From the NCBI GenBank assembly GCA_022072445.1, contig JAJVHV010000030.1, positions 5,971-69,970 of the forward strand: DNA of 64,000 nucleotides, in the 5' to 3' direction. This document shows positions 1 to 64,000 of the stretch, in pieces. This DNA comes from Phycisphaerae bacterium (lineage in GTDB: Bacteria; Planctomycetota; Phycisphaerae; UBA1845; Fen-1342). The translations under genes were made by a program, and so were the position numbers. How positions within the stretch are numbered: position 1 is the first letter of the stretch; the number at the start of each line of letters is the position of its first letter. The notes under the pieces are model-generated. The model had not been told where the DNA came from. It ran no database searches and worked only from the letters and a program-made list of their open reading frames with translations.

Positions 1-175
1 CGACGTTTGGCGCGCCTGGCTGGCAGACAGCGCCGCCAGCCGGCCGTCAAAGCCGGGCGGCGAGTGAATGCCGCCGTCGCGCCGCGACGATAAAGTACGC
101 GGTGGACGCGCTATTCAGGCCGGCGCTGCCGTGGCGAGCGGTCGCCCAGGCGCCCGCCATCCAGACGGCGGCACG

Positions 176-2992
176 ATGCTCCCGATCAAGCTCCAGAATC
201 GTCAGAGTCAGAGCAAGCTGCTGGCGTTCATGACGGGCGCGTCGGCGACGGTGATCGTCGCGTGTCTGTACGCGGCGGGCTCGCTCGACTGGCTGGAGCT
301 GCGGTCGCTCGACCTGCGTTTTCGCCACACCAACTCGCTGCGGCCCGACCCGCGGATCGTCATCGTTGGCGTGTCCGACCGCGCGCTGGAGCTGATCGGC
401 CGCTGGCCCTGGTCGCGCGACCTTCAGGCCCGTCTGATCGACGTGCTCTGCGAAGCCGGCGCCAGCCAGGTGCTGGTCGACATCAACTGGATCGAGCACG
501 AGACGCGGCGCGACGAACTCCCGGCCGATCTCGACGTTGTCGCCGACCCGCGCGTGGCCGGCGCGCCGCCCGATGCCGCCCGCCGCCCCGATCTGGAACT
601 GCGCCAGGCGCTCCGCCGCGCCGGAAACGTCATCGTCGCCACCGTGTTCGGCTCAGGCACGGCGGCGAGTGCGTCGCCCGACGAGCTGGCCATCGTCGCC
701 TACCAGCGCCGTATTCGCGATTGGCTCTCGGCCCACCCGGAGAACCACGACGCGCCGCATCGCTGGTTCGGCCAGCTCTTCGCCGCGCTGACCGACGCGG
801 CCATCGAGGACGACACCAGCGCCAAGGCACGCATCGTCGAGGCGCTGCGGCGCGAGCTGGGGCTCGCCGCCACGCTGGCCCACGGCTTCCCATCCTCGCC
901 ACGACTTGCCGCCGCCGTGCGATCCGGTCGGCGCATCACCCCCGTCCATTTCCGCCTGGCTTCAGCGGCGGCGCACGCCGGTTTCGTCAACTGGGAGCCG
1001 GACGGCGACGGTGTCGTCCGCAGGCAGGTGCTGCTCGCGGAGCAGGACGGCGTCGTACTGCCGCAGCTCGCCCTGGCCGGAGCCATGGCCGCGCTTCAGC
1101 TGACCGCCGACGACCTCTCGGCCACTCCCGGCACACTGACCATCGCCCGGCAGCCGGCCGACGGCGGACCGTGCCACATCCAGATCGAGGAGCGCGCCGC
1201 GCGGCGCGGCGAGATGGTCATTCCCTGGATCGCCGGACAGCGCTGGGAGGACCAGTTCCGCCAGGTCAGCGCCGACGCCGCCTGGCAGGTCTGCGATCGC
1301 CGCCGCATGATCGCCGAGAACGCCCGTGTGATGCGCGACACGCGCGAGCGGACCCTCAGCGAGCTGATACCGAATTCCGACGAGTATGTCGTGCTGCTCG
1401 GCACCTACAAGGATGCTGAGAGCGCCGGGCAACAGACCCGGCTTGGCGACGACCTGGCGGCGACCCGCGCCGCGGAGACGCGTTGCGCCGCGCTGCTGGA
1501 GCAGATCGAGGCCTTCGAGGCCGCCGCCATCGCTCGGACGCGCGCCCGCCTGGCTGAGATCGACCCCATCCCCTACGCGCAGCGCGAGGCCGAAACCGAC
1601 ACGCTCGAGCATCTGCTGCGCGAACTGGAAAAAACCGGGCGCGCCGCCGCCGCAAATCGCGCGCTGGAGCTCGAAACGCGCGGCGTGCTGGAGCGGCTCC
1701 GCTCCGCGATCGACGGCGGAATCTGCCTCTTGGGGTACACCGCCACGGCAACCGCCGACATGGCCCCCACGCCGACGCATCCGCGTGCGCCTGGCGTGAT
1801 GGCGCATGCCAGCATTCTCAACGGCCTGCTCACCGGCCGGACGATCCGCTGGGCACCCGCCTTGGCGAACTTCGCCGCCACCCTCGTCCTCGGTCTGCTC
1901 ACTGCGCTGGTCGCCGGGGCCCGCCCGCTCCGCGACGGCGCCCTCACGGCCGTCACGCTCGCACTGCTCAGCGTTGGAGCCGCGGCGTGGCTCTTCTGGG
2001 CGCACGCCTACTGGCTGGCCGTCGTGCCAGCGCTGGCGGCGGTCGGACTCTCCTTCGTCACGATCTCGCTCTACCGCTACGCCTTCGCCGACCGCGAACG
2101 CCGCCAACTGGCCAACGCGCTCAGCCAGTACACCTCGCGGGCCATGGCCCGGCAGATGGCGCAGAACCCCGAGCTCTGTCGCCGGGCCGAAACACGCGAG
2201 GTCACGGCGATCTTCACCGACCTCCGCGGATTCACACCCCTCTCCGAACGCGTCGGGGCCGCCCGCACCCAGCAACTACTCAACATCTGCCTCGGCGAAC
2301 TCACCGCCGTCATGCTGCGGCACGAGGCCTTGGTGAACAAGTTCATCGGCGACGGCATCTTCGCCTTTTGGAATCCGGTCATCTATCCGCAAGCCGACCA
2401 CGCCCGCCGTGCCTGCGAGACGGCCCTGGACCTGCACACGGCACTCCGCGCCCTGATCGAACGGCAGGCCGCGATCGGCGGCGACGACGCCTTTGCTGAG
2501 CTGGAGCTGCGCGTCGGTGTCGCGACCGGCAGCGCCGTGGTCGGGCCGTGCGGCTCGGAGCAGAAGTACGACTACACGTGCATCGGCGACTCGGTGAACG
2601 TCGCCTCGCGACTCGAATCCGCCAACAAATTTTTCGGAACTCGCTGCCTGGTGAGTTCCGAGACGCGCGCCGCGGCCGGTCCGGGCCTGGTCTACCGCCG
2701 GCTCGGTGTCGTGCAGGTGCGCGGCAAACGTCAGCCGATCGAAGCGCTCGAACTGGTCGGCCGCGACGGGCGATTGCCCGCCGCGGAGCTGGCGTACGCC
2801 GCGGCGTTTAGTGCCGCGGTTGACGCGTTCTGCGCCGGCCGCTGGGCCGATGCCGCCGCGGGCTTCGAGAGCTGCCGGGCGCTGCGTGCCGCGGACGGCC
2901 TGGCGCGCTATTACTCGCTGCGCGCCAAGGCGCTGCTCGCCAGCCCCCCGGCCGATGGTTGGACGCCGATCATCGAGCTGAATGAAAAGTAG
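176..2992 (+). CDS. CHASE2 sensor domain-containing adenylate/guanylate cyclase (class III)
   Basis: N-terminal TM plus CHASE2-like extracytoplasmic region, second TM block, C-terminal cyclase motifs FTDLRGFT...KFIGDGIFAFWN...CIGDSVNVASRLES. Start placed at ATG 176 (MLPIKLQ), just before the first TM; ORF opens at 68. Confidence 0.85.
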   Translation: MLPIKLQNRQSQSKLLAFMTGASATVIVACLYAAGSLDWLELRSLDLRFRHTNSLRPDPRIVIVGVSDRALELIGRWPWSRDLQARLIDVLCEAGASQVLVDINWIEHETRRDELPADLDVVADPRVAGAPPDAARRPDLELRQALRRAGNVIVATVFGSGTAASASPDELAIVAYQRRIRDWLSAHPENHDAPHRWFGQLFAALTDAAIEDDTSAKARIVEALRRELGLAATLAHGFPSSPRLAAAVRSGRRITPVHFRLASAAAHAGFVNWEPDGDGVVRRQVLLAEQDGVVLPQLALAGAMAALQLTADDLSATPGTLTIARQPADGGPCHIQIEERAARRGEMVIPWIAGQRWEDQFRQVSADAAWQVCDRRRMIAENARVMRDTRERTLSELIPNSDEYVVLLGTYKDAESAGQQTRLGDDLAATRAAETRCAALLEQIEAFEAAAIARTRARLAEIDPIPYAQREAETDTLEHLLRELEKTGRAAAANRALELETRGVLERLRSAIDGGICLLGYTATATADMAPTPTHPRAPGVMAHASILNGLLTGRTIRWAPALANFAATLVLGLLTALVAGARPLRDGALTAVTLALLSVGAAAWLFWAHAYWLAVVPALAAVGLSFVTISLYRYAFADRERRQLANALSQYTSRAMARQMAQNPELCRRAETREVTAIFTDLRGFTPLSERVGAARTQQLLNICLGELTAVMLRHEALVNKFIGDGIFAFWNPVIYPQADHARRACETALDLHTALRALIERQAAIGGDDAFAELELRVGVATGSAVVGPCGSEQKYDYTCIGDSVNVASRLESANKFFGTRCLVSSETRAAAGPGLVYRRLGVVQVRGKRQPIEALELVGRDGRLPAAELAYAAAFSAAVDAFCAGRWADAAAGFESCRALRAADGLARYYSLRAKALLASPPADGWTPIIELNEK

Positions 2993-3067
2993 CGGCGCAT
3001 CGGCGCGCCGCTACGTGCGAGCTCGTCTTGCTCTATCGGACCGCGGTCGATCGCGCGGGCTGCCGGA

Positions 3068-3508
3068 TCAGCAGCCGCCGCCGGTCAAGGCGTCGACGAA
3101 CGGCTCCACGTCGAATCCGTTGACCGAACCGTCGTCATTGGCGTCGCCCGCGCACGGCGCGCAAGGCGTGCCGGAGCCGGTCAGCAGCCCGACAAAAGGC
3201 TCAACGTCAAACCCATTCACCGAGCCGTCGCAGTTCGCGTCGCACGGGACGAACCCGGCGCACGGGTCGCCGGCGACGGCGCCGTTCCAGAAACCGCCGA
3301 CCAGTTCAAACGTCCCGCCCGTCATCGGTGCCGCCGGCGAGTTGGCGTCGGGCTGGCCGATCGTTCCGGAAAGGACGAACGTGCCCCCCGAACTCGTCCC
3401 GCCGCCGCCGTCGATGGTGTACCAATTGATGTCGTAAGTCTGTGAGCTGGCAGTGGATACGGTCGTGATCAGCGCCGCGATCGCGGCAGCGCGCAATTTC
3501 CGCGTCAT
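3068..3508 (-). CDS. small secreted protein with two C-terminal dockerin-like (EF-hand-like) repeats
   Basis: Signal peptide MTRKLRAAAIAALITTVSTASS, then repeats DANCDGSVNGFDVEPFVGLL and DANDDGSVNGFDVEPFVDAL. Confidence 0.55.
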   Translation of the reverse strand: MTRKLRAAAIAALITTVSTASSQTYDINWYTIDGGGGTSSGGTFVLSGTIGQPDANSPAAPMTGGTFELVGGFWNGAVAGDPCAGFVPCDANCDGSVNGFDVEPFVGLLTGSGTPCAPCAGDANDDGSVNGFDVEPFVDALTGGGC

Positions 3509-3778
3509 GCGAATCTCCAGTGGCACTCCGCTAGTGTAGCGAATCGGCGCGACGAACTGCAACCGTCGCCCTTGGCCCGAGGCCGCTGTGCCATAAACGG
3601 CTCTCTATCTGATAAACGCAAAAACCGGCCAGCATCTGACATCTTTTTGTCGCGTTGCCCACGCGCGCCGATCTCAAACGCCCGGGCCCATCACCACAGG
3701 AGCACCGCGTAGGCCCGGCACAGCGTCCACCTCGGATCATAAGTGCTAGTATATTCAGATGTTATGCCAGTTACCGAA

Positions 3779-6250
3779 TCACGGTGCCGGTCGCTCGCCC
3801 GCCATCTTCACGCCCGCGTCGAGCGGCCGCAAATAGAGCCCATACGCACCGCCCACGTTCGTCACCTTCACCAGCACCCGGTTCCAGCCCGCACGCAGCG
3901 GCGCCCGGAAGATCGCCTGAAGCGGGACGGCGGCATGCGGGCCGGCGTCTTCATGCACCACAGCGTCGTTCACCCAGATGCGGCAGCCGTCGTCGCAGCC
4001 CACGGCCATCCGGATCGTACGCTCGTCGGGCGACTGAATGAAACACTGTGCATACGCCGCCGCGTTCTCGCCGGCCTTCTTCTCCGGATTGATCGCACGC
4101 AGGTCGAGATATCCGCTGCGCCCCGCTTTGAGCGGCTTCCAGCCGACCTTCGTGCCATCCTTGCCGGCATACTCGGCCGCCGGGTCGTCGCCGGTCTCCG
4201 GGCTGGTCGCTCCGGGCGCCGGCGTGAGCGGGAAGTAGCCGGCCACGCGCCAGTCGCGGACGTATTCGCCCGGCAGCAGCGCCTCGATTTCGTCGCGATA
4301 CCTCGACACCAACTTCGCGCCCGCCGCGTCCACAAACGCCAGCACGCGATCGACACTGCCCTGCGGCGCGCTCGCCGCCATCGCGTGCAGAAGCGCCACC
4401 TGAAACGCCGGGTCGCCGGTCGCGGACGCAAGCGTGGCTTCCAGATCGGCGAGCAGCGCGGCATCCTTCAACTGCTCGCAGGCCCGCGCCGCGGCCAGCC
4501 GCACGCTGCGCTGCTCGTCGGCCAGCGCCGCCCGCGCCAGCCCCGCCGCCGACGGGTGCTTCCGCTCCGCCGCCGCGTAAATCAGCATGGCCCGCTCGGC
4601 GGGGCGCCAGTCGTGGAATGAATCGGGCGTTAGCGCGTCGGGTTTCCGCTGCACCAGCGCCAGCGCCTGGTCCGCGACCGAGGTGACCGTGCCATCGCCA
4701 TCCGCGTCGATCCAGACCGGATTAGCGATCGCGATCGGCCGCGCCGGGCGGTCCTGATCGTGCACAATCGGCGCCAGCGATTCGTCACCCTCGACCAGCA
4801 CCGCCAGCCACGCGTCTCGCCCCACTTCCAGCTCGCGCTTGGCCGCGAAGCGCCGAACGTCGCGCGACTGCGGCACCGCGATCGTCTCGATCACGTCGCC
4901 GTTCATGACGATCTTCACGCGGTCGCAGTCGATCCACGAGGCGGCCTGCACCTTGATGCTGAGCGTCACCTTGCCGAACATCGCCGCGATCTGCGCGCCC
5001 ATCGGCTCGCCGTTCGCCCAGTACTCGACGAACGGACCCGTGCTCGCAAAGCTCTGCTGGTGTCGCAGCGCCGTCGCCACGTCGGCCGGCTGGATCGCCG
5101 CCGGATCGTCGGTCGGACTGCGCACGAAGTTGCGCGGCCAGGCCGGCAGCGCCGAGTGCACGTTGTGGCTGTCCGAATTCCCCACCGCCGTGTAGCGCTC
5201 CCCGCGGTTCAGCAGGTTGAACCAGTCGCGCGTCACCGAGTACTTGGCGTCGCCGACCGAAAAGGCCTGCGGCAGGTCGGCGTCTTCATAGCCCCAGCCG
5301 ACGTTTTCATTCATGACTTCGATCGTGTCGAAATCCGCCGAGTAGTTCTCGCTGCGCGGCAACCCGGTCACCGGGTCCAGTCGGGCGCGGCCGAAATAAT
5401 CGATGTTGCCCCAGCGCGGGTGATTGAGCTGAATCACCGGCCGCACGCCAAACTTGTTCGGCTCCTCGCGAATGAGCTTGAAAAGCTGGTTGGCGTTGTA
5501 ACTCATCGGCGGCGGCACGGCCCGCTCCGGATCGAGCGGAAACGCGTTGAAGTGCCCGACCGGCGTCGAGACCTCGTTTCCGACCACGGTCGTCACCTGC
5601 CCCTGCTGCCCCAGCTCGCGCAGCGTCGGCTCGTAGTCGATGTTGTGGTTGTGATCGGTCGCGACGGCGAATTCGAGCCCCTCGCCGATGAACGAGATCA
5701 CGCGCTCCTTCATGTTCGCGTCGCCGTGGCCCGAGTGCGTCAGCGTGTGCAGGTGAAAATCGCCGCTGATCCAGCCGGCCGTGTCCACCTCGTGCCACAG
5801 TTCGGCGTTGAATTCGGCCGTCTCGCCCGCGCGAATCTCGATGGGCTGCTCGACGATCGACCACTCCATGCCGCGCGAGGCATAGGCCTTGTACGTGCCG
5901 ACGGGCACGGTTACTAGCGCTTCGCCCGTCAGCGAATAAATGATGTTGTTGCGGATCGCCAGTTCATTCGGCGCCACCTGGGTGTTGGGGAACAGCTTCG
6001 CGCTGGGCCCCTTCTCGCCCAGCAGCGTCAGCCGCGAGGCGAGCGGCTTGCCTTTGGGGTCGGTGATCTTGAACTTCAGAATGCCGCTTGGCGCATCCGC
6101 AGCCGCCGTCGCCAGCGGCGTCTGCGCCCGCGCCGAAGGACTGGCGAACAGGATAGCGGCCGCGACGGGAACGGCGGCCAGCACAGCGTGAAACGCCGCG
6201 GGCAGCAGGGCGGTCAGCGCGGCGTGCCGTGCAGACGTTCGAGCGAGCAT
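3779..6250 (-). CDS. secreted metal-dependent hydrolase (PHP / CehA-McbA-like) with HEAT-like repeats and C-terminal beta-sandwich domain
   Basis: Signal peptide from ATG at 6250 (MLARTSARHAALTALL...), His-rich metal motif GDFHLHTLTHSGHGD...ATDHNH, helical repeat region, C-terminal PA14/CBM-like segment. Confidence 0.7.
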   Translation of the reverse strand: MLARTSARHAALTALLPAAFHAVLAAVPVAAAILFASPSARAQTPLATAAADAPSGILKFKITDPKGKPLASRLTLLGEKGPSAKLFPNTQVAPNELAIRNNIIYSLTGEALVTVPVGTYKAYASRGMEWSIVEQPIEIRAGETAEFNAELWHEVDTAGWISGDFHLHTLTHSGHGDANMKERVISFIGEGLEFAVATDHNHNIDYEPTLRELGQQGQVTTVVGNEVSTPVGHFNAFPLDPERAVPPPMSYNANQLFKLIREEPNKFGVRPVIQLNHPRWGNIDYFGRARLDPVTGLPRSENYSADFDTIEVMNENVGWGYEDADLPQAFSVGDAKYSVTRDWFNLLNRGERYTAVGNSDSHNVHSALPAWPRNFVRSPTDDPAAIQPADVATALRHQQSFASTGPFVEYWANGEPMGAQIAAMFGKVTLSIKVQAASWIDCDRVKIVMNGDVIETIAVPQSRDVRRFAAKRELEVGRDAWLAVLVEGDESLAPIVHDQDRPARPIAIANPVWIDADGDGTVTSVADQALALVQRKPDALTPDSFHDWRPAERAMLIYAAAERKHPSAAGLARAALADEQRSVRLAAARACEQLKDAALLADLEATLASATGDPAFQVALLHAMAASAPQGSVDRVLAFVDAAGAKLVSRYRDEIEALLPGEYVRDWRVAGYFPLTPAPGATSPETGDDPAAEYAGKDGTKVGWKPLKAGRSGYLDLRAINPEKKAGENAAAYAQCFIQSPDERTIRMAVGCDDGCRIWVNDAVVHEDAGPHAAVPLQAIFRAPLRAGWNRVLVKVTNVGGAYGLYLRPLDAGVKMAGERPAP

Positions 6251-6490
6251 GACGGTACTCCTTTCCGCGAAAACGCCGCGGCGGCGGACGGGCGGCGGGC
6301 AGCGGGGGACCCAACCAAAGTCAGTCGAGGCCCGACCTCGATAGAATCCTCTCCTCAGTTCCGGCGGCAGAGCCACGGAATCGCCCCGGCCCGGTTCGCA
6401 GCGATCATATCGCGCGCCGCCGCAGGTCGGACAGGCTTTGGCAGCCAAACTTGCGCAATCTTGATCGAATGTGGATCGTCCCGTTCCGCC

Positions 6491-6527
6491 CCAAAACGAG
6501 CGGCGGCGGGACGTATCCCGCCGCCGC
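6491..6527 (-). terminator. intrinsic terminator downstream of the large lipoprotein gene
   Basis: On the minus strand GCGGCGGCGGGA-tacg-TCCCGCCGCCGC followed by TCGTTTT, just 3' of the gene ending at 6603. Confidence 0.55.
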
Positions 6528-6602
6528 GTGGCTTTCACTCAGTTCCAGGCCGTCCGAGCCGGCCCGGCGATCGCCAGTCCCGGCCGAACGGCGTTGGCGT
6601 CG

Positions 6603-9359
6603 CTAGTGTGCGACCGCTCCAATCCCATCGACGATGAGCTGGAGCGGATCGCCGATCGGCAACACGAACAGGTCGGCGTTGACCAGCTCGTTGCGCAGCG
6701 GCAGCGGGCCGGGGCCGTCGAAGTCGATCGGCGCCTCGACGTTGTGGATGCTGCCGAACACCAGGTTCAGCAGCGCCAGCGACATGAACGGGTTGACGCG
6801 CGTCGCGCCGTTCAGCGCGTTGGCACCGTTGAAGAACTCCGGCGGTGCGAAGGCGGCCAGCAGGTTGACCGTCACGTTGGGCCGGCCGAAACGGAACGCG
6901 TTCAGGCGCGGCTTGAGGTTGCGGGCCACCAGCGCGACGCCGTTCAGCAGCTTCGGCGTGCTCGCCTGCCAGTCGATGTCCTGTGGTGCCGGGAAGCCGT
7001 TGTTGTCGGCGCGGCGGTAGTAGCGTTCGACGAACGTGGAGCGCCAATCGGCCGGGTTGTGCAGGAATTCGCGGAAGTCGAAGACCGGCTCGCCGGCATC
7101 CTGGACGTTGTTGTTATTGAAATCATCGTAGTACGGCGCGCCGTCCGCATCGTAGCCCGGGTTGGCGACGTGCGTGCCGAAGAAGTGCGTCGAGGTCTCG
7201 GGCGCCAGCGTGATGCCCAGAATGGCGGTCGGCGAGATCAGGACGTTGGTCGTCTCGTCGCCTGGCGTAAGCTGCAGCGGGGCGCCGTTGGGGCTGATGA
7301 GCTGGAAGAATCCGGTGCTGTTCGAATCGGGCAGGAACATCACAAAGTACGTGCCCTCGGGGTTGTACGTCGCCACACCCTCGACAAAGTCAACCTGCAC
7401 CGGTTCGCCGTCCGGGCCGAACTGATCCATCAGCACAAAGGCGCTGAAGTTCGGCGGGTTGGTCTCCGGATCGGCCGGCTGGCTGGGATCGAAGTCGGGG
7501 TTCTGAATCCGCAACGCGGGTGCGCCCGGATAGCCCGTGAACGTCTGGGAGAACGCGTCGCCAAACGCCTCGCCATTGACCGTCTCGAACACGGATCCGT
7601 CCATGACGTCGACGATCTGGCGAATACCCTTGCGATTGTGCAGCGGCCGGCCATTGCGACGATCGATGAACTCGACGGCCTGCCCACCCGGCGTCGGGTT
7701 GGCAAATCCGAGGAAGTAGCCGCCGGTGCCGTTACTAATGAAGCGGGCGCTGCTGACGCTGCCGTTGCTGTCCTGAATGATGTCGACGGTGACCGGCGCG
7801 GCGTTGGGGTTCTGGAAGCCGTCCTCGGTGGCCAGGGCGAAAACCTGCGCGGGACCGGAGCGGCTGAACGGCAAATGCGCACGCTGCGCGCGGATGAAGC
7901 GCGCGAACTCGTCCAGGCTGGGAACGCGATCCAGCAGGATACCGGCGTAGATCTCGTCGAACGACGGCTCGGCAGTCGGCGCGAGGAAGTCAATCATCAG
8001 CTTGCGCACGTCGGCCTTGTGCTGCTCGAAGTTGCCGTCGAAGTTAAACATGCCCAGCATCTGAATCTGCTCGTGCAGCAGACCCAGGTTGACCTCGACC
8101 GGGTTGCCGTCGATGCCCAGGAACACCTCGCTGGGCGGTTCGCCCGGGCCATTCGGCCGGACGAACATATAGCGCGCCCCCATGCCGTACTCGAGGTTCA
8201 CGACGATCGCGTGCAGCCCCGACAGGTCGATCGTCTTGCCGTCGAGGAAGAGCTGCGCGAGCTGCGTCAGGATGTGCTCGGAGAAAATCGGCCCGCGGCC
8301 CGGACCGCCGCTCAGATCCTCTTCCGGGAAATTGCGGTCAAACTCGCTGATCGTGGAGTAGTAGAGATCTGGACCCGTAACCGGCACACCCTGTGCCGCG
8401 TCGTCGCCGTGCTCAAAGTGAAAATCCTGGAACGCGACCTTCTGCACCGCCGGCAGCGAACCCAGGAACGAGAGGTCGATGCCGCCCGCGTCGTCGGCGA
8501 TCACGAACCCGCCGCGCAGCATGATCTGCGCCGCGGCCACGACCACGTCGTCAACCGTGTCGGCCTGCGAAAGCTGCACGTTCGCCGCCGCCATGTCCAT
8601 CGCGCGTCGGGCGGCGTCGGGAATAACCGTGTCGAAGAGCGAAGCGAGCACGTCGTCGGCCAGACCCAGCAGCTCGTCGATCGTGATCTCCTCATCTACG
8701 CCCGAATCGCTGAAGAGATTCTCGAACGCGTCGCGGATGCGCGCGACCAGGCCAGAAAGGCTCAGCTCGAATTCGCGCGGGTCGAGGCCGACCGAGACGA
8801 GCATCGCGCGAATCTTGGCGTGAATCAGCGTGCTCAGCGGGTCGACCACGACGCCCGTCAGCGCACCGTCGGTCGAGTTCTCAGTCGCTGGAATGTTGAC
8901 GATCGTCTTCAGGTCGGCGTCCCCGTCGCCGTCAAAGTCCACGTTCAGCACGATGTCCACACCGACCGGCAGTCCGGAAACGCTGAACGACCCGTCGGTT
9001 GCGATACTGAAGCTGGGATACGGCTCGCCGTTGGCGTCGAGCAGCGCGTCGCCATTGAGATCGGTGAACCACCCGGTGGCGTTCGTTGCGATCGCGCGGG
9101 AACGGAGCTTTCGCGCGGACGGGGAATCGCCGGCGTCGCTGGTGGTGGAAACGGAGTCCACGTTACCGCTCACGGAGCCGCCAAAACTCAGCGCCGTTGA
9201 CGAAACGTCGCCCGCCGCCCCGTCGGTCGAGCCACCCGTGCCGTCCGTCGTGCCGCCCGTGCCGTCGTCATCGCCGTCGTTGTTCCCCTGCTGCGGGCAG
9301 CCGGCAAGCAGCAGGCAGACCGCGAGGGGGGTGATTGCGTGAAGCCACCATCTGGTCAT
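6603..9359 (-). CDS. large secreted lipoprotein of unknown function
   Basis: ATG at 9359 gives MTRWWLHAITPLAVCLLLAGC (lipobox), then a Gly/Asp/Thr-rich linker; 918 aa ORF with no recognisable catalytic motif. Confidence 0.7.
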   Translation of the reverse strand: MTRWWLHAITPLAVCLLLAGCPQQGNNDGDDDGTGGTTDGTGGSTDGAAGDVSSTALSFGGSVSGNVDSVSTTSDAGDSPSARKLRSRAIATNATGWFTDLNGDALLDANGEPYPSFSIATDGSFSVSGLPVGVDIVLNVDFDGDGDADLKTIVNIPATENSTDGALTGVVVDPLSTLIHAKIRAMLVSVGLDPREFELSLSGLVARIRDAFENLFSDSGVDEEITIDELLGLADDVLASLFDTVIPDAARRAMDMAAANVQLSQADTVDDVVVAAAQIMLRGGFVIADDAGGIDLSFLGSLPAVQKVAFQDFHFEHGDDAAQGVPVTGPDLYYSTISEFDRNFPEEDLSGGPGRGPIFSEHILTQLAQLFLDGKTIDLSGLHAIVVNLEYGMGARYMFVRPNGPGEPPSEVFLGIDGNPVEVNLGLLHEQIQMLGMFNFDGNFEQHKADVRKLMIDFLAPTAEPSFDEIYAGILLDRVPSLDEFARFIRAQRAHLPFSRSGPAQVFALATEDGFQNPNAAPVTVDIIQDSNGSVSSARFISNGTGGYFLGFANPTPGGQAVEFIDRRNGRPLHNRKGIRQIVDVMDGSVFETVNGEAFGDAFSQTFTGYPGAPALRIQNPDFDPSQPADPETNPPNFSAFVLMDQFGPDGEPVQVDFVEGVATYNPEGTYFVMFLPDSNSTGFFQLISPNGAPLQLTPGDETTNVLISPTAILGITLAPETSTHFFGTHVANPGYDADGAPYYDDFNNNNVQDAGEPVFDFREFLHNPADWRSTFVERYYRRADNNGFPAPQDIDWQASTPKLLNGVALVARNLKPRLNAFRFGRPNVTVNLLAAFAPPEFFNGANALNGATRVNPFMSLALLNLVFGSIHNVEAPIDFDGPGPLPLRNELVNADLFVLPIGDPLQLIVDGIGAVAH

Positions 9360-9653
9360 TGTTCCACGTCTCCTGAAGTGCCCGAAAGGTGCCGCGCAAC
9401 CTTTGCGCTGCACTGGCGGGGAACTTGACCCCGCGTCGAACACTTTGTCGTGACGCGCCCGCGAGAACTTGAAAACCGCTCGGAAATGGCGCGATTCTGC
9501 GCCCGGAACGGTTGAGCAGACCGACGCCGATCGGCATAATCGAGCGCTAGCGGGCGCCCGCGGGCCGGTGCGGGCCCGCGGCGGCGGCTGGAGTTCCGGC
9601 AAGGGCGCGCAGCGGCGCGCCGACACACGTCACCCTCTGCTCGAGAGTCTGTC

Positions 9654-10451
9654 ATGGCCAAGAAAAAGGCGGCACGGAAAGTGAAGAAGGCGAAGAAAGC
9701 CAAGAAGGGACTCAAGAAAGTCGCGATCGCCAAGGCGAAAAAATCCGCCCGAAAGCGCGCAGCGCGGCCGAAGGCGACCCGAAGCTCCAGGCCCGCCACC
9801 GCCCGCAAGAGCGCCGGCCGCACCGTCAAGAAAGCCGCCGCGACGCGCGCCCCGGCGGCCGGCCGAGCCGCCAGCACGCGCGTCGTGAAGTCCGCCAGCG
9901 CGGCCGAAACACGCGTCGCCGCCCGTGCGCCCGTTCCCCCGAAGATCGCGCCGCTGACACCCGCGGTCGGCGAGCCCGCGCCCGACTTCGCGCTGCAGGA
10001 CGAGCGCGGCAACACGCGCACGCTCAGTGCCTATCGCGGCCGCACGCTGGTGCTCTATTTCTATCCCAAGGACGACACGCCCGGCTGCACGCTTGAAGCC
10101 TGCGCGTTTCGCGATGCGTCCTCCGAGTTCGACGCTCTGGCCGCCGCCATCGTCGGCGTCTCGCCCGACACGTCGGAGAGTCATGCGGCTTTCGCGCAGA
10201 AGTTCAGCCTGCCGTTCACGCTGCTGGCCGATCCCGACCATCGCGTCTGCGAGAAATACGGCGTGTGGCGCGAGAAGAATCTCTACGGCGAGACGCGGAT
10301 GGGCGTGGTGCGGACGACGTTCGTCATCGACGAGAACGGCCGCGTCGCGCAGGTCTTCGAGGGCGTCCGGCCCGACGGGCACGACCGTGAAGTGCTGACC
10401 TGGCTGCGCTCGCGCCAGCCCGCGCCCAGCATCGCCCCGAGCGGGTATTGA
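9654..10451 (+). CDS. bcp: peroxiredoxin Bcp/PrxQ fused to an N-terminal Lys/Ala-rich histone H1-like extension
   Basis: C-terminal 150 aa carry Bcp motifs (LVLYFYPKDDTPGCT...FSLPFTLLADPD). The N-terminal ~105 aa are KAKK/AKKA repeats; Lys codons are rare in this GC-rich DNA, which argues the extension is genuinely coding. Confidence 0.8.
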   Translation: MAKKKAARKVKKAKKAKKGLKKVAIAKAKKSARKRAARPKATRSSRPATARKSAGRTVKKAAATRAPAAGRAASTRVVKSASAAETRVAARAPVPPKIAPLTPAVGEPAPDFALQDERGNTRTLSAYRGRTLVLYFYPKDDTPGCTLEACAFRDASSEFDALAAAIVGVSPDTSESHAAFAQKFSLPFTLLADPDHRVCEKYGVWREKNLYGETRMGVVRTTFVIDENGRVAQVFEGVRPDGHDREVLTWLRSRQPAPSIAPSGY

Positions 10452-11380
10452 TGGGCGAGCACTTCGCCGACGCGCTGCTCGCCCGGATTCGGGAGCTGCG
10501 CGCCCCGGCCGCGGTCGGGCTCGATCCGCTCGCCGCGCGTCTGCCGCCCGAGCTGCGCGTCGACCCCGACGATGACGTCGCCGCCGCCGCCGCGTTCGAA
10601 GCCTTCGGCCGCGGCGTGATCGACACCGTCGCGCCGCTGGTCCCGGCGATCAAGATCAACTCCGCGTTCTTCGAAGCGCAGCACGAGCACGGCGTCGCGG
10701 CCTATTTCCGGCTGATCGCCCACGCCCGGCAGCGCGGCCTGCTGGTCATCGGCGACGTGAAGCGCGGCGACATCGGCTCAACCGCCGCACTCTACGCCCG
10801 CGGCCACCTCAGCGGCCGCGCGGCGCCCGACGCCGTCACGCTCGCCGGCTATCTGGGTGAAAACGCGGTCCGGCCGTTTGTCGACGTTTGCCGTGCCGAG
10901 CAGCGCGGCGTGTTCGTGCTCGTCCGACCGTCCGATCCGGGCGCTGACGAAGTTCACGAATTCGCAGGTGCTGCCGGTGCGACGCCCGGCTCGGCACGCC
11001 CGTTCTATCGTCACATGGCATCGCTGGTGGCGCGCTGGGGCAGCGACAGCGATCTGATCGGTCGGAGTGGGTACTCGTGCGTCGGCGCCGTGGTCGCGGC
11101 GAAGGACGCCGCCAGCACGCGCGCCCTGCGCGACGCCATGCCTGGCACGCTATTCCTGGTTCCCGGTTACGGCGCGCAGGGCGCTACCGCCGAAGCGTGC
11201 CGAAACTGCCTGAACGCCGACGGCCTGGGCGCGATCGTCAACGCGTCGCGCTCCGTCATCTTCGCCTACCTGGACGCCGGCGTCGCGGAGCGCGGCGGGG
11301 GCGACTGGCGCCGCTGCGTGCGGCTGGCGTGCGAAGATTTCGTCGCCGATCTACGCCGCGCGGGCCTGGCGCCCGCGTAG
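10451..11380 (+). CDS. pyrF: orotidine 5'-phosphate decarboxylase, type 2
   Basis: IKINSAFFEA...LLVIGDVKRGDIGSTA motifs. ATG at 10451 overlaps the bcp stop (TGATG). Confidence 0.85.
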   Translation: MGEHFADALLARIRELRAPAAVGLDPLAARLPPELRVDPDDDVAAAAAFEAFGRGVIDTVAPLVPAIKINSAFFEAQHEHGVAAYFRLIAHARQRGLLVIGDVKRGDIGSTAALYARGHLSGRAAPDAVTLAGYLGENAVRPFVDVCRAEQRGVFVLVRPSDPGADEVHEFAGAAGATPGSARPFYRHMASLVARWGSDSDLIGRSGYSCVGAVVAAKDAASTRALRDAMPGTLFLVPGYGAQGATAEACRNCLNADGLGAIVNASRSVIFAYLDAGVAERGGGDWRRCVRLACEDFVADLRRAGLAPA

Positions 11381-11462
11381 CACAGCCGCCCCGGCCGCGC
11401 TCCCACCTGCACGCTTGGGTGCTTGGGCGAGCCGCGGCACATCCACTCCAGGTAGCCGACCG

Positions 11463-12083
11463 TCAGAGCGCCGGAATCAGCTTCTTGCTCAGCAGATACT
11501 CGATGACCTGCGTGGCGGCGTCGGCGACGCTCATGGTGGTGTTGACGATGGTCAGCTCGGGCTTGAGCGGCGCTTCGTAAGGCGCCGAAATGCCGGTGAA
11601 CTCCTTGATCTCCCCGGCGCGGGCCTTCTTGTAAAGCCCCTTCGGATCGCGCGTCTCGCAGATTTCCACCGGTACGTCGACGTGCACCTCGACGAACGGC
11701 AGCTTACCTTCCTCGTGAATCTTCCGCACCAGGTCGCGATCCGCGCGATACGGGCTGATAAAGCTCGTCAGCGTGATCACGCCCGTGTCCGCAAAAAGCT
11801 TGGCCACCTCGCCGATGCGACGAATGTTCTCGGTGCGGTCTTCGGGCGAAAAGCCGAGGTTCTTGTTCAGGCCGTGGCGGATGTTGTCGCCGTCCAGCAC
11901 GTACGAGAGGTGGCCGCGTTCGACCAGTGCGTGTTCGACCGTGTAGGCGATCGTGCTCTTCCCGCTGCCCGACAGCCCGGTAAACCAGATCGTGGTTCCG
12001 CGCTGCTTGAGCATGCCGTAGCGCTGCTCGCGGTCGACGTGTCCGTGGTGCCAGGTGACGTTGGTGGCGGCGATCTTGGTCAT
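11463..12083 (-). CDS. cysC: adenylylsulfate (APS) kinase
   Basis: P-loop [27 protein letters not shown] and ISPYRADRD motifs. Start at ATG 12083 ([14 protein letters not shown]); the upstream in-frame extension is non-homologous. Confidence 0.85.
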
Positions 12084-12320
12084 GTGTGGGCTTCCGTTTC
12101 GGAATATCGGGTTTCGGGTCGAACGCGGTAGGATAGGCTGGCGACGAGTCGCCGACAACCATCGGCGGCGGGCGCCACGGCCCGCGCGTGCGCTGTCGCC
12201 GCACCCATCGGCACGTTCACCTGGGGCCGATAATCGGCGCGCCCGAATTCGGGTGATTGACCCGACACTTTGCCCGTCCGACAATGACACCGAAAGTCCG
12301 GGCGGAAACGGAGAGCACGC

Positions 12321-12536
12321 ATGAAGATGTTCCGGTCTCGTAAGTGGATCACGCTGTTGACGCTCGGGGCCGCGCTGCCGGCGATCGCCGCAAGCTGCAC
12401 CGAGGCCCAGTCGCTCGTGGGCGGCACGTCGTTCGACGCGCTGCGCGACAGCTTCAGCACCAGCGGACAGCAGGTCAGTCCGTCCGGGGTTCAACGGATA
12501 TCGGGCCTGCGCCTGATCGCGCCCAGCCGGCCGTAG
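12321..12536 (+). CDS. small secreted protein (signal peptide), unknown function
   Basis: [26 protein letters not shown]; followed by a strong hairpin terminator. Confidence 0.35.
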
Positions 12537-12572
12537 GCGGCGGTCCGCAGCAGCTCGAGCGCTGAGAGAAGA

Positions 12573-12606
12573 AGCCGCGCCCATGGACGGGCGCGGCTTT
12601 CTTTCG
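12573..12606 (+). terminator. intrinsic terminator (possibly bidirectional, also 3' of the hsp20 at 12775)
   Basis: AGCCGCGCCC-atggac-GGGCGCGGCT followed by TTCTTTCG. Confidence 0.55.
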
Positions 12607-12774
12607 TCATCGCGGCACATCGTATCGGGTGGAATGCCCTTGATTGGGAAGCGGCATGCTCTCGCCGTCAGACGTGAACATGCGGTGTTCTGGGTGACAT
12701 GCTTACGCCCGGCGGCGAAAGCAAGCCACCCATGCCACTCAAGCCTAGTCCACCCACGCCGAATCCAACCGAGC

Positions 12775-13263
12775 CTACTCCGTCCGCACCTTGACGGTCT
12801 TCGGCTTGGCCCCGGCGCTCTTGCCGACGCGAATTGTCAGCACGCCGTCCTTGAATGACGCGTCGACGTCGTCGGCGTCCACGCCGCTCGGCAGGCGGAT
12901 ACTGCGCTGAAATCCGCCGAACTGCCGCTCGACGTAGTGGTAATTCTTCTGCTTCTCTTCGCGATCCGAGCGCTTTTCGCCGCGGACCGTCAGCACGTCG
13001 CCGCTGATCTCGACGTCGACGGCGTCTGGATTGACGCCCGGCAGCTCCATCGTGACCGTGACGGCGTCGGCCGTATCGGCCAGGTCGGTGCGCGGCATGG
13101 CGATCAAGTCCTCGTCGGCCTGCTCCCACGGCCAGGCGAACGGATCGCGCATGAAGCGCTCCAGGACGGACTCCATCTGGTCGCGCAGCAGCGACAGCGG
13201 CTGGTCAATCGGCGCCAGCGCGCTTCCTACCTCTCGCTTTCGTCTCCACGGAACGAGTTTCAT
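12775..13263 (-). CDS. Hsp20/alpha-crystallin family small heat-shock protein
   Basis: Alpha-crystallin domain: [38 protein letters not shown]...GVLTIRV. Confidence 0.85.
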
Positions 13264-13348
13264 GTCGAACCTCCTTCCTCGTCAGTTCAGAACTGCGCTC
13301 CGGACAGCTCAGCCGGAGCATACGTCTGGTTCCTTGCGTGGTTGCATG

Positions 13349-13747
13349 TCACGTCGGCTTGACGGCAATCTTCCGCGGCCGAAGCGCGCGGACCTTCGGC
13401 AAATGAAGCGTCAGCACGCCGTCCTTCAGTTCGGCCTCGATCTTCTCGGCGTCAATTCCTTCGCCGATCGTGAAGGCACGATGAAAGTCCCCGACGCCGT
13501 ACTCGCGCCGCAGGTAGCGCGTTCCTGCTTCCTGCCGCGGCTTGACGGTGCCGCGGATCGTCAGTTCGCCGCGCTCGTAGCGCACGTCGACGCCCTCGCT
13601 GGATACGCCGGGCATGTCGGCCAGCAGCAGCAGCTCTTCGGGCGTCTCGACGATGTCAACGAAGGGCACGTAGGTCCGGCCAGCCTGCACGCGCTCGGGC
13701 TTGACGTCCTGGGCGCAGCACGCGTTGTTATTGTCATGTGTCGTCAT
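13349..13747 (-). CDS. Hsp20/alpha-crystallin family small heat-shock protein
   Basis: VDIVETPEELLLLADMPGVSSEGVDVRYERGELTIRG...GVLTLHLPK. Confidence 0.85.
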   Translation of the reverse strand: MTTHDNNNACCAQDVKPERVQAGRTYVPFVDIVETPEELLLLADMPGVSSEGVDVRYERGELTIRGTVKPRQEAGTRYLRREYGVGDFHRAFTIGEGIDAEKIEAELKDGVLTLHLPKVRALRPRKIAVKPT

Positions 13748-13795
13748 GGTAAATCTCTCCCGCGGGCGCGGCTTCGCCGCCGCCCGTTGTCCTGG

Positions 13796-14233
13796 TTAGT
13801 TGGTTCGCACCGTGATCTTCCGCGGCAGGGCCTCGGGCGACTTGGTCAGCCGCACGGTCAACACGCCGTCGCGCAGCGTCGCGTCGACGTGCTCCGGATC
13901 GACGCGGCAGGGCAGCGTCACGACGCGCGAGAACTCGCCGACGCCGCGCTCCCGTCGCTGATACGTCCGCTCGGCGCCGTCGTGCCGCTCGCGTGAGCCC
14001 TTGATGACGAGTTCGTCGCCGGCGGTGGTAATCTCCACGTCCTCGCGCCGCACGCCGGGGACTTCGGCCTCGATCATCACGCTCTGCTGATCTTCCCAGA
14101 CGTTGATGGCCGGGAACGTCGCCGCACCGCCGAGCTCCGTCGCGACCCGGAATCCGAGATCGTCGAAGAGCCGGCCCATCTGCCGCTGAAGATCGTCCAG
14201 CGGATTCCACAGCAGTGAATTCCTACGCAGCAT
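13796..14233 (-). CDS. Hsp20/alpha-crystallin family small heat-shock protein
   Basis: INVWEDQQSVMIEAEVPGVRREDVEITTAGDELVIKG...GVLTVRLTK. Confidence 0.85.
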   Translation of the reverse strand: MLRRNSLLWNPLDDLQRQMGRLFDDLGFRVATELGGAATFPAINVWEDQQSVMIEAEVPGVRREDVEITTAGDELVIKGSRERHDGAERTYQRRERGVGEFSRVVTLPCRVDPEHVDATLRDGVLTVRLTKSPEALPRKITVRTN

Positions 14234-14515
14234 CGGATGTTCTCCTTTCCGGTCATGCGTGCACGTCGCTGCGCGGGCTTATCATCCGCCGTGCCAGGTC
14301 GGTGTATTCACATAACTACTTATGTTGTAATAGGTTATGAGATTCTGAGCGGCGAAGGGCTTCGTCGCGGGGCTTGTCAATCTGGCAGCCTGGCAGGCAG
14401 TCGCACGGTCCGCGCCAGCAACCGCGCCGGCCACTACAATGCAGCGTTTCACCGCGCCGCGCAAGCGTGGCACGACGCGGCAGAATCGACCCGCGGCGAG
14501 AGCAACAGCGCAGAC

Positions 14516-16312
14516 ATGGACCCGGCCCGCATCCGCAACTTCTCGATCGTCGCGCACATCGACCACGGCAAGAGCACGCTCGCCGACCGCCTCCTGCAGC
14601 GCAGCGGCGCCGTGGCCGACCGCGACATGAAGGAGCAGATGCTCGATTCGATGGACCTGGAGCGCGAGCGCGGCATCACGATCAAAGCCAGCGCCGTCAC
14701 CATCTCGGTCACCGTCGACGGCCAGGAGCACATGCTCAATCTGATCGACACGCCCGGACACGTCGACTTTCATTACGAAGTGTCGCGGGCGCTGGCGGCG
14801 TGTGAAGGGGCGCTGCTCGTCGTCGACGCCACGCAGGGCGTCCAGGCCCAGACGGTGGCGAACGCCTACGCCGCCATCGCCGGCAACCTCGAGATCATCC
14901 CGGTGGTCAACAAGGTCGATCTGCCCGGCGCGCATCCGGAGGACACCGCCATCGAGATTGAGCACGTGCTGGGGATCGATTCCGGCCACGTGCAATTCGT
15001 GTCTGCCAAGACCGGCCTGGGGGTTGATGAGATGATTCGCGCGATCGTGCGGCACCTTCCGCCGCCGCGCGGCGACGCCGCGGCACCGCTTCAGGCGCTC
15101 GTATTCGACTCGATCTACGACGACTATCGCGGCGTGATCTGCTACATCCGGCTGTTCAACGGAACGATTCGCAAGGGGCAGAAGGTGCTGCTGATGGGCC
15201 GTGGGCGGCACTACGTGGTCACCGAGCTCGGCAAGCTCCGCCCGAAGATGTCGCCGATCGAGACGCTCGCCGCCGGCGAGGTCGGTTACGTCGTCGCGAA
15301 CATCAAGATGCTGCAGGACGTGACGGTGGGCGACACGATGACCGACGCGCTGACGCCGGCCGCCGAGCCGCTGCCGGGTTATCAGCCGCCCAAGCAGATG
15401 GTTTTCTGCGATTTTTATCCGGCGGGCGGGGAGGACTATTCGGAGTTGCGCGACGCACTGCAGCGGCTGAGCCTGAACGACGCGTCGTTCACGTTCGTCC
15501 CGGAGCACAGCGAGGCGCTCGGCTTTGGCTTCCGCTGCGGATTCCTGGGCCTGCTGCACATGGACATCGTGCAGGAGCGGCTGGAGCGGGAGGCGGGGAT
15601 CGACGTGGTGCAGACGGCGCCGTCGGTGACGTACGAAGTGCTGCTGAACGACGGCGCGCAGTTGCAGATCGACGCCGCCGGCGACCTGCCTTCGGCCGAC
15701 AAGTACCAGGAGCTGCGTGAGCCGATCGTCGAGGTGCAGTTGATTATTCCGGCCGACGCGGTGGGGGCGATCATGAAGCTGACCGAGCAGCGCCGCGGGG
15801 CCTACCGCAAGACCGAGTATCTTTCGACTTCGCGCGTGCTCATGACGTACCACATGCCCTTCAACGAGATTCTCTACGATTTCTATGACAAGCTCAAGAG
15901 CGTGACCCGCGGCTATGGGACGATGGACTACCACTTCATCGGCTACCAGGCCAGCGACCTGGTGAAGCTCGACATTCTGGTCAACAGCGTCGCCGTCGAC
16001 GCCCTTTCGGTCATTCTGCACCGCTCGAACGCCGAGCGCCGCGGGCGGCGCATCATCGCCCGCCTGCGTGAGGAGATCGACAAGCACCTGTTTGAAATTC
16101 CGCTTCAGGCCGCGATCGGCTCGCGCGTTATCGCCCGCGAGACCATCAAGGCCATGCGCAAGAACGTGACGGCGAAGTGCTATGGCGGCGACGTGACCCG
16201 CAAGCGCAAGCTGCTGGAGAAGCAGAAAGAGGGCAAGAAACGGATGAAGACGGTGGGGCGGGTGGATATTCCGCAGAAGGCGTTCATGACGGTGCTGGAG
16301 CCGGAGGAGTAG
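14516..16312 (+). CDS. lepA: elongation factor 4 (LepA)
   Basis: N-terminal NFSIVAHIDHGKSTLADRLL, G-domain and LepA C-terminal domain; ~598 aa from ATG 14516. Confidence 0.9.
   Translation: MDPARIRNFSIVAHIDHGKSTLADRLLQRSGAVADRDMKEQMLDSMDLERERGITIKASAVTISVTVDGQEHMLNLIDTPGHVDFHYEVSRALAACEGALLVVDATQGVQAQTVANAYAAIAGNLEIIPVVNKVDLPGAHPEDTAIEIEHVLGIDSGHVQFVSAKTGLGVDEMIRAIVRHLPPPRGDAAAPLQALVFDSIYDDYRGVICYIRLFNGTIRKGQKVLLMGRGRHYVVTELGKLRPKMSPIETLAAGEVGYVVANIKMLQDVTVGDTMTDALTPAAEPLPGYQPPKQMVFCDFYPAGGEDYSELRDALQRLSLNDASFTFVPEHSEALGFGFRCGFLGLLHMDIVQERLEREAGIDVVQTAPSVTYEVLLNDGAQLQIDAAGDLPSADKYQELREPIVEVQLIIPADAVGAIMKLTEQRRGAYRKTEYLSTSRVLMTYHMPFNEILYDFYDKLKSVTRGYGTMDYHFIGYQASDLVKLDILVNSVAVDALSVILHRSNAERRGRRIIARLREEIDKHLFEIPLQAAIGSRVIARETIKAMRKNVTAKCYGGDVTRKRKLLEKQKEGKKRMKTVGRVDIPQKAFMTVLEPEE
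16061..16312 (+). repeat. direct repeat copy 1 (3' end of lepA), 252 bp
   Basis: 249/252 identical to 17507-17758; the three differences are all synonymous in the lepA frame. Confidence 0.9.
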
Positions 16313-16350
16313 GCGGGCGTACTGTGCGATGTATCGGTGCAGGGAGGTGC

Positions 16351-16713
16351 GTGAATGAACCCGTCGGACTTCCTTATGATGCTGGCGGTGCTCCTTGGGC
16401 GGTTCTCGCGGTTCAGGTGCAGAAGTGGCTCGAGCTGCTTCGTGCGAGCAAACGTCGCCGTCACGAGCTCTTTCGGACTCTCATGACCACTCGAGCCAGT
16501 CGAATCTCACCGGCTCACGTCGAAGCCCTGAACATGATCGATCTAGACTTCGCCGCGGCTAACGACCGTGACAAAGCCGTTCGGATGCCTGGCGGGTCTA
16601 CCACGATCATTCGAACACGCCTGACGATGACAACGAATCGGTGGCCGGGCGATGAGCTGTTCGTCGAGCGCGGCAGCCGGCCCGCAGAGCACTGGCGATC
16701 CGAGGCAACGTAG
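16351..16713 (+). CDS. hypothetical protein inside the lepA-inserted island (start uncertain; ATG at 16483 is an alternative)
   Basis: Open frame only; no recognisable motifs. Confidence 0.25.
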   Translation: MNEPVGLPYDAGGAPWAVLAVQVQKWLELLRASKRRRHELFRTLMTTRASRISPAHVEALNMIDLDFAAANDRDKAVRMPGGSTTIIRTRLTMTTNRWPGDELFVERGSRPAEHWRSEAT

Positions 16714-16779
16714 GGCAGGGTGAACTGGAGCCAGGAGCGACGCTTCCTGAGCGCGGTAGAATAGTCTTGGAGAGTATCG

Positions 16780-17046
16780 ATGACCCTGCACATCCCGCTG
16801 ACGGCGGAATCGGAAGCCCGACTGCGCGAATACGCCGCCGCGGTCGGGAAGGACGTTACTAGCCTGGTTGCGGAGGCCATTGAGGAGAAGCTGTCCCTGC
16901 TCGACGGCGCGCGGGAAGCGCAACGGCGTCCGCGCACGACCGAAGAGTGGCTGGCGGAGTTCGACGCTTGGGTGGACAGCCACAAACCGGCCGGAAACGT
17001 CGCGGACGACAGCCGTGAGGGCATCTATGAGGGGCGCGGCGAGTGA
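16780..17046 (+). CDS. type II antitoxin, ribbon-helix-helix/VapB-like
   Basis: MTLHIPLTAESEARLREYAAAVGKDVTSLVAEAIEEKL has an RHH-like start; stop overlaps the downstream PIN gene start (GTGA). Confidence 0.6.
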   Translation: MTLHIPLTAESEARLREYAAAVGKDVTSLVAEAIEEKLSLLDGAREAQRRPRTTEEWLAEFDAWVDSHKPAGNVADDSREGIYEGRGE

Positions 17047-17501
17047 GAACGCTGCTGGACACCAACGTGCTCGCGCGCATCATCCAGAAATCTCATCCGC
17101 AGCACGAGGCCGCGCGGCGTTCGGTGCGCATCCTGCGAGCGCGTGACGGCGAATTGTGCATCGTCCCGCAAGTGCTCTACGAACTGTGGGTCGTCTGCAC
17201 GAAACCGGCAGGCTCCAATGGGATCGGCCTCAGCATCGCGTCCACACGGGCCGAAATGGCGTCGATCCTGCGATTCACCACGCTGTTTCGCGACGAGCGG
17301 GCGATCTTTGAGCACTGGGACCGCCTGGTCGCCACGCACGACGTGAAGGGCAAGTCCGCTCACGACGCACGGCTGGTGGCCGCCATGTTGCGGCACAAGT
17401 TGACGCACATCCTCACCTTCAACACAGGTGATTTTCGCCGCTACCCAGAGATCGAAGTTCTAACGCCCGCAACGATTGTTAGCGACGCGAGCCGCGGATG
17501 A
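17043..17501 (+). CDS. PIN-domain toxin (VapC family)
   Basis: LLDTNVL motif at the N-terminus (first PIN acidic residue); further acidic residues spaced as in PIN; GTG start coupled to the antitoxin. Confidence 0.75.
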
Positions 17502-17506
17502 AGGGA

Positions 17507-17758
17507 CGCCTGCGTGAGGAGATCGACAAGCACCTGTTTGAAATTCCGCTTCAGGCCGCGATCGGCTCGCGCGTTATCGCCCGCGAGACCATCAAGGCCA
17601 TGCGCAAGAACGTGACGGCGAAGTGCTATGGCGGCGACGTGACGCGGAAGCGCAAGTTGCTGGAGAAGCAGAAAGAGGGCAAGAAACGGATGAAGACGGT
17701 GGGGCGGGTGGATATTCCGCAGAAGGCGTTCATGACGGTGCTGGAGCCGGAGGAGTAG
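17507..17758 (+). pseudogene. orphan duplicate of the lepA 3'-terminal 84 codons (direct repeat copy 2)
   Basis: Encodes [16 protein letters not shown]...TVLEPEE, identical in protein sequence to the LepA C-terminus; no upstream lepA body. Confidence 0.7.
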
Positions 17759-17815
17759 CTCCCGGCGATTGTTCTGCCCGGAATCACTATCCTCGACCGT
17801 CCCTCCGCCGATAGA

Positions 17816-18046
17816 ATGGAAATGATGCCAGCCGAGCTTACGATCATCTACGAGCGCGGTGCCGAGGGTCGGTGGGTCGCAACCATCCCCGAAGTACCCG
17901 GCGCGTTCTCTCAGGGCAAGACCAAGGCCGAGGCCCGCGAGAACGTGTTGGACGCACTCAGCGAGTTGATGCTCGCGCGCCGAGATCGGGCGCTGCGAGA
18001 ACGCACCAGTTCCGGTGACGTCGAGACGGTGCCGCTGGCCGGTTAG
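17816..18046 (+). CDS. HicB-family type II antitoxin-like protein (orphan)
   Basis: LTIIYERGAEGRWVATIPEVPGAFSQGKTKAEARENVLDALSELM is the HicB/UPF0150 signature; no hicA is adjacent. Confidence 0.55.
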   Translation: MEMMPAELTIIYERGAEGRWVATIPEVPGAFSQGKTKAEARENVLDALSELMLARRDRALRERTSSGDVETVPLAG

Positions 18047-18204
18047 CGCTCCGCGGGTGGGTCGATCCTTCCCGCAGCAATTCGCAGCCTTGTTTGCGCA
18101 AATGTCGGACGAGCCTGGCGCGCTTCATACGTCCCTACATGGTCTCGCGGCTGCGGCGCGGCCTCTCGGCACCAGGACGCCTCCGCGCTGCTGCGCGCGG
18201 CAAC

Positions 18205-18741
18205 TCACACGTCACGTGTCGCAAGGTATGCGGCTCGCACCCGCTCCTCCACCGCCGGCCACCACAGCCGCTCCTCCGCCCCGAAAAACCGCCGCAATTC
18301 AGCATCGACCCGCCGCCCGCTCGTCCGATCAAGAATCGGCGGACACTCCGGCAGCGGCAACGGCTCGTCCGGATCGAGTTCGAGCGTCTCCAGATACTCT
18401 GGCCACTGAACCTCGAGCGCGCCCCACGCAAACAACCGCCGCGCCCCGCGATCGAGCCGCAGCTCGATTCCCTCGTCGCCAATCCACACGCCAATCGACT
18501 CTGGCCACGCCGCCAGGAGCAGCCAGCGCACGCCGCGCAGCGCCAGCACTCCCGCGGCCAGAGCGGGTACCTGCAGCAGCCAGGCAATCGCGAGGTTGGA
18601 GTAGCGATCCGCGGCGGTTCCCACGTCGAACCGCAGGCCGCGCACGATGAGGTAGACCGGCAGTAGCGCCGCCGCCGCGAGAGCGAGGTACACCACGCCG
18701 CGGGTCGCGAAGGTCGCCCGGCTGATGGGCAGGTGCAGCAT
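18205..18741 (-). CDS. hypothetical membrane protein
   Basis: Two or three hydrophobic helices at the N-terminus; start set at MLHLPISRATF. Confidence 0.4.
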   Translation of the reverse strand: MLHLPISRATFATRGVVYLALAAAALLPVYLIVRGLRFDVGTAADRYSNLAIAWLLQVPALAAGVLALRGVRWLLLAAWPESIGVWIGDEGIELRLDRGARRLFAWGALEVQWPEYLETLELDPDEPLPLPECPPILDRTSGRRVDAELRRFFGAEERLWWPAVEERVRAAYLATRDV

Positions 18742-18751
18742 GGCTGCGGGC

Positions 18752-19855
18752 TCAGATCGCCACAAGCTGCCCGGCCGCAGAATCGCGGCGTGCGGGCTCC
18801 GGGTTCCCCATCAGGTCCAGCAGGCTCGGAAGATACTCGGTCATCCGCGCGATCCCCGCAGGCGCCTGTCCCGTCTCCGCCAGCAGTCGCTGGTTGTCGT
18901 ACACCACGTTCATGTTCAGAAAGGGCAGGTAGGGCCGCATGCGGTGAAACGTCATGCGCTGACTCGGAGTGCGGACGTGCTCGCGATGGGTGCTGCCGGT
19001 CCAGGCTTCCGGTGCGATCAACCGCAGTGCCTCCGTGCGGCCGAAATAGCGGTCGACGACACGCCCGATTTCGCCGCACGACGCCGAGCGCGCCTCGCCG
19101 GCCGACACGTGGTAGGTGTCGAACGCGGTCGCGCGGCGCGTCGCCAGGTCGGCGATCGCGTCGGCGACGAACCCGACCGGCACGATGTCGAGCCGCGAGC
19201 GCGGATCGACGGGCAGCGCCGGCATCTGGTTCAGCAGCGGAATGAACCACAGAATGGTCCGCGCGAAAGCACGGTCGTGGAGTCCCTTGCTCAGAATGAT
19301 CGATGGTTTCAGCACGAGAAACGGCAACCCGCTGGCGCGAACCGTTTCCTCCGCCTCTGCTTTGGTTCGTGTGTACGCGTTCCAGTGTCCACCGGCCGTG
19401 GCCGCCTCGTCCTCTCCCAGGCAGCGATTTCGCACGGCCCCCACGCTGTACGCCGTGCCGACGTACGCGATCCGCACCAGCCGCCGGCAGTTGCGCGCGA
19501 AGTCGACGACGTGCTGCACGCCGGACAGGTTTGTCGTCCGACACTTTTGCTCGTGCGTGAACGACAGTTCGGCCGCCGCGTGGATGATGAGGTCGAGCTC
19601 GGCGCGCAGCTCGCCGGAGTCGGCGGCCGAGAGACCGAGCCCGGGCTGCGTGACGTCGCCCGCGACGGCGGTCGCGGACCGCGCGCTGTGCAGGCCGGAG
19701 CGCGCCAGCCGCTGCGCGATTCGCGCCGCTGGATCGCGCCCGTTGCGGGGCCGCACGAGCGTCCAGACGCGGTGCCCGCGCGCCAGCAGCCTTGGCAGCA
19801 GTTCGCCCCCCAGCAGCCCGGTTGCACCGGTCAGGAGGATGTTGGACTGGTTCAT
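18752..19855 (-). CDS. NAD-dependent epimerase/dehydratase-like SDR (fatty-acyl/thioester reductase-like)
   Basis: Rossmann motif ILLTGATGLLGGELLPRLL and a YxxxK-type region (YTRTK). Confidence 0.75.
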   Translation of the reverse strand: MNQSNILLTGATGLLGGELLPRLLARGHRVWTLVRPRNGRDPAARIAQRLARSGLHSARSATAVAGDVTQPGLGLSAADSGELRAELDLIIHAAAELSFTHEQKCRTTNLSGVQHVVDFARNCRRLVRIAYVGTAYSVGAVRNRCLGEDEAATAGGHWNAYTRTKAEAEETVRASGLPFLVLKPSIILSKGLHDRAFARTILWFIPLLNQMPALPVDPRSRLDIVPVGFVADAIADLATRRATAFDTYHVSAGEARSASCGEIGRVVDRYFGRTEALRLIAPEAWTGSTHREHVRTPSQRMTFHRMRPYLPFLNMNVVYDNQRLLAETGQAPAGIARMTEYLPSLLDLMGNPEPARRDSAAGQLVAI

Positions 19856-20022
19856 CGGGTGCGATCCTCGAACGGGATCTCACATCGCACGCACACCGAT
19901 GATCGCCCGTGTCTGATTGAATGCTGGTTGGAGCATGGCCGTAACGAACACGGCCGCGCCAACACCCCGACCGTAATGCAGCCGAGCGCGAAACGCAACG
20001 TCCCGGCCGCGGCCGGCGCCGA

Positions 20023-21333
20023 TTGCCCGCCTCGCGCCCCGAGGATAGCATGCACAACTGTCGCCCCTCGGGTCTGGTCCGTGTCGCGGAGAGCCGCTTG
20101 CTCGCGCAGTCTGCCTCGTGGTCGGCGTGGCTCTGGCCCGCCATCACGCTTCTCATCGGTCTCGTCTGGCTCCGCCGGCACGCCGACCTGAACACCGCCC
20201 AGCGCGAGAAAGTCCTCACCCCCGACGACGCCGGCTCGTCCGACGCCGCGACGCTGTTCGCCTCGTCAGGCGGCGCGAGCGCGGCGTCCGTGGCGTGGCC
20301 GCGCGTCTCGATGCTGGTGGCGGCCAAAGACGAGGAGGCCAACATCGGCCGCTGCATCGCCGGCCTTCGCGCTCAGGATTACCCGAATCTCGAACTGATC
20401 TTCGTCAACGATCGCAGCACCGACCGCACACCGCAACTGATCGACGCTGCCGCCGCCGCCGACCCGCGGATCGTCGCGTGCCACGTCAAGGAGCTGCGCG
20501 CCGGCTGGTTCGGCAAGAACAACGCGATGCGCGAGGGCGCCGCCCGCGCCGGCGGCGAGTATCTGTGCTTCTCCGACGCGGATTGTGCCTTCGACGCGCC
20601 CCAGCTCGTCCGAGCTGCCGTGCGTCACGCCGTGACCGAGCGCATCGACTTCCTCTCCGTCCTGCCGCGCCTGGAGGCCGTCAGCTTCTGGGAACGCGTC
20701 ATCCAGCCGGTCGCCGGCGGCGTTCTGCTCATCTGGTACCCGCCCCGGCGCGTCAACGACCCGAACTCGCCGACGGCCTACGCCAACGGTGCTTTCATGC
20801 TCCTGCGCCGCTCGACGTATGACGCGCTCGGCGGCCACGAGCACGTGCGCACGCAAGTCAACGAGGACATGCACCTGGCACGGCGCGCCAAGAGCGCCGG
20901 TTTTACGCTCCGCTCGATCCGCAGTCAGGGGCTCTATCGCGTCCGCATGTATGCCGGCTTCGCGCAAATCTGGCGCGGCTGGAGCCGCATTTTCTACGGC
21001 TGCTTCGGCACATTCCCGCGCCTGCTGGCGACGCTGGTCTTCCTCGCCCTCTTCAGCCTCTCGCCCTACGTCACGCTGGCGGCGTCCGCGGCGACGCAGA
21101 GCGCCGCCGGCGTCGCTGCCAGTCTGCTCACCATCGGCGCGCAGCAGAGCGTACTCTGGCGCTTCTGGCGGTTATCCGGAATCCCCGCCCCCTGGGCTCT
21201 CACGTACCCGCTCGGCGCCGCCGTCTGTGCCGGGATGGTGATCGCGGCAATGGCCAAGCTGGGCGGCCTGACGACGACCACCTGGCGCGGCACGACCTAC
21301 CGCGGGCAGACGCTTCACAACACGTCCGCGTAG
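20023..21333 (+). CDS. family 2 glycosyltransferase, membrane bound
   Basis: VSMLVAAKDEEANIG...FVNDRSTD...FSDADC (DXD) ...QVNEDMHL, with C-terminal TM helices. Confidence 0.8.
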   Translation: MPASRPEDSMHNCRPSGLVRVAESRLLAQSASWSAWLWPAITLLIGLVWLRRHADLNTAQREKVLTPDDAGSSDAATLFASSGGASAASVAWPRVSMLVAAKDEEANIGRCIAGLRAQDYPNLELIFVNDRSTDRTPQLIDAAAAADPRIVACHVKELRAGWFGKNNAMREGAARAGGEYLCFSDADCAFDAPQLVRAAVRHAVTERIDFLSVLPRLEAVSFWERVIQPVAGGVLLIWYPPRRVNDPNSPTAYANGAFMLLRRSTYDALGGHEHVRTQVNEDMHLARRAKSAGFTLRSIRSQGLYRVRMYAGFAQIWRGWSRIFYGCFGTFPRLLATLVFLALFSLSPYVTLAASAATQSAAGVAASLLTIGAQQSVLWRFWRLSGIPAPWALTYPLGAAVCAGMVIAAMAKLGGLTTTTWRGTTYRGQTLHNTSA

Positions 21334-21366
21334 GGCGCCGCGCCGCCGCGCCAGATCGCGCGATGC

Positions 21367-22365
21367 TCACCCGGCAGGTTCGCCGCACGAGCAGACCGGG
21401 GGCTCAGTCTGAATGAGCAGGCCAGTCGGCAGCGGCTCACCGCCAACGTCGGTTTCGAACAGCTCTGCCGCGAGGATGCGGTAGTTGCGCCCGTAGCGCT
21501 CGCACTCCGCGTCCGCCCACTCCAGCCCGAAGCCCAGCAATTGCCCGCTCGCCAGGTCGTCGGGCCAGCCCAGGCCGGCCGCCGAAAGCGGCAGGTCGAG
21601 CACGAGGAATATCTGCTCGCCATCAGACGGAACATCGACGACCAGATAGCGCTCGTCGCCAAAGGACTCGAGCGGCATCCCGGCCCGCAACCGGACGGCG
21701 GCCAGGCGGAAGACCTCGCATTCCCGCTGTCGGCCGGCGGACGCGGAAAACTCGGCGAGCACGAAGACGCGCAGTACGACCGGATTGCCGGGCCGATAGA
21801 CGTGCGGAATCGCGGCGCGCCAGCCAACCGGATACTCCAGCGTCGGGCTTGAAACGAGCAGCGCGTCGGCCGCGACCTGCCCTTCCTCCGCCGACGCACC
21901 CCGCGCGCCGCCGCGATTGTTCGGATCGCGCGGCGTTCCGTCGGCGCCGAGCGTGACGAAGTCGTCGATGAATACGTCAAAAAGCGGCGCAGCGCTCAGC
22001 CCTGGCGGACCTGGCTCGCCCGGCGGCCCCTGCTCACCGGGTGCCCCCGGTTCGCCCGGTGCTCCCGGCGGCCCAGCGGCACCGTCCTCGCCTTGCGGTC
22101 CCGATGGGCCGGCTGGCCCATCGGCGCCTGGAATGGCGCGCCCCGCCGCCTCCTCCAGTGCCTGATTCAGCTCGTCGTCGAACGCCTGGCGCTGGGCGTC
22201 GAGTGCCGCCAGTGCGATCAGCGCCGCGCCCGACGAGAACAGCAGATCGCGCCCATAATCCTGAAGAAAGAAAGCCGAACCGGGGCTGCATCCGACGCTG
22301 ACGCCGAACATCGCCGCCAGCGCGCAGAATCGGCGCCCGCGGCGGAATCGCCGCTTGTTTCGCAT
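21367..22365 (-). CDS. secreted collagen-like (Gly-X-Y triple-helix repeat) protein with C-terminal globular domain
   Basis: Signal peptide [28 protein letters not shown]; 16 uninterrupted G-X-Y triplets [43 protein letters not shown]. Confidence 0.7.
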
Positions 22366-22503
22366 TCCATGCTCCGCAAGCCCGACAGGGTGACGGCAAA
22401 CCGGCGCCGATCGACGCCGGCGCCGCGAGATCTGAGCCCTCGCTGGAACTATAGGCGCCACCCAGGTGGGATCAAGCCGCGGCTGCCCTCGTGTGTTGAT
22501 TTT

Positions 22504-23475
22504 CTAGGACAGGTCAGTCGGCTTGCGGGCGGCGATCCAGAAATTGTCGCTGAGTGGATTCGCTTTCACCGAAATGACCTCGAATCCGACATTGACGATC
22601 AGGCGGCCAAGCGTCGCCGGTGAGAAGTATTGCACGTGCTCGGGCCAGCGATAACCCGACCAGCGTGCTCCGAGAACGCGGCGCAGCAGGCAGTCGTAAT
22701 TCGGCGTTTTGTGAACCGTCACGCCGCCCGGCCGCAGCAGCTCGAACAGCCGGCGCAACACCGGCGCGGGGCGCGGCTCGTGTTCCAGATAGCTGACGGT
22801 GACAGCCAGGTCGAACGAGCCGCGTTCAAGGTCGAAATCCGCCAGCCGGCCGCACAAGACGCGCTCCGCACCCATCCGCCGCGCGGCACGCGACGCCATC
22901 TTCGGCGACGGCTCGACGCCGATCGCGTCGTACCCCCAGCGCAGCGCCAGGGCCGGCAGGCGCCCGTCTCCGCAGCCGACGTCGATCATCCGCGCGCGGC
23001 GCGTGCCGCTTGGCACTTCGGTTCCGCTCGGCGCTGCGCGCGTGCCGCTGGGCGCTGCGCGCGTGGCGTGAAGCTCACTCGGCGTCGCGCCCAGGCTCCC
23101 GTCGACGGCGATGGTCGGCGGGGCGCTGCGGCGAATCCAGCGCAGGGCGCGCGCTTCGCGGCTGGGCTTCATGAAGAGCACGGACATCGTCCAAGCCCGC
23201 GCGAAGGGGTTGCGCATCCAGCGCTCCATCCGCTCGCGCTTGAACGACTCGCTCCACTCGAACTCGGTGTCGATCGCCTCGTCGGTCGGATACTCGGGCA
23301 TGTACGGCAGCCCGCAGCCGGCGCAGCCGACCAGCCGCCAGCGGTCGTGCCGCAGCAGTTCGGCGCCGCCGACAGCGTCGCACACAGGGCAGGGGCGCGA
23401 TTCGGTCCGTTCGGCGGAGTGCGCGTCGCCGGCCCTGATCGTGCGAGGCTCAGTCATTCCGGCACCTCGCGCCAC
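22504..23475 (-). CDS. class I SAM-dependent methyltransferase with N-terminal zinc ribbon
   Basis: CPVCDA...CAGCG zinc ribbon; SAM motif I VIDVGCGDGRL and a post-I acidic residue. Confidence 0.8.
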   Translation of the reverse strand: MARGAGMTEPRTIRAGDAHSAERTESRPCPVCDAVGGAELLRHDRWRLVGCAGCGLPYMPEYPTDEAIDTEFEWSESFKRERMERWMRNPFARAWTMSVLFMKPSREARALRWIRRSAPPTIAVDGSLGATPSELHATRAAPSGTRAAPSGTEVPSGTRRARMIDVGCGDGRLPALALRWGYDAIGVEPSPKMASRAARRMGAERVLCGRLADFDLERGSFDLAVTVSYLEHEPRPAPVLRRLFELLRPGGVTVHKTPNYDCLLRRVLGARWSGYRWPEHVQYFSPATLGRLIVNVGFEVISVKANPLSDNFWIAARKPTDLS

Positions 23476-24101
23476 GTTCGCACCTCTGCGGCGACTGCTC
23501 CGAAGCCGACCGGGAACGCGTTCTCAAGCTCGCCTATAGTCCTCGCGACTCGCTCGCAATGCTCAACCGCGCATTTCGTTGCAAGCTCGAGCGAAGGACG
23601 ATCCGTACCGTAGACCGAGTTCTTGAGTTCACGCATCCGCGATCGCGCCGTCGTGCGTGCCCGTAAGTCCCGTATCCAGGCGACTTCCGTCGCGTGTGGA
23701 TCAATGCCGCAACGGTACCATGCTTCGATGGCAGGCATCGCCACACCGATGGCTACGCTGAACGGCGCGCGTCCGACGACATGCTTCAGCATGTCGCGCG
23801 TCTGGTGAACTTCCCGGCGTACTACGCAAAGTCGGCATCGGTCCGTCGCGCAATTTGCCGCAGGACCGCCTTCGTGTGGCGGCGACCCATTCGAATCAAC
23901 GACTACCACCAAACCTCGCACGTCGCTTTGATAGTACAGGGCGCGCATGACTCCTGGCAGCATCTGATACACGTTGGGCCAGCCACGCGCCCGAAAAGGT
24001 GGGTGCTCTGGCGGTTTTGTCGTCAATCCGAGGATCGCGTTTGCCAGAACGCGCAGTGCGGCTTCGTCGGCCGGGGATTCACTCAGAATTGCCACCTTCA
24101 T
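23454..24101 (-). CDS. DUF4276-like (TOPRIM-like) protein, partner of the upstream ABC-type ATPase
   Basis: MKVAILSESPADEA...GLVVVVDSNGS (Glu in strand 1 and a later acidic cluster, as in TOPRIM/DUF4276). Its ATG overlaps the ATPase stop as ATGA. Confidence 0.55.
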   Translation of the reverse strand: MKVAILSESPADEAALRVLANAILGLTTKPPEHPPFRARGWPNVYQMLPGVMRALYYQSDVRGLVVVVDSNGSPPHEGGPAANCATDRCRLCVVRREVHQTRDMLKHVVGRAPFSVAIGVAMPAIEAWYRCGIDPHATEVAWIRDLRARTTARSRMRELKNSVYGTDRPSLELATKCAVEHCERVARTIGELENAFPVGFGAVAAEVRTWREVPE

Positions 24102-25090
24102 GGCCTGCTCGGAACGCCGCCGAGCACACCCGTGTACCACGCGTCGCCGAGCGGCGCCTGCTGCAATATCTCGTCAATGTCCGGCCGGTCAATGAGCCGG
24201 GTGAACCTCGCTTCAAGGTCATGCTTGTCGGCGATGACCACGCACTCGGGATACTCGCGGAAGAGATCAAGAAAGTAAGGCGAGTGCGTCGTGGCAAGCA
24301 CCTGGACAGCCGGCCGGGCCGCCCCAACGGATTCCGGATGGCACAGCCGGAAGATCGCGTCGCGGACGTCCCGAAGCAGACGCGGGTGCAATCCGCGATC
24401 GGGCTCTTCAAGGCAGACCAGCGGAGGCGGCTCGGGCAGGTGGCTGAGCAGCAGCAGCGCCAGCGCGATCAACGTGCCGTGAGACAGGTCCTCGGCGGCG
24501 ATCTGATGCTTGCCGCTCACAGTCCGAAGTGCAACCGATTTCGCGTTCTGCTTGGGAACCAACTGCACATAATCGTACTCCGGAAGCCAGCGCCGGACTT
24601 CGGCGACGAACGACTCGAAGTTTTCGGGATGCAGGTCCTTGAGATTGTCGATCACCGAAGCGAGCTTTTCGCCACGCTCACCAAGTTCCGGCGATGGCTC
24701 TACGCCAGACGGCTGCTTGAGGACTTGGGCCTCAAATGTGAATGCGCGGATTCGAGAGAAGAACTCCTGGACGTTCGGACTCAGTTGACCGCGACTGGCC
24801 TGAGGATCGACCCATGCTCCCTTCTCCGAACCGGTTTCCCAAACACGCCTGACGACGTTGGAGTCAGAGAGTCGGCACGAAATCTCAATGCCGCGCTTCG
24901 GCGCGCCAACGGAAGCGGATCCGCTCAGTGCCCTACTGACTTTGCCCGCGAGCGCGAGGATGCCATCGACGGCAGTCGACTTCCCGGCACCGTTGGGACC
25001 CACCAGTAACGTGAACGGCCCTAACGGCAGCGTCGTGTCGCGCAGAACGCGAAAGTTCTTGAAATCAATGGATTCGATTGAGAGTGCCAT
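24098..25090 (-). CDS. AAA_21/ABC-type ATPase (OLD/RecF-like SMC-head ATPase)
   Basis: Walker A LLVGPNGAGKST, Walker B/D-loop LVCLEEPDRGLHP, H-loop ATTHSP. Confidence 0.85.
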   Translation of the reverse strand: MALSIESIDFKNFRVLRDTTLPLGPFTLLVGPNGAGKSTAVDGILALAGKVSRALSGSASVGAPKRGIEISCRLSDSNVVRRVWETGSEKGAWVDPQASRGQLSPNVQEFFSRIRAFTFEAQVLKQPSGVEPSPELGERGEKLASVIDNLKDLHPENFESFVAEVRRWLPEYDYVQLVPKQNAKSVALRTVSGKHQIAAEDLSHGTLIALALLLLSHLPEPPPLVCLEEPDRGLHPRLLRDVRDAIFRLCHPESVGAARPAVQVLATTHSPYFLDLFREYPECVVIADKHDLEARFTRLIDRPDIDEILQQAPLGDAWYTGVLGGVPSRP

Positions 25091-25181
25091 GTCCCTCGTA
25101 TCCTAGCACGCGCGCACTAGCCCACGCAAACACACGCCGCGCGCCCGCGCCACCTGGGCGGCCACTCCGACGATTCGGCTC

Positions 25182-26693
25182 TCAGGCGCTCCGCAGCCGC
25201 AGCACCGCGCACACAACGCGCGCCCCGAACCACACAACGATCAGCCCTCCCGCCATCGCACGCGCCGTGACGAGCAAATCGCCAAACGTGAACCGGCCAA
25301 CGATCGCCGTCTGATCGGCCCAGTACCAAAACGCCGCTCCCAGCCCCTCGCCCAGCGCGACGACCAGCACGAAGCCCGCCACCGCCGGCGGGATCGCCGC
25401 GGCGGACGCAAGCACACACAGGGCCGTGTAGCGGCGGATGTCGCGGCGCGGCCGCAGACCGACGAGCAGCGCCGCAACGCTGATGAGCAGCATCCCGGCG
25501 GCACGGATGCCGGCGAAGATCGCGAGCGGGACACATGCCACCAGCAGCCAGTTCCCGCCATTTCCGCCGCCGCGGGCTTCAAGTGCGTCAAGAGTCAAGG
25601 CGAGCGCGGCCAGCGGCGCAGGTATCGCCGCCAGCAGCGATAGCACGAGCGAAACGCCGAGTCGCACGTCGGCGGCGCGGACCACCAGTGCGGTGTCGGC
25701 GAGCATCTGCGGGCGCCGCATGACCCGCCACATGACGCGCAGCCAGTGCCAACGCGAGACCGGTGACCCGCCGATCGCCTCCCGCTCGGCCAGCGCGGCA
25801 AGCGTCGCGGCGATCGGCTGGCCACACTCGGGACACTGACCAGCGAGCGGCAAACCGACCAGCAGGTAGTCGCACCGGACACATCGCGGCGGGACGGCGA
25901 GCGGCTCGCCGCTGTCGGACGGCGCGGCGATGAGCCCGTCGGAAGCGAGTGCGAGAGGCGCTGTCGCGCTCGCCGCCGTTGGCCGTGGCGCGCCTCCGCG
26001 CCCGAGGCGCAGGACGATCGCGAACCACCACGCCATGACCAGCGCCGCCAGCGAAACCAGCAGCATTTCGAACTCATCGCCGTTCAGCTTGGGTCGCGCT
26101 GTGATCCAGGCGAACCCGACCACAAGCCATAGGACCGCGCCAAACGGCAGAATGGCGTTGCTCCACAGCCCAAGCTTGACGCACCGCGCCACCAGGCCGC
26201 CGGTTGTCTCGCGCACCGCGACCCACGGCACGGCGCACAGGCCGAGCACGACCGCAACCGCCGCGACGGCCAGAACCAGGCCCGGAAACGCAAGCACGTC
26301 GCCGAGCGGCGCGGAGCGCAGGTAGAGTGTCGAGACGACGCCCGCCACGATGCGCCGCGGCGGATCGAGCGGCCCGTCCAGCGCGGGCGGAAGCTCGGGC
26401 GGGCCCAGTGTGCCGTCGGTCCGAACGATCTTGATCTGCCACGGGCCGGGGTTCGGAGTGTAGAAAAGACTGTCTGCCAGTGCAACGACCAGAGTCGCCA
26501 GAGCTGACATCAGGACGTGCATGGCCAGCGTGCGGCGCCACGACACGCCGGCCAGCCTGGCGCCTGCACGAAGCGGTGTGAAGACGACTCTCCCCGCCAA
26601 AACGATGGGGTTGCTTCGACCGGCCGCGGCCTGCGCGGCGCCTTTCATCGGCGGAGCTGCGCGCAGCGGTTGGAAGACTGCGCCGTTGGTCAT
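25182..26693 (-). CDS. polytopic membrane protein with internal zinc ribbon
   Basis: Multiple TM segments; CVRCDYLL...CPECGQ; ATGA overlap with the upstream gene. Confidence 0.55.
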   Translation of the reverse strand: MTNGAVFQPLRAAPPMKGAAQAAAGRSNPIVLAGRVVFTPLRAGARLAGVSWRRTLAMHVLMSALATLVVALADSLFYTPNPGPWQIKIVRTDGTLGPPELPPALDGPLDPPRRIVAGVVSTLYLRSAPLGDVLAFPGLVLAVAAVAVVLGLCAVPWVAVRETTGGLVARCVKLGLWSNAILPFGAVLWLVVGFAWITARPKLNGDEFEMLLVSLAALVMAWWFAIVLRLGRGGAPRPTAASATAPLALASDGLIAAPSDSGEPLAVPPRCVRCDYLLVGLPLAGQCPECGQPIAATLAALAEREAIGGSPVSRWHWLRVMWRVMRRPQMLADTALVVRAADVRLGVSLVLSLLAAIPAPLAALALTLDALEARGGGNGGNWLLVACVPLAIFAGIRAAGMLLISVAALLVGLRPRRDIRRYTALCVLASAAAIPPAVAGFVLVVALGEGLGAAFWYWADQTAIVGRFTFGDLLVTARAMAGGLIVVWFGARVVCAVLRLRSA

Positions 26694-28204
26694 GGCTGAT
26701 CGTCCATCGCGCTTTCGTCCGGCTCGCTCACCGGAACGAGGCGCGGCTCGTTCGCGGGTGCGGCACGCGGACCTGCGTAATCGATGTCATCCAGCTCGCG
26801 CGACGGGTCGCGCTTGCCGCCGTCGTCGCGCGCGTTGTAGCCACACGAATAGAGTTGAATGCTCCCGTCGTCGCTGTGCACGTAGCGGAACGTCTGACCC
26901 GGAGTGATTGGATCGTCGGGAAGCGCCGCGAGGAATTCCGGGACCAGCTCGCGCAGCTCCGCCGGATAGCGATGATGCACGCGATGAAATCGCTGCAGGG
27001 CGATCAGGACGCTTATCGACCTCCATTGCGCCAGGTTGCCGAGCGGTATCTGGTACGTCCGCGTGCTGAAGGGATGCCCCCGGTCGGGTGACTGCCCCAG
27101 CAGCGGGCCGGCAGCGGCCGAGTACATCTCGACGGTTCTCAGTCCATCCAATCGAGCCACGGCCTGTCGATACGGCAGCTCCACCACCGATTCGGCCCGC
27201 TGGAAGAGCCGGTCGATGCGTGCTTCGATCGTGCGGCGGTCGTCGTAAATCGGCGAGAGCAGATTCCAAAGCCGGCTGCGCGCGGCCGGGGCCACGGACC
27301 CAGTGAAGGAAAGGGTGTACGTGTCGGGCTGGTCCGCCAGGACGAGCCAGCCGTTGCCATCGGCGCCGCGCGTGTAGCACATATTGACCATCAGCAGCAC
27401 GAGCCGGCGCTCGCCACGCAGCGCGCTCTGCCAGCTCGCTACGGCGTCTGGGGGCAATGCGACGAAGGCGCTCATGTCGGCCAGCAGGCCGTCGTCAGGC
27501 GAATTTTCCAGGAGCCACAAGGACGTTTCCGAGAGGGCCAGCGATTCGCATGCCACCCCGACCAGCATGTTGACCATGTAGACATGTTCGATGCCGCGTG
27601 AAATCGCAAGCGCGGCCCGCAAGCACTCCCAGGCCCTTCGCCCGTCGCGGCGCTCCTCGCGGAAGTAACGCGACGCACTACAGAGCAGCTTCACGGCGGC
27701 CCTGACCTCGGAGGAATGGATTGACGTACCGCTGTTGTCAGAGAAAAAAACGTCGATCACGAACGGCCGATCAGCCAAAGCGCACATGTCGGCGAGATGC
27801 GACTGCATCGCCGGATCGTCCAACGTGCGGATCATGCGGCGTAGCCCTGGGCGCTCTGCCGGCGACCAGGGACCTCGGCGCACGTCGTCATAGTCTAATT
27901 GATGAATGGGGCCGGATAGGGGGTCCCATGCAAACCCCGGCGGCGCTGGCTCATCGAACACCGGCGGAGCCGGCAGACGATCAAACAGCCGTCGCCACTC
28001 CGGCGTAGCGTCGTCGGGCCTGCGCGTCAGGTGCGCGGCACCGAGCGATGCGTAGTCGCCCAAACGAACGACACTGCGGCGGTTCCAGCGCTCGACGGCG
28101 AACTGGGAGAACGGTACCAGCAGCGCGATCAGGGCGATGGCAGCGATCAGCAGGACGGCTCTTCGCCCACGCCGCGCCGCCCGCCGGCCCGTCGCGCTGC
28201 TCAT
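26690..28204 (-). CDS. N-terminally membrane-anchored hypothetical protein
   Basis: MSSATGRRAARRGRRAVLLIAAIALIALLV signal-anchor; 504 aa with no motif; 9 bp downstream of the peptidase gene. Confidence 0.55.
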   Translation of the reverse strand: MSSATGRRAARRGRRAVLLIAAIALIALLVPFSQFAVERWNRRSVVRLGDYASLGAAHLTRRPDDATPEWRRLFDRLPAPPVFDEPAPPGFAWDPLSGPIHQLDYDDVRRGPWSPAERPGLRRMIRTLDDPAMQSHLADMCALADRPFVIDVFFSDNSGTSIHSSEVRAAVKLLCSASRYFREERRDGRRAWECLRAALAISRGIEHVYMVNMLVGVACESLALSETSLWLLENSPDDGLLADMSAFVALPPDAVASWQSALRGERRLVLLMVNMCYTRGADGNGWLVLADQPDTYTLSFTGSVAPAARSRLWNLLSPIYDDRRTIEARIDRLFQRAESVVELPYRQAVARLDGLRTVEMYSAAAGPLLGQSPDRGHPFSTRTYQIPLGNLAQWRSISVLIALQRFHRVHHRYPAELRELVPEFLAALPDDPITPGQTFRYVHSDDGSIQLYSCGYNARDDGGKRDPSRELDDIDYAGPRAAPANEPRLVPVSEPDESAMDDQP

Positions 28205-28213
28205 GTCACCGGC

Positions 28214-30337
28214 TCAGCGCCCCGCGCCGGTCAGCTCATCGGCCAGCGCGCCGGCGTCGTAGATCTTGCGCAGCGCCTCGATGATCGCCCGCGAATCGAC
28301 CGCCACGGCGCGGCCCTGCCGCTCGTCGAACTGAATGTCCCACACAAGCGACTGCAGATTGCCGTCGAAGATCAGCCCGACCACTTCGCCCGCCGTGTTG
28401 ATCACCGGGCTGCCCGAATTGCCCCCGATGATGTCCGCCGTGCAGACGAAGTTGTAGGGCGTATCCAGCTTGAGCTTGCTCTTGCCATCGACCCAGCGCT
28501 GCGGCAGCTCAAATCCCTCCTCGCCGTGCCGCTCCTGCCAGCGCTGGTACAGCCCGGCGAAGTTCGTGAACGGCGGCACATCCCGGCTATCCTCCTGGTA
28601 GCCCTTGACCGGGCCGAACGCCAGCCGCAGCGTTCCGGTCGCGTCGGGATACAGGTCCTCGCCGAAGCGCGCGAACATGGCGGCCGCGACCTTAGCGTAA
28701 TTGGCGCGCTCCACGCCTTCGACCGTGTCCTCGAAGCGCGTCCGCAGGGCGCGGTACTCGGGGTCGAGCGCCGCGGCCAGCTTGATGAGCGGATCGTCGC
28801 TGGCAGCAATGGCCGCCGCTCCGCCCGCGGCGAGTTTCTTGCGGGTCTCGACGTCCTTGAGCGTGCAGCCGCGGACGAGCTGCACGGCCCGCTCGCGCGG
28901 GCTCATGCCCGCCAGCGTCGCCGCGACCGTCGGGTCGTCGCCGCCCAGCGTCTCGGCCATCAGCATCAGGCCGCCGGCCAGACGGTCGATCTCGAGCTCG
29001 TCGTAGATCGGCGCCGGCGAATAGAGCCGCAGATAGACCGACTCGAGCTCCGACTCGCGATACTCGCGCAGGCGGTCGCGGCTGGGCTTGGGCAGCTCGG
29101 CGGCGAGCTGCACGAGCGTGTGCGCGAGGCGAAACAGGTCGCTGCGCAGCGCGCCGCGGATGACCGCGTAGCGCGCGTGGAACTCGCGATATTGCTGAAG
29201 CGCCGTGGCGATGTTGTCCCACGCGTCGCCCCACTGCGCCTGCTGCTGCGGATTGTTCATCACCGCCGCCCGCAGATCCTTCTCGAACGACGCCTTGCGC
29301 TGCATCAGCACCGGGTCGAGCAGCCCGCCGAATCCGCCCGTCATCGCCTTGCGGCCGTTCTGCGTGCCGAACAGGTCGTTCTCGCCGATCCGCGCGTTCT
29401 CGGCGCCGCGCTGCACGAACGTCTTGAGCTGCACCTCGCGCCGCCAGGCGTTCCGCAGATTGAACGGGAAATCCACGTCGCGCAGAAAGCGCAGATGATC
29501 GAGCGTGTTCAGCCGCCGCGTCCGTCCGGGATGGCCCGCGACCAGCACCAGGTCGTTCTCCGCCGCGCCGGCCCTGCTCCACTTCAGATAGTGCTCGCAC
29601 TTCAGCGGCTCGTCGTTCTCGTAGACCCGGAAAAAGCACATGTCCAGGTCGTAACGCGGATACTCGAAGTTGTCGTTGTCGCCGCCGAAGAACGCGATCG
29701 ACTTCTCCGGCGCCATCACCAGCCGCACGTCGGTGTAGCGGCGATAGCTGTAGAGGTGATAGCGCGCCCCCTGGTAGAGCGTGACGATTTCGCAATCCAG
29801 CTTGGTGCGATCCTTGGCCTCCTGTTCGATCTCGCTCATCCGCTTGCGCCGCGCGCTGAACGCGTCGGCCGCGGACATTTCGGGCTTCGCCGCCGCGTTC
29901 ACCTTGTCGGTCACGTCCTCGATCGTCCACAGCAGTCGGACTTCCATGTCCGCGCACTTGAGCTCTTCGGCCGGCGTGCGGGCGTAGAAACCGTCGCGCA
30001 TCAGGTTCCGCTCCGGCGTGCTCAGCTTCTCGAGCTGACCGCTGCCGACGTGGTGATTGGTGAGAATCAGCCCGCGCGGCGACACCAGCGAGCCCGACGC
30101 GCCGATCTTCACCGACGCCTTCTGCACGTGTTCGAGCCAGGCCGCCGTCGGCTCGAATCCATACTTCTCCTTCAGCAGCTTCGTCGGCGGGCGGTTGGGC
30201 AACCACATGCCCTCGTCAGCCAGGGCGCCCACGCCGGATGCGAGCAGCAGGGCGATAGGGACGAGCCGCGCGCCGCGGAGCGAACGCCGGCGTTGACGCA
30301 CGACAGGGGTGATTGTGAGTGTGGATGGGTGATTCAT
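28214..30337 (-). CDS. S46 family serine peptidase (dipeptidyl-peptidase 7/11-like)
   Basis: Signal peptide, then DEGMWLP...SGSLVSPRGLILTNHHVG (catalytic His) ...CTADIIGGNSGSPVIN (catalytic Ser). Confidence 0.85.
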   Translation of the reverse strand: MNHPSTLTITPVVRQRRRSLRGARLVPIALLLASGVGALADEGMWLPNRPPTKLLKEKYGFEPTAAWLEHVQKASVKIGASGSLVSPRGLILTNHHVGSGQLEKLSTPERNLMRDGFYARTPAEELKCADMEVRLLWTIEDVTDKVNAAAKPEMSAADAFSARRKRMSEIEQEAKDRTKLDCEIVTLYQGARYHLYSYRRYTDVRLVMAPEKSIAFFGGDNDNFEYPRYDLDMCFFRVYENDEPLKCEHYLKWSRAGAAENDLVLVAGHPGRTRRLNTLDHLRFLRDVDFPFNLRNAWRREVQLKTFVQRGAENARIGENDLFGTQNGRKAMTGGFGGLLDPVLMQRKASFEKDLRAAVMNNPQQQAQWGDAWDNIATALQQYREFHARYAVIRGALRSDLFRLAHTLVQLAAELPKPSRDRLREYRESELESVYLRLYSPAPIYDELEIDRLAGGLMLMAETLGGDDPTVAATLAGMSPRERAVQLVRGCTLKDVETRKKLAAGGAAAIAASDDPLIKLAAALDPEYRALRTRFEDTVEGVERANYAKVAAAMFARFGEDLYPDATGTLRLAFGPVKGYQEDSRDVPPFTNFAGLYQRWQERHGEEGFELPQRWVDGKSKLKLDTPYNFVCTADIIGGNSGSPVINTAGEVVGLIFDGNLQSLVWDIQFDERQGRAVAVDSRAIIEALRKIYDAGALADELTGAGR

Positions 30338-30459
30338 GGGCTCTCTCCGATCTCGGCAACGCGCTTGGTTGCCTCCAATCTACCACGAACGCAACCCGAA
30401 GACATGCTCAGCGGCCCGGTAAACGGCGGTTCGCGGCAGAAAAGCCCAGCCCGGCAACG

Positions 30460-30831
30460 TCAGGCCGGCCCCTCGCGCAGGCGGTCCCAGTCGGGCTCGC
30501 ACCAGGCCACGACGTGCGAGCCCGACGAGGAGACCGTCACCCTGCCGCAGACACGCTGTGCCGGAGTGTCGGCCGATTCGTACTCGTACACCCAGGTCTC
30601 GACCGGATCGCGCGATGCCGGCGAGTCGCTCTCGATTCGCCGCGGTTCGCCCAGCAGCGAGCGCAGCTCCTGCCGCGTCACCGAGCGCGACAGTTTCCGC
30701 CAGCGCGCCAGCAACATCGTGATGCGTGTCAGCGACTGGACGCGCAGCTCCGGCAGCGCTGCACCGCACTGGCGGCAGAATCTTGCAGCCTCCGCATTAC
30801 TCGCGGCGCAGCGCTGACACGTCTGGCTCAT
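30460..30831 (-). CDS. zinc-ribbon domain protein
   Basis: CQRCAASNAEAARFCRQCGAAL at the N-terminus. Confidence 0.45.
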   Translation of the reverse strand: MSQTCQRCAASNAEAARFCRQCGAALPELRVQSLTRITMLLARWRKLSRSVTRQELRSLLGEPRRIESDSPASRDPVETWVYEYESADTPAQRVCGRVTVSSSGSHVVAWCEPDWDRLREGPA

Positions 30832-30842
30832 GCTTGCTCACT

Positions 30843-30938
30843 CGCTGGCGCTTCGTGCTCGGATGGGACTCCCGTTCACGCGCTGGCGCTTCGTGCTCCG
30901 ATCGCGCAGGTTCTGCATTCTGCATTCTTCATTCTGCC
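30843..30938. repeat. intergenic repeat block: 2 x 38-bp tandem repeat followed by a (TTCTGCA)4 heptamer array
   Basis: CGCTGGCGCTTCGTGCTC occurs at 30843 and 30881; heptamers ttctgca ttctgca ttcttca ttctgcc at 30911-30938. Confidence 0.85.
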
Positions 30939-30946
30939 TTGCCGTC

Positions 30947-33055
30947 CTACGTCTTCCTGCCGCGGCCGTTATCCGCCGCCAGTGCCGTGTGCACCTCCTG
31001 TCGAATCCGCTCCGCACGCGCGTCGGCCGACGCGCCGCTCCGCGCCGGAGTCGCGCCGCCCGCGGCGGGCGGCCCAACCGACGCGACACCCAGGCGATCG
31101 CTGAGCAGCATGGTCAGCAGGGCTTCCATCACGTTGCTGCCGGCCATGCCAGACTTGCCGTCGCCCGCGCCGCCGCCGATCACCACCTTGGGCACCAGAT
31201 CGACGCCCGAGCGTTCGATCGCCTCGGCGAAACGCTCCATGACCTGCCGCGTGATCTGGAACTGCGGCCCGCCGTACGCCCGCACCTGCTCGTCGATCGC
31301 GATGGCCTGCGCCACGCCGATGCGGGCCGCCTTGTCCGCCTCGGCCTCGCCGACCGCGCGGATGCGCGTCGCTTCGCCGTCGGCCAGCGTGCGGATCTTG
31401 GCGGCTTCGGCTTCGGCGACGGCCCGCATCTGCGCCGCCTGTTGCAGGGCGCGCTGATACTCGGCCTTGCCCTGGTTTTCCTGGATGCGAATCGACACCT
31501 CGCTCTCGGTGAGGGCCTGCTGCTGGCTGGCCTTGGCCTCCGCCTCGCGCAGCTCGCGTTCCTTGACCGCGGCCTTCTCCTGCCGCGCGTAGGTCTCGAC
31601 CTGTTCCTCGGCGATTTGCCGCGTGCGGAGCTGGGTGAGGATGTTCTCGATCTTGTTGTCGCCGGCTGACGACGTCGGCGTGCCGATCAGCACCTCTTCG
31701 AGTTCGAGGTTGTAGTGCGCGAACTTCTCGCGCATCTCCTCGCCCGCGAGCTTCTGGATCAGCGCGCGATCCTGCAGGAGTTGAATGAGCGTTCGCGTCT
31801 GGCCGATGTTCTTGAAATACGCCGAGACCATCGGGTCGAGCGTCTGCTCGACCAGCCGCTTGACGTCGCCGAAGCGCTGAATGACCAGCGGCGCCTTGCG
31901 GTAGTCGATGTGCACCACGACGCTGAGCGGCAGCGACGGCTCAAAGGCGTCCTTGGTGATCAGCGAGACTTCGCGCAGGTTCTCGTCGAACTTGTGCATC
32001 CCGCTCTCGTTGCGGATCCACTTCAGGATGAAATTCGTCGTTGGCACCGGGATGACGTGCCCGGCATACGTGTTGAACGCGTATTTGCCGGGCAGCAACG
32101 CCTCGCTCCAGACGCCGCGCTGCCCCGGTTTTACCAGCTCGCCGTGCTTGTATTCGACGCCGGACAGGTCGGCGCCACGCTCGCCTGTGTACGAGACGAC
32201 CACGCCGACGTTGCCGACGTCGATGACAGTCTTGGGCAGCATCTCCACCGTCGCGAACAGCCGGTTGAGATAATACGTGCCGTCGACGAGCACCTGGAGC
32301 TGCCGGCCCCGGCTTCCGCCGGCGGCCAGGAACACCTCGATGTCCTGGAAGTTGTTGTGAAACGTCGACGGGACGTCCGGGGAATTGCCCACAACGGGGG
32401 CGATGATCTCGCCGGCCGGCAGCGCCGGCCCGTCATGAACGGTGATGACGCCGATCATGTCGTCGCTGCCGCGGATCACGACCGGTTCGAAGCCGTTGCG
32501 ATTCCCGATCTCCGCCTGCATGCTCTGAAAGACCGCCTTGTCGTCGCGCTCCAGCGGCAGGTAGTAGAGCTGATCGTCGGTAACGACCGCGAACTGCGCC
32601 AGGTTGATCGCATACGTGCCTTCGCGCAGCAACTTGCGCTGCGGCCCACGCTGCCCGCCGTCCGCCAGAAAGCCGCGCACGTCCTCGAAATTCTGCGCCT
32701 TGACGTTGCACGCCAGCGTCTGCGTCGGCGGCAGCGGGTGCCCGTCACGGGCATACACGTAGCCGATCTGCCCCTGCGGGATCGTCACCAGCGGCAGCAG
32801 ATGCACGCGATACTGAAACGGCGTCAGAAAATGCAGCCCGCCGCGCAGCACGTCCGGTTGAAAGCCGGCTTCGCCGCGCAGCGCGATCAGCCCCTGACGC
32901 ACCGAGCCGCTGTGGCTCCAGAGCCGCTCGACGATGCCGACCCGGCGGTTCGGAATGTACCGAATACCGCTTAGACCGGTGAGCAAGACCAGGACCACAG
33001 CGAGCACAATCGCGCCCACGACCATGGTCGTAACGTCGATGGCTCCGAGTAACAT
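30947..33055 (-). CDS. flotillin/SPFH (band 7) family protein
   Basis: N-terminal TM MLLGAIDVTTMVVGAIVLAVVLVLL, SPFH domain, long EA-rich coiled-coil (AEAEAAKIR...), C-terminal Gly/Ala-rich tail. AAAGGAG lies 8 nt upstream of ATG 33055. Confidence 0.85.
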   Translation of the reverse strand: MLLGAIDVTTMVVGAIVLAVVLVLLTGLSGIRYIPNRRVGIVERLWSHSGSVRQGLIALRGEAGFQPDVLRGGLHFLTPFQYRVHLLPLVTIPQGQIGYVYARDGHPLPPTQTLACNVKAQNFEDVRGFLADGGQRGPQRKLLREGTYAINLAQFAVVTDDQLYYLPLERDDKAVFQSMQAEIGNRNGFEPVVIRGSDDMIGVITVHDGPALPAGEIIAPVVGNSPDVPSTFHNNFQDIEVFLAAGGSRGRQLQVLVDGTYYLNRLFATVEMLPKTVIDVGNVGVVVSYTGERGADLSGVEYKHGELVKPGQRGVWSEALLPGKYAFNTYAGHVIPVPTTNFILKWIRNESGMHKFDENLREVSLITKDAFEPSLPLSVVVHIDYRKAPLVIQRFGDVKRLVEQTLDPMVSAYFKNIGQTRTLIQLLQDRALIQKLAGEEMREKFAHYNLELEEVLIGTPTSSAGDNKIENILTQLRTRQIAEEQVETYARQEKAAVKERELREAEAKASQQQALTESEVSIRIQENQGKAEYQRALQQAAQMRAVAEAEAAKIRTLADGEATRIRAVGEAEADKAARIGVAQAIAIDEQVRAYGGPQFQITRQVMERFAEAIERSGVDLVPKVVIGGGAGDGKSGMAGSNVMEALLTMLLSDRLGVASVGPPAAGGATPARSGASADARAERIRQEVHTALAADNGRGRKT

Positions 33056-33063
33056 GACTGGCA

Positions 33064-33070
33064 CTCCTTT
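33064..33070 (-). promoter_or_regulatory. Shine-Dalgarno AAAGGAG for the flotillin gene
   Basis: Minus strand reads gagAAAGGAGtgccagtcATG. Confidence 0.6.
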
Positions 33071-33716
33071 TCTCAAGCGTGCGAACGCGGCGACGCCCGG
33101 CCGCGCGATCCGCACCGAGGGTCTCGGCGCAGGGCTGCGCCGTCGACCGGTTCAATGCTGGTTCCATACCGCTTCGGCGCCGGGCGCGGCGCCGATCGGT
33201 AGTCGTTACGCACAATGCTCGTGCGCATGCTAATACTGCCGTCGGTGTAGGTTACGTCGAGGGAGGCGGGCTCATGGTTGCTCCAGCGGTCGCCTGCGAG
33301 GTTAGCTGACGGGCGCGCTGCGCTGATTCAGCGTCCGGCTCCGGCCGGATTAGCCCCTGCGTCGCGGGCCTTGTGCCCGCGCCGCGCTGGGTTCCCCGCT
33401 GCCAGGCCGCCTGGGGCAGCCCGACATTCGGCACAAACAGCATGTATTAGAGTAAGTATAGCACAGGTTTGGCCGACTGGCCGGCCGATAACGCGCGCAC
33501 ACGCGCTCGGTACCGTTTTCATTCGACCAGATCCCGGCAAGTATCCAGCAGATCGCGGGAATCCAACCTAACTCCGAAGACTCGCCAGGCTCGATCGGTA
33601 GAGCCATCTCACGAAAGTATCCTCTCGCGAAGCGCCGGAAGTGAAGGCCGAATCGCAGCCAGTGCCAGTAGTCGGCCACCGTGAGCATCGACTGACGCTG
33701 CCAGAATTCGCCGAAG

Positions 33717-34085
33717 CTAGCCACGGCGCGACCCTGCACCGCGCATACTCCCTCCGCACTCCGGGCACGGCCGATCACCCAGATGGCTGCAATCGTATCC
33801 GCACGACGCGCATGTGTCGGGAAAGCGTTCCAGGGTCATTTGTCGGGCGCGCTTCAAGCGACGGTCAATCCCGCGCGAAGCCAAAACCACGGCGCCAGCT
33901 GTGCACACAAGACCGGCGAGGTCACCCGGAAGAACGAACCGCATCGGCACCGCAACGATCGCCCCGAGCACTGTGCTGCCAACCAGGATTGCAATCGTGC
34001 GCGTCGAGAAGAGCAGTTGACGCGTGACGCGCCGGAAATACACCTCGACTTCGGGATTCGAGGGTTCGAACATCGTCCACCGCAT
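33717..34085 (-). CDS. small membrane protein with C-terminal zinc ribbon
   Basis: One TM segment (IAILVGSTVLGAIVAV) and CASCGYDCSHLGDRPCPECGG. Confidence 0.5.
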   Translation of the reverse strand: MRWTMFEPSNPEVEVYFRRVTRQLLFSTRTIAILVGSTVLGAIVAVPMRFVLPGDLAGLVCTAGAVVLASRGIDRRLKRARQMTLERFPDTCASCGYDCSHLGDRPCPECGGSMRGAGSRRG

Positions 34086-34124
34086 CGATGGCGCGCCGAA
34101 GTCGCCGTCCCGTCCGACCGTCCC

Positions 34125-35126
34125 TCAACCCAGACCCGCGTTCAGCAGATCGAGCAGTCGCAGCAGCCCGACCGGCCGGCCGGCGTCATCCGCAACGACC
34201 AGGCTCGTGATCCGGCTCTCCATCATCATTCGCAGACAATCCACCGCCGGATGCGATGCCGACACACTTGAGTGCGTCACCGCCGGCTCGGACGACGTGC
34301 GCCGGCTGCCGCGGTGCGCCTCGCGGGCGGTGATCTTGTGCGGGTCGGAGACGCGTTCGAAGACGCGCCGCAGGTCGCCATCGGTGAACACGCCCAGCAG
34401 CCGCCCGTCGCGCTCCGTGATCAGCGCCAGGCCGAGTTGTTTGGTCGTCATCGAGACGACGAGCTGATCGAACGTGGCGTCGGCGTCGACCAGCGGCAGC
34501 GCCGCGCCTGCGTGCATCACGTCGCCGGCCCGCAGTAGCAGGCGCCGGCCCAGCGTCCCCTCGGGATGAAACTGTGCGAAGTCCTCCTTGCGAAAGCCGC
34601 GCGACGCCAGCAACGCCATCGCCAGCGCGTCGCCGAACGCCAGCATCAGCATGCAGCTTGTCGTCGGCGCCAGGTTCAGCGGGCCCGCCTCCGGCACGTC
34701 CGGCAGGCGCACGAGATGATTCGAGAGCTCCGCCAGCCGCGACTCGCGGGCCTGCGTCACGCCGATCACCGGCCCGCCCAGCCGCCGGAAGTGCGTCACC
34801 AGCCGCAGGATTTCGTCGGTGTTGCCGCTACGCGTGAAGGCCATCAGGCCGTTGCGCGGCGTGACGATGCCCAGGTCGCCGTGCAGCGCGTCGACCGGGT
34901 GCATGAACACCGCCGGCGTGCCCGTGCTCGTCAGCGTGGCGGCAATCTTCCGCGCGATGTTGCCCGACTTGCCCAACCCGCTCACCACAAGCTGGTCGCA
35001 GTCGGTCAGGATGGTCTGCACCACCGCCTCGAAGACTGTCCCCAACTCGTCGGCCAGCCGCCGCAGCGCGTCCGCCTCGTCGCCGATCACCTGTCGCGCG
35101 ATGCGGAGCGCCTCGCTTATGCTCAT
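34125..35126 (-). CDS. kdsD: arabinose-5-phosphate isomerase (SIS + tandem CBS), KdsD/KpsF family
   Basis: SIS motif VVSGLGKSGNIARKIAATLTSTGTPA; C-terminal CBS pair. Confidence 0.85.
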   Translation of the reverse strand: MSISEALRIARQVIGDEADALRRLADELGTVFEAVVQTILTDCDQLVVSGLGKSGNIARKIAATLTSTGTPAVFMHPVDALHGDLGIVTPRNGLMAFTRSGNTDEILRLVTHFRRLGGPVIGVTQARESRLAELSNHLVRLPDVPEAGPLNLAPTTSCMLMLAFGDALAMALLASRGFRKEDFAQFHPEGTLGRRLLLRAGDVMHAGAALPLVDADATFDQLVVSMTTKQLGLALITERDGRLLGVFTDGDLRRVFERVSDPHKITAREAHRGSRRTSSEPAVTHSSVSASHPAVDCLRMMMESRITSLVVADDAGRPVGLLRLLDLLNAGLG

Positions 35127-38100
35127 TTTCCATCCGCCGTCGGGGCCACCGCAGGTTGTCCGCCGCGCTCCTGCGCCGCCAGCTTGGCACGTACCTCGGC
35201 GATGAGCCGCGCGTTCTCGGGGGCGGCGGCCCGCTCCTTGTCGCTCTCGGCCAGCTCGACGCAGCGCGCCCAGGCCCGCCTTGCGCTCTCGGCGTCGCCG
35301 AGCCGGAACTCCGCATCGCCCAGATGGTCGTAGACGGTTGCGTCGTCTCCGTCAAAGATGGTCACCGAGCGCTTGAGGTACTTCTTCGCCAGGCTGAAAT
35401 CGCCGCGCTTGTAATAGACCCAGCCCAGGCTGTCGAGAAACGCGCGGTTCAGCGGATTCTCGGAGACGGCCAGCCGGATCATCCCCGCGGCGCGCTCCAG
35501 CTCGCGCCCCATCTCGACGTACGTGTAGCCCAGGTCGTTGTTGGCGCCCGCGTCGTGCGGCCGCAGCTTCAGCAGCCGCTCCATCACCGCGATGTAGTCG
35601 TCGCGCCGCTCGGCACCTTGCAGCACCTGACTCTTCATCTCCAGCAGCGGGATGATCTGTTCGACGGCGCCACCCGCCTCGGCGTTGCTCAGCCAGCGGT
35701 CGCACCACTCCAGCGCCCGCTCGACCTGCTTCGACTCGACCAGCACACTCACCAGCGTACGCCGCGCCCGCTCCAGTTCGCCGGGAACAAACGGCAGGAT
35801 GCGCTCCTCCAGCAGCGCCGTCAGCGTCTTGATCGCGTCCTCGTGCTGGCCGGCCTCGGATTCGGCGATCGCCCGCCAACCACGGATGAAGATGTCGCCC
35901 GCCGGATCGGACGGCTGAAAACCGTTGATGACGTTCAGCGCGTCGCGTGGGCGCCCGGCCGCCAGCAGCGTCCGCAGCAGCGCCTCGGTCAGCAGCGTGA
36001 CGCTGTTGGACGACGTCGCCGTCGAAATCCACTCGCGCAGCCGCTGCTCGACCCGGTCATACGCTTTGGCCCGCAGACACGCGTCGGCGTAGTGCAGCCA
36101 GCGTTGCTCGTCGGCCGGCGCCTCGTTGAGCCACTCCGTCACCAGCGCCACCGCCTGGTCGTTCCGCCCGGCCTGCGTCAGCAGGTTCCACTTCTGCGCC
36201 AGCAGGTCGTTCTTGTCGCGTGCCTCGGCCAGCCAGCCGTCCAGCCGCGCCAGCGCGCCGTCATAGTCGCGAAACAGCGAGTGCGCCAGGATCAGCTTCG
36301 CCCGCGCCAGGTTCCGCTCCGCGTCGCTCAGCCCCAGCGACAGCAGATGCTCGTACACGCTCCGGGCCCGCTCCGGCTGAAAGTCATTCACGTAGCAGTC
36401 GCCCAGCGTGAACAACAGCGCGCGGCGGTTGGAATACCGCCCGGCCAGCGACTCGAGCTGCGCCAGCGCAACGTCGAAATCCAGCCGCCGTGCCGCGATC
36501 GCCGCCGACAGTAGCCGCGCTTCGTAGTTGTCCGGATCGAAGCCCAGCGCCCGCTGCGCCAGCCGCGCCGCCTCGTCGAAGCGCCGCCGGACGTACAACG
36601 CCTCGCCGCAACGGACCGCCGTCACCCGGTCGTCGGGATACGCTTCGGTCTGTCGCAGAAGCTCGGCGATGTAGTCGTCGGGCGTCCCGCCGGCCCGCGC
36701 AAAGCGGATCGACGTTTGCAGGCGGCGTCGGACGTCCTCCGGCAGGCCCGGCTCGACGCGCTCGAACACACTGATGGCGATCTCGCTCTTGCCGCTGTTC
36801 AGGTAGCTGTCGATCAACAGCTCCACCATCTCCGGATCGTCCGGCGCCAGCGACTGCGCCTGCTGAAAATACCGCTGCGCCGCAACGATGTTGTTCAGCC
36901 GGCGGTAGTGCCGGCCAAACTCAAGCGCGTACTGCGCCTCGCGCGGGTTGAGCCGCAGCGCTTCGCGAAACGCCGCCTCAGCGCCGTCCAGATCATCAAG
37001 CCCCGAAAGCGCCCGCGCCAGGAGATAGTGCGCCGCCGCCAACTTCGGCGACACCTGAAGCGCCTGGTCGGCCTGCTCGCGCGCCTCGTTCCAACGATAG
37101 TGCGCCAGCAACATCTCACCCCACGCCAGGCGAGCCGCCGTAAACTCCGGCCGGGCCTTCAGCGACGTCTCAAACAGCCGGATCGCCAGCGCGTCTTGTT
37201 CAGCCGCTGCCGCCAGCGAACCCAGCGCGTACGCCAGCGCGAAGTCATCCGGCGGTATCGCGGCCATTCTCCCCATCAGCGCCAGAAAGGCGTCGGTTCG
37301 GTCAAGGGGCTTCATCCATTCGGCCAGACGCGCCTGAGGCGGATCGAGCGGCTCCGGCGTCGTCCGGACCACGTCACTCAGCGCGCGCACCGCCGCCTCC
37401 AGGTCGCCGCTGTCCTTCAGCGCCACGGCGAGGGCCCAGGCAGCGTCGACGTCGTCGGGCTTGGCGGCAACCAGCTTGCGCCAGACCGAAGCCGCGATCG
37501 CGTGCTCGCCGACGGTTCCCAGCCCCGTCGCCAGCCGTCGGGCAAGCTGAAGCGACTCAGGCGTCGAAAGCTCGCCGGTCAACTCCTCGCTCCACGCGGC
37601 GAGTTTTCCCGCGGCCCGCGCCGCCCGCACCGCCAGCGACAGGTACGTCGCCAGGTTGTCGCCGCTGAGCTTGCTCCGGCACAGCTCGAACGCTTCGTCG
37701 GCGCGCCCGGCGTTGAGCAGCGTCGTAGCGCACAGCAGGCCGATGTAGCTGTCGTCGGGCTGATGCTGAGCCGCCCAGCGCGCCGCGCGCAGCGCGTCGT
37801 CGGTACGCCCCAGTCCCAGCAGAATGCGCAGCGTCTCTTCAATCATCCCGCGCGGGTGCTGCTGAAGAATCTGCTCGACGAGCGGCTCGTTGCGGTGCTC
37901 CGGATGCGAGTCCCACGCCGCCAGGTCGAATCGCGCGTAGCACTCGCTCGCCGCCGCCAGATACCCCTGTTCCTCCAGGCAGCGCCCCAGCTCGAACCAG
38001 CTCGCCGTCACACGCGCGTTGTTCGGCTCGTGCTCGGCGGCCCGTGTCGCGCTGCGGAAGTGCGCCGCCGCCCGCGGCAGATTGCCCGCCGCCCGCAGCA

Positions 38101-38548
38101 GGCGCCCCAGCAGGTGATGCACGTCGGCCGACTGCGGGCGCAGCAGGGCGGCGAACTCCGCCGCGGCGCGGGCTTCGCCCGTCCGCCCGCTCTCAAAGCG
38201 CGCCGTGGCCAGCAGGTAGTGCAGCTCGAAGCAGTCGTCCGGGGCCGATCGAATGGCCGCGTCCAGACGCGCGATCGCCGCGTCGTACTGGTGATCGTCG
38301 ATCAGATCGCGCGCCGCTTCGTACTCGTCCCGCAGCGCGCCCTGATCGGGAAGCTCAATCCCCGGCCGCGCCGGCCCGGTCGACGCCGGCTCGATCGTCG
38401 AGAGCGGCGCCGCGGCCCGCCCGTCCGTCGCCGGTTGCGTCCCCGTCGGCTGGGACTGACAAGCGGTGGCCCGCGTGGCCGACGCAGCGAACGCAGCGAC
38501 CAGCACGGCGGAGATCATCCGCACGACTTGCGACACGGTGTGGTTCAT
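35123..38548 (-). CDS. secreted tetratricopeptide (TPR) repeat protein, ~1140 aa
   Basis: Signal peptide from ATG 38548 (MNHTVSQVVRMISAVLVAAFAASA), then dozens of TPR-like helical repeats; stop overlaps kdsD start (ATGA). Confidence 0.8.
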   Translation of the reverse strand: MNHTVSQVVRMISAVLVAAFAASATRATACQSQPTGTQPATDGRAAAPLSTIEPASTGPARPGIELPDQGALRDEYEAARDLIDDHQYDAAIARLDAAIRSAPDDCFELHYLLATARFESGRTGEARAAAEFAALLRPQSADVHHLLGRLLRAAGNLPRAAAHFRSATRAAEHEPNNARVTASWFELGRCLEEQGYLAAASECYARFDLAAWDSHPEHRNEPLVEQILQQHPRGMIEETLRILLGLGRTDDALRAARWAAQHQPDDSYIGLLCATTLLNAGRADEAFELCRSKLSGDNLATYLSLAVRAARAAGKLAAWSEELTGELSTPESLQLARRLATGLGTVGEHAIAASVWRKLVAAKPDDVDAAWALAVALKDSGDLEAAVRALSDVVRTTPEPLDPPQARLAEWMKPLDRTDAFLALMGRMAAIPPDDFALAYALGSLAAAAEQDALAIRLFETSLKARPEFTAARLAWGEMLLAHYRWNEAREQADQALQVSPKLAAAHYLLARALSGLDDLDGAEAAFREALRLNPREAQYALEFGRHYRRLNNIVAAQRYFQQAQSLAPDDPEMVELLIDSYLNSGKSEIAISVFERVEPGLPEDVRRRLQTSIRFARAGGTPDDYIAELLRQTEAYPDDRVTAVRCGEALYVRRRFDEAARLAQRALGFDPDNYEARLLSAAIAARRLDFDVALAQLESLAGRYSNRRALLFTLGDCYVNDFQPERARSVYEHLLSLGLSDAERNLARAKLILAHSLFRDYDGALARLDGWLAEARDKNDLLAQKWNLLTQAGRNDQAVALVTEWLNEAPADEQRWLHYADACLRAKAYDRVEQRLREWISTATSSNSVTLLTEALLRTLLAAGRPRDALNVINGFQPSDPAGDIFIRGWRAIAESEAGQHEDAIKTLTALLEERILPFVPGELERARRTLVSVLVESKQVERALEWCDRWLSNAEAGGAVEQIIPLLEMKSQVLQGAERRDDYIAVMERLLKLRPHDAGANNDLGYTYVEMGRELERAAGMIRLAVSENPLNRAFLDSLGWVYYKRGDFSLAKKYLKRSVTIFDGDDATVYDHLGDAEFRLGDAESARRAWARCVELAESDKERAAAPENARLIAEVRAKLAAQERGGQPAVAPTADGK

Positions 38549-38552
38549 AGGC

Positions 38553-39470
38553 TCAGGCCGTCTTGGCTCTCTTGCCGCGGTTGGGGCGCGGCTTCGCCGC
38601 CACCCGCTCCGCGACGCCGCCGGTCGGCTTGGGAACGCGCACCCGGCGCGGCTCGCCTTGCGCCTTCGCGGGCGTACGCGACCCCTTGCGCGCCGCGGCC
38701 CGAGCGCCCGCGTCAGGCGTCTCCAGCTCCTCGGGCAGGTCAGCTTCGGGCGGTTCATCCGTGTCGGTCGAGCCGTCCGGCCGCATCGGACGCAGCATGT
38801 TGCGCGATGAGCGGTTCGGCGGCACGCTGCGGATGCGCTCCACGTCGTGCTTTCGAACCGCCGTCCCCACGTCGATCCAGGCTTGCTTGCGGATCAGCAG
38901 GTACACCTCCAGCGCTTCCTTGTCCGGAATCTGCCGCTCCAGGAAGGCCTGCGCCTCGTCCAGCGTGCACTTCTCGTCGACGATCCGCTGCTGACGCGCC
39001 CAGGCCCACATGGCCTCATCCAGCGGAAACGCGTGATGCCGCAGACCCAGCAGCCGCAGCCGGGCCCGCGTGTAGGGCTCCAGCCCGTCGATCCGCGCCA
39101 GAAATTCACGCACTTCCTTCTTCGACGCGCTGTTCATCCAGTCCAGCGCCACGTCGTGCCGGATCGCGAAAATCCGGTTCAACGCCCGCGACATGTCCTC
39201 GCACTTCGTCCACGCGTCCGGATACTCCCCCACATACTCGGCCAGCTCGCGCGGCGACGTTACGCGCAGCTCGTTGTAATCCACGACCATGCTGCGAATC
39301 CGCTCGATCACGTCGTGTGCCCGTGCCTCGGGCATGTCACGCGTGAAAATCCCCAGAATCAGCTGCGCGAGCGGATCGCCCGGCGAGGGCGCCGGCAGGT
39401 CGCCGTGCCGCGCTCGCAGAGCCCGTATGACCTTCTTCAGTCGCCGCGCGCAATCGCTCGCACCCCGCAT
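38553..39470 (-). CDS. HhH-GPD (endonuclease III-like) superfamily protein with Lys/Arg-rich C-terminal tail
   Basis: DPLAQLILGIFTRDMPEARAHDVIERIRSMVVDYNELRVTSPRELAEYVG resembles the EndoIII N-terminal helices; the assignment is tentative. Confidence 0.45.
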   Translation of the reverse strand: MRGASDCARRLKKVIRALRARHGDLPAPSPGDPLAQLILGIFTRDMPEARAHDVIERIRSMVVDYNELRVTSPRELAEYVGEYPDAWTKCEDMSRALNRIFAIRHDVALDWMNSASKKEVREFLARIDGLEPYTRARLRLLGLRHHAFPLDEAMWAWARQQRIVDEKCTLDEAQAFLERQIPDKEALEVYLLIRKQAWIDVGTAVRKHDVERIRSVPPNRSSRNMLRPMRPDGSTDTDEPPEADLPEELETPDAGARAAARKGSRTPAKAQGEPRRVRVPKPTGGVAERVAAKPRPNRGKRAKTA

Positions 39471-39473
39471 GGG

Positions 39474-39887
39474 CTATTCGGCCTCCTCTGCCTGTTCGGT
39501 CCGGCTGCCGTCCGCCTGGGCGCGCGCCGCCTCACGCGCCCGCAGCTCGGCCATTTCATGATCGATCAACTGCGTCAGCGCGAACCCGCGCTTCAGCGAC
39601 TCGTCCAGGTGAAACCGCAGCCGCGGACAAACCCGCATCGTCAGTTGCGGCGCCAGGATGGACTGAATCCGCCCCGCGGCGTGCCGCAGCGCCGCCACGC
39701 ACAGCTCCGCCCCCGGCCCCGCCGACATCACGCTCACGTGCACGTCCGCCACCGAGAAGTCCGGCGCCACATCCACCCGCGTGACCGACGTCAGCGACGG
39801 CACACGCGGGTCGTGCAGGCCATCCTGGATTTGCTCGGCCACGATGCGGCGGATGAGACTGGCTACGCGTTCAGTTCGTCGGGACAT
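39474..39887 (-). CDS. rbfA: ribosome-binding factor A
   Basis: RTERVASLIRRIVAEQIQ...LTSVTRVDVAPDFSVADVHVSV; located downstream of infB. Confidence 0.85.
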   Translation of the reverse strand: MSRRTERVASLIRRIVAEQIQDGLHDPRVPSLTSVTRVDVAPDFSVADVHVSVMSAGPGAELCVAALRHAAGRIQSILAPQLTMRVCPRLRFHLDESLKRGFALTQLIDHEMAELRAREAARAQADGSRTEQAEEAE

Positions 39888-39899
39888 CAGCTCGCTGAC

Positions 39900-40181
39900 T
39901 CACCAGATTTCGATTTCATGTTCCACGAGCGACGCCTCGGGATGCGTGCGCAGCTCGTCCACGATGCGGGCCAGCGCGCTCTCGACGAAGCGCGCCTCGT
40001 TTGAAACCATCGCGACGCCCAGCGTCGCCGCCTGCCGGTGGTCCAGATCGTCCACTTCACTGATCGAGACGTTGTGCCGGTTGCCGACGCGGTCCTTGAT
40101 GCTCTTGACGACGCGCCGTTTGTCCTTCAGCGAAAGCGCCCCGAATATCGCCAGTCTTACGCGCAGCACACCTACGATCAT
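39900..40181 (-). CDS. DUF503 family protein (YlxP-like)
   Basis: MIVGVLRVRLAIFGALSLKDKRRVVKSIKDRV...; conserved position between infB and rbfA. Confidence 0.75.
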   Translation of the reverse strand: MIVGVLRVRLAIFGALSLKDKRRVVKSIKDRVGNRHNVSISEVDDLDHRQAATLGVAMVSNEARFVESALARIVDELRTHPEASLVEHEIEIW

Positions 40182-40228
40182 GATCGGTCCGCCGCGGCCG
40201 GCCCGCCGCGCAGCCGCCGGCCGCTTGA

Positions 40229-42961
40229 CTACAGCGTCCGCGCCACTTCCGCGACTTCGTAAATCTCGAACACGTCGCCGATCTTCAGGTCGTCGAACCC
40301 GGCCAGCCGGATGCCGCATTCCATCCCGGCGTTGACCTCCTTCACGTCGTTCTTGAAACGCCGCAGCGACGCGATGTCTACGTTCTCGCGAACCACGCGG
40401 CTGTCGCGGACGATGCGAATCTTGTTCGTCCGAGCCACCTGACCGTCCACAACGCGGCAGCCCGCGATCGAGCCGGCCTTCGGCAGATTGAAGATCTCCA
40501 GCACCTCCACCTTGCCGCACGGCGTGATGCGGATTTCAGGCTCCAGCAGCCCCTCGAGCGCTTTCTTGATGTCGTCGATCACGTTGTAAATCACGCGATA
40601 CGAGCGGATCTCCACGCCCACCTCGTCCGCCAGACGCTGGGCTCCGTCCTCGGCCACGACACAGAACCCGATGATCAGCGCCGACGAAACCTGCGACAGC
40701 CGCACGTCCGCTTCGGTCACGGCCCCGACGCCCGCATGCAGGATGTTCAGCCGCACTTCGTCGGACGGAATCTCCCCCAACGAGCCGCGCAGTGCATCCA
40801 GCGATCCCTGAACGTCCGCCTTGATCAGAATGTTCAGCACCGGCACTTCGTCCGCCGTCGCACCGCGGAACAGCTCCTCCAGCGACATCCGCTTCGTCCC
40901 CGCCGACAGCGCCTTGTCACGCCGCTGCGACCGGACTTCCTCCGCAATCGACTTCGCCGACGCCGCACTGCTCACCTGGTACAGCATGTCCCCCGCCGCC
41001 GGAAGCTCGTCCAGTCCCGACACTTCCACCGGCGTGCCCGGACCGGCCTCCGGCAGGCGACGGCCCGCGCTGTCGTGCAGGGACCGCACGCGGCCGTATC
41101 CCGGTCCGCACACGATCGTTTGCCCTGGACGCAGGATGCCCTCGCGCACCAGCACCGTCGCCGTCACGCCCTTGCCCTCGCGCATCTGGGCTTCGATCAC
41201 CTGGCCGACGGTCGGTATCGTCGGATCGGCCTTGAGATCAAGCAGCTCGCTCAGCGTGCTCAGATGCGCGATCAGGTCGTCGATCCCGACGCCCGTCGTC
41301 GCGCTGGTCTTGATGACGTCGACTTCGCCGCCCCATTCCGAAACCGTCAGCCCTTGCTCGGCCAGTTGCCCGTACACGCGGTTGAGGTCGACGCCCGGCA
41401 GATCGATCTTGTTCAGCGCCACGATGATCGGCACCTTCGCGGCCTTCGCGTGATTGATCGCTTCAATCGTCTGCGGCATGACACCGTCGTTCGCCGCGAC
41501 CACCAGCACCACCACATCCGTCAGGTTCGCACCCCGCGCACGCATCTCCGTGAACGCCTGGTGGCCCGGCGTGTCCAGAAACGAAACGTGCCAGTCGCCG
41601 CGGTCGATCCGGTAGGCCCCGATGTGCTGCGTAATGCCGCCCGCCTCGCCCGCCGCAACGTTCGTCTTGCGGATCGCGTCCAGCAGCGACGTCTTGCCAT
41701 GGTCCACGTGCCCCAGCATCGTGACCACCGGCGGGCGCGGCTGAAGCTTGTTGCGCGCGAGAGCGGCGAACTGCTCCTCCAACGCCTCCAGCGCCGTCCG
41801 CCGCTTCAGCATCTTCACCGCGAGCCCGAACTCCATCGCCAGCAGCTCGGCCGTCTCAAAATCGATCATCTGGTTAATCGTCATCAGCCCGCCGGTGTGC
41901 TCCTGCAGCTTCGGCAGCAGCTTGACGTACGGAATGCCAATCGCCGCGCAAAAGTCGCGCAGCGTCAGCGGCGCGGTGATCTCGACCTCGGCGCGCCGCG
42001 CCGCCGGTGGCGGCGGGGGGGCCCCCTTACGCGTCGGCCGCTCGTCCAGCCGCCGATCCTTCAGCGTGTGCCCCGTCGCACTCGCCAGTCGCTCCTTGCG
42101 CTCCAGCAGGTCCTGATCTCGCCACTCACGCAGCCGCTCTGTCGCAAGTTCGACCCCGTCGTCCCGGCGCACCGGCGACCGCGCACGACGCGCTTCCTCC
42201 TCCGCGGTCGTGCCGCGACCTTCGCGCGGCTTCCGTCGCGGCGTCGTCGTTGACGTTCGGTCCGGCATCGGCGGCGGAACGCCCATCGGTCGCGGCCGCG
42301 GCGTCGGGAGCCGATCCGGAGCTTCCATCCGGATGAGCTGCGGACCCTTCAACTCCGCCGGACGCGGAACCAATTGCGGACCCGCCGGCGCAACCGGCTT
42401 CGACGGTGGTGGCGGCGGCGCTGCGACCCGACGCGGCGCAGGCGTCGCCGGCGCAACCGTCGGCGTTACCACGGGAGGTGCCGGCGGCGCTTCCGGCGCC
42501 GGAGGTGTCGGCGGAGCCACCGCCGCCGGTCGCATTGGCTCAGGAACCACTTCCAGCTCAGGCACCACCGTCACCGCAGGCGGCTCAGTGATCGTCGGGG
42601 CTGGCGCAGGTGGCAGCTCCAGCGCTGGCACTTCAACCGTTTCCGGCTCAGCGGCCAATTCAACCGGAGTCGCCGATTCCTCCTCGAAGGCCTCCGCCAC
42701 CGCCGCCCCGCCCTCGTCTCCCTTGCGGCGGCGACGCTGCTTGCGCACCTTCGACAAATCGACCGGCAAGGCCACTTCCACGGATGTCACGTCGGCGCCA
42801 ACGCTGAACCACTCGCGAATCGACTCCGCCAGGCCCGCCGAAACCACCGACATGTGGTTCTTCAGTGTGTCAATTCCCTCGGCGTCGCACTTGGCAATAA
42901 TGTCCTTGCTCGCGACCCCCAACTCCTGCGCCAGCGTATGTACCCGAAGCTTTTCCGACAC
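40229..42961 (-). CDS. infB: translation initiation factor IF-2
   Basis: IF2_N ([22 protein letters not shown]), Pro/Ala-rich linker, G domain [18 protein letters not shown]-terminal beta-barrels. Start placed at GTG 42961 with GGAGAG upstream; the ORF opens at 43060. Confidence 0.9.
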
Positions 42962-43430
42962 TCGACTCTCCGTGGCCGACACGACACCGATCGGATCCGC
43001 ATCCGAAATCGGGTGGCACTGCTCCGCGCGGAGTCCGCCACGACTCGCCGCGCGTCCCAATAATCGACGAACCGCCGGCAGGGCGCACCCTCTCCGGACG
43101 GTCCGCTACATTCGCAATAGAATACTCGCCCGCAACTCGTTTTGCCAGCACGCAAACCACCCCAGCCCCACAGATTGTTTCGCTCAGTCATGTCCGTGAA
43201 CGATCCCGAATCCGCCATTCGGCGTCCGCGCCTCACCCTCAACCAAGCCGTCGTCTTCGGTCGATTGACAGTAACGGCACTCGACCAATATCATCACGAC
43301 CCTCATTCGACCGGCTATCCCAGTGGTCCGTGCGGGCCGCATGAACCGAGTGGGATGAACGGCCTGAGTGATGATTCTCCCCCGCAACGCGCGGTTTGCG
43401 TCACGCTCGCCGCAGGAGCTTGCGCAGTCC

Positions 43431-44810
43431 ATGAAAGTCTTCATGCTCGGTTGGGAGTTCCCGCCCTACATCAGCGGCGGCCTCGGAACCGCGTGCTTCG
43501 GCCTGACGCGCGCCCTCGACGCTGCCGGCGTCTCCGTGCTCTTCGTCCTGCCGCGCGCCGTCGATAATCCCCGCGCCGAGCACGTCAAGCTCCTCACGGC
43601 GGCGTCCATCCCCCGCGGCACCCTGTTGCGTGAAGAAGTCTCCGAGTTCCGCCTCAAGGAATTCGGTCATGCCGAGTTCGTCACCGTCGACGCCTCCATC
43701 GCGCCTTACGACCGCCCGGCCGAACCGCCGAAAACATCGCGCACCGCCACCCCCACCGAAAAGGAAGTTCTCTACGCCGGCCGCAAGGTCTCGCTCGAAG
43801 ATCTGCTCGCCACGCCCTCCGCCAGCGGGCCCGCGCCCACCGCCGTCGTCCCGATGAACGACGGACCCGGCGCCAACTACGCCGGCGATCTCTTTCGCGA
43901 AATCGAGCGCTACGCGCAGCTCGCCGCGCTGATTGCCCGCGACACCGAATTCGACGTCATCCACGCGCATGACTGGATGACCTTTCCCGCCGCGATCACG
44001 GTCCGCGGCCTGTCCGGCAAACCCCTGGTCGTGCACGTGCATTCGACCGAGTTCGACCGCTCGGGCGAACACGTCAATCAGCGCATCTACGATTTCGAGC
44101 GCGCCGGCATGCACATCGCCGATCGGGTCATCGCCGTCAGCCACCTGACCCGCAACATCGTCGTCAACCGCTACAGCGTCGATCCGAAAAAGGTCTCCGT
44201 GGTCTACAACGGCATCGACGACGACGGCGGCATGAAGGACGTCCGCCTGCCCGCCATTGCCCGCGACGAGAAAATCGTCCTGTTCCTCGGCCGCGTCACC
44301 ATGCAGAAGGGTCCCGAGTACTTCCTCGCCGCCGCCAAGCGCGTTCTCGAACACGTCCAGAACGTGCGCTTCATCATGGCCGGCAGCGGCGACATGATCC
44401 GCCGCACCATCGAGATGGCCGCCCAGATGGGCATCGGACACAAGGTGCTCTTCACCGGCTTCCTGCGCGGCGACGACGTCAAACGCATCTACCGCATGGC
44501 CGACCTCTACGTCATGCCCAGCGTCTCCGAGCCCTTCGGCATCGCCCCGCTCGAAGCACTCTCCAATGACGTGCCCGTGCTCATCAGCAAGCAGAGCGGC
44601 GTCGCCGAGGTGCTCACGCATGCGCTGAAGGTCGATTTCTGGGACATCGACGAGATGGCCAACAAGATCATCGCCGTCCTGCGCCACCCGCCGCTTCAGA
44701 ACACGTTGCGCGACCACGGCCGCATCGAGGTCGGCCGCCTGACCTGGAGCGAAGCCGCCGAACGCTGCGAGGAAGTGTACCGCCAGATGGTCGCATCACC
44801 GCGCCGATGA
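43431..44810 (+). CDS. GT4-type glycosyltransferase (glycogen/alpha-glucan synthase-like)
   Basis: MKVFMLGWEFPPYISGGLGTA...DVIHAHDWMT...EPFGIAPLEA. Confidence 0.8.
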   Translation: MKVFMLGWEFPPYISGGLGTACFGLTRALDAAGVSVLFVLPRAVDNPRAEHVKLLTAASIPRGTLLREEVSEFRLKEFGHAEFVTVDASIAPYDRPAEPPKTSRTATPTEKEVLYAGRKVSLEDLLATPSASGPAPTAVVPMNDGPGANYAGDLFREIERYAQLAALIARDTEFDVIHAHDWMTFPAAITVRGLSGKPLVVHVHSTEFDRSGEHVNQRIYDFERAGMHIADRVIAVSHLTRNIVVNRYSVDPKKVSVVYNGIDDDGGMKDVRLPAIARDEKIVLFLGRVTMQKGPEYFLAAAKRVLEHVQNVRFIMAGSGDMIRRTIEMAAQMGIGHKVLFTGFLRGDDVKRIYRMADLYVMPSVSEPFGIAPLEALSNDVPVLISKQSGVAEVLTHALKVDFWDIDEMANKIIAVLRHPPLQNTLRDHGRIEVGRLTWSEAAERCEEVYRQMVASPRR

Positions 44811-44991
44811 GCGTGGAGCGGGCATCTTGCCCGCTTTCGCTGTCGCATTACCTCCAGTCACAGGTAGGGCAGGTCGCTGTTGGGCGACCTGCCGCTGTGC
44901 TCTGAACAGCAGGGACTGCACGCGAGCCGTCATCCGCGCGCATCGTGATGCGGCCTATTCACCATCGCGCCCTTGGGCTATCCTCTCCGCC

Positions 44992-46197
44992 ATGGCGTCC
45001 GTCTGCTTCTACTTCCAGGTCCACCAGCCCTTCCGGCTCCGCCGCTACAGCGTTTTTGACACCTCGCCGCACTACTTCGACGACCACAAAAACCGCGAAA
45101 TCGCCCTCAAGGTCGCGCAAAAGTGCTACCTGCCCATGAACGCCGTCATCGAGGAGCTCGTCGCTCGCCACAACGGCCGTTTCCGGGTCGCCTACAGCAT
45201 CACCGGCGTCGCCCTTCAGCAGTTCGAGTGGTACGTGCCCGAGGTGCTCGAGTCATTCAAACGCCTCTCCGCCACCGGCTGCGTCGAGTTCATCTCCGAA
45301 ACCTACTATCACTCGCTCAGCTTCCTCTACTCGCGACGCGAATTCCTCGAACAGGTCCAGCTCCACCGCGAGAAGATCCAGTCCCTCTTCGGCCAGACCC
45401 CGCAGGTCTTCCGCAACACCGAGCTGATCTACAACAACGAAGTCGGCAAGGCCGCCGCCCGCATCGGCTACCGCGCCGTGATCTGCGAAGGCGTCGACAA
45501 CCTCCTCGGTTATCGCTCGCCCACCTTCCTCTACGGCGTGCCCGACGCCGACGGCGCGGCCCTCCTGCTCAAGCACTATCGCCTCTCCGACGACATCGCC
45601 TTCCGTTTCGGAAACCGCGGGTGGCCCGAGTGGCCGCTCTCCAGCGAGAAGTTCGCCGGCTGGGTCAATCAGATCAACGGAAACGGCTACGTCTGCAACC
45701 TCTTCATGGATTACGAAACCTTCGGCGAACATCAGTGGGCCGACACCGGCATCTTCGACTTCGTGCGGCACCTCCCCGACTCCATCTTTCGTACAGGCGA
45801 GAACGACTTCAAAACCCCCTCGGAGTGCATCACGGCCTACCCTGTCAGCGGCGAATACGACGTGCCGCACATGATCTCCTGGGCCGACACCGAGCGCGAC
45901 CTCTCCGCCTGGCTCGGCAACGCCATGCAGGCCAACGCCCTGCACGAGCTCTACCGCCTCGAAGATTCGGTCAAGGCCACCGGCGAACCCGGCATCATCG
46001 AAGACTGGCGCAAGCTTCAGACGTCCGATCACTTCTACTACATGTGCACGAAATATTTCGCCGACGGGGACGTGCACAAGTATTTCAATCCGTATGACTC
46101 GCCCTACGATTCCTATATCAACTACATGAACGTGCTCGACAACCTTCGCGCCCGCATCCGCGCCGTCGCCAAATCCGCCGCCGCCTCAGCGCCCTGA
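44992..46197 (+). CDS. glycoside hydrolase family 57 protein (alpha-amylase/4-alpha-glucanotransferase-like)
   Basis: MASVCFYFQVHQPFRLRRY...SETYYHS...FMDYETFGEHQW. Confidence 0.85.
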   Translation: MASVCFYFQVHQPFRLRRYSVFDTSPHYFDDHKNREIALKVAQKCYLPMNAVIEELVARHNGRFRVAYSITGVALQQFEWYVPEVLESFKRLSATGCVEFISETYYHSLSFLYSRREFLEQVQLHREKIQSLFGQTPQVFRNTELIYNNEVGKAAARIGYRAVICEGVDNLLGYRSPTFLYGVPDADGAALLLKHYRLSDDIAFRFGNRGWPEWPLSSEKFAGWVNQINGNGYVCNLFMDYETFGEHQWADTGIFDFVRHLPDSIFRTGENDFKTPSECITAYPVSGEYDVPHMISWADTERDLSAWLGNAMQANALHELYRLEDSVKATGEPGIIEDWRKLQTSDHFYYMCTKYFADGDVHKYFNPYDSPYDSYINYMNVLDNLRARIRAVAKSAAASAP

Positions 46198-46525
46198 GGC
46201 ATCCCGCGCGCCAGACCCACCCGCGTCGCGCGCCCCCCGATCATCCAAACCCGAGCGGAAGCGACGGGCTTTGTCCGCCAGCGTCCGTACCTTCGCGCAG
46301 GGGCGCCCCCAGCCGAGCCCCGCGCGTCAGCAAGGGGTTCGACCTGAGCGTGCCTCCGGACTCGGCACATCGTGCACGTCGCGAGGCGCAAGAATCGACA
46401 TGCGGCCCGCAGCTCGGCCACGGGGCGCGACGATGGGTCTTCTTCAGATGAGCCTGACCGGCACGCCCACAACCGCACCATCACGCCCGCCGGACCACGC
46501 GGCCTGCCCCGACACGGATTCCCGC

Positions 46526-47668
46526 ATGCTCACGCCTGACGGCGAGAGCACGCCACGCCGCGAAGCCATCGAACTGCCGCCGGCATCGCTGGCCGAGGCG
46601 CTCATTCGTTGCTCGCTCGACATGATCATCTCGGTTGACCTTCAGCGGCGAATTTTCGAGTTCAACCCCGCCGCCGAGCGCCAGTTCGGCTACGCCAGGC
46701 ACGAGGTGCTTGGCCGGCCGGTCGACATGCTCTACGCCGAGCCGGCGGAGGGCGCCGCGCTGTCGGCGCAGACTTTGCGCTGCGGATTCTGCGGCGAGCT
46801 CTGGAACCGCCGCAAGGACGGCACGCGTTTCTGCTGCTACGTATCGGCGTCGCCGCTGCATGACGCCAGTGGGGCGGTAGTGGGTCTGATGGGGATTTCG
46901 CGCGACATCACCGAGCAGCGTCGCTCGCGCGAGGCGCTTCAGCAGGCGCACGCCGATCTGGAGAAGCTGAACGGTGAGCTGGATGAGCTGAATCGTGCGC
47001 TGGAGGGCAAGGTGCGGCAGCGGACGGCGGAGCTGCGGGCCGCGTACGACGATACGCTCGACGCGCTGGTGCTGGCGCTCGACGCCCGCGAGCACGCGAC
47101 GGCGGGACACTCGCGGCGGGTCGCGGTCTACTGCGTCGAGTTGGCGCTGCGTTGCGGTTTGTCGGATGGCGCATTGGAGAACATCTATCGCGGCGCGCTC
47201 CTGCACGACATCGGCAAGATCGGCGTGCCCGACGCGGTGCTGCTGAAGCCCGGCCGGCTGGACGATGCCGAGCGCCGCGTCATCGAACAGCACGTCGTGA
47301 TCGGGGCGCGGCTGCTGGAACGCGTCGGGTATCTTCAGTCGGCGACGACGATCCCGCGCTTTCATCACGAGCGCTACGACGGGGGCGGCTATGTCGCCGG
47401 TCTGGCCGGAGAGGCCATTCCACCGGAGGCCCGCGCTTTCGCAATTATCGACGTGTACGACGCCTTGCGCTCCCAGCGGCCCTACAAGCCCGCGCTCGGC
47501 CACGACGACGCACGGAAGGTGATCCGCGGCGGCGCGGGGCGGGAGTTCGATCCGCGGATGTGCGCGGCATTCGCCGACGTTTCCGAGCAGCGCTGGGCGG
47601 CGCTGGCCGGGGTCGCCGGCCGAACGGATCGGTTTGACGAGGTTCTGGCGGCGTGCCGTGCATCGTAA
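46526..47668 (+). CDS. PAS sensor + HD-GYP domain c-di-GMP phosphodiesterase
   Basis: PAS region, then HDIGKIGVPD...HHERYDGGGY. Start uncertain; in-frame ATGs exist at 46271 and 46434. Confidence 0.75.
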   Translation: MLTPDGESTPRREAIELPPASLAEALIRCSLDMIISVDLQRRIFEFNPAAERQFGYARHEVLGRPVDMLYAEPAEGAALSAQTLRCGFCGELWNRRKDGTRFCCYVSASPLHDASGAVVGLMGISRDITEQRRSREALQQAHADLEKLNGELDELNRALEGKVRQRTAELRAAYDDTLDALVLALDAREHATAGHSRRVAVYCVELALRCGLSDGALENIYRGALLHDIGKIGVPDAVLLKPGRLDDAERRVIEQHVVIGARLLERVGYLQSATTIPRFHHERYDGGGYVAGLAGEAIPPEARAFAIIDVYDALRSQRPYKPALGHDDARKVIRGGAGREFDPRMCAAFADVSEQRWAALAGVAGRTDRFDEVLAACRAS

Positions 47669-47764
47669 TCGCGCGGCCTGAGCGTCACCGCGTCGGCATG
47701 GGACCCATGTGGCATGCTCACGCCTGGCGGCGAGAGCATGCCATCGCGTCATCGGGCGCCAGCC

Positions 47765-49144
47765 CTATGGCTCCCGCCCGGCCGCCGCCGGCCACAGGTC
47801 GATCCCCGCGCCGACGTAGCCGGCCCGCGATCCGGCCCGCTCCAGCCGCTCGGCGATGGCGCGGTACTGGAATGCCGGAACGCCGCTGTGCGTCGCTCCG
47901 TCGCCGTCGGCAAACGCTGGCAGCCCGTTCGGCGGCCAGTTGCCGGCCGCGGCACGCCGCAGGCGCCAGTCGCGTGCCGCGCGATCGACGAATCCAGGGT
48001 CGCTGCCGAGCTGCGCTCCGTGATACGTCGTCGCCGGATCGAGCCCGGTCGCTGAGGCGTCGTAGCCCTTGCTGAGCCAGTTGTGGTCGCCGGTAATGAC
48101 GCTGGCGTCGGGGATGTTCGCCAGCTCGTAGAGCCGCGGGCCGTTCTGCCGATCGTTGAAGATCACGTTGTTCACCAGCTCGGCCCGCGAACCCGCCGCG
48201 CTGAGGAAAACAACCGCTCCGTAGTGCGGCGTGACGATGGTGTTGTGCAGCAGGTGGAGCGTTCCGTCGTGGCCGCCGCCGCCGTCCTGGCCGAAGTGGA
48301 TCACGTTCGAGTTGCCGCTGAGCGGGTCGCGCTTGACGATGAAGTTGCCCAGCAGGACGGCGTGCGCGTGCGGCCGGGCGGTGTCCCAGGCGTCGACCAG
48401 GTCAAACTCGCGGTTGGCCGAGTCGCGCACGAAGTTGTAAGCGAACAGGTTGAAGTGCGCCCGGCTCTTGACGTTGTGGCCGGTGAGCGCGTCGCGCACC
48501 TCGCAGAAGCGCAGCGTCACGCTCGTGCCGCCGAGGTAGAGGTTGTGGTTATAGCCCGGCTCGTCCGGCTCGCCGTTGGTGTGGATGATGCAGAACTCGA
48601 TGAGCTGGCCGGACGCGGACGTCGGGTTACCGGCCGCGCCGTTCGACATGATTCCCATCTGGTTGTGATGAATCTCGCAGCGGCGGACCGTCGCGCGGCT
48701 GGCCTGGTTGATGCGCACCCCGGCGGCGTTGTGCGACGCGTTCTTCGCGTTGCGCAGCTCGAAGCCCTCGATCAGCACGTCATCGGCGGCGGCATTGACC
48801 TGGAAGATGGCGCGCGGCGTGCTGCCGACGCCGCTGTAGTCGAAGCCGTCGCCGTCGAGCACGATGCGGGTACTGTCGCCACCCTGCCCGATGAAGCGCA
48901 GACCGGCTTTGGCGACATAGACCGCCGGCCGGCGATAGACGCCGTCGCCCGCAGCGGCATAAACCTCGATCGTGTCGCCAGGATTGGCGGCGGCGTTGGC
49001 GGCTTCGATGGTGGCGAACTGCCGGCCTTCCCCGACGGTGAGCGTAGCGCCCCGCGCCGGGAGCGGCGCCGCGCCCGACAGAAGCCCGGCACGGGCCAGG
49101 AGGAGCCCGGCGTAGGCCAGCGTGATGTGCCGGCGGGTGCTCAT
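47765..49144 (-). CDS. secreted right-handed parallel beta-helix repeat protein (pectate-lyase fold)
   Basis: Signal peptide MSTRRHITLAYAGLLLARAGLLSGAAP; repeated NxxxH/NxxG beta-helix rungs. Confidence 0.75.
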   Translation of the reverse strand: MSTRRHITLAYAGLLLARAGLLSGAAPLPARGATLTVGEGRQFATIEAANAAANPGDTIEVYAAAGDGVYRRPAVYVAKAGLRFIGQGGDSTRIVLDGDGFDYSGVGSTPRAIFQVNAAADDVLIEGFELRNAKNASHNAAGVRINQASRATVRRCEIHHNQMGIMSNGAAGNPTSASGQLIEFCIIHTNGEPDEPGYNHNLYLGGTSVTLRFCEVRDALTGHNVKSRAHFNLFAYNFVRDSANREFDLVDAWDTARPHAHAVLLGNFIVKRDPLSGNSNVIHFGQDGGGGHDGTLHLLHNTIVTPHYGAVVFLSAAGSRAELVNNVIFNDRQNGPRLYELANIPDASVITGDHNWLSKGYDASATGLDPATTYHGAQLGSDPGFVDRAARDWRLRRAAAGNWPPNGLPAFADGDGATHSGVPAFQYRAIAERLERAGSRAGYVGAGIDLWPAAAGREP

Positions 49145-49459
49145 GCACAAGAGCATGTGCCGCCGGGGCGCGGCGTGCAAGTGTGGTCGCGGTTGGCGTG
49201 GCTTCGCCGCAGGCGTAGGCATGCACCGCGCAGGTCCCCCGGGCCGTTGGCACACGTGAGAGGCGGGTGCCTTGCCGACGGTTTTCCGCGTCGGCAAGGT
49301 GTCAGCGCGAAGCGCATAGGCTGGGCTGAGCCCTCAAATCCTAGCGATTTGCTATGATCGCGGCATGTTTTCCCCCATGATCCGGCGCGCGGATCAAGAA
49401 GCTGGGCTTCAAACGTCCATCCGAACCCACTACTACCTGCCTGACCGAGGAATACACGC

Positions 49460-50038
49460 TTGAACCGGATCAGAGCACAGGAGCCGCGCATCAGCCGGGG
49501 AACGCCGCGTGCGCATCGCAACGCAGAAACATCGCGCTGGTTGGACCTCCTTGGCCGCCTCGAAGAGCGCCTGATGGAGTGCCACGAGGACGACACCCCT
49601 GACTCGATCAGAAGGCGACTCGTCGAGGCGCGCGCGGTGATCGCCGCGTGGAAACAGATCAAATCTGACACGAGCGCGCCGGTCGACGGCGAGTGCGCAA
49701 ACGAGCGCTGGGCACGCCTGGTTCTACAGACACTCGACATGGCGCGAATTGTGTATGCGTGCAGACGGTCTCGGTGCAAGCGTTCACGCGCGCAACTTGA
49801 AGCGGGCTGTTGGGAGGAGGTTTTCCGAGCACTCACGACTGAGGAAGTTCTTTCGTTGCGTACACTTGCTCGACGGCTCAATAGCCGTCCGAGCACGATC
49901 GCTCAAACACGGCCGTGGAATGCGTATCAGGTGTATTGCGAGCGAACTGGTCGGAGAATTCTGCGCGCGCGACCGATTTTTGTAACATTGGATGAAAAAA
50001 GACATTACGGCACACCACACAATGAACCGGAGGACTAA
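49460..50038 (+). CDS. hypothetical protein (lower-GC patch; TTG start with GAGGA upstream)
   Basis: Open frame plus SD-like sequence; Cys-rich; no motif. Confidence 0.3.
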   Translation: MNRIRAQEPRISRGTPRAHRNAETSRWLDLLGRLEERLMECHEDDTPDSIRRRLVEARAVIAAWKQIKSDTSAPVDGECANERWARLVLQTLDMARIVYACRRSRCKRSRAQLEAGCWEEVFRALTTEEVLSLRTLARRLNSRPSTIAQTRPWNAYQVYCERTGRRILRARPIFVTLDEKRHYGTPHNEPED

Positions 50039-50190
50039 ACCCCGGTCGTGGCGCAGTATAGTAGTGGCGGGCGGTAACTCACTGCTGCTGCGTCCTCTTG
50101 CCCTGTCGTACTCCACGATCAAGATCCCATTCAACGTAACCCGAGTCGGTGCATTCCTGCCGCTTGGGTCCTTTCTCCTTGGAGGAACCG

Positions 50191-50568
50191 ATGTTCGCGA
50201 ACACTGAAGAGGGTATGCTCGGGTCTTGCATGTCTTACTCAAAGGCGATGGCGATGCTAGCACAGAAATGGGGCGTGCCGAATCCAGGTCCGTCCCGGGG
50301 CAAGTCCCGGCTTGAAGACCTACTGAAGCTCGTGCAAACCATCGTGCGAGAAGAGGCGCGCCGAGCCGCGGATGAGGCAGTGTTTCGAGCGTTTCGTGTG
50401 GCAGCGAGGTGCCTGCCGAGCGATCCACGTGACGGACTATTCGTGCCGGCGCAACGCATTCGGATCAATACCGCCGATGTCGGGTTGCTAGAGATTCGGT
50501 CCTTTCGCGGGCACCGCGATGATGCACTACCGGAGGACGACGCGTGCCACCTATTAGTCCCCGGCTAG
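50191..50568 (+). CDS. hypothetical protein (lower-GC patch)
   Basis: Strong SD, GGAGGAaccgATG; no motif. Confidence 0.45.
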   Translation: MFANTEEGMLGSCMSYSKAMAMLAQKWGVPNPGPSRGKSRLEDLLKLVQTIVREEARRAADEAVFRAFRVAARCLPSDPRDGLFVPAQRIRINTADVGLLEIRSFRGHRDDALPEDDACHLLVPG

Positions 50569-50897
50569 GCGGCATCGGTAAGTACATTCGCGACGCATCG
50601 TTGCCCGTTCACGATCCGCGCAGCGGATTTGAATCCGAGCACGCGGCGCGGCTGCTGATCCAGGCCGGGGCTCGGTGGATCGAGTTCGCCGATCTTGAGG
50701 TTTCCCGAACGGACGCACTCGACTGGATCGCGCGCGTCGTCAGCTCGATCCGCTCGAAGCCAAACGGCAGCGAGGAACTGACGCGCGCGCTCGAACGGGC
50801 ATCCGCGGAAACGGACAGGATGATTCGCGCGGCGAACTCAGGTCCGCTCGGCCGCGTTCTGGACGCACTCTCTCGGCCCTGGCGCAAGCCGACGTGA
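50544..50897 (+). CDS. hypothetical protein (lower-GC patch; GTG start with GGAGGA upstream)
   Basis: Open frame plus SD; overlaps the preceding ORF by 25 nt. Confidence 0.35.
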   Translation: MPPISPRLGGIGKYIRDASLPVHDPRSGFESEHAARLLIQAGARWIEFADLEVSRTDALDWIARVVSSIRSKPNGSEELTRALERASAETDRMIRAANSGPLGRVLDALSRPWRKPT

Positions 50898-51178
50898 GAC
50901 TCAGCCGTCAGGGCGGCGCCGCGACATCCGAACCCGGAGTCGATCTCGATACATCTTCGGTGATGGGTGCCGGCACTGGATCGCCGTGCTGCACAGGTCG
51001 AAGTCACGGTGGGAAGGCGTTGGCGGTCGTTGACGCGCTCCGTGCGCATGCCGACGCAACGGCCGTCGGCATGGCACCCGTGCATTCATGGGTTTGTGGA
51101 TTGGTGTATTCAAACACGCAGCGCCCTCGCTCGCTCGGCACCTTTGGTGAAGCACCATTGCGCCCCGCGCTCGCAACG

Positions 51179-54100
51179 CTACCTCACACTGAAATACCGC
51201 GCCGCGGGATGATGCGCGATCACCGCGCTGGTGCTCTGCTCCGGATCAAGCTGGTATTCGTCGCTGAGCGAAACGCCGATGCGCTGCGGCTCGAGCAACT
51301 GCATGAGCTTGGCCTGGTCTTCCAGGTTCGGGCAGGCCGGGTAGCCGAAGCTGAAGCGGCTGCCCTGGTAGCCCTGCTGAAACAGCTTCTGCCGCTCGCG
51401 GGCGTCGTCGCCGGCGATCCCAAGCTCCATCCGCACCTGCTTGTGCACGTATTCGGCCAGCGCCTCGGCGGTCTCGACGCCCAGGCCGTGCAGGAAGAGG
51501 TATTGCTGATACTCGTTGCGGGCGAACCACTCGCGGGCCACCTCGCTGACGCGCTGGCCGGCGGTCACCAGCGAAAGGGCGATCACGTCGGTCTCCCCGC
51601 TCTCGACCGGTCGCCAGAAGTCGGACAGACACCAGTGCGGCGGCTTCTGCTGCCGCGGGAAGGTGAAGCGGGCCACTTCACAGCCACGTTGCGACGGAGA
51701 CAAGGGCGAGCGAGAAGGTAGCCCGAATGAGCCACGGAGGGAGGGAGCGGCTCGATCGCTGGACAGGCCCGGAGAAGCGAGCGCAATCGGAGTCGATCCC
51801 GGCGCAGACGCCATCGACTCCAGTCCTTCCTTCCCCTTCGTGCCTCCGTGGCTTCCTGGCTTCGTGGCGCCTTCTCCTTTCGTGGCTTCGTGGCTTCGTG
51901 GCTTCGTGGCTGTGTCCCAGATGATCAGATCGTCGCCGTCGGAGTTGCAGGGCCAGTAGCCGTAGATGGCCTGCGGCCGGAGGATCGCCTCGCGCTCGCA
52001 ACGCGCGACCAGCTCGCGGTAGATCGGCCGCACGTCGCGGTCGATGTAGCGGCGGAAGTCATCGCCGGCGCGGCCGCGCTTGCGGAAGCCCCACTGCACC
52101 TGGAAGAGCATGATCTCGTTCATGTAGCCCAGAGCGGCCTTGAGCGGGATGTGCTCGAGCACGCGCGCACCCCAGAAGGGCGGCGCGGGAATGGCGTTGT
52201 CGATCGGGATTTCGGAGCGGCGGCGCGGCGGCGCGGCGGCGCGGGCGCGGTCAATCGCGCTGGCCGCGACGAGCGGGCCCTCGGCGACGGCGTCGTCATC
52301 CTCGGCGGTCTCGCCGATGGCGGCGAGGCCGAAGCGCTGCTCGGCGTCGAGGTCGAGGCGGCGCGGGGGTTGGGCGGCGGAGATCGACGCTGCTTCCAGG
52401 TCCGGGCGGTCCTTGCGTCCGAAGGAAACCCCTCCCTTACGGTCGGGGCTCGGCTGGGTGGCGGCGCTCGGCTGGGTGATTTCTCGTTCTTCCAACGCTT
52501 CGTCGCGTTGTCGCTTTTCCCCTTGGTCGTTTCGTCGCTCTGTCGCTTCGTCGCGTCGCCCCGTCGTCGCTTCGTCGCTTCGTCGCTTCGTCGCTGTGAT
52601 CTCCCCCATCAGCCGCAGACCCTCGAACGCGTCCTTCGCGTATGAGAGGCTTCCGGCGTAGAGCGGGCGCAGGTCGTTCTCGACGTAGCCGCGCGTCAGC
52701 GCGGCGCCGCCGAGGATGACCGGCACGCGGATGCCCTGCTCCTCGAGCACGAGCAGATCGTCGCGCATCACCAGCGTCGACTTCACCAGCAGGCCCGACA
52801 GCCCGATCGCGTCGGCGGCGTGCTCGCGCCAGGCGGCGATGACGTTGTTGATCGGCTGCTTGATGCCCAGGTTGAACACGCGGTAGCCGTTGTTGGTCAG
52901 AATGATGTCGACCAGGTTCTTGCCGATGTCGTGCACGTCGCCGCGGACGGTCGCCAGCACGATCCTGCCGCGCGACGTGTCGGCGGAGCGGTCCATGTGC
53001 GGCTCAAGCAGGGCGACGGCGGCTTTCATCGTCTCGGCGGACTTGAGCACGAAGGGGAGCTGCATCTGGCCCGAGCCGAAGAGGTCGCCGACGGTCTTCA
53101 TGCCGTCGAGCAGCAGGTTGTTGATGATGTCGAGCGGCGCGTAGGTCTGGAGCGCGACGGCGAGGTCGGCGTCGAGGCCGATTCTCTCGCCGTCGATGAT
53201 GCGGCGTTTGAGGCGCTCCTCGATGGGCAGGTCGGCGATCTTGACTTTCGTGCCGACTTGTTCGGTATCGGAGAAGAGGCCGATAAACCGAACCAGCGGG
53301 TCCTCATGTGGCACAGCCGCCCCCGGCTGTGAATGTGGCACAGCCGCCCCCGGCAGTGGCTGTGGCTGTGCCACATCGTAGATCAAATTCAGCGCCGCCT
53401 CCCAGCGCTCGTCGCTGATCTGATTGCGCGGCAGGATCTTGCTCGAATGCACGATCGCCGCGGTCAGGCCGCGCTGCCGGGCCTCGTGCAGGAACACAGA
53501 ATTGAGGACCGCGCGGGCGGCGGGGACAAGGCCGAAGCTGACGTTGCTGACGCCCAGGATCGACTGGCAGCGCGGGAAGCGCGTCATCACCGCTTCGATG
53601 CCGTCGAGCGTCTCGAGCGCCAGCCGCCGATCGGCCTCGTTGCCGGTCGTGATCGGGAATGTCAGGCAATCGAAGAAGATGTCCTCTTCGGCGACGCCGT
53701 ACTTGCGCGTGAGCAGGTCGTGAATGCGCGTGGCGATTTCGAGCTTGCGCTGCGCGGTCTTGGCCATGCTCTCGATCGGGTCTTCGTCGATCGTGAGCGC
53801 GACGACGGCGGCGCCGTATTGCCGCAGCAGCCGCGCGACGCGGGCCATCTTGACTTCGCCGTCCTCGAGGTTGACGGAGTTGACGATGCACTTGCCGCCG
53901 ATGAGCTTCAGGCCGGCTTCGATCACCTCGGGCTCGGTGCTGTCGAGCATGATGGGGACGTTGACGTCGACGGCGTAGCGGTCGGCGACGCGCGTCATGT
54001 CGGCGACGCCGTCGCGCCCGACGTAGTCGACGCACAGGTCGAGGACGTGCGCGCCTTCCTTCACCTGCTCGACGCCCACCTGCACCAGGCCCTCGATGTC

Positions 54101-55363
54101 GCCTTCCGCGAGCAGGCGTTTGAACTGCCGGCTGCCGTTGGTGTTGCTGCGCTCGCCGACGATCAGAAAGCTGTTGTCCTGGCGGTAGGGCATGGCCTGG
54201 TAAAGGCTGCTGCACGCCGCCTCACGAGATCGGCTCGGCGATGGGCCTAATGCAGAATGAAGAATGCAGAATGCAGAAGCGTCCTCCGTCGTCGAGCCGG
54301 GCTCAGGTTTCGTCGCCGGTGCGGGCGGATGCTCGGCGGACCCAGAAAGGCCGATTGCAGAGGCATCCGGCGACGAAGAACCGGTTTCTGCATTCCGCGT
54401 TCTGCATTCTGCATTGCTTTCTGCATTGCCGTGGAATCCGATCGCCTCCACCACCGCGCGCAGATGCGCCGGCGTCGTGCCGCAGCAGCCGCCGACGATC
54501 CGCACGCCGTCAACGTCGACGAACTCCTTCAGCCAGCGGGCCAGCTCGGCCGGCGCGAGCGGGAAGTGCGTACGCCCGCTGACGAGCTGCGGCAGGCCGG
54601 CGTTCGGCATCACGCTGATCGGACGCGTGCTGTTCCGCGCCAGATACCGCACGTGCTCGCTCATCTCCTGCGGCCCGGTGGCGCAGTTCAACCCGATTAC
54701 GTCGACTTCCGGATACGCCTCGATCGCCACCAGCGCGGCGGCGACGTCGGTGCCCACCAGCATCGTGCCGGTGGTCTCCATGGTTACCTGCACCATGAGC
54801 GGCAAGCGCTTGCCGGTTTTCTCGAACGCCGACAGCACGGCCCAGATCACGGCCTTGGCGTGCAGGATGTCCTGACACGTCTCGATCAGCATCGCGTCGC
54901 AGCCGCCGTCGATCAGCCCGCGGGCCTGCTCGCCGTAGCTCTCGAGCAGCCCGTCGTACGAAATCTGCCGCAGCGTCGGCAGCTTCGTCCCCGGACCGAG
55001 CGAGCCGACGACGAAGCGCGGCCGCGGCAGCGTCGAAAACGCCTCGCACGCCCGCCGCGCGATCTTCGCCGCCGCGACGTTGATCTCGTAGCAGCGGTCA
55101 GCCAGGCCGAACTCGGCCAGCACGTGCCGCATGCCGCCGAAGGTGTTGGTTTCGACCGCGTCGCAGCCGACGTCGAGAAAGCTGCGGTGAATTTGCTCGA
55201 CGGCGTCGGGGCGGGTGAGGTTCAGGACTTCGCAGCAGTTTTCGAGGCCGTTGTAGTCGCTCAGCGGCAGATCGAGCGCGTGGATGCTGGTGCCCATGGC
55301 GCCGTCGAGAAACACCACGCGCCGCCCGACGAGTTCCAGAAACGCCGATTCCGATCCGCGCAA
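51179..55363 (-). CDS. metH: cobalamin-dependent methionine synthase, 1394 aa with several in-frame low-complexity/repeat insertions
   Basis: All four modules recognisable: homocysteine-binding (GAMGTSI...GGCCGTTPAH), pterin-binding, B12-binding (DVHDIGKN) and AdoMet activation (FPRQ). About 160 aa longer than typical because of repeat insertions. Confidence 0.9.
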   Translation of the reverse strand: MRGSESAFLELVGRRVVFLDGAMGTSIHALDLPLSDYNGLENCCEVLNLTRPDAVEQIHRSFLDVGCDAVETNTFGGMRHVLAEFGLADRCYEINVAAAKIARRACEAFSTLPRPRFVVGSLGPGTKLPTLRQISYDGLLESYGEQARGLIDGGCDAMLIETCQDILHAKAVIWAVLSAFEKTGKRLPLMVQVTMETTGTMLVGTDVAAALVAIEAYPEVDVIGLNCATGPQEMSEHVRYLARNSTRPISVMPNAGLPQLVSGRTHFPLAPAELARWLKEFVDVDGVRIVGGCCGTTPAHLRAVVEAIGFHGNAESNAECRTRNAETGSSSPDASAIGLSGSAEHPPAPATKPEPGSTTEDASAFCILHSALGPSPSRSREAACSSLYQAMPYRQDNSFLIVGERSNTNGSRQFKRLLAEGDIEGLVQVGVEQVKEGAHVLDLCVDYVGRDGVADMTRVADRYAVDVNVPIMLDSTEPEVIEAGLKLIGGKCIVNSVNLEDGEVKMARVARLLRQYGAAVVALTIDEDPIESMAKTAQRKLEIATRIHDLLTRKYGVAEEDIFFDCLTFPITTGNEADRRLALETLDGIEAVMTRFPRCQSILGVSNVSFGLVPAARAVLNSVFLHEARQRGLTAAIVHSSKILPRNQISDERWEAALNLIYDVAQPQPLPGAAVPHSQPGAAVPHEDPLVRFIGLFSDTEQVGTKVKIADLPIEERLKRRIIDGERIGLDADLAVALQTYAPLDIINNLLLDGMKTVGDLFGSGQMQLPFVLKSAETMKAAVALLEPHMDRSADTSRGRIVLATVRGDVHDIGKNLVDIILTNNGYRVFNLGIKQPINNVIAAWREHAADAIGLSGLLVKSTLVMRDDLLVLEEQGIRVPVILGGAALTRGYVENDLRPLYAGSLSYAKDAFEGLRLMGEITATKRRSDEATTGRRDEATERRNDQGEKRQRDEALEEREITQPSAATQPSPDRKGGVSFGRKDRPDLEAASISAAQPPRRLDLDAEQRFGLAAIGETAEDDDAVAEGPLVAASAIDRARAAAPPRRRSEIPIDNAIPAPPFWGARVLEHIPLKAALGYMNEIMLFQVQWGFRKRGRAGDDFRRYIDRDVRPIYRELVARCEREAILRPQAIYGYWPCNSDGDDLIIWDTATKPRSHEATKGEGATKPGSHGGTKGKEGLESMASAPGSTPIALASPGLSSDRAAPSLRGSFGLPSRSPLSPSQRGCEVARFTFPRQQKPPHWCLSDFWRPVESGETDVIALSLVTAGQRVSEVAREWFARNEYQQYLFLHGLGVETAEALAEYVHKQVRMELGIAGDDARERQKLFQQGYQGSRFSFGYPACPNLEDQAKLMQLLEPQRIGVSLSDEYQLDPEQSTSAVIAHHPAARYFSVR
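53305..53375. repeat. 27-bp-period tandem duplication plus inverted partial copy inside metH
   Basis: ATGTGGCACAGCCGCCCCCGGC occurs twice (53305, 53332), then GGCTGTGCCACAT inverted at 53363; encodes PGAAVPHSQ/PGAAVPHED in MetH. Confidence 0.85.
54251..54427. repeat. heptamer-array-bounded inverted-repeat mini-element (MITE-like) inserted in frame in metH
   Basis: (TGCAGAA)4 at 54251-54278 and (TTCTGCA)n at 54386-54427 in inverted orientation, about 107 bp apart; 177 bp = 59 codons without stops in the metH frame. Confidence 0.8.
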
Positions 55364-55384
55364 CGCGACTTCCTCTGTCTGCTG

Positions 55385-55510
55385 GCCGGTGAGATTCTAT
55401 GCGAACGCCGCCCCTGCTGCCCCCTTTGACCCTTCAACCCTTCGACCCCCTGGCCCCTCGCCCCGTGAGCCCCTCGGCCCCCTCGGCCCCCTCGACCTCT
55501 CGGCCCCTTC
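55385..55510. repeat. C-rich low-complexity repeat tract in the metH/aldolase divergent intergenic region
   Basis: Repeated CCCCTCGGCC/CCCTTCGACC units. Confidence 0.6.
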
Positions 55511-55537
55511 GATTTGCTTTCCCCGCGAATCTTCATC

Positions 55538-56275
55538 ATGCTGTATCCGGAGCCGAGCACCTTGGCATTGAACGAACAGACCCTGCGCGAACAGATCTGC
55601 GATGTCGGCCGGCGAATTTACGCCCGCGGATTCGCCGCCGGCAACGACGGAAACATCTCGCACCGCCTCGGGCCGGATCGCGTCCTCTGTACGCCGACGC
55701 TGGTCAGCAAGGGCGCCATGAGGCCCGACGACCTCTGCATCGTCGACATGGAAGGTCGTCAGCTCGCCGGCACACTCAAGCGCACCAGCGAAATCATGCT
55801 CCATCTCGAAGTCCTCCGCGCCGACGCCTCCGTCCAGTCCGTCGTCCATTGCCATCCGCCGCACGCCACCGCCTTCGGCGTCGCGCACGAGCCGATCCCC
55901 TCGTGCATCCTGCCGGAGGTCGAGATTTTTCTGGGCGTTGTGCCGCAGGCCGAATATCAGACCCCCGGCGGCCGCGACTTCGCGGCGACCGTGCGGCCGT
56001 TTCTCGGACGGGCCAACACGGTGGTGCTCAGCAATCACGGCACGGTCAGTTGGGGTCCCACGCTCGAACAAGCTTATTGGAACACCGAAATCCTCGACGC
56101 CTACTGCCGCATCCTGATCCTGGCGCGGCTGCTGGGCCGGGTGGAACGCATTCCGGACGAAAAGGTCCTCGAGCTCCTGAAGCTGCGCGAGAAATTCGGC
56201 GCACCGGCAGACCCGCGCCTGGTCGAGGGTGCACCGATGCGGGTCAACGAGACGTTCGGGCGTCCGCCCGAATAG
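55538..56275 (+). CDS. class II aldolase/adducin family protein (fuculose-phosphate aldolase or MtnB-like)
   Basis: GNDGNISHR...HCHPPHATAF...LSNHGTVSWG metal-binding His pattern. Confidence 0.8.
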   Translation: MLYPEPSTLALNEQTLREQICDVGRRIYARGFAAGNDGNISHRLGPDRVLCTPTLVSKGAMRPDDLCIVDMEGRQLAGTLKRTSEIMLHLEVLRADASVQSVVHCHPPHATAFGVAHEPIPSCILPEVEIFLGVVPQAEYQTPGGRDFAATVRPFLGRANTVVLSNHGTVSWGPTLEQAYWNTEILDAYCRILILARLLGRVERIPDEKVLELLKLREKFGAPADPRLVEGAPMRVNETFGRPPE

Positions 56276-56671
56276 GGGCGGCGCCTACCAGAACCCCGCA
56301 CGCGAGTGCGGCGCGGCCGAACCCAACTCGCATGGTGGGTTCGGTGTACTGCCTCGGAAATATTGCGTCCTATTGGCCGGTGCGAAACGCCGTCCGCACT
56401 GGCCGGAGGCCGATGCGGACCGGCCGGAGGCCAATGCTCCCCTTCGGAATACCGCACGGCATTTCTGAGGCACTACACCAGGCCAAGGGTGCGGACCTCG
56501 AATCATCGGCGGCGAAATCGGAATACCGATACGGGCACGCGGTTTCTGCGCGCTCCGGAAGGGCTGCGGTCGCCGCCGGCGCGCAAGTCGTTGTGCCGGC
56601 TGAACGAAGCGTTCCGCATACGGCGGGTTTTTGTAATGTCGCCAGTGCAGCGGTGAGGTACACTTCCAGCA

Positions 56672-57079
56672 ATGGAAACGTCCCCCGGCATCCTGGGTCG
56701 ATTGTCCGAAAAAGTGCTCGGTTGGATCGCGCTGGGCCTGCTCGTCGCGCTGGGAATCGCCATCTGGCAGACCCCCGCCGACACCAAGCAGGCCATCTGG
56801 AGTGGCGTCTGGCGCGCCACGGCGTGGCTTGCGATCGTCGCGACGTTGCCCTGGGCCAGCCGCCTCTTCATGGGTCGCGTGCTGGAGCAATCGTCGAACT
56901 GGGCCGGGGTGGCGCTGGTCGCCGCTTACTGCCTGGCGGACGTGATCGCGGCGGTGTGCCTGATGACGGTCTGGCCGGCGAGCGGTTGGGCCTGGTTCCT
57001 GAGCGCCGTCGCGCTGGCCATCGCAGGGACGTATAATTATCTGGTTTGCGAGTATGTCGCGGAACAATCGGGCCTATGA
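56672..57079 (+). CDS. small polytopic membrane protein
   Basis: Four predicted TM helices; immediately precedes the kinase gene. Confidence 0.5.
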   Translation: METSPGILGRLSEKVLGWIALGLLVALGIAIWQTPADTKQAIWSGVWRATAWLAIVATLPWASRLFMGRVLEQSSNWAGVALVAAYCLADVIAAVCLMTVWPASGWAWFLSAVALAIAGTYNYLVCEYVAEQSGL

Positions 57080-57122
57080 AGCCGATCTGTGAACAATGCG
57101 GGCGGCTTTGCGGGGTCGAGCG

Positions 57123-58196
57123 ATGAGCACGAAATATCAGACCGGGCTGCGCGTCAGCGAATACGTACTGGAAGAATGCGTCGGCAGCGGCGCGTTCGCC
57201 GAGGTTTGGCGCGCCCGGCATCACATTTGGGAGTCCGAACAGGTCGCGGTGAAACTGCCGCTCCAGCCCGAATTCGCGCGCTATCTGCGGCGCGAGGGCG
57301 CGGTGGTCCACGGCGTGCGGCACGCCAACGTCGTGCGCGTCCTGGGGATCGACCCGTACGGCGAGATTCCGTATCTGGTCATGGAGCTGGTGCGCGGTCC
57401 GTCGCTCAAAAGCGTGATCGTCGAGCATCGCACCGGCGTGCCGGTCGACCTGGCGCTGCGCGTTTTCCGCGGCATCCTGACCGGGTTGGCGGCCGCGCAC
57501 GAAGCGAATGTGATTCACCGCGACATCAAGCCGGGCAACATCCTGCTCGATCTCAATGGCAAGCCGCTGTCGGAGCTGCGCAGCGAGCAGGTGAAGCTGG
57601 GCGACTTCGGCTTCGGGCTGGCCGACGTCGACGCCATGCAGTCGATCGCGCAGTCGGCGTCGATCAGCCGCTCCGACGCTCTGGTCGGAACGATCGCGTA
57701 CATGGCCCCGGAGCTGCGCGACGGGCACGCGGCAGCCGACGAGAAGTCCGACCTGTACGCCGTCGGGGTGGTGCTCTTTGAGCTGCTGACCGGCGAGCGG
57801 CCGGCCGGCGCCGAGCTGCCCAGCAGTGTCCGGCCGGCGATCAGCCCGGCGCTCGACGAGCTATTCAAGAAACTCTATGCGCGGCACGACCGCCGCTACG
57901 CCTCGGCCAACGCCGTGCTGCACGACCTGGACGCGCGGGTGCCCGCCCCCGACGGGGCGCCCGGCGCGCCGCACCTGCCGCCCTTGCCCGAGTCGGGCCG
58001 CCCGCGTTCGTCGCGGGCGAACTGGACGTGCGGCTCGTGCCATCGGCCGGCCGATCCGGCCGACCAGTTCTGCATCCACTGCGGGGCCCAACTGGTCGAG
58101 CGCGTGCGGCGTTGTCCGGGCTGCGATGGGTTTCCCGGCGTGGACGATCGATTCTGCATTTTTTGCGGCGCGTCGCTGCCGCCCGTGACCACGTGA
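57123..58196 (+). CDS. Ser/Thr protein kinase with C-terminal double zinc ribbon
   Basis: GSGAFAEVW, VAVK, HRDIKPGNILL, DFG, APE motifs; C-terminal CGSCHR...CIHCG...CPGCDG...CIFCG. Confidence 0.85.
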   Translation: MSTKYQTGLRVSEYVLEECVGSGAFAEVWRARHHIWESEQVAVKLPLQPEFARYLRREGAVVHGVRHANVVRVLGIDPYGEIPYLVMELVRGPSLKSVIVEHRTGVPVDLALRVFRGILTGLAAAHEANVIHRDIKPGNILLDLNGKPLSELRSEQVKLGDFGFGLADVDAMQSIAQSASISRSDALVGTIAYMAPELRDGHAAADEKSDLYAVGVVLFELLTGERPAGAELPSSVRPAISPALDELFKKLYARHDRRYASANAVLHDLDARVPAPDGAPGAPHLPPLPESGRPRSSRANWTCGSCHRPADPADQFCIHCGAQLVERVRRCPGCDGFPGVDDRFCIFCGASLPPVTT

Positions 58197-58207
58197 GGTG
58201 ACGCGCG

Positions 58208-58504
58208 ATGCACGGCCAAGGCGTCATTGTCCTCTGGGTTTTCGGCCTGCTGTTCGTCGGCGTCATCGGCATCGCCATGCTGGTGCTTGTCGCCGTTCTG
58301 CGCGCCGGCGGCAGGATTTTCCGGCACGTCGGTTTGGCCATGGGCGAGACCGGCGGCCGCGGGTCGGCCCCCTCGGGTGCCGCGGGCCGGCCGCGCTTCT
58401 GCACGCGGCGCGGCTGCCTGCATCCCAACCGCGGCGCGGCCCGCTTCTGCGCCCGCTGTGGTCAGGCGCTCGGCGGCGGGTACGATACGGAACTGTATGG
58501 ATGA
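58208..58504 (+). CDS. small membrane protein with C-terminal zinc ribbon
   Basis: TM segment VIVLWVFGLLFVGVIGIAMLVLVAVL and CTRRGCLHP...CARCG. Confidence 0.5.
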   Translation: MHGQGVIVLWVFGLLFVGVIGIAMLVLVAVLRAGGRIFRHVGLAMGETGGRGSAPSGAAGRPRFCTRRGCLHPNRGAARFCARCGQALGGGYDTELYG

Positions 58505-59969
58505 GATCGCGCGACAGCGGCAGTTTGAGGAGCAGTTCCTCCAGCAGATCCGCGCCAAGGCCGCCGGCCTGACGCGCGGCACCCTGCCCGCCGACCGCGT
58601 CGTCGTCGAAAAGGTGCCCGACGGCATCGACGGCGTGCGGGCCACGCTGAGCCGCCTGGAGGTCTTCGATCACGAGCTGCTGCACCGCATGCCGGGCACG
58701 CAGGCCTGCCAGCTCAAGTTCACACGCTCGATGCTCGGCGGCCTGATGGAGCGGACCGTCTCGCGGCTGCGGGCCGTCGTGCTCGCGCCGGTCGCCGCGC
58801 TGGCCACCGGTCAGGCGCCCGGACCGGTGACCCGCGAGGACGTGCTCAACGCGCTGGCTCGCTACGACCTGATGCCGCGCGGCATGAGACCCACCGGCGT
58901 GGTCTTCGCCGCGCCCACCGGCTTCAGCGACAGCGCCCGCTCGCTGGTGAACGGGCCCGGTTCGCCTACGGTGATTCTGATGGGCGGCCGGGCCGACGGC
59001 GGCTGGGACGTGAGCATGTCCGATGCGGTCGCGAAGAGTCCCTGGGGCAAGCTCTTCGAGCTCGAAACGCAGGACGAGCTGGTCAAGCGCCTCGCGCATC
59101 ATCTCGACGAGTCCGCCGACCTCGTCGATTCTCGCGGACTGTCGATCGAGGAGCTGAGCGAGAAACTCGGCGTGGACCGCGACAAGACCGAGACCCTGGT
59201 GCGCAAACTGGCCCGCACCGACCCGCGCATCATGACCGTCGCCCACGACGGCCGAACGCACGTGTGCCGTACACCCTTCGCCGAGGAGGGCTCTTCCATG
59301 AGTCTCTGGAGCCGAGTTCGCAGACTGCTGCGGCTGAAGCCGACCGTCGCCGAGCAGGTGCGCGAGATGACCGCGCAGCGCGTCAAGCTGGAGCAGCAGC
59401 GCTTCGAGATCGACCGCGCGGTCAACAAGCTCCAGGACGAAGAGGTGCGCATCGTCAAGAGCGGGGCCGCCGCCACCACCGACGTCGAAAAACGCCAGCT
59501 TGCCAGCAAGCTCGTGCGCCTGCGGCGCGACCTGGGCCGGCAAAAGGCCCAGGCCGACGTGCTCACCAAACAGATCGACATCATCGGCACGCACCTGCAC
59601 CATCTGACGCTGGCCGAGCGCGGGCGCCGCATGGAACTGCCCAAGGCCGAGGAGCTGACGCGCGAGGCGGCCCAGGCCGAACAGGTCATGGCCGATCTCT
59701 CGGCCAACGCCGAACTGGCCGTGGGCATCGAAGTTGGCGGCGGGGCGCAGGCCGTGTCGGATGAGGAAGCGGCGATCCTCGAAGAATTCGCGGCGGCGGC
59801 GGGGACGACGCCGGTGAAGGAAACGCCCGCGGCGGCGCCGGCGGCGGGCGAATCGGGACGGGTGGCGGATGCCGGCCGGTCAGGCCCGGTCCGCGCACCC
59901 AGCGCAGCGCCGCCGGTGCCTGGTGCGGCGGCGTCGAAGCGTGAGTCGGCGAAGCCGGAGATGGGGTAG
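58497..59969 (+). CDS. fusion protein: N-terminal domain with winged-helix-like segment + C-terminal ESCRT-III/Snf7-like coiled-coil domain
   Basis: ATG 58497 overlaps the upstream stop (ATGGATGA). The C-terminal 200 aa follow the ESCRT-III helix pattern (LWSRVRRLLRLK...QVREMTAQRVKLEQQRFEIDRAVNKLQDEE...KRQLASKLVRLRRDLGRQKAQADVLTKQIDII...) with an acidic tail. Confidence 0.55.
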   Translation: MDEIARQRQFEEQFLQQIRAKAAGLTRGTLPADRVVVEKVPDGIDGVRATLSRLEVFDHELLHRMPGTQACQLKFTRSMLGGLMERTVSRLRAVVLAPVAALATGQAPGPVTREDVLNALARYDLMPRGMRPTGVVFAAPTGFSDSARSLVNGPGSPTVILMGGRADGGWDVSMSDAVAKSPWGKLFELETQDELVKRLAHHLDESADLVDSRGLSIEELSEKLGVDRDKTETLVRKLARTDPRIMTVAHDGRTHVCRTPFAEEGSSMSLWSRVRRLLRLKPTVAEQVREMTAQRVKLEQQRFEIDRAVNKLQDEEVRIVKSGAAATTDVEKRQLASKLVRLRRDLGRQKAQADVLTKQIDIIGTHLHHLTLAERGRRMELPKAEELTREAAQAEQVMADLSANAELAVGIEVGGGAQAVSDEEAAILEEFAAAAGTTPVKETPAAAPAAGESGRVADAGRSGPVRAPSAAPPVPGAAASKRESAKPEMG

Positions 59970-59984
59970 AGGGTTTGCAGAGGC

Positions 59985-60351
59985 GATGGACATGGCAAGT
60001 GCGCTGCCCACAGAGCTGCTGTTGCGTAAGCCCGTCGGCGAAGAAACTCTGCGTGAGCTTGTTCGCCGCATCGCCCAGCTTCGTAGCGACGCTTGCATCA
60101 TTCTGTTTGGGTCGCGGGCGCGCGGGGACGCACGGCCGGGGAGCGATCTTGATCTGATGGTTATCACGCAGGCGGATCGGAGTCCGCTGGCGATCGCGGG
60201 CGATCTCTACGCGGCACTGGCGGACCGTGATTTCGGGTTAGATATCGTCGTCATGCCGCGCGACCGCGTGCGGCGGGCACGAGACGGGTTCGATCCTTTT
60301 CTGAACGAGGTGCTCGCACAAGGCAGAGTCCTGCATGGCCGACTGCATTGA
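59985..60351 (+). CDS. minimal nucleotidyltransferase (MNT, Pol-beta superfamily)
   Basis: ILFGSRARGDARPGSDLDLMV (GS...D.D). Confidence 0.8.
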
Positions 60352-60724
60352 CTTTGAAGACTGGCTGGCCAAAGCGGAGGGAGATCGAGAAGGCGCCATG
60401 CTGCTGATGCGCGAATTCAGCAAATCTATCGCCGGCCTGATTGCCTTTTTGTGTCAGCAGTCGGTGGAGAAGTACCTCAAGGCGCTCCTGGTGCGTCAAC
60501 GAGTCTCTTTTCCTCGTACGCATGACCTGGCGGCGCTTGCGGCAGGCAGCTATCCGGACATCGCTCGAATTCAGCCATCGCTCGCGCGACTTCAGCCGTA
60601 TGCGGTTAATGTGCGATACCCTGGATTTGATCCGGAGCGCCCCGAATGCGAAGAGGCGATCGGCCATCTGGAACGAGTCCGGTCACATTGCCGCGAGCTG
60701 CTCGAATTGGGTGAGTGCGAATGA
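60335..60724 (+). CDS. HEPN domain protein (partner of the MNT)
   Basis: AVEKYLKALL...R-x6-H (RVSFPRTH); overlaps the MNT 3' end. Confidence 0.8.
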   Translation: MADCIDFEDWLAKAEGDREGAMLLMREFSKSIAGLIAFLCQQSVEKYLKALLVRQRVSFPRTHDLAALAAGSYPDIARIQPSLARLQPYAVNVRYPGFDPERPECEEAIGHLERVRSHCRELLELGECE

Positions 60725-61326
60725 ACTTCTTCACCTGGCTGACGACCAAACGCAAGACGCTCGCGACGATGAGCGCCGCCGAGCTGCGCGCCCAGGAGAT
60801 GATGCTCGAGAACGAGCGCGACCGCATGCTGAAGCGCATGGAGAAGCTGGCCGGCGAGAAGCACCAGGTGATCGAGCGCGGCGCGAAGGAACGCACGCCC
60901 GAGCTGCGTAAGACCTACGCGCAGCAGTTCGACCTGCTGCACACCGAGCAGATGATGCTCAGCCGGCACCTGAACATCCGCAGCAAGGAGCTGCTGACCG
61001 TCTCGCGGCTGCGCATGCTGCGCGAGACGGCCCAGCGGGCCGGCACCGGCATGGGTGCGTTCGGCACGATTCGCGAAAAGGATCTGGCGGTGATCGAGGC
61101 CCTGATCGAGAACGACAAGGTCACCACCGACATGTACCAGGAGCGGCTCGACGCGATCCTGCAGATCGGCGCGGCGGCGGACGAGGAGGCGACCGGCCTT
61201 TCGGCGGCGGCGGGCGAGCTGCTCAAGGTCTGGAACGACATGGACGCCGGGCTGATCTCCAACACGGCCGAAGCGTTCGACGAGGCGGAGAAGCGGGTGC
61301 GTGAGAGAAACAGAGCAGCGGAGTAG
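60721..61326 (+). CDS. ESCRT-III/Snf7-like coiled-coil protein
   Basis: MNFFTWLTTKRKT...AELRAQEMMLENERDRMLKRMEKLAGEKHQVIERGAK...MLSRHLNIRSKELLTVSRLRMLRETAQ... mirrors the Snf7 helix 1-4 layout; start ATGA-coupled to the HEPN gene. Confidence 0.55.
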   Translation: MNFFTWLTTKRKTLATMSAAELRAQEMMLENERDRMLKRMEKLAGEKHQVIERGAKERTPELRKTYAQQFDLLHTEQMMLSRHLNIRSKELLTVSRLRMLRETAQRAGTGMGAFGTIREKDLAVIEALIENDKVTTDMYQERLDAILQIGAAADEEATGLSAAAGELLKVWNDMDAGLISNTAEAFDEAEKRVRERNRAAE

Positions 61327-61332
61327 CCTCAT

Positions 61333-61701
61333 ATGCAACGACGCCCGAACCAGCGCGAAAACCGCGAGGCGCTCCGCGGCCCGATTGACAATCGCGTCAT
61401 TGGACAAATCGTAGACCGCTTGTCCAAGCGGTTGCCGGACTGCTGCATTGTGCTTTTCGGCTCCCGGGCCTACGGAACGCCGACCAGCCAGAGTGACGTT
61501 GATCTGCTGGTGGTGGCCCCGTCGCAACGTGACCCGTACGTGCTCTGCGGCGAACTACATCGCGAACTCAGTCCACGGGATTTCTCCGTTGATCTACTGG
61601 TCATGACGCCCGAGACTTTTCGTCAGCGCCGCTCACGGTTTGATCCGTTTTTTGCAGAACTCACCTCAAAGGGCCGCGTCCTGCATGGTCATCTCCCCTG
61701 A
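61333..61701 (+). CDS. minimal nucleotidyltransferase (MNT)
   Basis: VLFGSRAYGTPTSQSDVDLLV. Confidence 0.8.
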   Translation: MQRRPNQRENREALRGPIDNRVIGQIVDRLSKRLPDCCIVLFGSRAYGTPTSQSDVDLLVVAPSQRDPYVLCGELHRELSPRDFSVDLLVMTPETFRQRRSRFDPFFAELTSKGRVLHGHLP

Positions 61702-62071
61702 TGCGGCGGAATGGGTCGATCGCGCCGAAGGGGACGTGCGCGCGCTTCGGAAGCTCGACCCAGTCGAGGATCGTGTCGTCGTGGCGTTTCTCGCTCAGCA
61801 GGCCGCGGAGAAGTACCTGAAGGCCACTCTGGTCAACAGCCGGATATGCTTTCCAAAACCACACGACTTGGTCGCGCTCGTCTCCCTGTGTCGGCAGATC
61901 AGTGATGAATTCGAGTCGTTGGTGGGCGCTGCCGCCGTGTTGCAGCCCTTTGCGGTGGACGTGCGATATCCCGGACCCGCCCCCGGAGAGGCCGCCGTGC
62001 GGGCGGCGATTGAGAATATGGACGTGATCCGAACCTTTTGCCGCGAGAGGCTTGCGCTGCAAGCGCCCTGA
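61685..62071 (+). CDS. HEPN domain protein
   Basis: AAEKYLKATL...R-x6-H (RICFPKPH); overlaps the MNT 3' end. Confidence 0.8.
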   Translation: MVISPDAAEWVDRAEGDVRALRKLDPVEDRVVVAFLAQQAAEKYLKATLVNSRICFPKPHDLVALVSLCRQISDEFESLVGAAAVLQPFAVDVRYPGPAPGEAAVRAAIENMDVIRTFCRERLALQAP

Positions 62072-62095
62072 ACGGCGATCACGCGGAGATGTACG

Positions 62096-62713
62096 ATGGC
62101 CCTATTCAAGTCAAAAGAAGAGCGCCGCATCGAGCAGGACATCAAGATCCGCCAGGGCATCCGCCGGATCGAGAAGTCCATCAGCGAGCAGAGCAAGTTC
62201 ACCGACGAGTTCGTGAAGAACGCCCGGCATGCGAAACAGATCGGCGACAACGGGCAGTATGTCTTCATCCGCAACTCGCTCAAGAAGACCGCCACCATCA
62301 AGAAGCTGCTCGAACGGCAGCTTCTGAGCGTCAAAAACGCGCTGCTGATCAAACGCCAGGCCGAGGCCTCGGCCGATTTCGCCAACGCCATGAGCCTGAT
62401 GGCCCGCGAAGTGGGCAAGCTCTACGGCGACACCGATCTCGTGAAGACGCAGACCGACTGGGAGAAGGCGCTGCTGCAGAGCCAGACGATGGAGGAGCGC
62501 ATGCAGATGTTCCTCGATTCGATCGAAAGCGGCGCCGCGGCCGACATCGCCGCCTCGCCGACGGCCGCCGAAGCGATCAGCGACGACGAGATCGACCGCA
62601 TGATCGCGGTTGAGGAGCAGGTGGAGAAGGCGAAGGAGACGCAGCAGATGTCGGCGCTGCGGGCGGAGCTGGCGGAGCTGAAGGGGGAGAGTAAGGATAA
62701 GGAGACGAAGTGA
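62096..62713 (+). CDS. ESCRT-III/CHMP-like coiled-coil protein
   Basis: MALFKSKEERRIEQDIKIRQGIRRIEKSISEQSKFTDEFVKNARHAKQIGDNGQYVFIRNSLKK...ANAMSLMA matches the CHMP2/Snf7 layout (MSLFGK start, basic helix 1-2, acidic C-terminus). Confidence 0.6.
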   Translation: MALFKSKEERRIEQDIKIRQGIRRIEKSISEQSKFTDEFVKNARHAKQIGDNGQYVFIRNSLKKTATIKKLLERQLLSVKNALLIKRQAEASADFANAMSLMAREVGKLYGDTDLVKTQTDWEKALLQSQTMEERMQMFLDSIESGAAADIAASPTAAEAISDDEIDRMIAVEEQVEKAKETQQMSALRAELAELKGESKDKETK

Positions 62714-62850
62714 GGGCGGGCGTCTCCATGACTCAGGGACAGCTTGAATCGTGGGATGTCGTCCGCGGGCAGGTCCCGATTCTGGAACCAGATGAAGAAA
62801 GAGGACAAGTACAACGCGATTCATGAGCCGGATGACGACACGCCAGACGA

Positions 62851-63549
62851 GTGAGAGCATTGCCGATTAAGCCGCAGAAGTGGTTAGAGATGCTTGCTGA
62901 GGACTTGGTGCGCGACATCACGTCCAACCACTCGTTGCGCAGGTACACGACAAACGCGGATCTGCTTGGGGCGTGGGCTGAAGCGTGCGTACGAAACCTG
63001 ATTGCTCGCATGGTTCATCCGCTGCGAGTCTCACGCGGTGCGATCGTTTACGAAGGCATTTGCCCGGACGAAGTCCCAGAGCTGGATGCCATCGTGTGGA
63101 CCGCCGCACCCGTGCCGGCGGTCTTCGATCTTGGCGACTTTGCAATAGTACCGCGCGGCTCGGCCGTTGCTTTTCTTGAAGTCAAGCGAAGCGCGTACAC
63201 CGGCGTAAGCGACCGGATGCGCAAGACGCTCAACGGTACTGAGTGTCTCATCACACATTGCGAGCAAGAAAAGGGAACGCGCTTGGACGGAGAGGCTCTG
63301 GGTGTCGTCTGCATGAAGAGAGAGGACCAGAAACTCGACCGCACACTCCAAAGGCTCATGGACGACCAGAAGGCTGTTCTGCTCCTTGAGGAGAAGAATG
63401 GGTCCTGGAGGGCCATGGCGAGGGACGTACTTCGGCTTGTGAACTTTCTCGCGGCGGTGCGGGTCCGTGCGTTCGTCCTTGCATCCCAGCTCGGCGTAAA
63501 CACCGAGATTCTGGCTCCGGTACTAGGTAGCGACGGGACAGCGTCATGA
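62851..63549 (+). CDS. hypothetical protein, possible PD-(D/E)xK-like nuclease fold
   Basis: D...FLEVKRS spacing (D-x13-E-V-K); weak. Confidence 0.35.
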   Translation: MRALPIKPQKWLEMLAEDLVRDITSNHSLRRYTTNADLLGAWAEACVRNLIARMVHPLRVSRGAIVYEGICPDEVPELDAIVWTAAPVPAVFDLGDFAIVPRGSAVAFLEVKRSAYTGVSDRMRKTLNGTECLITHCEQEKGTRLDGEALGVVCMKREDQKLDRTLQRLMDDQKAVLLLEEKNGSWRAMARDVLRLVNFLAAVRVRAFVLASQLGVNTEILAPVLGSDGTAS

Positions 63550-63887
63550 TCGGTATCTGCACGCCCGTTCGAGTCACCGACGAACGGATCGCCGAAGTCG
63601 TGCGCCGCCTGGTCGAGGCGTTGCATCCGCAGCGCATCTACCTCTTCGGCTCGCATGCCTACGGAACGCCTCACGCGGACAGCGACGTCGACCTCCTTGT
63701 GCTGGTTGATGACGCCGAGCTGACGCAGGACGATCATGACCAGCGCGGCTATCGCTCTCTGCGCGGGATGTTTCTACCCATCGAGCTGCACATTCGAGGT
63801 CGGCAGGCGTTCGAACGGCGCGCGGTCGCTCCTCACAGTTTCGAGAACGAGATCCTGCGAAAGGGCAAGCTGCTCTATGCCGCGTGA
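63546..63887 (+). CDS. minimal nucleotidyltransferase (MNT)
   Basis: YLFGSHAYGTPHADSDVDLLV. Confidence 0.8.
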   Translation: MIGICTPVRVTDERIAEVVRRLVEALHPQRIYLFGSHAYGTPHADSDVDLLVLVDDAELTQDDHDQRGYRSLRGMFLPIELHIRGRQAFERRAVAPHSFENEILRKGKLLYAA

Positions 63888-64000
63888 TCCCGCTCTCATA
63901 CGCGAGTGGCTGCAGAAGGCCCGAAACGACCTCGAGACCGCGCGGCGCGCGATGGCCGAGAAGCCCATTCTCGATACCGGGTGCTTTCATTGCCAGCAGG
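63877..64000 (+). CDS. HEPN domain protein, 5' part only (runs off the window)
   Basis: MPRDPALIREWLQKARNDLETARRAM...; overlaps the MNT stop. Confidence 0.6.
   Translation, partial: MPRDPALIREWLQKARNDLETARRAMAEKPILDTGCFHCQQ

Follow-up and report, generated by a model that had tools for sequence, protein, structure and literature searches.

In archaea, ESCRT loci join genes for Vps4, ESCRT-III, winged-helix (wH) proteins located upstream of ESCRT-III, Ser/Thr kinases and zinc ribbons (PMC10936438), and for the euryarchaeal loci HEPN, SPFH and beta-propeller accessories are also listed (Makarova et al. 2024, mBio; PMC10936438). The crenarchaeal protein CdvB itself carries a C-terminal wH (PMC10936438). 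For bacteria, isolated transfers of a VPS4-like ATPase and some associations of Snf7/PspA with AAA proteins have been described, in a study in which planctomycetes are not mentioned (PMC11237479). All planctomycetes lack FtsZ (PMC6952346), and the Phycisphaerae divide by binary fission, the driver of which is unknown (PMC12673574).

The locus presented here lies in a window of 64,000 nucleotides (the whole stretch of DNA that was analysed) from a Phycisphaerae bacterium. Its genes encode, in a conserved order, a 4-TM protein, a Ser/Thr kinase with zinc ribbons, a TM-Zn-ribbon protein, the protein under study (hereafter the target), two ESCRT-III-like proteins of ~200 aa and, usually, an AAA ATPase. 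The presence of ESCRT-III, an AAA ATPase, a wH protein, membrane-associated Ser/Thr kinases and zinc ribbons in one locus is shared with the euryarchaeal ESCRT loci. Those loci are archaeal, are defined by a bona fide Vps4 and encode the wH separately, whereas here the host belongs to the Planctomycetota and the wH is fused. Compared with the CdvA-CdvB-CdvC system, the host is bacterial, no MIT domain is demonstrable in the ATPase and the upstream position of CdvA is taken by a TM+Zn-ribbon protein; no CdvA-like gene was found in the operon by a Pfam scan of the window proteins and by locus comparison. The operons of PspA/Vipp1 (IM30) differ in having PspF/PspBC, where the operon described here encodes a classic AAA ATPase and a kinase alongside its several paralogs.

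The target gene and its homologs

The target gene (58497..59969, + strand) is an ORF with a stop-free translation of 490 aa, comprising an REase-like domain, a winged helix, an ESCRT-III-like domain and a disordered tail. It is a real gene, with homologs of full length: full-length orthologs were found at 55 genome loci (46-65% identity), the titles of which all name Phycisphaerae, Planctomycetota or uncultured Planctomycetales, and more than 186 database proteins (470-515 aa) are homologous over the full length with 51-66% identity. The module recurs in divergent Planctomycetota at about 30% identity, with the gene order unchanged. Pfam, NCBIfam and PADLOC scans gave no above-threshold family for the target or for its downstream paralogs, E203 and E205. 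A related subfamily always follows a JAB+ThiF E1-like gene.

The octamer ATGGATGA is common to the target ATG (58497) and the TGA of an upstream 98-aa ORF (58208..58504, + strand), which encodes a protein that starts with a TM helix and has a 4-Cys zinc ribbon on the cytosolic side. The same octamer forms the start of the target gene in 36 of 47 orthologous loci, and in 21 loci the match to the upstream TM+Zn-ribbon protein terminates exactly 4 nt beyond the target ATG. The overlap with the stop of the Zn-ribbon membrane gene, to which the earlier note had drawn attention, is conserved and points to translational coupling of the target to this membrane protein.

The AlphaFold (AF2) model of the target was composed of four parts (residues 1-190, 192-258, 270-277 and 284-436), followed by a disordered Pro-rich tail. 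The fusion was retained in every full-length homolog, as the earlier note had asked of the homologs, and shorter fusion variants (wH+ESCRT-III and Zn-ribbon+wH+ESCRT-III) were also present. About 40 database proteins of ~200 aa, matching the C-terminal domain only and starting at the conserved Met268, had been read as stand-alone ESCRT-III homologs. This reading was withdrawn because six of the seven checked proteins of ~200-280 aa come from contigs of 0.9-1.5 kb, and because one short protein (P0208) falls in the same 90% cluster as a 476-aa protein. The short proteins were kept as diverse sequences in the family profile. An internal Shine-Dalgarno sequence before Met268 was also rejected: GGAGG is present in a few loci only and is not consistently conserved.

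The N-terminal domain and the winged helix

The N-terminal extension of the target is 267 residues long, close to the ~270-aa domain with a winged-helix-like segment that had been described from the sequence. Residues 1-190 (58497..59066, + strand) are modelled as an alpha/beta, restriction-endonuclease-like fold of the PD-(D/E)xK type, with the alpha-beta-beta-beta-alpha-beta core of these nucleases. The matches of this domain included Can2, Cap4, HamA, Avs4 and restriction enzymes, and non-catalytic users of the REase fold (the Rpb5 N-domain and the YqgP N-domain) scored no lower than the nucleases. A conserved catalytic D...(D/E)xK was not found in residues 1-190, nor was any Lys present among the invariant or near-invariant columns (alignments A1 and A4); the core strands carry R90 and R92. 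The domain is probably not catalytic and is apparently inactive, unlike the Mrr-like/AF1548-type nuclease domains, which have the D...(D/E)xK residues.

The winged helix occupies residues 192-258 (59070..59270, + strand), with three or four helices, a beta-hairpin wing and a pLDDT of about 90. The segment singled out in the earlier note, LSIEELSEKLGVDRDKTETLVRKLARTD (residues 215-242), supplies the second and third helices in the AlphaFold model, and the elements H217-224 and H228-241 are followed by the hairpin E245-250/E253-258; the three-helix bundle and wing of a winged helix-turn-helix are thereby complete. When the target model was compared with the PDB using Foldseek, the wH alone was matched. 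The best structural matches of the wH are generic (Zalpha, ArsR, MarR and GntR), with no ESCRT-II chain and no specific similarity to Vps25, Vps22 or Vps36 among the structural matches listed. The comparison with Vps25/Vps22 and MarR-like domains that had been proposed for residues 1-270 bore out the wH but not a likeness to ESCRT-II, which has a tandem wH pair, whereas the target has a single wH on the same polypeptide as the core. Because there is one wH, with generic matches, and residues 1-190 are REase-like, the parallel with ESCRT-II drawn in the earlier note is an analogy of role and not homology.

A covalent fusion of wH and ESCRT-III, seen in the earlier note as a notable architecture, has a precedent. 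A wH is already present in crenarchaeal CdvB, in which it is C-terminal; in the target it is N-terminal and preceded by the 190-aa REase-like domain, and the CdvB arrangement, in which a CdvA-binding wH comes after the core, was not found. The novelty lies in the order of the domains, in the additional domain at the N-terminus and in the host, a bacterium. As in eukaryotic and Asgard B-type ESCRT-III, the wH module immediately precedes the polymerising domain.

The ESCRT-III-like domain

The ESCRT-III-like core spans residues 284-436 (59346..59804, + strand), as located by AF2, hhalign and the match to CdvB. In the AF2 model, a hairpin (H284-325/H329-375) is followed by H384-414 and H416-436, which corresponds to the long alpha1-alpha2/3 hairpin, alpha4 and alpha5 of the ESCRT-III superfamily fold. 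Of the reference sequences, the ESCRT-III set (A3) and VPS4A were verified against the PDB. By hhalign, the C-terminal family of the target (A2) matched the six ESCRT-III proteins of A3 with Prob 89% and E 2.3e-6 over 140 colinear columns, and the Snf7/CHMP4B/CHMP6 class with 93.7% (local) and 95.2% (global). The real score was 46.5, compared with 17.7 for the reversed control and a maximum of 29.8 for the block-shuffled controls; the colinear alignment lies ~6-10 SD above shuffled or reversed controls keeping composition and heptad character. The result was negative for the Vps2/CHMP1 class. For E. coli PspA a Prob of 0.4% was obtained, in a test that is weak because it used one reference sequence only.

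CdvB (9s9j) was the only natural PDB match of the family profile (E 0.0076, in register); nothing useful came from the PDB when it was searched by phmmer or, starting from the low-diversity profile A1, by hmmsearch. The ESCRT-III HMM aligned in register with residues ~280-470 of many target orthologs and, among all the operon proteins, its matches were confined to the target, E203 and E205 families. The target missed the gathering threshold of Pfam Snf7 (PF03357; 27.3 bits), with 12.7 bits and E 0.1, and in this respect differs from eukaryotic and Asgard B-type ESCRT-III. Snf7 was the Pfam family matched by the largest number of orthologs (10/32, all sub-threshold, with E at least 0.08) and was also matched by 3 of 39 diverse family members; none of the 71 family members scanned was above the curated threshold, the best E being 0.0045. 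PspA_IM30 (PF04012) was absent from the Pfam matches of the target and from the 25 most-hit families of both per-member scans. The C-terminal domain, for which an ESCRT-III likeness had been claimed, is a Snf7-class ESCRT-III homolog on the grounds of profile-profile comparison and structure only, and not by the curated Pfam threshold. With Snf7/CHMP4 and Vps20/CHMP6 it shares the best profile match, the same helix order, an acidic alpha5-like segment (EExAILxEF) and a Pro-rich tail, likened to MIM2 by eye only.

A candidate alpha0 membrane-binding motif precedes the core at residues 268-281 (59298..59339, + strand; MSLWSRVRRLLRLK). M268 is invariant, the basic-hydrophobic helix 270-277 is present in the AlphaFold model, and the conserved stretch from Met268 reads M-S-[LI]-W-S-R-[IV]-R-[RK]-L-L-R-[LM]-K. 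The hydrophobic moment of 0.49 ranks only 45 among 476 windows, and the segment might act as a membrane binder of the alpha0 type. The Pro-rich tail (residues 437-490; 59805..59966, + strand) is disordered: residues 438-487 do not reach a pLDDT of 50. Target orthologs have PP[LV]PEK-like stretches in this part. The C-terminus of the tail is conserved as [AS][RK]PE[LMIV][GST], with P487 and E488 invariant, and is a candidate ATPase-recruiting motif. A ubiquitin-like C-terminal Gly was considered and dropped, since the protein may end in G, S, T or N.

Paralogs and operon conservation

Operon conservation was assessed over 57 loci, using tblastn orthologs. The first gene of the module (56672..57079, + strand) encodes a membrane protein of 135 aa, in whose sequence about four hydrophobic segments can be read; no Pfam family was found for it, and its tblastn orthologs were located upstream of the kinase in 51 loci. 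The next gene (57096..58196, + strand) encodes a Ser/Thr protein kinase (Pkinase E 7e-37, residues 23-239) with a C-terminal double zinc ribbon (DZR E 6e-6, residues 312-358). This gene is conserved immediately upstream in 53 loci, and the kinase is also present in the divergent lineages L062, L066 and L067; the kinase, the target and the two ~200-aa genes are all retained in divergent lineages. The 98-aa TM-Zn-ribbon protein has a conserved C...C...CxRCG motif, an NCBIfam match to 4Cys_prefix_kin (24.3 bits, cut-off 24) and a weak match to DZR.

The paralogy proposed in the earlier note extends to the downstream ~200-aa ORFs, which are also ESCRT-III-like. E203 (201 aa; 60721..61326, + strand, with a conserved start MNFF... 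at 60721) has orthologs directly 3' of the target in 51 loci, with 63-77% identity. Its HMM matches the C-terminal domains of the target family (E 3e-7), as does hhalign against the target C-terminus (E 1.5e-4). Its match to ESCRT-III itself was weak (local score 25.1, shuffles 16.0 +/- 2.9), and its link to ESCRT-III is indirect. E205 (205 aa; 62096..62713, + strand, N-terminus MGLFKSKEERR) has orthologs in 49 loci with 70-82% identity. Against ESCRT-III, global hhalign gave Prob 56%, E 1.6e-5 and a score of 29.3, compared with 7.4 +/- 3.1 (maximum 16.4) for the shuffle controls. The conserved C-terminal LRAELxxLK of E205 is MIM1-like by eye only. No significant match was found by BLASTP among the target, E203 and E205.

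Two NTase/HEPN pairs are also present. Pair 1 (59986..60724, + strand; NTase 59986-60351, NTP_transf_2 E 1e-10; HEPN 60335-60724, E 3e-19) differs in position between genomes and is a variable accessory inserted amid the operon genes, outside the core. Pair 2 (61333..62071, + strand) is inserted between E203 and E205 and has 42% and 39% identity to pair 1 by tblastn. The target gene always comes after the membrane-anchored Zn-ribbon gene, which it usually overlaps, and the gene for the Zn-ribbon kinase, and two further ESCRT-III-like proteins are always encoded behind it. The genes flanking the module are those of ordinary metabolism, with no defence islands. Weak SPFH/Band_7 matches were observed for the last operon gene. 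A 232-aa ORF at 62851-63549 does not correspond to the 220-aa Zn-ribbon gene found at locus L003.

The AAA ATPase

In 32 loci an AAA ATPase of 371-379 aa is encoded 3' of E205 in the same orientation; in one further locus (L050) its gene is upstream and reads from the other strand. Such a co-encoded ATPase, a feature of ESCRT systems, was near the target in 33 of the ~42 loci with at least 6 kb of downstream sequence; its gene is not part of the window, whose last position is 64000. In ~9 Phycisphaerae loci no ATPase gene is adjacent, and the ATPase is absent from the RAS1 locus and from the loci of divergent lineages. Its identity between loci is 69-84%.

The ATPase is a single-domain protein, with Pfam matches to AAA (E 8e-40), AAA_lid_3 and Vps4_C (E 1e-3; 19.4 bits, cut-off 21.3). 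By hhalign, it matched Vps4 at 100% with 39% identity over 273 columns, and the Vps4 beta-domain is absent from the ATPase in this alignment. BLASTP gave 181-184 bits to Vps4 and 178 bits to an unverified p97-D2 sequence, and the top PDB matches were Cdc48/p97. The SRH motif reads RPGRLD, which we take to be Cdc48-type rather than Vps4. By these comparisons, the ATPase appears equally similar to Vps4 and Cdc48-D2. The N-domain (~75 aa) is helical, with an MIT-like helix pattern by eye only, and none of three tests supported an MIT identity. Pfam MIT was matched in 1 of 10 ATPase orthologs (E 0.05), the other weak matches being TPR_1/2/8; hhalign against the Vps4 MIT gave 9.2, compared with 10.6 +/- 1.8 for shuffles; and the PDB profile search returned TPR/SEL1-like and designed repeats only.

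Proposed function and alternative explanations

The most likely role of the target is that of a nucleating subunit in ATP-driven membrane remodelling. With moderate confidence, we place it in a bacterial membrane-remodelling machine of the ESCRT-III type, conserved in the Phycisphaerae and related Planctomycetota, in which it would be the adaptor or the subunit that nucleates assembly. We infer steps of recruitment, polymerisation, disassembly and phosphoregulation. The TM-Zn-ribbon protein, the 4-TM protein or both would recruit the REase-like+wH module to the cytoplasmic membrane, by analogy with CdvA-CdvB (via the wH) or ESCRT-II-Vps20. The ESCRT-III domain would then polymerise on the membrane through the basic-hydrophobic alpha0 helix and the hairpin, and E203 and E205 would co-assemble with the target into a composite polymer. 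The AAA ATPase would engage the disordered C-terminal tails, extract subunits and drive remodelling or scission, and the kinase could set the timing through phosphorylation. The output might be membrane repair or vesiculation, or cytokinesis in FtsZ-less cells.

The alternative that survives best is a PspA/Vipp1-like repair of membrane stress, as opposed to division or scission, in which the ESCRT-III-like proteins would coat and stabilise the damaged inner membrane, the kinase would sense envelope stress and the wH may feed back on transcription. All characterised bacterial members of the ESCRT-III superfamily (PspA and Vipp1/IM30) act in membrane repair, the kinase with its zinc ribbons could be a sensor, and the SPFH/Band_7 matches of the last gene would fit. 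However, the family profile finds its match in the Snf7 class and none in PspA (the latter in the weak, single-reference test), PspA_IM30 is not among the 25 most-hit Pfam families listed, and an operon that combines three ESCRT-III paralogs and a classic AAA ATPase is nearer to the archaeal Cdv/ESCRT loci than to Psp operons. Repair of this kind is considered rather unlikely, with a chance that is still appreciable.

The ESCRT-III likeness could also reflect coiled-coil convergence, the target being a wH DNA-binding protein with a coiled-coil oligomeriser, for example a nucleoid or segregation factor resembling a ScpB/MukF partner, or a regulator. Against this, the end-to-end colinear alignment exceeds controls in which composition and heptad character are preserved, the similarity is specific to one class (Snf7 and not Vps2), two neighbouring paralogs independently align with ESCRT-III, and the target is translationally coupled to a membrane protein; convergence is improbable. 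An anti-phage or abortive-infection system, in which the nuclease-like domain, kinase, AAA ATPase and HEPN/NTase would make up a defence island, with the helical domain perforating or remodelling the membrane on infection, could draw on the nuclease and defence-protein matches of the REase-like fold, the matches of the kinase to the PADLOC PD-T4-6 and mad6 models, the NTase/HEPN pairs interleaved in many loci and the JAB+ThiF E1-like gene before the related subfamily, as in Ubl-conjugating defence operons, but is improbable given that the module has kept its synteny by vertical descent in 55 species-level genomes, at identities like those of housekeeping proteins (E205 and the AAA ATPase), keeps its gene order in divergent Planctomycetota, is flanked by metabolic genes, has an REase-like domain without a conserved (D/E)xK or Lys, and is null in PADLOC for the target, E203 and E205, the PD-T4-6 matches being generic to kinase domains.

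Within the preferred reading of an ESCRT-III-type remodelling machine, a role of the operon in FtsZ-less cell division is possible. In its strongest form, the operon would be the missing FtsZ-independent cytokinesis machine of the Phycisphaerae, with a reduced form in other Planctomycetota: a kinase-regulated ESCRT-III/AAA divisome analogous to Cdv, in which the REase-like+wH module would bring the polymer to the division site with the help of the membrane Zn-ribbon protein and perhaps of the nucleoid. This form of the proposal is speculative and, in our view, unlikely.

Significance

The locus brings together an ESCRT-III-like domain fused to a nuclease-like domain and a wH, a further pair of ESCRT-III-like proteins, a kinase and, in most cases, an AAA ATPase. 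Until now, reports of such a combination have come from archaea and eukaryotes alone. The operon would bear on how the ESCRT building blocks (ESCRT-III, wH, Zn-ribbon, kinase and AAA) assemble outside the archaea. Its deep conservation in the Phycisphaerae makes it a testable candidate for the question of FtsZ-less division. Even if its role is in repair or vesiculation, this would be, in the literature searched, the first bacterial ESCRT-III system of the Snf7 class to be described that has several paralogs and a linked ATPase.

Target gene, homologs and translational coupling

Translation of the window gave an uninterrupted ORF of 490 codons at 58497-59969 (+), whose product was identical to a hypothetical protein from a Phycisphaerae MAG. 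Homologs of full length (470-515 aa, 51-66% identity) numbered more than 186 in the protein database, and all those with an organism name were labelled Phycisphaerae or Planctomycetes, strain RAS1 among them. A scan of species-representative genomes gave 55 loci at 46-63% identity, with titles that were all Phycisphaerae, Planctomycetota or uncultured Planctomycetales. As the earlier note had claimed, the ATG overlaps the stop of a Zn-ribbon gene: the octamer ATGGATGA is common to this ATG and to the stop codon (TGA) of the 98-aa ORF that precedes it (58208-58504). The gene started with ATGGATGA in 36 of 47 loci, and the upstream-gene match stopped 4 nt beyond the ATG in 21 loci. As the homologs are full-length and the overlap is conserved, the gene, its length and its translational coupling are real and under selection. 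Further upstream, a 1394-aa MetH-like ORF on the opposite strand (51179-55363, -) carries several long Ala/Pro/Ser/Arg-rich low-complexity inserts, as read from its translation.

Domain architecture

An AlphaFold2 model was built on 32 orthologs (mean pLDDT 82). Residues 1-190 formed an alpha/beta domain (pLDDT >90) and residues 192-258 a winged helix (wH); the wH-like segment flagged earlier corresponded to its helices 2 and 3 (H217-224, H228-241), which were followed by a beta-hairpin wing. A short helix at residues 270-277, beginning at the invariant Met268 (MSLWSRVRRLLRLK), preceded the region 284-436, made up of a hairpin of two long helices (284-325, 329-375) and then helices 384-414 and 416-436. 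The Pro-rich tail (438-487) was disordered, with a conserved terminal [AS][RK]PE[LMIV][GST]. No invariant Lys or (D/E)xK was present in the alignment of the restriction endonuclease (REase)-like domain at residues 1-190, and conserved Arg residues occupied its core strands instead; for these reasons the domain is regarded as a putative non-catalytic recruitment or binding module.

Met268 (at 59298; 59274-59300 encode PFAEEGSSM) opens the ESCRT-III-like domain, is preceded in the window by GAGGAGGG at Shine-Dalgarno-like spacing, and is precisely where many database entries start. An internal start giving a free ESCRT-III isoform is conceivable from the sequence; against it, the purine-rich motif is conserved only in part and the Met268-starting entries come from contigs of ~1 kb. 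The 'stand-alone' ESCRT-III homologs of ~200 aa are probably truncated calls.

ESCRT-III identity of the C-terminal domain

An exhaustive HMM search of the family gave 284 cluster representatives, from which a diverse C-terminal-domain alignment (A2) of 39 sequences was made (mean column identity 28%). The sole natural PDB match of the A2 profile was CdvB (9s9j; E 0.0076), in register (residues 21-80 versus 21-83). A reference set of six ESCRT-III sequences (Snf7, CHMP4B, CHMP3, CHMP2A, CHMP1B and CHMP6) was verified by retrieval of the corresponding PDB chains (E 1e-47 to 1e-74). In hhalign, A2 matched this set with Prob 89% and E 2.3e-6 over 140 colinear columns, from alpha1 to alpha5; the score of 46.5 compared with 17.7 for the reversed alignment and a maximum of 29.8 for heptad-keeping block shuffles. 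The earlier claim of a C-terminal ESCRT-III-like domain was thus supported by a controlled profile comparison. Alignment of A2 to Snf7, CHMP4B and CHMP6 gave 93.7% (local) and 95.2% (global), and no hhalign match was obtained to CHMP2A, CHMP3 and CHMP1B, nor between the family and E. coli PspA (a single reference sequence). By these comparisons the signal is specific to the Snf7 class. The ESCRT-III-set HMM aligned in register with many orthologs (model ~13-205 versus residues ~280-470) and matched the target, E203 and E205 families but no other operon protein.

E203 (60721-61326, +) and E205 (62096-62713, +) are ~200-aa ORFs downstream of the target, with ortholog identities of 63-77% and 70-82%, respectively. 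The E203 HMM matched target-family members (E 3e-7), and hhalign aligned E203 with alpha1 and the hairpin tip of the target C-terminal domain (E 1.5e-4), which indicates that the two are related. For E205, the global hhalign alignment with ESCRT-III ran from end to end (Prob 56%, E 1.6e-5, score 29.3; shuffles 7.4 +/- 3.1, maximum 16.4); by eye, its N-terminus MGLFKSKEERR is of ESCRT-III type and its conserved C-terminal LRAELxxLK is MIM1-like. Description of the target as a 'first paralog' was therefore justified, with the link of E203 to ESCRT-III proper held at lower confidence.

Conserved operon and AAA ATPase

A constant order was observed in 57 loci: a ~135-aa 4-TM protein, a Ser/Thr kinase with a double Zn-ribbon, a ~100-aa TM protein with a 4-Cys Zn-ribbon, the target, E203 and E205. 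An AAA ATPase of 371-379 aa was present in 33 of ~42 loci with enough downstream sequence, after E205 in 32 and upstream on the opposite strand in one (L050). A TM2-domain protein (70 aa) often came next, ahead of a last gene of ~590 aa (L003:14517-16289; orthologs include L021:7155-8879). The N-terminal half of the latter gave weak SPFH/Band_7 matches in 2 of 9 orthologs and the C-terminal half gave weak PQQ-like beta-propeller matches, with one ortholog above the Pfam threshold (30.4 bits). The window ends (64000) before this ATPase/TM2/~590-aa part. Divergent members (~30% identity; the one named record is Planctomycetota) retained the TM protein, the kinase, a target-like gene and two ~200-aa genes, with no adjacent ATPase. 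At two divergent Planctomycetota loci (L066:5030-7066 and L067:6203-6934) a second small kinase adjoins the kinase-target module, with an FHA-domain protein also in L066, which hints at a phospho-signalling layer.

The ATPase shared 39% identity with Vps4 over 273 columns (reference verified against the PDB), and BLASTP scores were 181-184 bits for Vps4 and 178 bits for p97-D2. The Vps4_C match was below threshold and the Vps4 beta-domain was absent. Its helical N-domain (~75 residues) looked MIT-like by eye, and an MIT domain was not recovered by Pfam, hhalign or PDB profile search. The SRH motif has what we take to be a Cdc48-like appearance. Given the near-equal scores, the failed MIT tests, this SRH and the missing beta-domain, the architecture is called Vps4-like and is not assigned to a clade. 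A PspA-like stress system would belong to the same mechanism class, but fits poorly with the Snf7-specific signal and with a layout of several paralogs plus an AAA ATPase.

Inserted genes and a ThiF-linked subfamily

NTase/HEPN pairs occupy intergenic gaps of the operon at 59986-60724 and 61333-62071, and a third NTase gene (63546-63887) follows a 232-aa ORF (62851-63549). This ORF, found in the window only among the loci compared and with a weak PD-DExK match (PADLOC E 0.013), is probably an inserted accessory gene and not part of the operon. MNT-like NTase/HEPN pairs were also present in operon gaps of L003, L010, L012, L016, L026, L029, L030, L035, L047 and L053, with only 25-47% identity to the window pair and in a gap that differed by genome (target/E203, E203/E205 or E205/AAA). 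This distribution suggests either independent insertion on several occasions or a functional link; the components listed for archaeal ESCRT loci also include HEPN (PMC10936438).

A subfamily of ~400 aa (P0251, P0272, P0257) combines an N-domain, a Zn-ribbon, a wH and the ESCRT-III-like domain. In each of the three loci examined, a ~512-aa ThiF (E1-like) gene immediately precedes it (L060:8436-11206, L064:4441-7242, L065:4450-7221), with a Prok-JAB domain on the ThiF gene in L060 and L064. Small ORFs of 98-143 aa are found just upstream, plus a 31-aa ORF in L060 and L064. In these bacterial loci an ESCRT-III-like protein is paired with a ubiquitin-like conjugation enzyme.

A defence system is suggested by the REase fold and the kinase, by NTase/HEPN pairs interleaved with the operon genes, and by the JAB- and ThiF-linked subfamily; conservation of the operon is, however, vertical, syntenic and housekeeping-like, and the catalytic residues are absent. 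Convergence of coiled coils is opposed by the low scores of the reversed and shuffled controls and by independent alignments of the three paralogs.

Proposed mechanism and relation to known systems

The closest known system is CdvB/Cdv. The target differs in having its wH on the opposite side of the ESCRT-III core from that of CdvB and in its extra N-terminal domain, and CdvA is lacking here. The parallel with ESCRT-II drawn in the earlier note did not hold as homology, because the wH is single and generic. Archaeal loci share the parts list: Vps4, ESCRT-III and a wH protein upstream of ESCRT-III, as well as membrane Ser/Thr kinases, Zn-ribbons, SPFH and beta-propellers (Makarova et al., PMC10936438). 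For bacteria, the literature searched describes only scattered Snf7/PspA-AAA associations and VPS4-like ATPase transfers, none in Planctomycetes (PMC11237479), and a 2025 review of the phylum does not mention ESCRT (PMC12673574).

Beyond the demonstrated domain composition, homology, conserved gene order and translational coupling, an ESCRT-III-like mechanism may be proposed. Recruitment of the REase-like and wH module would fall to the membrane Zn-ribbon protein, the 4-TM protein or both, a role perhaps akin to that of CdvA for CdvB or ESCRT-II for Vps20. The ESCRT-III domain would then nucleate a membrane-bound polymer via alpha0 and the hairpin, and E203 and E205 might join to give a composite filament. 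The AAA ATPase would engage the disordered tails and remodel or disassemble the polymer, with the kinase possibly supplying timing. Physiologically, the system may serve membrane repair or vesiculation, on a conservative reading, or cytokinesis, on a bold one. FtsZ is missing from all planctomycetes, and what drives the binary fission of Phycisphaerae is not known (PMC6952346, PMC12673574). The operon makes the question of planctomycete division testable.

Follow-up and report, generated by a model that had tools for sequence, protein, structure and literature searches.

The three MNT-HEPN gene pairs that alternate with coiled-coil genes at the end of the window (the whole stretch of 64,000 nucleotides that was analysed) are best explained as mobile two-gene modules of the COG1708/COG2250 type that have accreted in a hot spot within an operon, and not as structural or obligatorily regulatory parts of the ESCRT-III-like/AAA machine. 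We put the probability of this explanation at about 0.7. The operon works without MNT-HEPN in most species, and the module also exists in places where the operon does not. The copies found in the operon belong to a few lineages private to it, which move from one junction to another, show decay and have an atypical composition.

The gene order on the plus strand of the window is CC1, MNT1-HEPN1, CC2, MNT2-HEPN2, CC3, a hypothetical gene and MNT3-HEPN3. Every gene of the interleaved array described in the first-pass annotation was recovered in its place and in this order. The locus could be followed past the window end on L001, a Logan contig with the same sequence as the window along 7552 bp, and on which a Cdc48/Vps4-type AAA ATPase gene with AAA, AAA_lid_3 and Vps4_C domains starts 2 bp after HEPN3 (64305-65447 in window-equivalent coordinates, outside the window; this and all the genes below are on the plus strand). 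The kinase, TM, CC1, CC2, CC3 and ATPase genes make up a core operon, of membrane-remodelling type, that is kept in 80 Phycisphaerae species. The first conserved core gene encodes TM135, a small membrane protein with no match in Pfam (56672..57079), and was found by tblastn in the corresponding place in most of 80 related loci. It is followed by a gene for a Ser/Thr protein kinase whose C-terminal part is a double zinc ribbon (57096..58196; Pkinase and DZR domains on L001), which has NCBIfam kinase matches and is conserved across related loci, and by that for TM98 (58208..58504), a small TM protein with a 4-Cys zinc-ribbon motif. TM98 matches the NCBIfam model 4Cys_prefix_kin at 24.3 bits (cut-off 24) and was found in most near-clade loci.

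The coiled-coil genes encode CC1 (58497..59969, 490 aa, called on L001 and previously annotated as the first ESCRT-III), CC2 (60721..61326, 201 aa) and CC3 (62096..62713, 205 aa). None of the three proteins matched Pfam or NCBIfam, and no mutual similarity was seen among them by BLASTP. When the alignment of the CC1 C-terminal part was compared with the CC2 alignment using hhalign, a match starting from CC2 residue 1 was obtained with a probability of 78 % and an E value of 1.8e-5; CC1 thus comprises an N-terminal domain of unknown type and a C-terminal module that shares homology with the N-terminal region of CC2. For CC2, a core ESCRT-III/PspA-like candidate, an alpha0 helix at the N terminus and a long helical hairpin are predicted. 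CC3, likewise a core ESCRT-III-like candidate, has 1848 homologues, is about 80 % identical across the class, and carries an invariant C-terminal SALRAELxxLKG motif. Its AF2 model (pLDDT 71) places helices at residues 7-49, 52-110, 115-152 and 163-195, and the best five PDB matches obtained with Foldseek are to CdvB, CdvB2 and CHMP2A-CHMP3, with probabilities of up to 0.99 but E values of 0.08 or higher. The label 'ESCRT-III-like' for CC1-3 should be read with the caveat that its basis is predicted fold and gene context.

The junctions between these genes are referred to as J1 (CC1|CC2), J2 (CC2|CC3) and J3 (CC3|ATPase). J1 of the window is filled by MNT1 (59986..60351; PF01909, E 1.3e-10), a minimal nucleotidyltransferase with an intact GS...DLD motif, and HEPN1 (60335..60724; PF05168, E 2.8e-19), which retains the family-invariant D17, K46, K49, H63, R94 and Y95. 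J2 holds MNT2 (61333..61701; PF01909, E 6.2e-10), which shares 41 % identity with MNT1 and 31 % with MNT3, and HEPN2 (61685..62071, called on L001; PF05168, E 3.3e-18), which ends 24 bp before CC3. In J3, the lineage-specific hypothetical gene (62890..63549, 219 aa, or 232 aa if GTG 62851 is the start) had no match in Pfam, NCBIfam or PADLOC, and none of the 80 other loci has a homologue of it. It precedes MNT3 (63546..63887; PF01909, E 3.2e-10) and HEPN3, whose 5' part runs off the window end (63877..64000; a 41-aa fragment matching PF05168 at E 8.9e-6) and which is complete on L001 at 141 aa, ending at window-equivalent position 64302. All of the MNT matches to PF01909 exceed the gathering score. 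Mutual identity among the three pairs is merely 27-41 %, and HMMs built from the operon copies matched these pairs and nothing besides in the 64-kb window, with no MNT matched in its other 60 kb.

The array is tightly packed. As had been noted from the sequence, each HEPN gene overlaps its MNT partner (by 17, 17 and 11 nt in pairs 1, 2 and 3), and the HEPN1 stop and CC2 start share an ATGA, located at 60721-60724; the resulting CC2 start, MNFF, is invariant among homologues. A second ATGA overlap joins the stop of the hypothetical gene to the start of MNT3, and the remaining gaps in the array are 2-24 bp. Neither terminator-like sites on the plus strand nor sigma-70-like sites were found at any junction. 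Judged from these overlaps, co-transcription of the array is plausible.

The first-pass annotation had offered two alternatives, toxin-antitoxin (TA) accretion in a hot spot or a functional coupling to the ESCRT-III-like proteins, and had proposed a comparison of synteny across relatives. This comparison, with about 80 related Phycisphaerae species, favours accretion. Among the 53 loci in which all three junctions were readable, MNT-HEPN is absent from 37 and occupies a single junction in 15; three junctions are occupied only in the window genome. Eight loci are fully compact, with nothing in any junction. Orthologous arrays that lack the pairs therefore exist, but the genome-wide random scatter that had been envisaged alongside them was not seen: all 28 MNT matches fall inside operon junctions, which total 101 kb, and the 770 kb of flanking DNA gave none, the flanks being the same neighbourhood in each species and not whole genomes, and the HMMs being derived from the operon copies.

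It was of interest to consider the module outside the operon. A metagenome scan with the HEPN alignment yielded 80 relatives (33-46 % identity), all of them in MNT-then-HEPN pairs, some in tandem arrays, with G+C contents from 28 to 69 %, and no CC or ATPase gene was found beside any of the 80 pairs. Obligatory coupling is thus refuted both ways, by operons without pairs and by pairs without the operon. Among homologues of HEPN3, those with 57 and 54 % identity are J3 copies of the same operon, and those with 48 and 40 % come from unrelated contexts, in one of which (L168) two MNT-HEPN pairs are interleaved with unrelated co-directional genes.

These observations also bear on the proposal that each pair is a two-subunit nucleotidyltransferase that would modify the neighbouring ESCRT-III-like protein or the ATPase, by AMPylation or another nucleotidylation, and so control polymer assembly, with HEPN as the substrate-binding subunit, by analogy with kanamycin nucleotidyltransferase. 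The catalytic motifs of the MNTs are intact, the HEPNs lack the Rx4-6H motif, PF05168/COG2250 was first defined as a nucleotidyltransferase substrate-binding domain, and the window genome has one pair per coiled-coil gene. That pattern, however, is confined to the window genome, the J1 and J2 cassettes exchange positions among species, the nearest outside relatives lack CC or ATPase neighbours, and CC2 and CC3 are conserved at 70-85 % with or without a pair. Direct enzymatic regulation of this kind would appear extremely improbable.

The operon-resident copies form three pure private clades. J1 and J2 positions, including that of MNT1, are intermixed inside one clade, which neighbours the J3 clade in the MNT tree; MNT3 belongs to the J3 clade, present in 13-17 other species, and a J3 lineage was acquired separately in L062 and L064. 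The J3 clade covers both deep operon clades, with the pair 2-10 bp upstream of the ATPase gene, and core-gene divergence and that of the J3 pair are weakly correlated (rho 0.35, Mantel p about 0.04). This abutment in both deep clades, together with the correlation, suggests long residence and counts against accretion. A pair could accordingly be imagined before the ATPase gene in the ancestral operon, with a role there and repeated later loss, the J1 and J2 copies being subsequent duplicates; the adjoining clades and the weak but positive congruence fit such a history. Yet only 16 of 57 J3 junctions contain a pair, the lineage in L062 and L064 is a separate arrival, the J1/J2 copies in the window genome are only 27-31 % identical to its J3 copy, and persistently low GC3 is at odds with very long residence. 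An ancestral component is, on this evidence, very unlikely.

Compositional and structural data are consistent with accretion of mobile modules. In 74 of 75 comparisons with core genes, the MNT, HEPN or 23S_rRNA_IVP gene has the lower GC3 (mean difference -0.10 to -0.15). Very high codon bias in the core genes may, however, account for part of this gap, and a value of -0.06 was also obtained for the gene of PspC, which is likely to be a genuine partner. In the window, GC3 is 0.67 for MNT1 (0.88-0.94 for the adjacent core genes), 0.62 for HEPN1, 0.66 for MNT2, 0.74 for HEPN2 and 0.68 for the hypothetical gene; that of CC3 is 0.90. Decay is evident in relatives: HEPN is truncated in L004 and L021, MNT is split in L028, and HEPN is lost in L005 and kept in the near-identical L006. 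Against accretion, the intact copies retain the invariant polar residues and are therefore under purifying selection. Duplicated ends of core genes adjoin the insert in three loci: in L069 the initial 117 bp of the gene for the ATPase are repeated upstream of the cassette (91.5 % identity), a footprint of arrival beside a pre-existing ATPase gene that also speaks against an ancestral pair; in L011 the last 123 bp of CC3 are repeated downstream of it (99 %); and L062 carries a 55-bp remnant of the ATPase 5' end.

The same junctions receive many other genes of TA, abortive-infection and mobile kinds. In relatives they contain 23S_rRNA_IVP genes (22 loci), 13-18 copies of an AbiEii-like nucleotidyltransferase, DUF5615 PIN-like + DUF433 pairs, AAA_21 + DUF4276 pairs (2 loci), DUF4258, an IS200-like transposase and Exo_endo_phos; a PspC-domain gene occupies J2 in the deeper clade. 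No integrase gene or att site was found at the hot spot. The extreme concentration in one operon could also be produced by selection for a local function. Cassette dosage might, for example, be tied by read-through to a Psp-like envelope-stress or division operon, such that a collapse or surge of transcription on phage attack or membrane damage would free the HEPN effector, a coupling that would be adaptive though optional. Repeated and strong enrichment of several unrelated TA/Abi-type families in exactly these junctions would suit such coupling, as would at least three separate captures of MNT-HEPN, the start/stop overlaps of cassettes that leave no room for promoters, the HEPN3-ATPase abutment, and the link to Psp-type stress biology that PspC provides. 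But pairs are missing in 70 % of species, eight of which have empty junctions, pseudogenization is frequent, and the assortment of unrelated inserts, transposase and phosphatases included, resembles a permissive site and not a selected partnership. Regulatory coupling is, for these reasons, considered unlikely.

Under the preferred explanation, accretion, widespread autonomous modules would enter J1, J2 and J3 as co-directional passengers of a vertically inherited operon. Cassettes with no room for a promoter would depend for their transcription on read-through from that of the operon, and their translation would be coupled at the ATGA and other short overlaps. Recombination anchored in the core genes, which are highly conserved, is the probable route of spread between Phycisphaerae and would explain a hot spot at precisely this operon. 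Persistence may be due to addiction, with MNT nucleotidylating and neutralizing HEPN, possibly on the invariant Tyr beside an invariant Arg.

Of the known systems, archaeal and eukaryotic ESCRT-III with Vps4 and bacterial PspA/Vipp1 (PMC10936438, PMC7619361, PMC8281802) resemble the host operon, whose coiled-coil proteins are about 200 aa long and are predicted to form an alpha1-alpha2 hairpin, to which may be added the predicted alpha0 of CC2, the MIM1-like C-terminal motif of CC3 and the single-cassette AAA ATPase with a Vps4_C domain that comes next. A Ser/Thr kinase is found here as in many archaeal ESCRT loci, and the PspC gene of some relatives recalls PspA/Vipp1 systems. In contrast to these systems, there is no Snf7 or PspA Pfam match, the solved structures closest to the C-terminal region of the ATPase are those of p97/Cdc48 D2 and not of Vps4, and a MIT domain was not demonstrated; two of the reviews describe bacteria as lacking Vps4-type ATPases alongside ESCRT-III.

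The type VII HepT/MntA systems (Shewanella SO_3166/SO_3165, Aphanizomenon and Legionella; PMC7641770, PMC11586414) share with the pairs the same folds, the nucleotidyltransferase-first order and the GSx(n)DxD motif, intact in the MNTs here, and the invariant Tyr adjoining the invariant Arg in the HEPNs could be a nucleotidylation site. The characterized HepT toxins, however, are of the DUF86/COG2361-2445 type and have an Rx4-6H(xY) RNase motif, whereas the HEPNs here are of the COG2250/PF05168 type, with an invariant R-Y-P and no conserved His 4-6 residues later. The earlier description as 'TA or AMPylation modules' is thus reasonable by family, but toxicity cannot be assumed from the characterized HepT/MntA systems, and RNase toxicity and AMPylation are assumptions for these HEPNs.

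Defence islands and chromosomal hot spots of horizontal gene transfer likewise hold, at a site bounded by the same conserved genes in different species, a changing assortment of TA, Abi, defence-like and transposase genes, with atypical composition, decay and traces of recombination in the core genes that adjoin them. They differ in that three consecutive junctions of one tightly packed operon are involved here, and in that the inserts are co-directional and apparently promoter-less. The COG1708/COG2250-type MNT-HEPN modules themselves have been predicted to be mobile TA-like systems (Makarova, Wolf and Koonin 2009, PMC2701414), and their structural-genomics representatives TM0613 (1o3u), TT1696 (1ufb) and ST (1wol) give profile matches to the HEPN family described here. 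The present copies depart from them in lying within a conserved operon, with no upstream promoter space, with translational overlaps with host genes and in private clades. They agree with them in the succession of a small MNT (113-122 aa, PF01909) and an overlapping small HEPN (128-141 aa, PF05168), in patchy, mobile distribution, in the tandem arrays seen elsewhere and in atypical composition.

Inspection of the raw sequence and of its ORF map bears out the plus-strand order of genes that the first-pass annotation had claimed for the end of the window. The coiled-coil genes that it labelled ESCRT-III-like, here CC1 (58497-59969), CC2 (60721-61326) and CC3 (62096-62713), are interspersed with MNT1 (59986-60351, identified by PF01909) and HEPN1 (60335-60724, identified by PF05168) at J1, the CC1|CC2 junction, and with MNT2 (61333-61701, PF01909) and HEPN2 (61685-62071, PF05168) at J2, the CC2|CC3 junction. 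CC3 is followed at J3, its junction with a downstream ATPase gene, by a hypothetical gene of 219 aa (62890-63549), MNT3 (63546-63887, PF01909) and HEPN3 (63877 to the window end, PF05168), all on the plus strand. The continuation was read from L001, a Logan contig that matches the window without a difference over 7552 bp and reaches 2.5 kb past its end. In L001, HEPN3 encodes 141 aa, and 2 bp after it begins a gene for an AAA ATPase of 380 aa, whose domains are AAA, AAA_lid_3 and Vps4_C; genes for a small membrane protein and then a larger protein without known function lie 3′ of the ATPase gene.

Each HEPN gene overlaps its MNT partner, as had been claimed, by 17, 17 and 11 nt for pairs 1, 2 and 3, respectively. 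The reported ATGA overlap of the HEPN1 stop and the CC2 start is present, and a second ATGA joins the stop of the hypothetical gene to the MNT3 start. The remaining gaps at the operon junctions measure about 2-24 bp, with the exception of 176 bp before the hypothetical gene. No plus-strand terminator-like sites were found at the junctions of the window operon, and no sigma-70-like promoters were found in the 10.4 kb scanned, although that consensus is uninformative for a planctomycete. HMMs built from the operon proteins detected no further MNT or HEPN copies in the other 60 kb of the window.

All of the family matches exceed the curated thresholds. PF01909 scored 41.9, 39.8 and 40.7 bits on the three MNTs (cut-off 21), and PF18765 likewise exceeded its cut-off. 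The motif hG[GS]x9-13Dh[DE], the catalytic signature of the MNT family, can be read in the translations of MNT1 (FGSRARGDARPGSDLDL), MNT2 (FGSRAYGTPTSQSDVDL) and MNT3 (FGSHAYGTPHADSDVDL). PF05168 scored 69.8 and 66.4 bits on the HEPNs, and 26.3 on the 41-aa fragment of HEPN3 (cut-off 22). The HEPN family profile matches the solved four-helix HEPN folds 1wol, 1ufb, 1o3u and the sacsin HEPN. With PADLOC, the MNTs matched only the generic candidate families PDC-S09 and PDC-M05A, and no match was obtained for the HEPNs, CC2, CC3 or the hypothetical protein. Among 23 aligned operon HEPNs, D17, K46, K49, P60, H63, R94 and Y95 are invariant and P96 nearly so. With the MNT catalytic motifs intact and these HEPN residues invariant, the intact operon copies are under purifying selection.

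It was of interest to compare the operon across the Phycisphaerae. Scanning GTDB, with each species represented by one genome, yielded 209 CC3 relatives, from which 80 loci were retrieved and mapped by tblastn with all of the window proteins. The order TM135, kinase, TM98, CC1, CC2, CC3, ATPase, P356 (a conserved protein downstream of the ATPase) is kept in nearly all 80 loci, and the AAA, AAA_lid_3 and Vps4_C ATPase is found downstream of CC3 in most related loci of sufficient length. The host operon, from TM135 through the ATPase to the small membrane protein and the larger protein after it, spans positions 56672-64000 of the window and 7857-10412 of L001, and is conserved in at least 80 Phycisphaerae species; its kinase is of the Ser/Thr type, with zinc ribbons. 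CC2 and CC3 homologues number hundreds to thousands, at 70-85% identity, and every named one is annotated as Phycisphaerae or Planctomycetota.

J1, J2 and J3 vary among these loci from a few bp to 3.7 kb, and hold nothing, an MNT-HEPN pair or other accessory genes between the same core genes. In the 53 loci in which all three junctions could be read, MNT/HEPN genes are absent from 37, and 15 have a single occupied junction, mostly J3. Eight are compact at all three. Only the window genome has all three junctions occupied, so that the strict interleaving described in the first-pass annotation, while present in the window, is peculiar to this genome.

Family HMMs gave 28 MNT and 25 HEPN matches, all in J1-J3 or, in two loci without a detected downstream ATPase gene, directly after CC3. 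None was obtained, even at E ≤10, in 770 kb of flanking DNA, as compared with 101 kb of junction DNA; these flanks represent the same neighbourhood sampled per species, and the matches are not independent events. Orthologous operons lacking the pairs, which the annotation had envisaged, are common (37 of 53), whereas the random genome-wide scatter of toxin-antitoxin (TA) genes envisaged with them does not describe matches that are confined to the junctions and the post-CC3 sites.

The other contents of the junctions are varied. J2 carries a 23S_rRNA_IVP four-helix-bundle gene in 22 loci of the near clade, one of the two deep clades of the core operon (PF05635, E 1e-30), and a gene for a PspC-domain protein of 64-71 aa in 17 loci of the deeper clade (PF04024, E 1e-22). 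In J3, an AbiEii-like nucleotidyltransferase (13-18 copies), a DUF5615 PIN-like and DUF433 pair (L047), an AAA_21 (ABC/OLD-type) ATPase and DUF4276 pair (L027, 10349-12233; L056, 5675-7454), zinc-ribbon membrane proteins, TMEM260-like proteins and a histidine phosphatase were observed. DUF4258, an IS200-like transposase and an endonuclease/exonuclease/phosphatase (EEP) gene were found in J1. The gene content of J1-J3 is that of a permissive hot spot, one that admits TA genes, mobile genes and genes of abortive infection. The two-gene AAA_21 and DUF4276 module also resembles known defence-type gene pairs. Some insert-free junctions of relatives are filled with short tandem repeats such as GACTTTTT, GGCAATC and GCAAGTAA (L069, about 8320-8440; L057, about 9880-9990; L045, about 10140-10220). 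Membership of the IVP four-helix-bundle proteins in the HEPN superfamily, which would place a HEPN-like gene in roughly half of the operons, was considered; hhalign gave that relationship a probability of 1%, and it was rejected.

The PspC genes are situated between CC2 and CC3 in L044 (7830-8036), L047, L048 and 14 other loci. The protein encoded in J2 may truly partner PspA-like proteins, and by context its gene links the operon to the Psp stress system, that of the PspA/ESCRT-III superfamily.

The MNT-HEPN module is also found elsewhere. When metagenome contigs were scanned with the HEPN alignment, at least 80 relatives at 33-46% identity came to light. Among the matches listed, all are MNT-then-HEPN pairs, in DNA of 28-69% G+C; none has a CC or ATPase gene as its neighbour, and several are arranged in tandem. 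For HEPN3, the homologues at 57 and 54% identity belong to a pair located in J3 of the same operon, and those at 48 and 40% lie in unrelated contexts. In one contig (L168), two MNT-HEPN pairs alternate with unrelated co-directional genes, and interleaving with host genes is therefore a habit of the module.

Of the two explanations offered in the first-pass annotation, accretion in a hot spot or functional coupling to the ESCRT-III-like proteins, these results favour the first. Mobile MNT-HEPN modules that have accreted in an intra-operon hot spot are the best-supported reading (probability about 0.7). Obligatory coupling is refuted in both directions, by operons without pairs and by pairs without the operon. 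An optional coupling, in which co-transcription would place the pairs under shared regulation with the operon, is compatible with the ATGA overlaps and short gaps of the window and is nevertheless unlikely. It is more doubtful still that the concentration of MNT-HEPN and other TA/Abi cassettes is adaptive, with the cassettes wired by co-transcription or nucleotidylation to an ESCRT-III-like/Vps4-like machine, so that release of the toxin is tied to failure of, or attack on, that machine. The machine itself may act in division or envelope repair of the FtsZ-less Phycisphaerae. If the adaptive proposal were true, it would represent a new kind of link between a cytokinesis or membrane-repair apparatus and effectors of the abortive-infection type. 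Direct modification of the coiled-coil proteins by MNT-HEPN appears very improbable.

Accretion raises the matter of how the cassettes arrived. In neighbour-joining trees that included the metagenomic sequences, the operon copies resolve into three pure clades. One J3 clade (13-17 members) occurs in each of the two deep clades of the operon; a J1/J2 clade (6-7 members) has J1 and J2 positions mixed across species; and a second, small J3 clade comprises L062 and L064. The J3 pairs have diverged about 2-fold more than CC2 plus CC3, and the two divergences are weakly correlated (rho 0.35, Mantel p about 0.04). The three pairs of the window share only 27-41% identity with one another, and are either old paralogues or separate arrivals. 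Several of the operon copies have decayed; L005, for example, has no HEPN, which its close relative L006 retains. In 74 of 75 cases, the GC3 of MNT, HEPN and IVP genes is lower than that of the core genes (in the window, 0.62-0.78 for MNT and HEPN genes versus 0.83-0.94).

Footprints are visible in three loci. L069 carries, upstream of its MNT-HEPN cassette, a second copy of the opening 117 bp of the ATPase gene (91.5% identity); L011 carries a second copy of the final 123 bp of CC3 downstream of the cassette (99%); and a 55-bp remnant of the 5′ end of the ATPase gene is present in L062. Duplicated ends of this sort are expected if a cassette brought a piece of the neighbouring core gene with it on entry, one side joining by a crossover in the conserved gene and the other illegitimately. 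Homology-facilitated illegitimate recombination of this kind is the probable route of arrival, and would yield private clades, the conserved abutment of HEPN3 and the ATPase gene, and a hot spot in a very conserved operon. No integrase was found in J1-J3, and no conserved att-like sequence or motif common to the insert-free junctions was seen. Integron-like cassettes were also considered and rejected, the gaps flanking the pairs (2-24 bp) being too short for attC sites.

The hypothetical protein encoded before MNT3 has no family match, and none of the 80 other loci encodes a homologue of it. Because the stop codon of its gene overlaps the MNT3 start, the gene may travel with the third cassette. 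By eye, its ELDAIVW ... FLEVKRS resembles a PD-(D/E)xK nuclease motif. A further observation concerns a REP-like palindrome, CACAGCCGCCCCCGGCTGTG, which occurs as two tandem copies at 53312-53358 (plus strand) within the minus-strand methionine synthase (MetH) ORF (51179-55363), where it is read in frame as QPGAAVPHSQPGAAVPH. Two copies of the same palindrome are found just 3′ of the AAA ATPase gene (L001, about 9100-9150), and MetH (1394 aa) contains further low-complexity inserts.

The label ESCRT-III-like was itself examined. CC2 and CC3 have no Pfam or NCBIfam match, Snf7 (PF03357) and PspA_IM30 (PF04012) included, and their profiles matched no ESCRT-III or PspA chain among PDB sequences at E ≤10. 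AlphaFold models of CC3 and CC2 (pLDDT 71 and 73) depict a long helical hairpin with shorter helices after it; residues 3-16 of CC2 form an N-terminal helix. The sole relationship detected among the CC proteins links the C-terminal module of CC1 to the N-terminal portion of CC2 (hhalign probability 78%, E 1.8e-5); CC3 as a paralogue of CC1 or CC2 was rejected, no similarity being detectable by BLASTP or hhalign. CC1 consists of an approximately 265-aa N-terminal domain without detectable relatives, the CC2-like module, whose first residue is a Met of its own (MSLWSRVRRLL...), and a tail rich in Pro and Ala. Such a make-up points to a gene fusion in the distant past or to an internal start.

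The CC3 C-terminus (residues about 184-197) carries QQMSALRAELxxLKG, which is invariant in 33 of 33 aligned homologues. Its SALRAELxxLKG portion resembles the consensus of MIM1, the motif that the Vps4 MIT domain recognises in ESCRT-III tails. Vps4_C scored 29.1 bits on the ATPase (cut-off 21.3), and for the last 96 aa the closest relative is p97/Cdc48 D2 (E 4e-19), followed by katanin (1e-11) and CdvC/Vps4 4lcb (4e-9). The N-terminus has a conserved 75-aa helical region, for which sequence profiles gave weak TPR-type matches and no MIT match, and then a Gly/Arg/Asp-rich linker. Sequence methods are silent on the identity of the CC proteins, and the description of the set as ESCRT-III-like with a Vps4-like ATPase, which draws on predicted fold and gene context, is reasonable but unproven.

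The cassettes lie outside the minimal coiled-coil/ATPase system and can be omitted from reconstitution or deletion designs, for which compact natural versions of the operon exist (e.g. L012, L024, L035 and L039). The hot spot is unusual, in that three consecutive junctions of one tightly packed operon have repeatedly gained promoter-less TA/Abi-type cassettes, apparently via recombination anchored in the conserved flanking genes. It offers a clean natural system for the study of how selfish modules ride essential operons. The core operon is the larger prize, more remarkable than the cassettes, and merits its own study. It brings together, across a bacterial class, ESCRT-III-like proteins, a Cdc48/Vps4-type ATPase, a Ser/Thr kinase and, in some lineages, PspC. 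A Vps4-like ATPase is stated to be apparently absent from bacteria (PMC7619361). Division in planctomycetes proceeds without FtsZ, and ESCRT goes unmentioned in a review of that phylum from 2025 (PMC12673574). Because current reviews deny bacteria this ESCRT-III and Vps4 pairing, and planctomycetes lack FtsZ, the core operon is a candidate division or membrane-repair machine.

Among known systems, the window pairs are best placed, by family, with the MNT-HEPN modules of the COG1708/COG2250 type, a mobile TA-like module whose mechanism was then unknown (Makarova et al. 2009, PMC2701414). The characterised type VII HepT/MntA systems differ in that their toxins belong to another HEPN family, with an Rx4-6H RNase motif that is not conserved in the operon HEPNs: the alignment of 23 shows no conserved His downstream of R94-Y95, and the invariant H63 sits in a PKTH motif, 31 residues upstream of R94. 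Neutralisation of HEPN here might proceed by MNT-catalysed nucleotidylation, perhaps on the invariant Tyr95. The likeness to HepT/MntA lies in the architecture, two small adjacent genes with MNT first and HEPN second (MNTs of 113-122 aa, HEPNs of 128-141 aa and overlaps of 11-17 nt in the window), and in a mobile, patchy distribution irrespective of the neighbouring genes.
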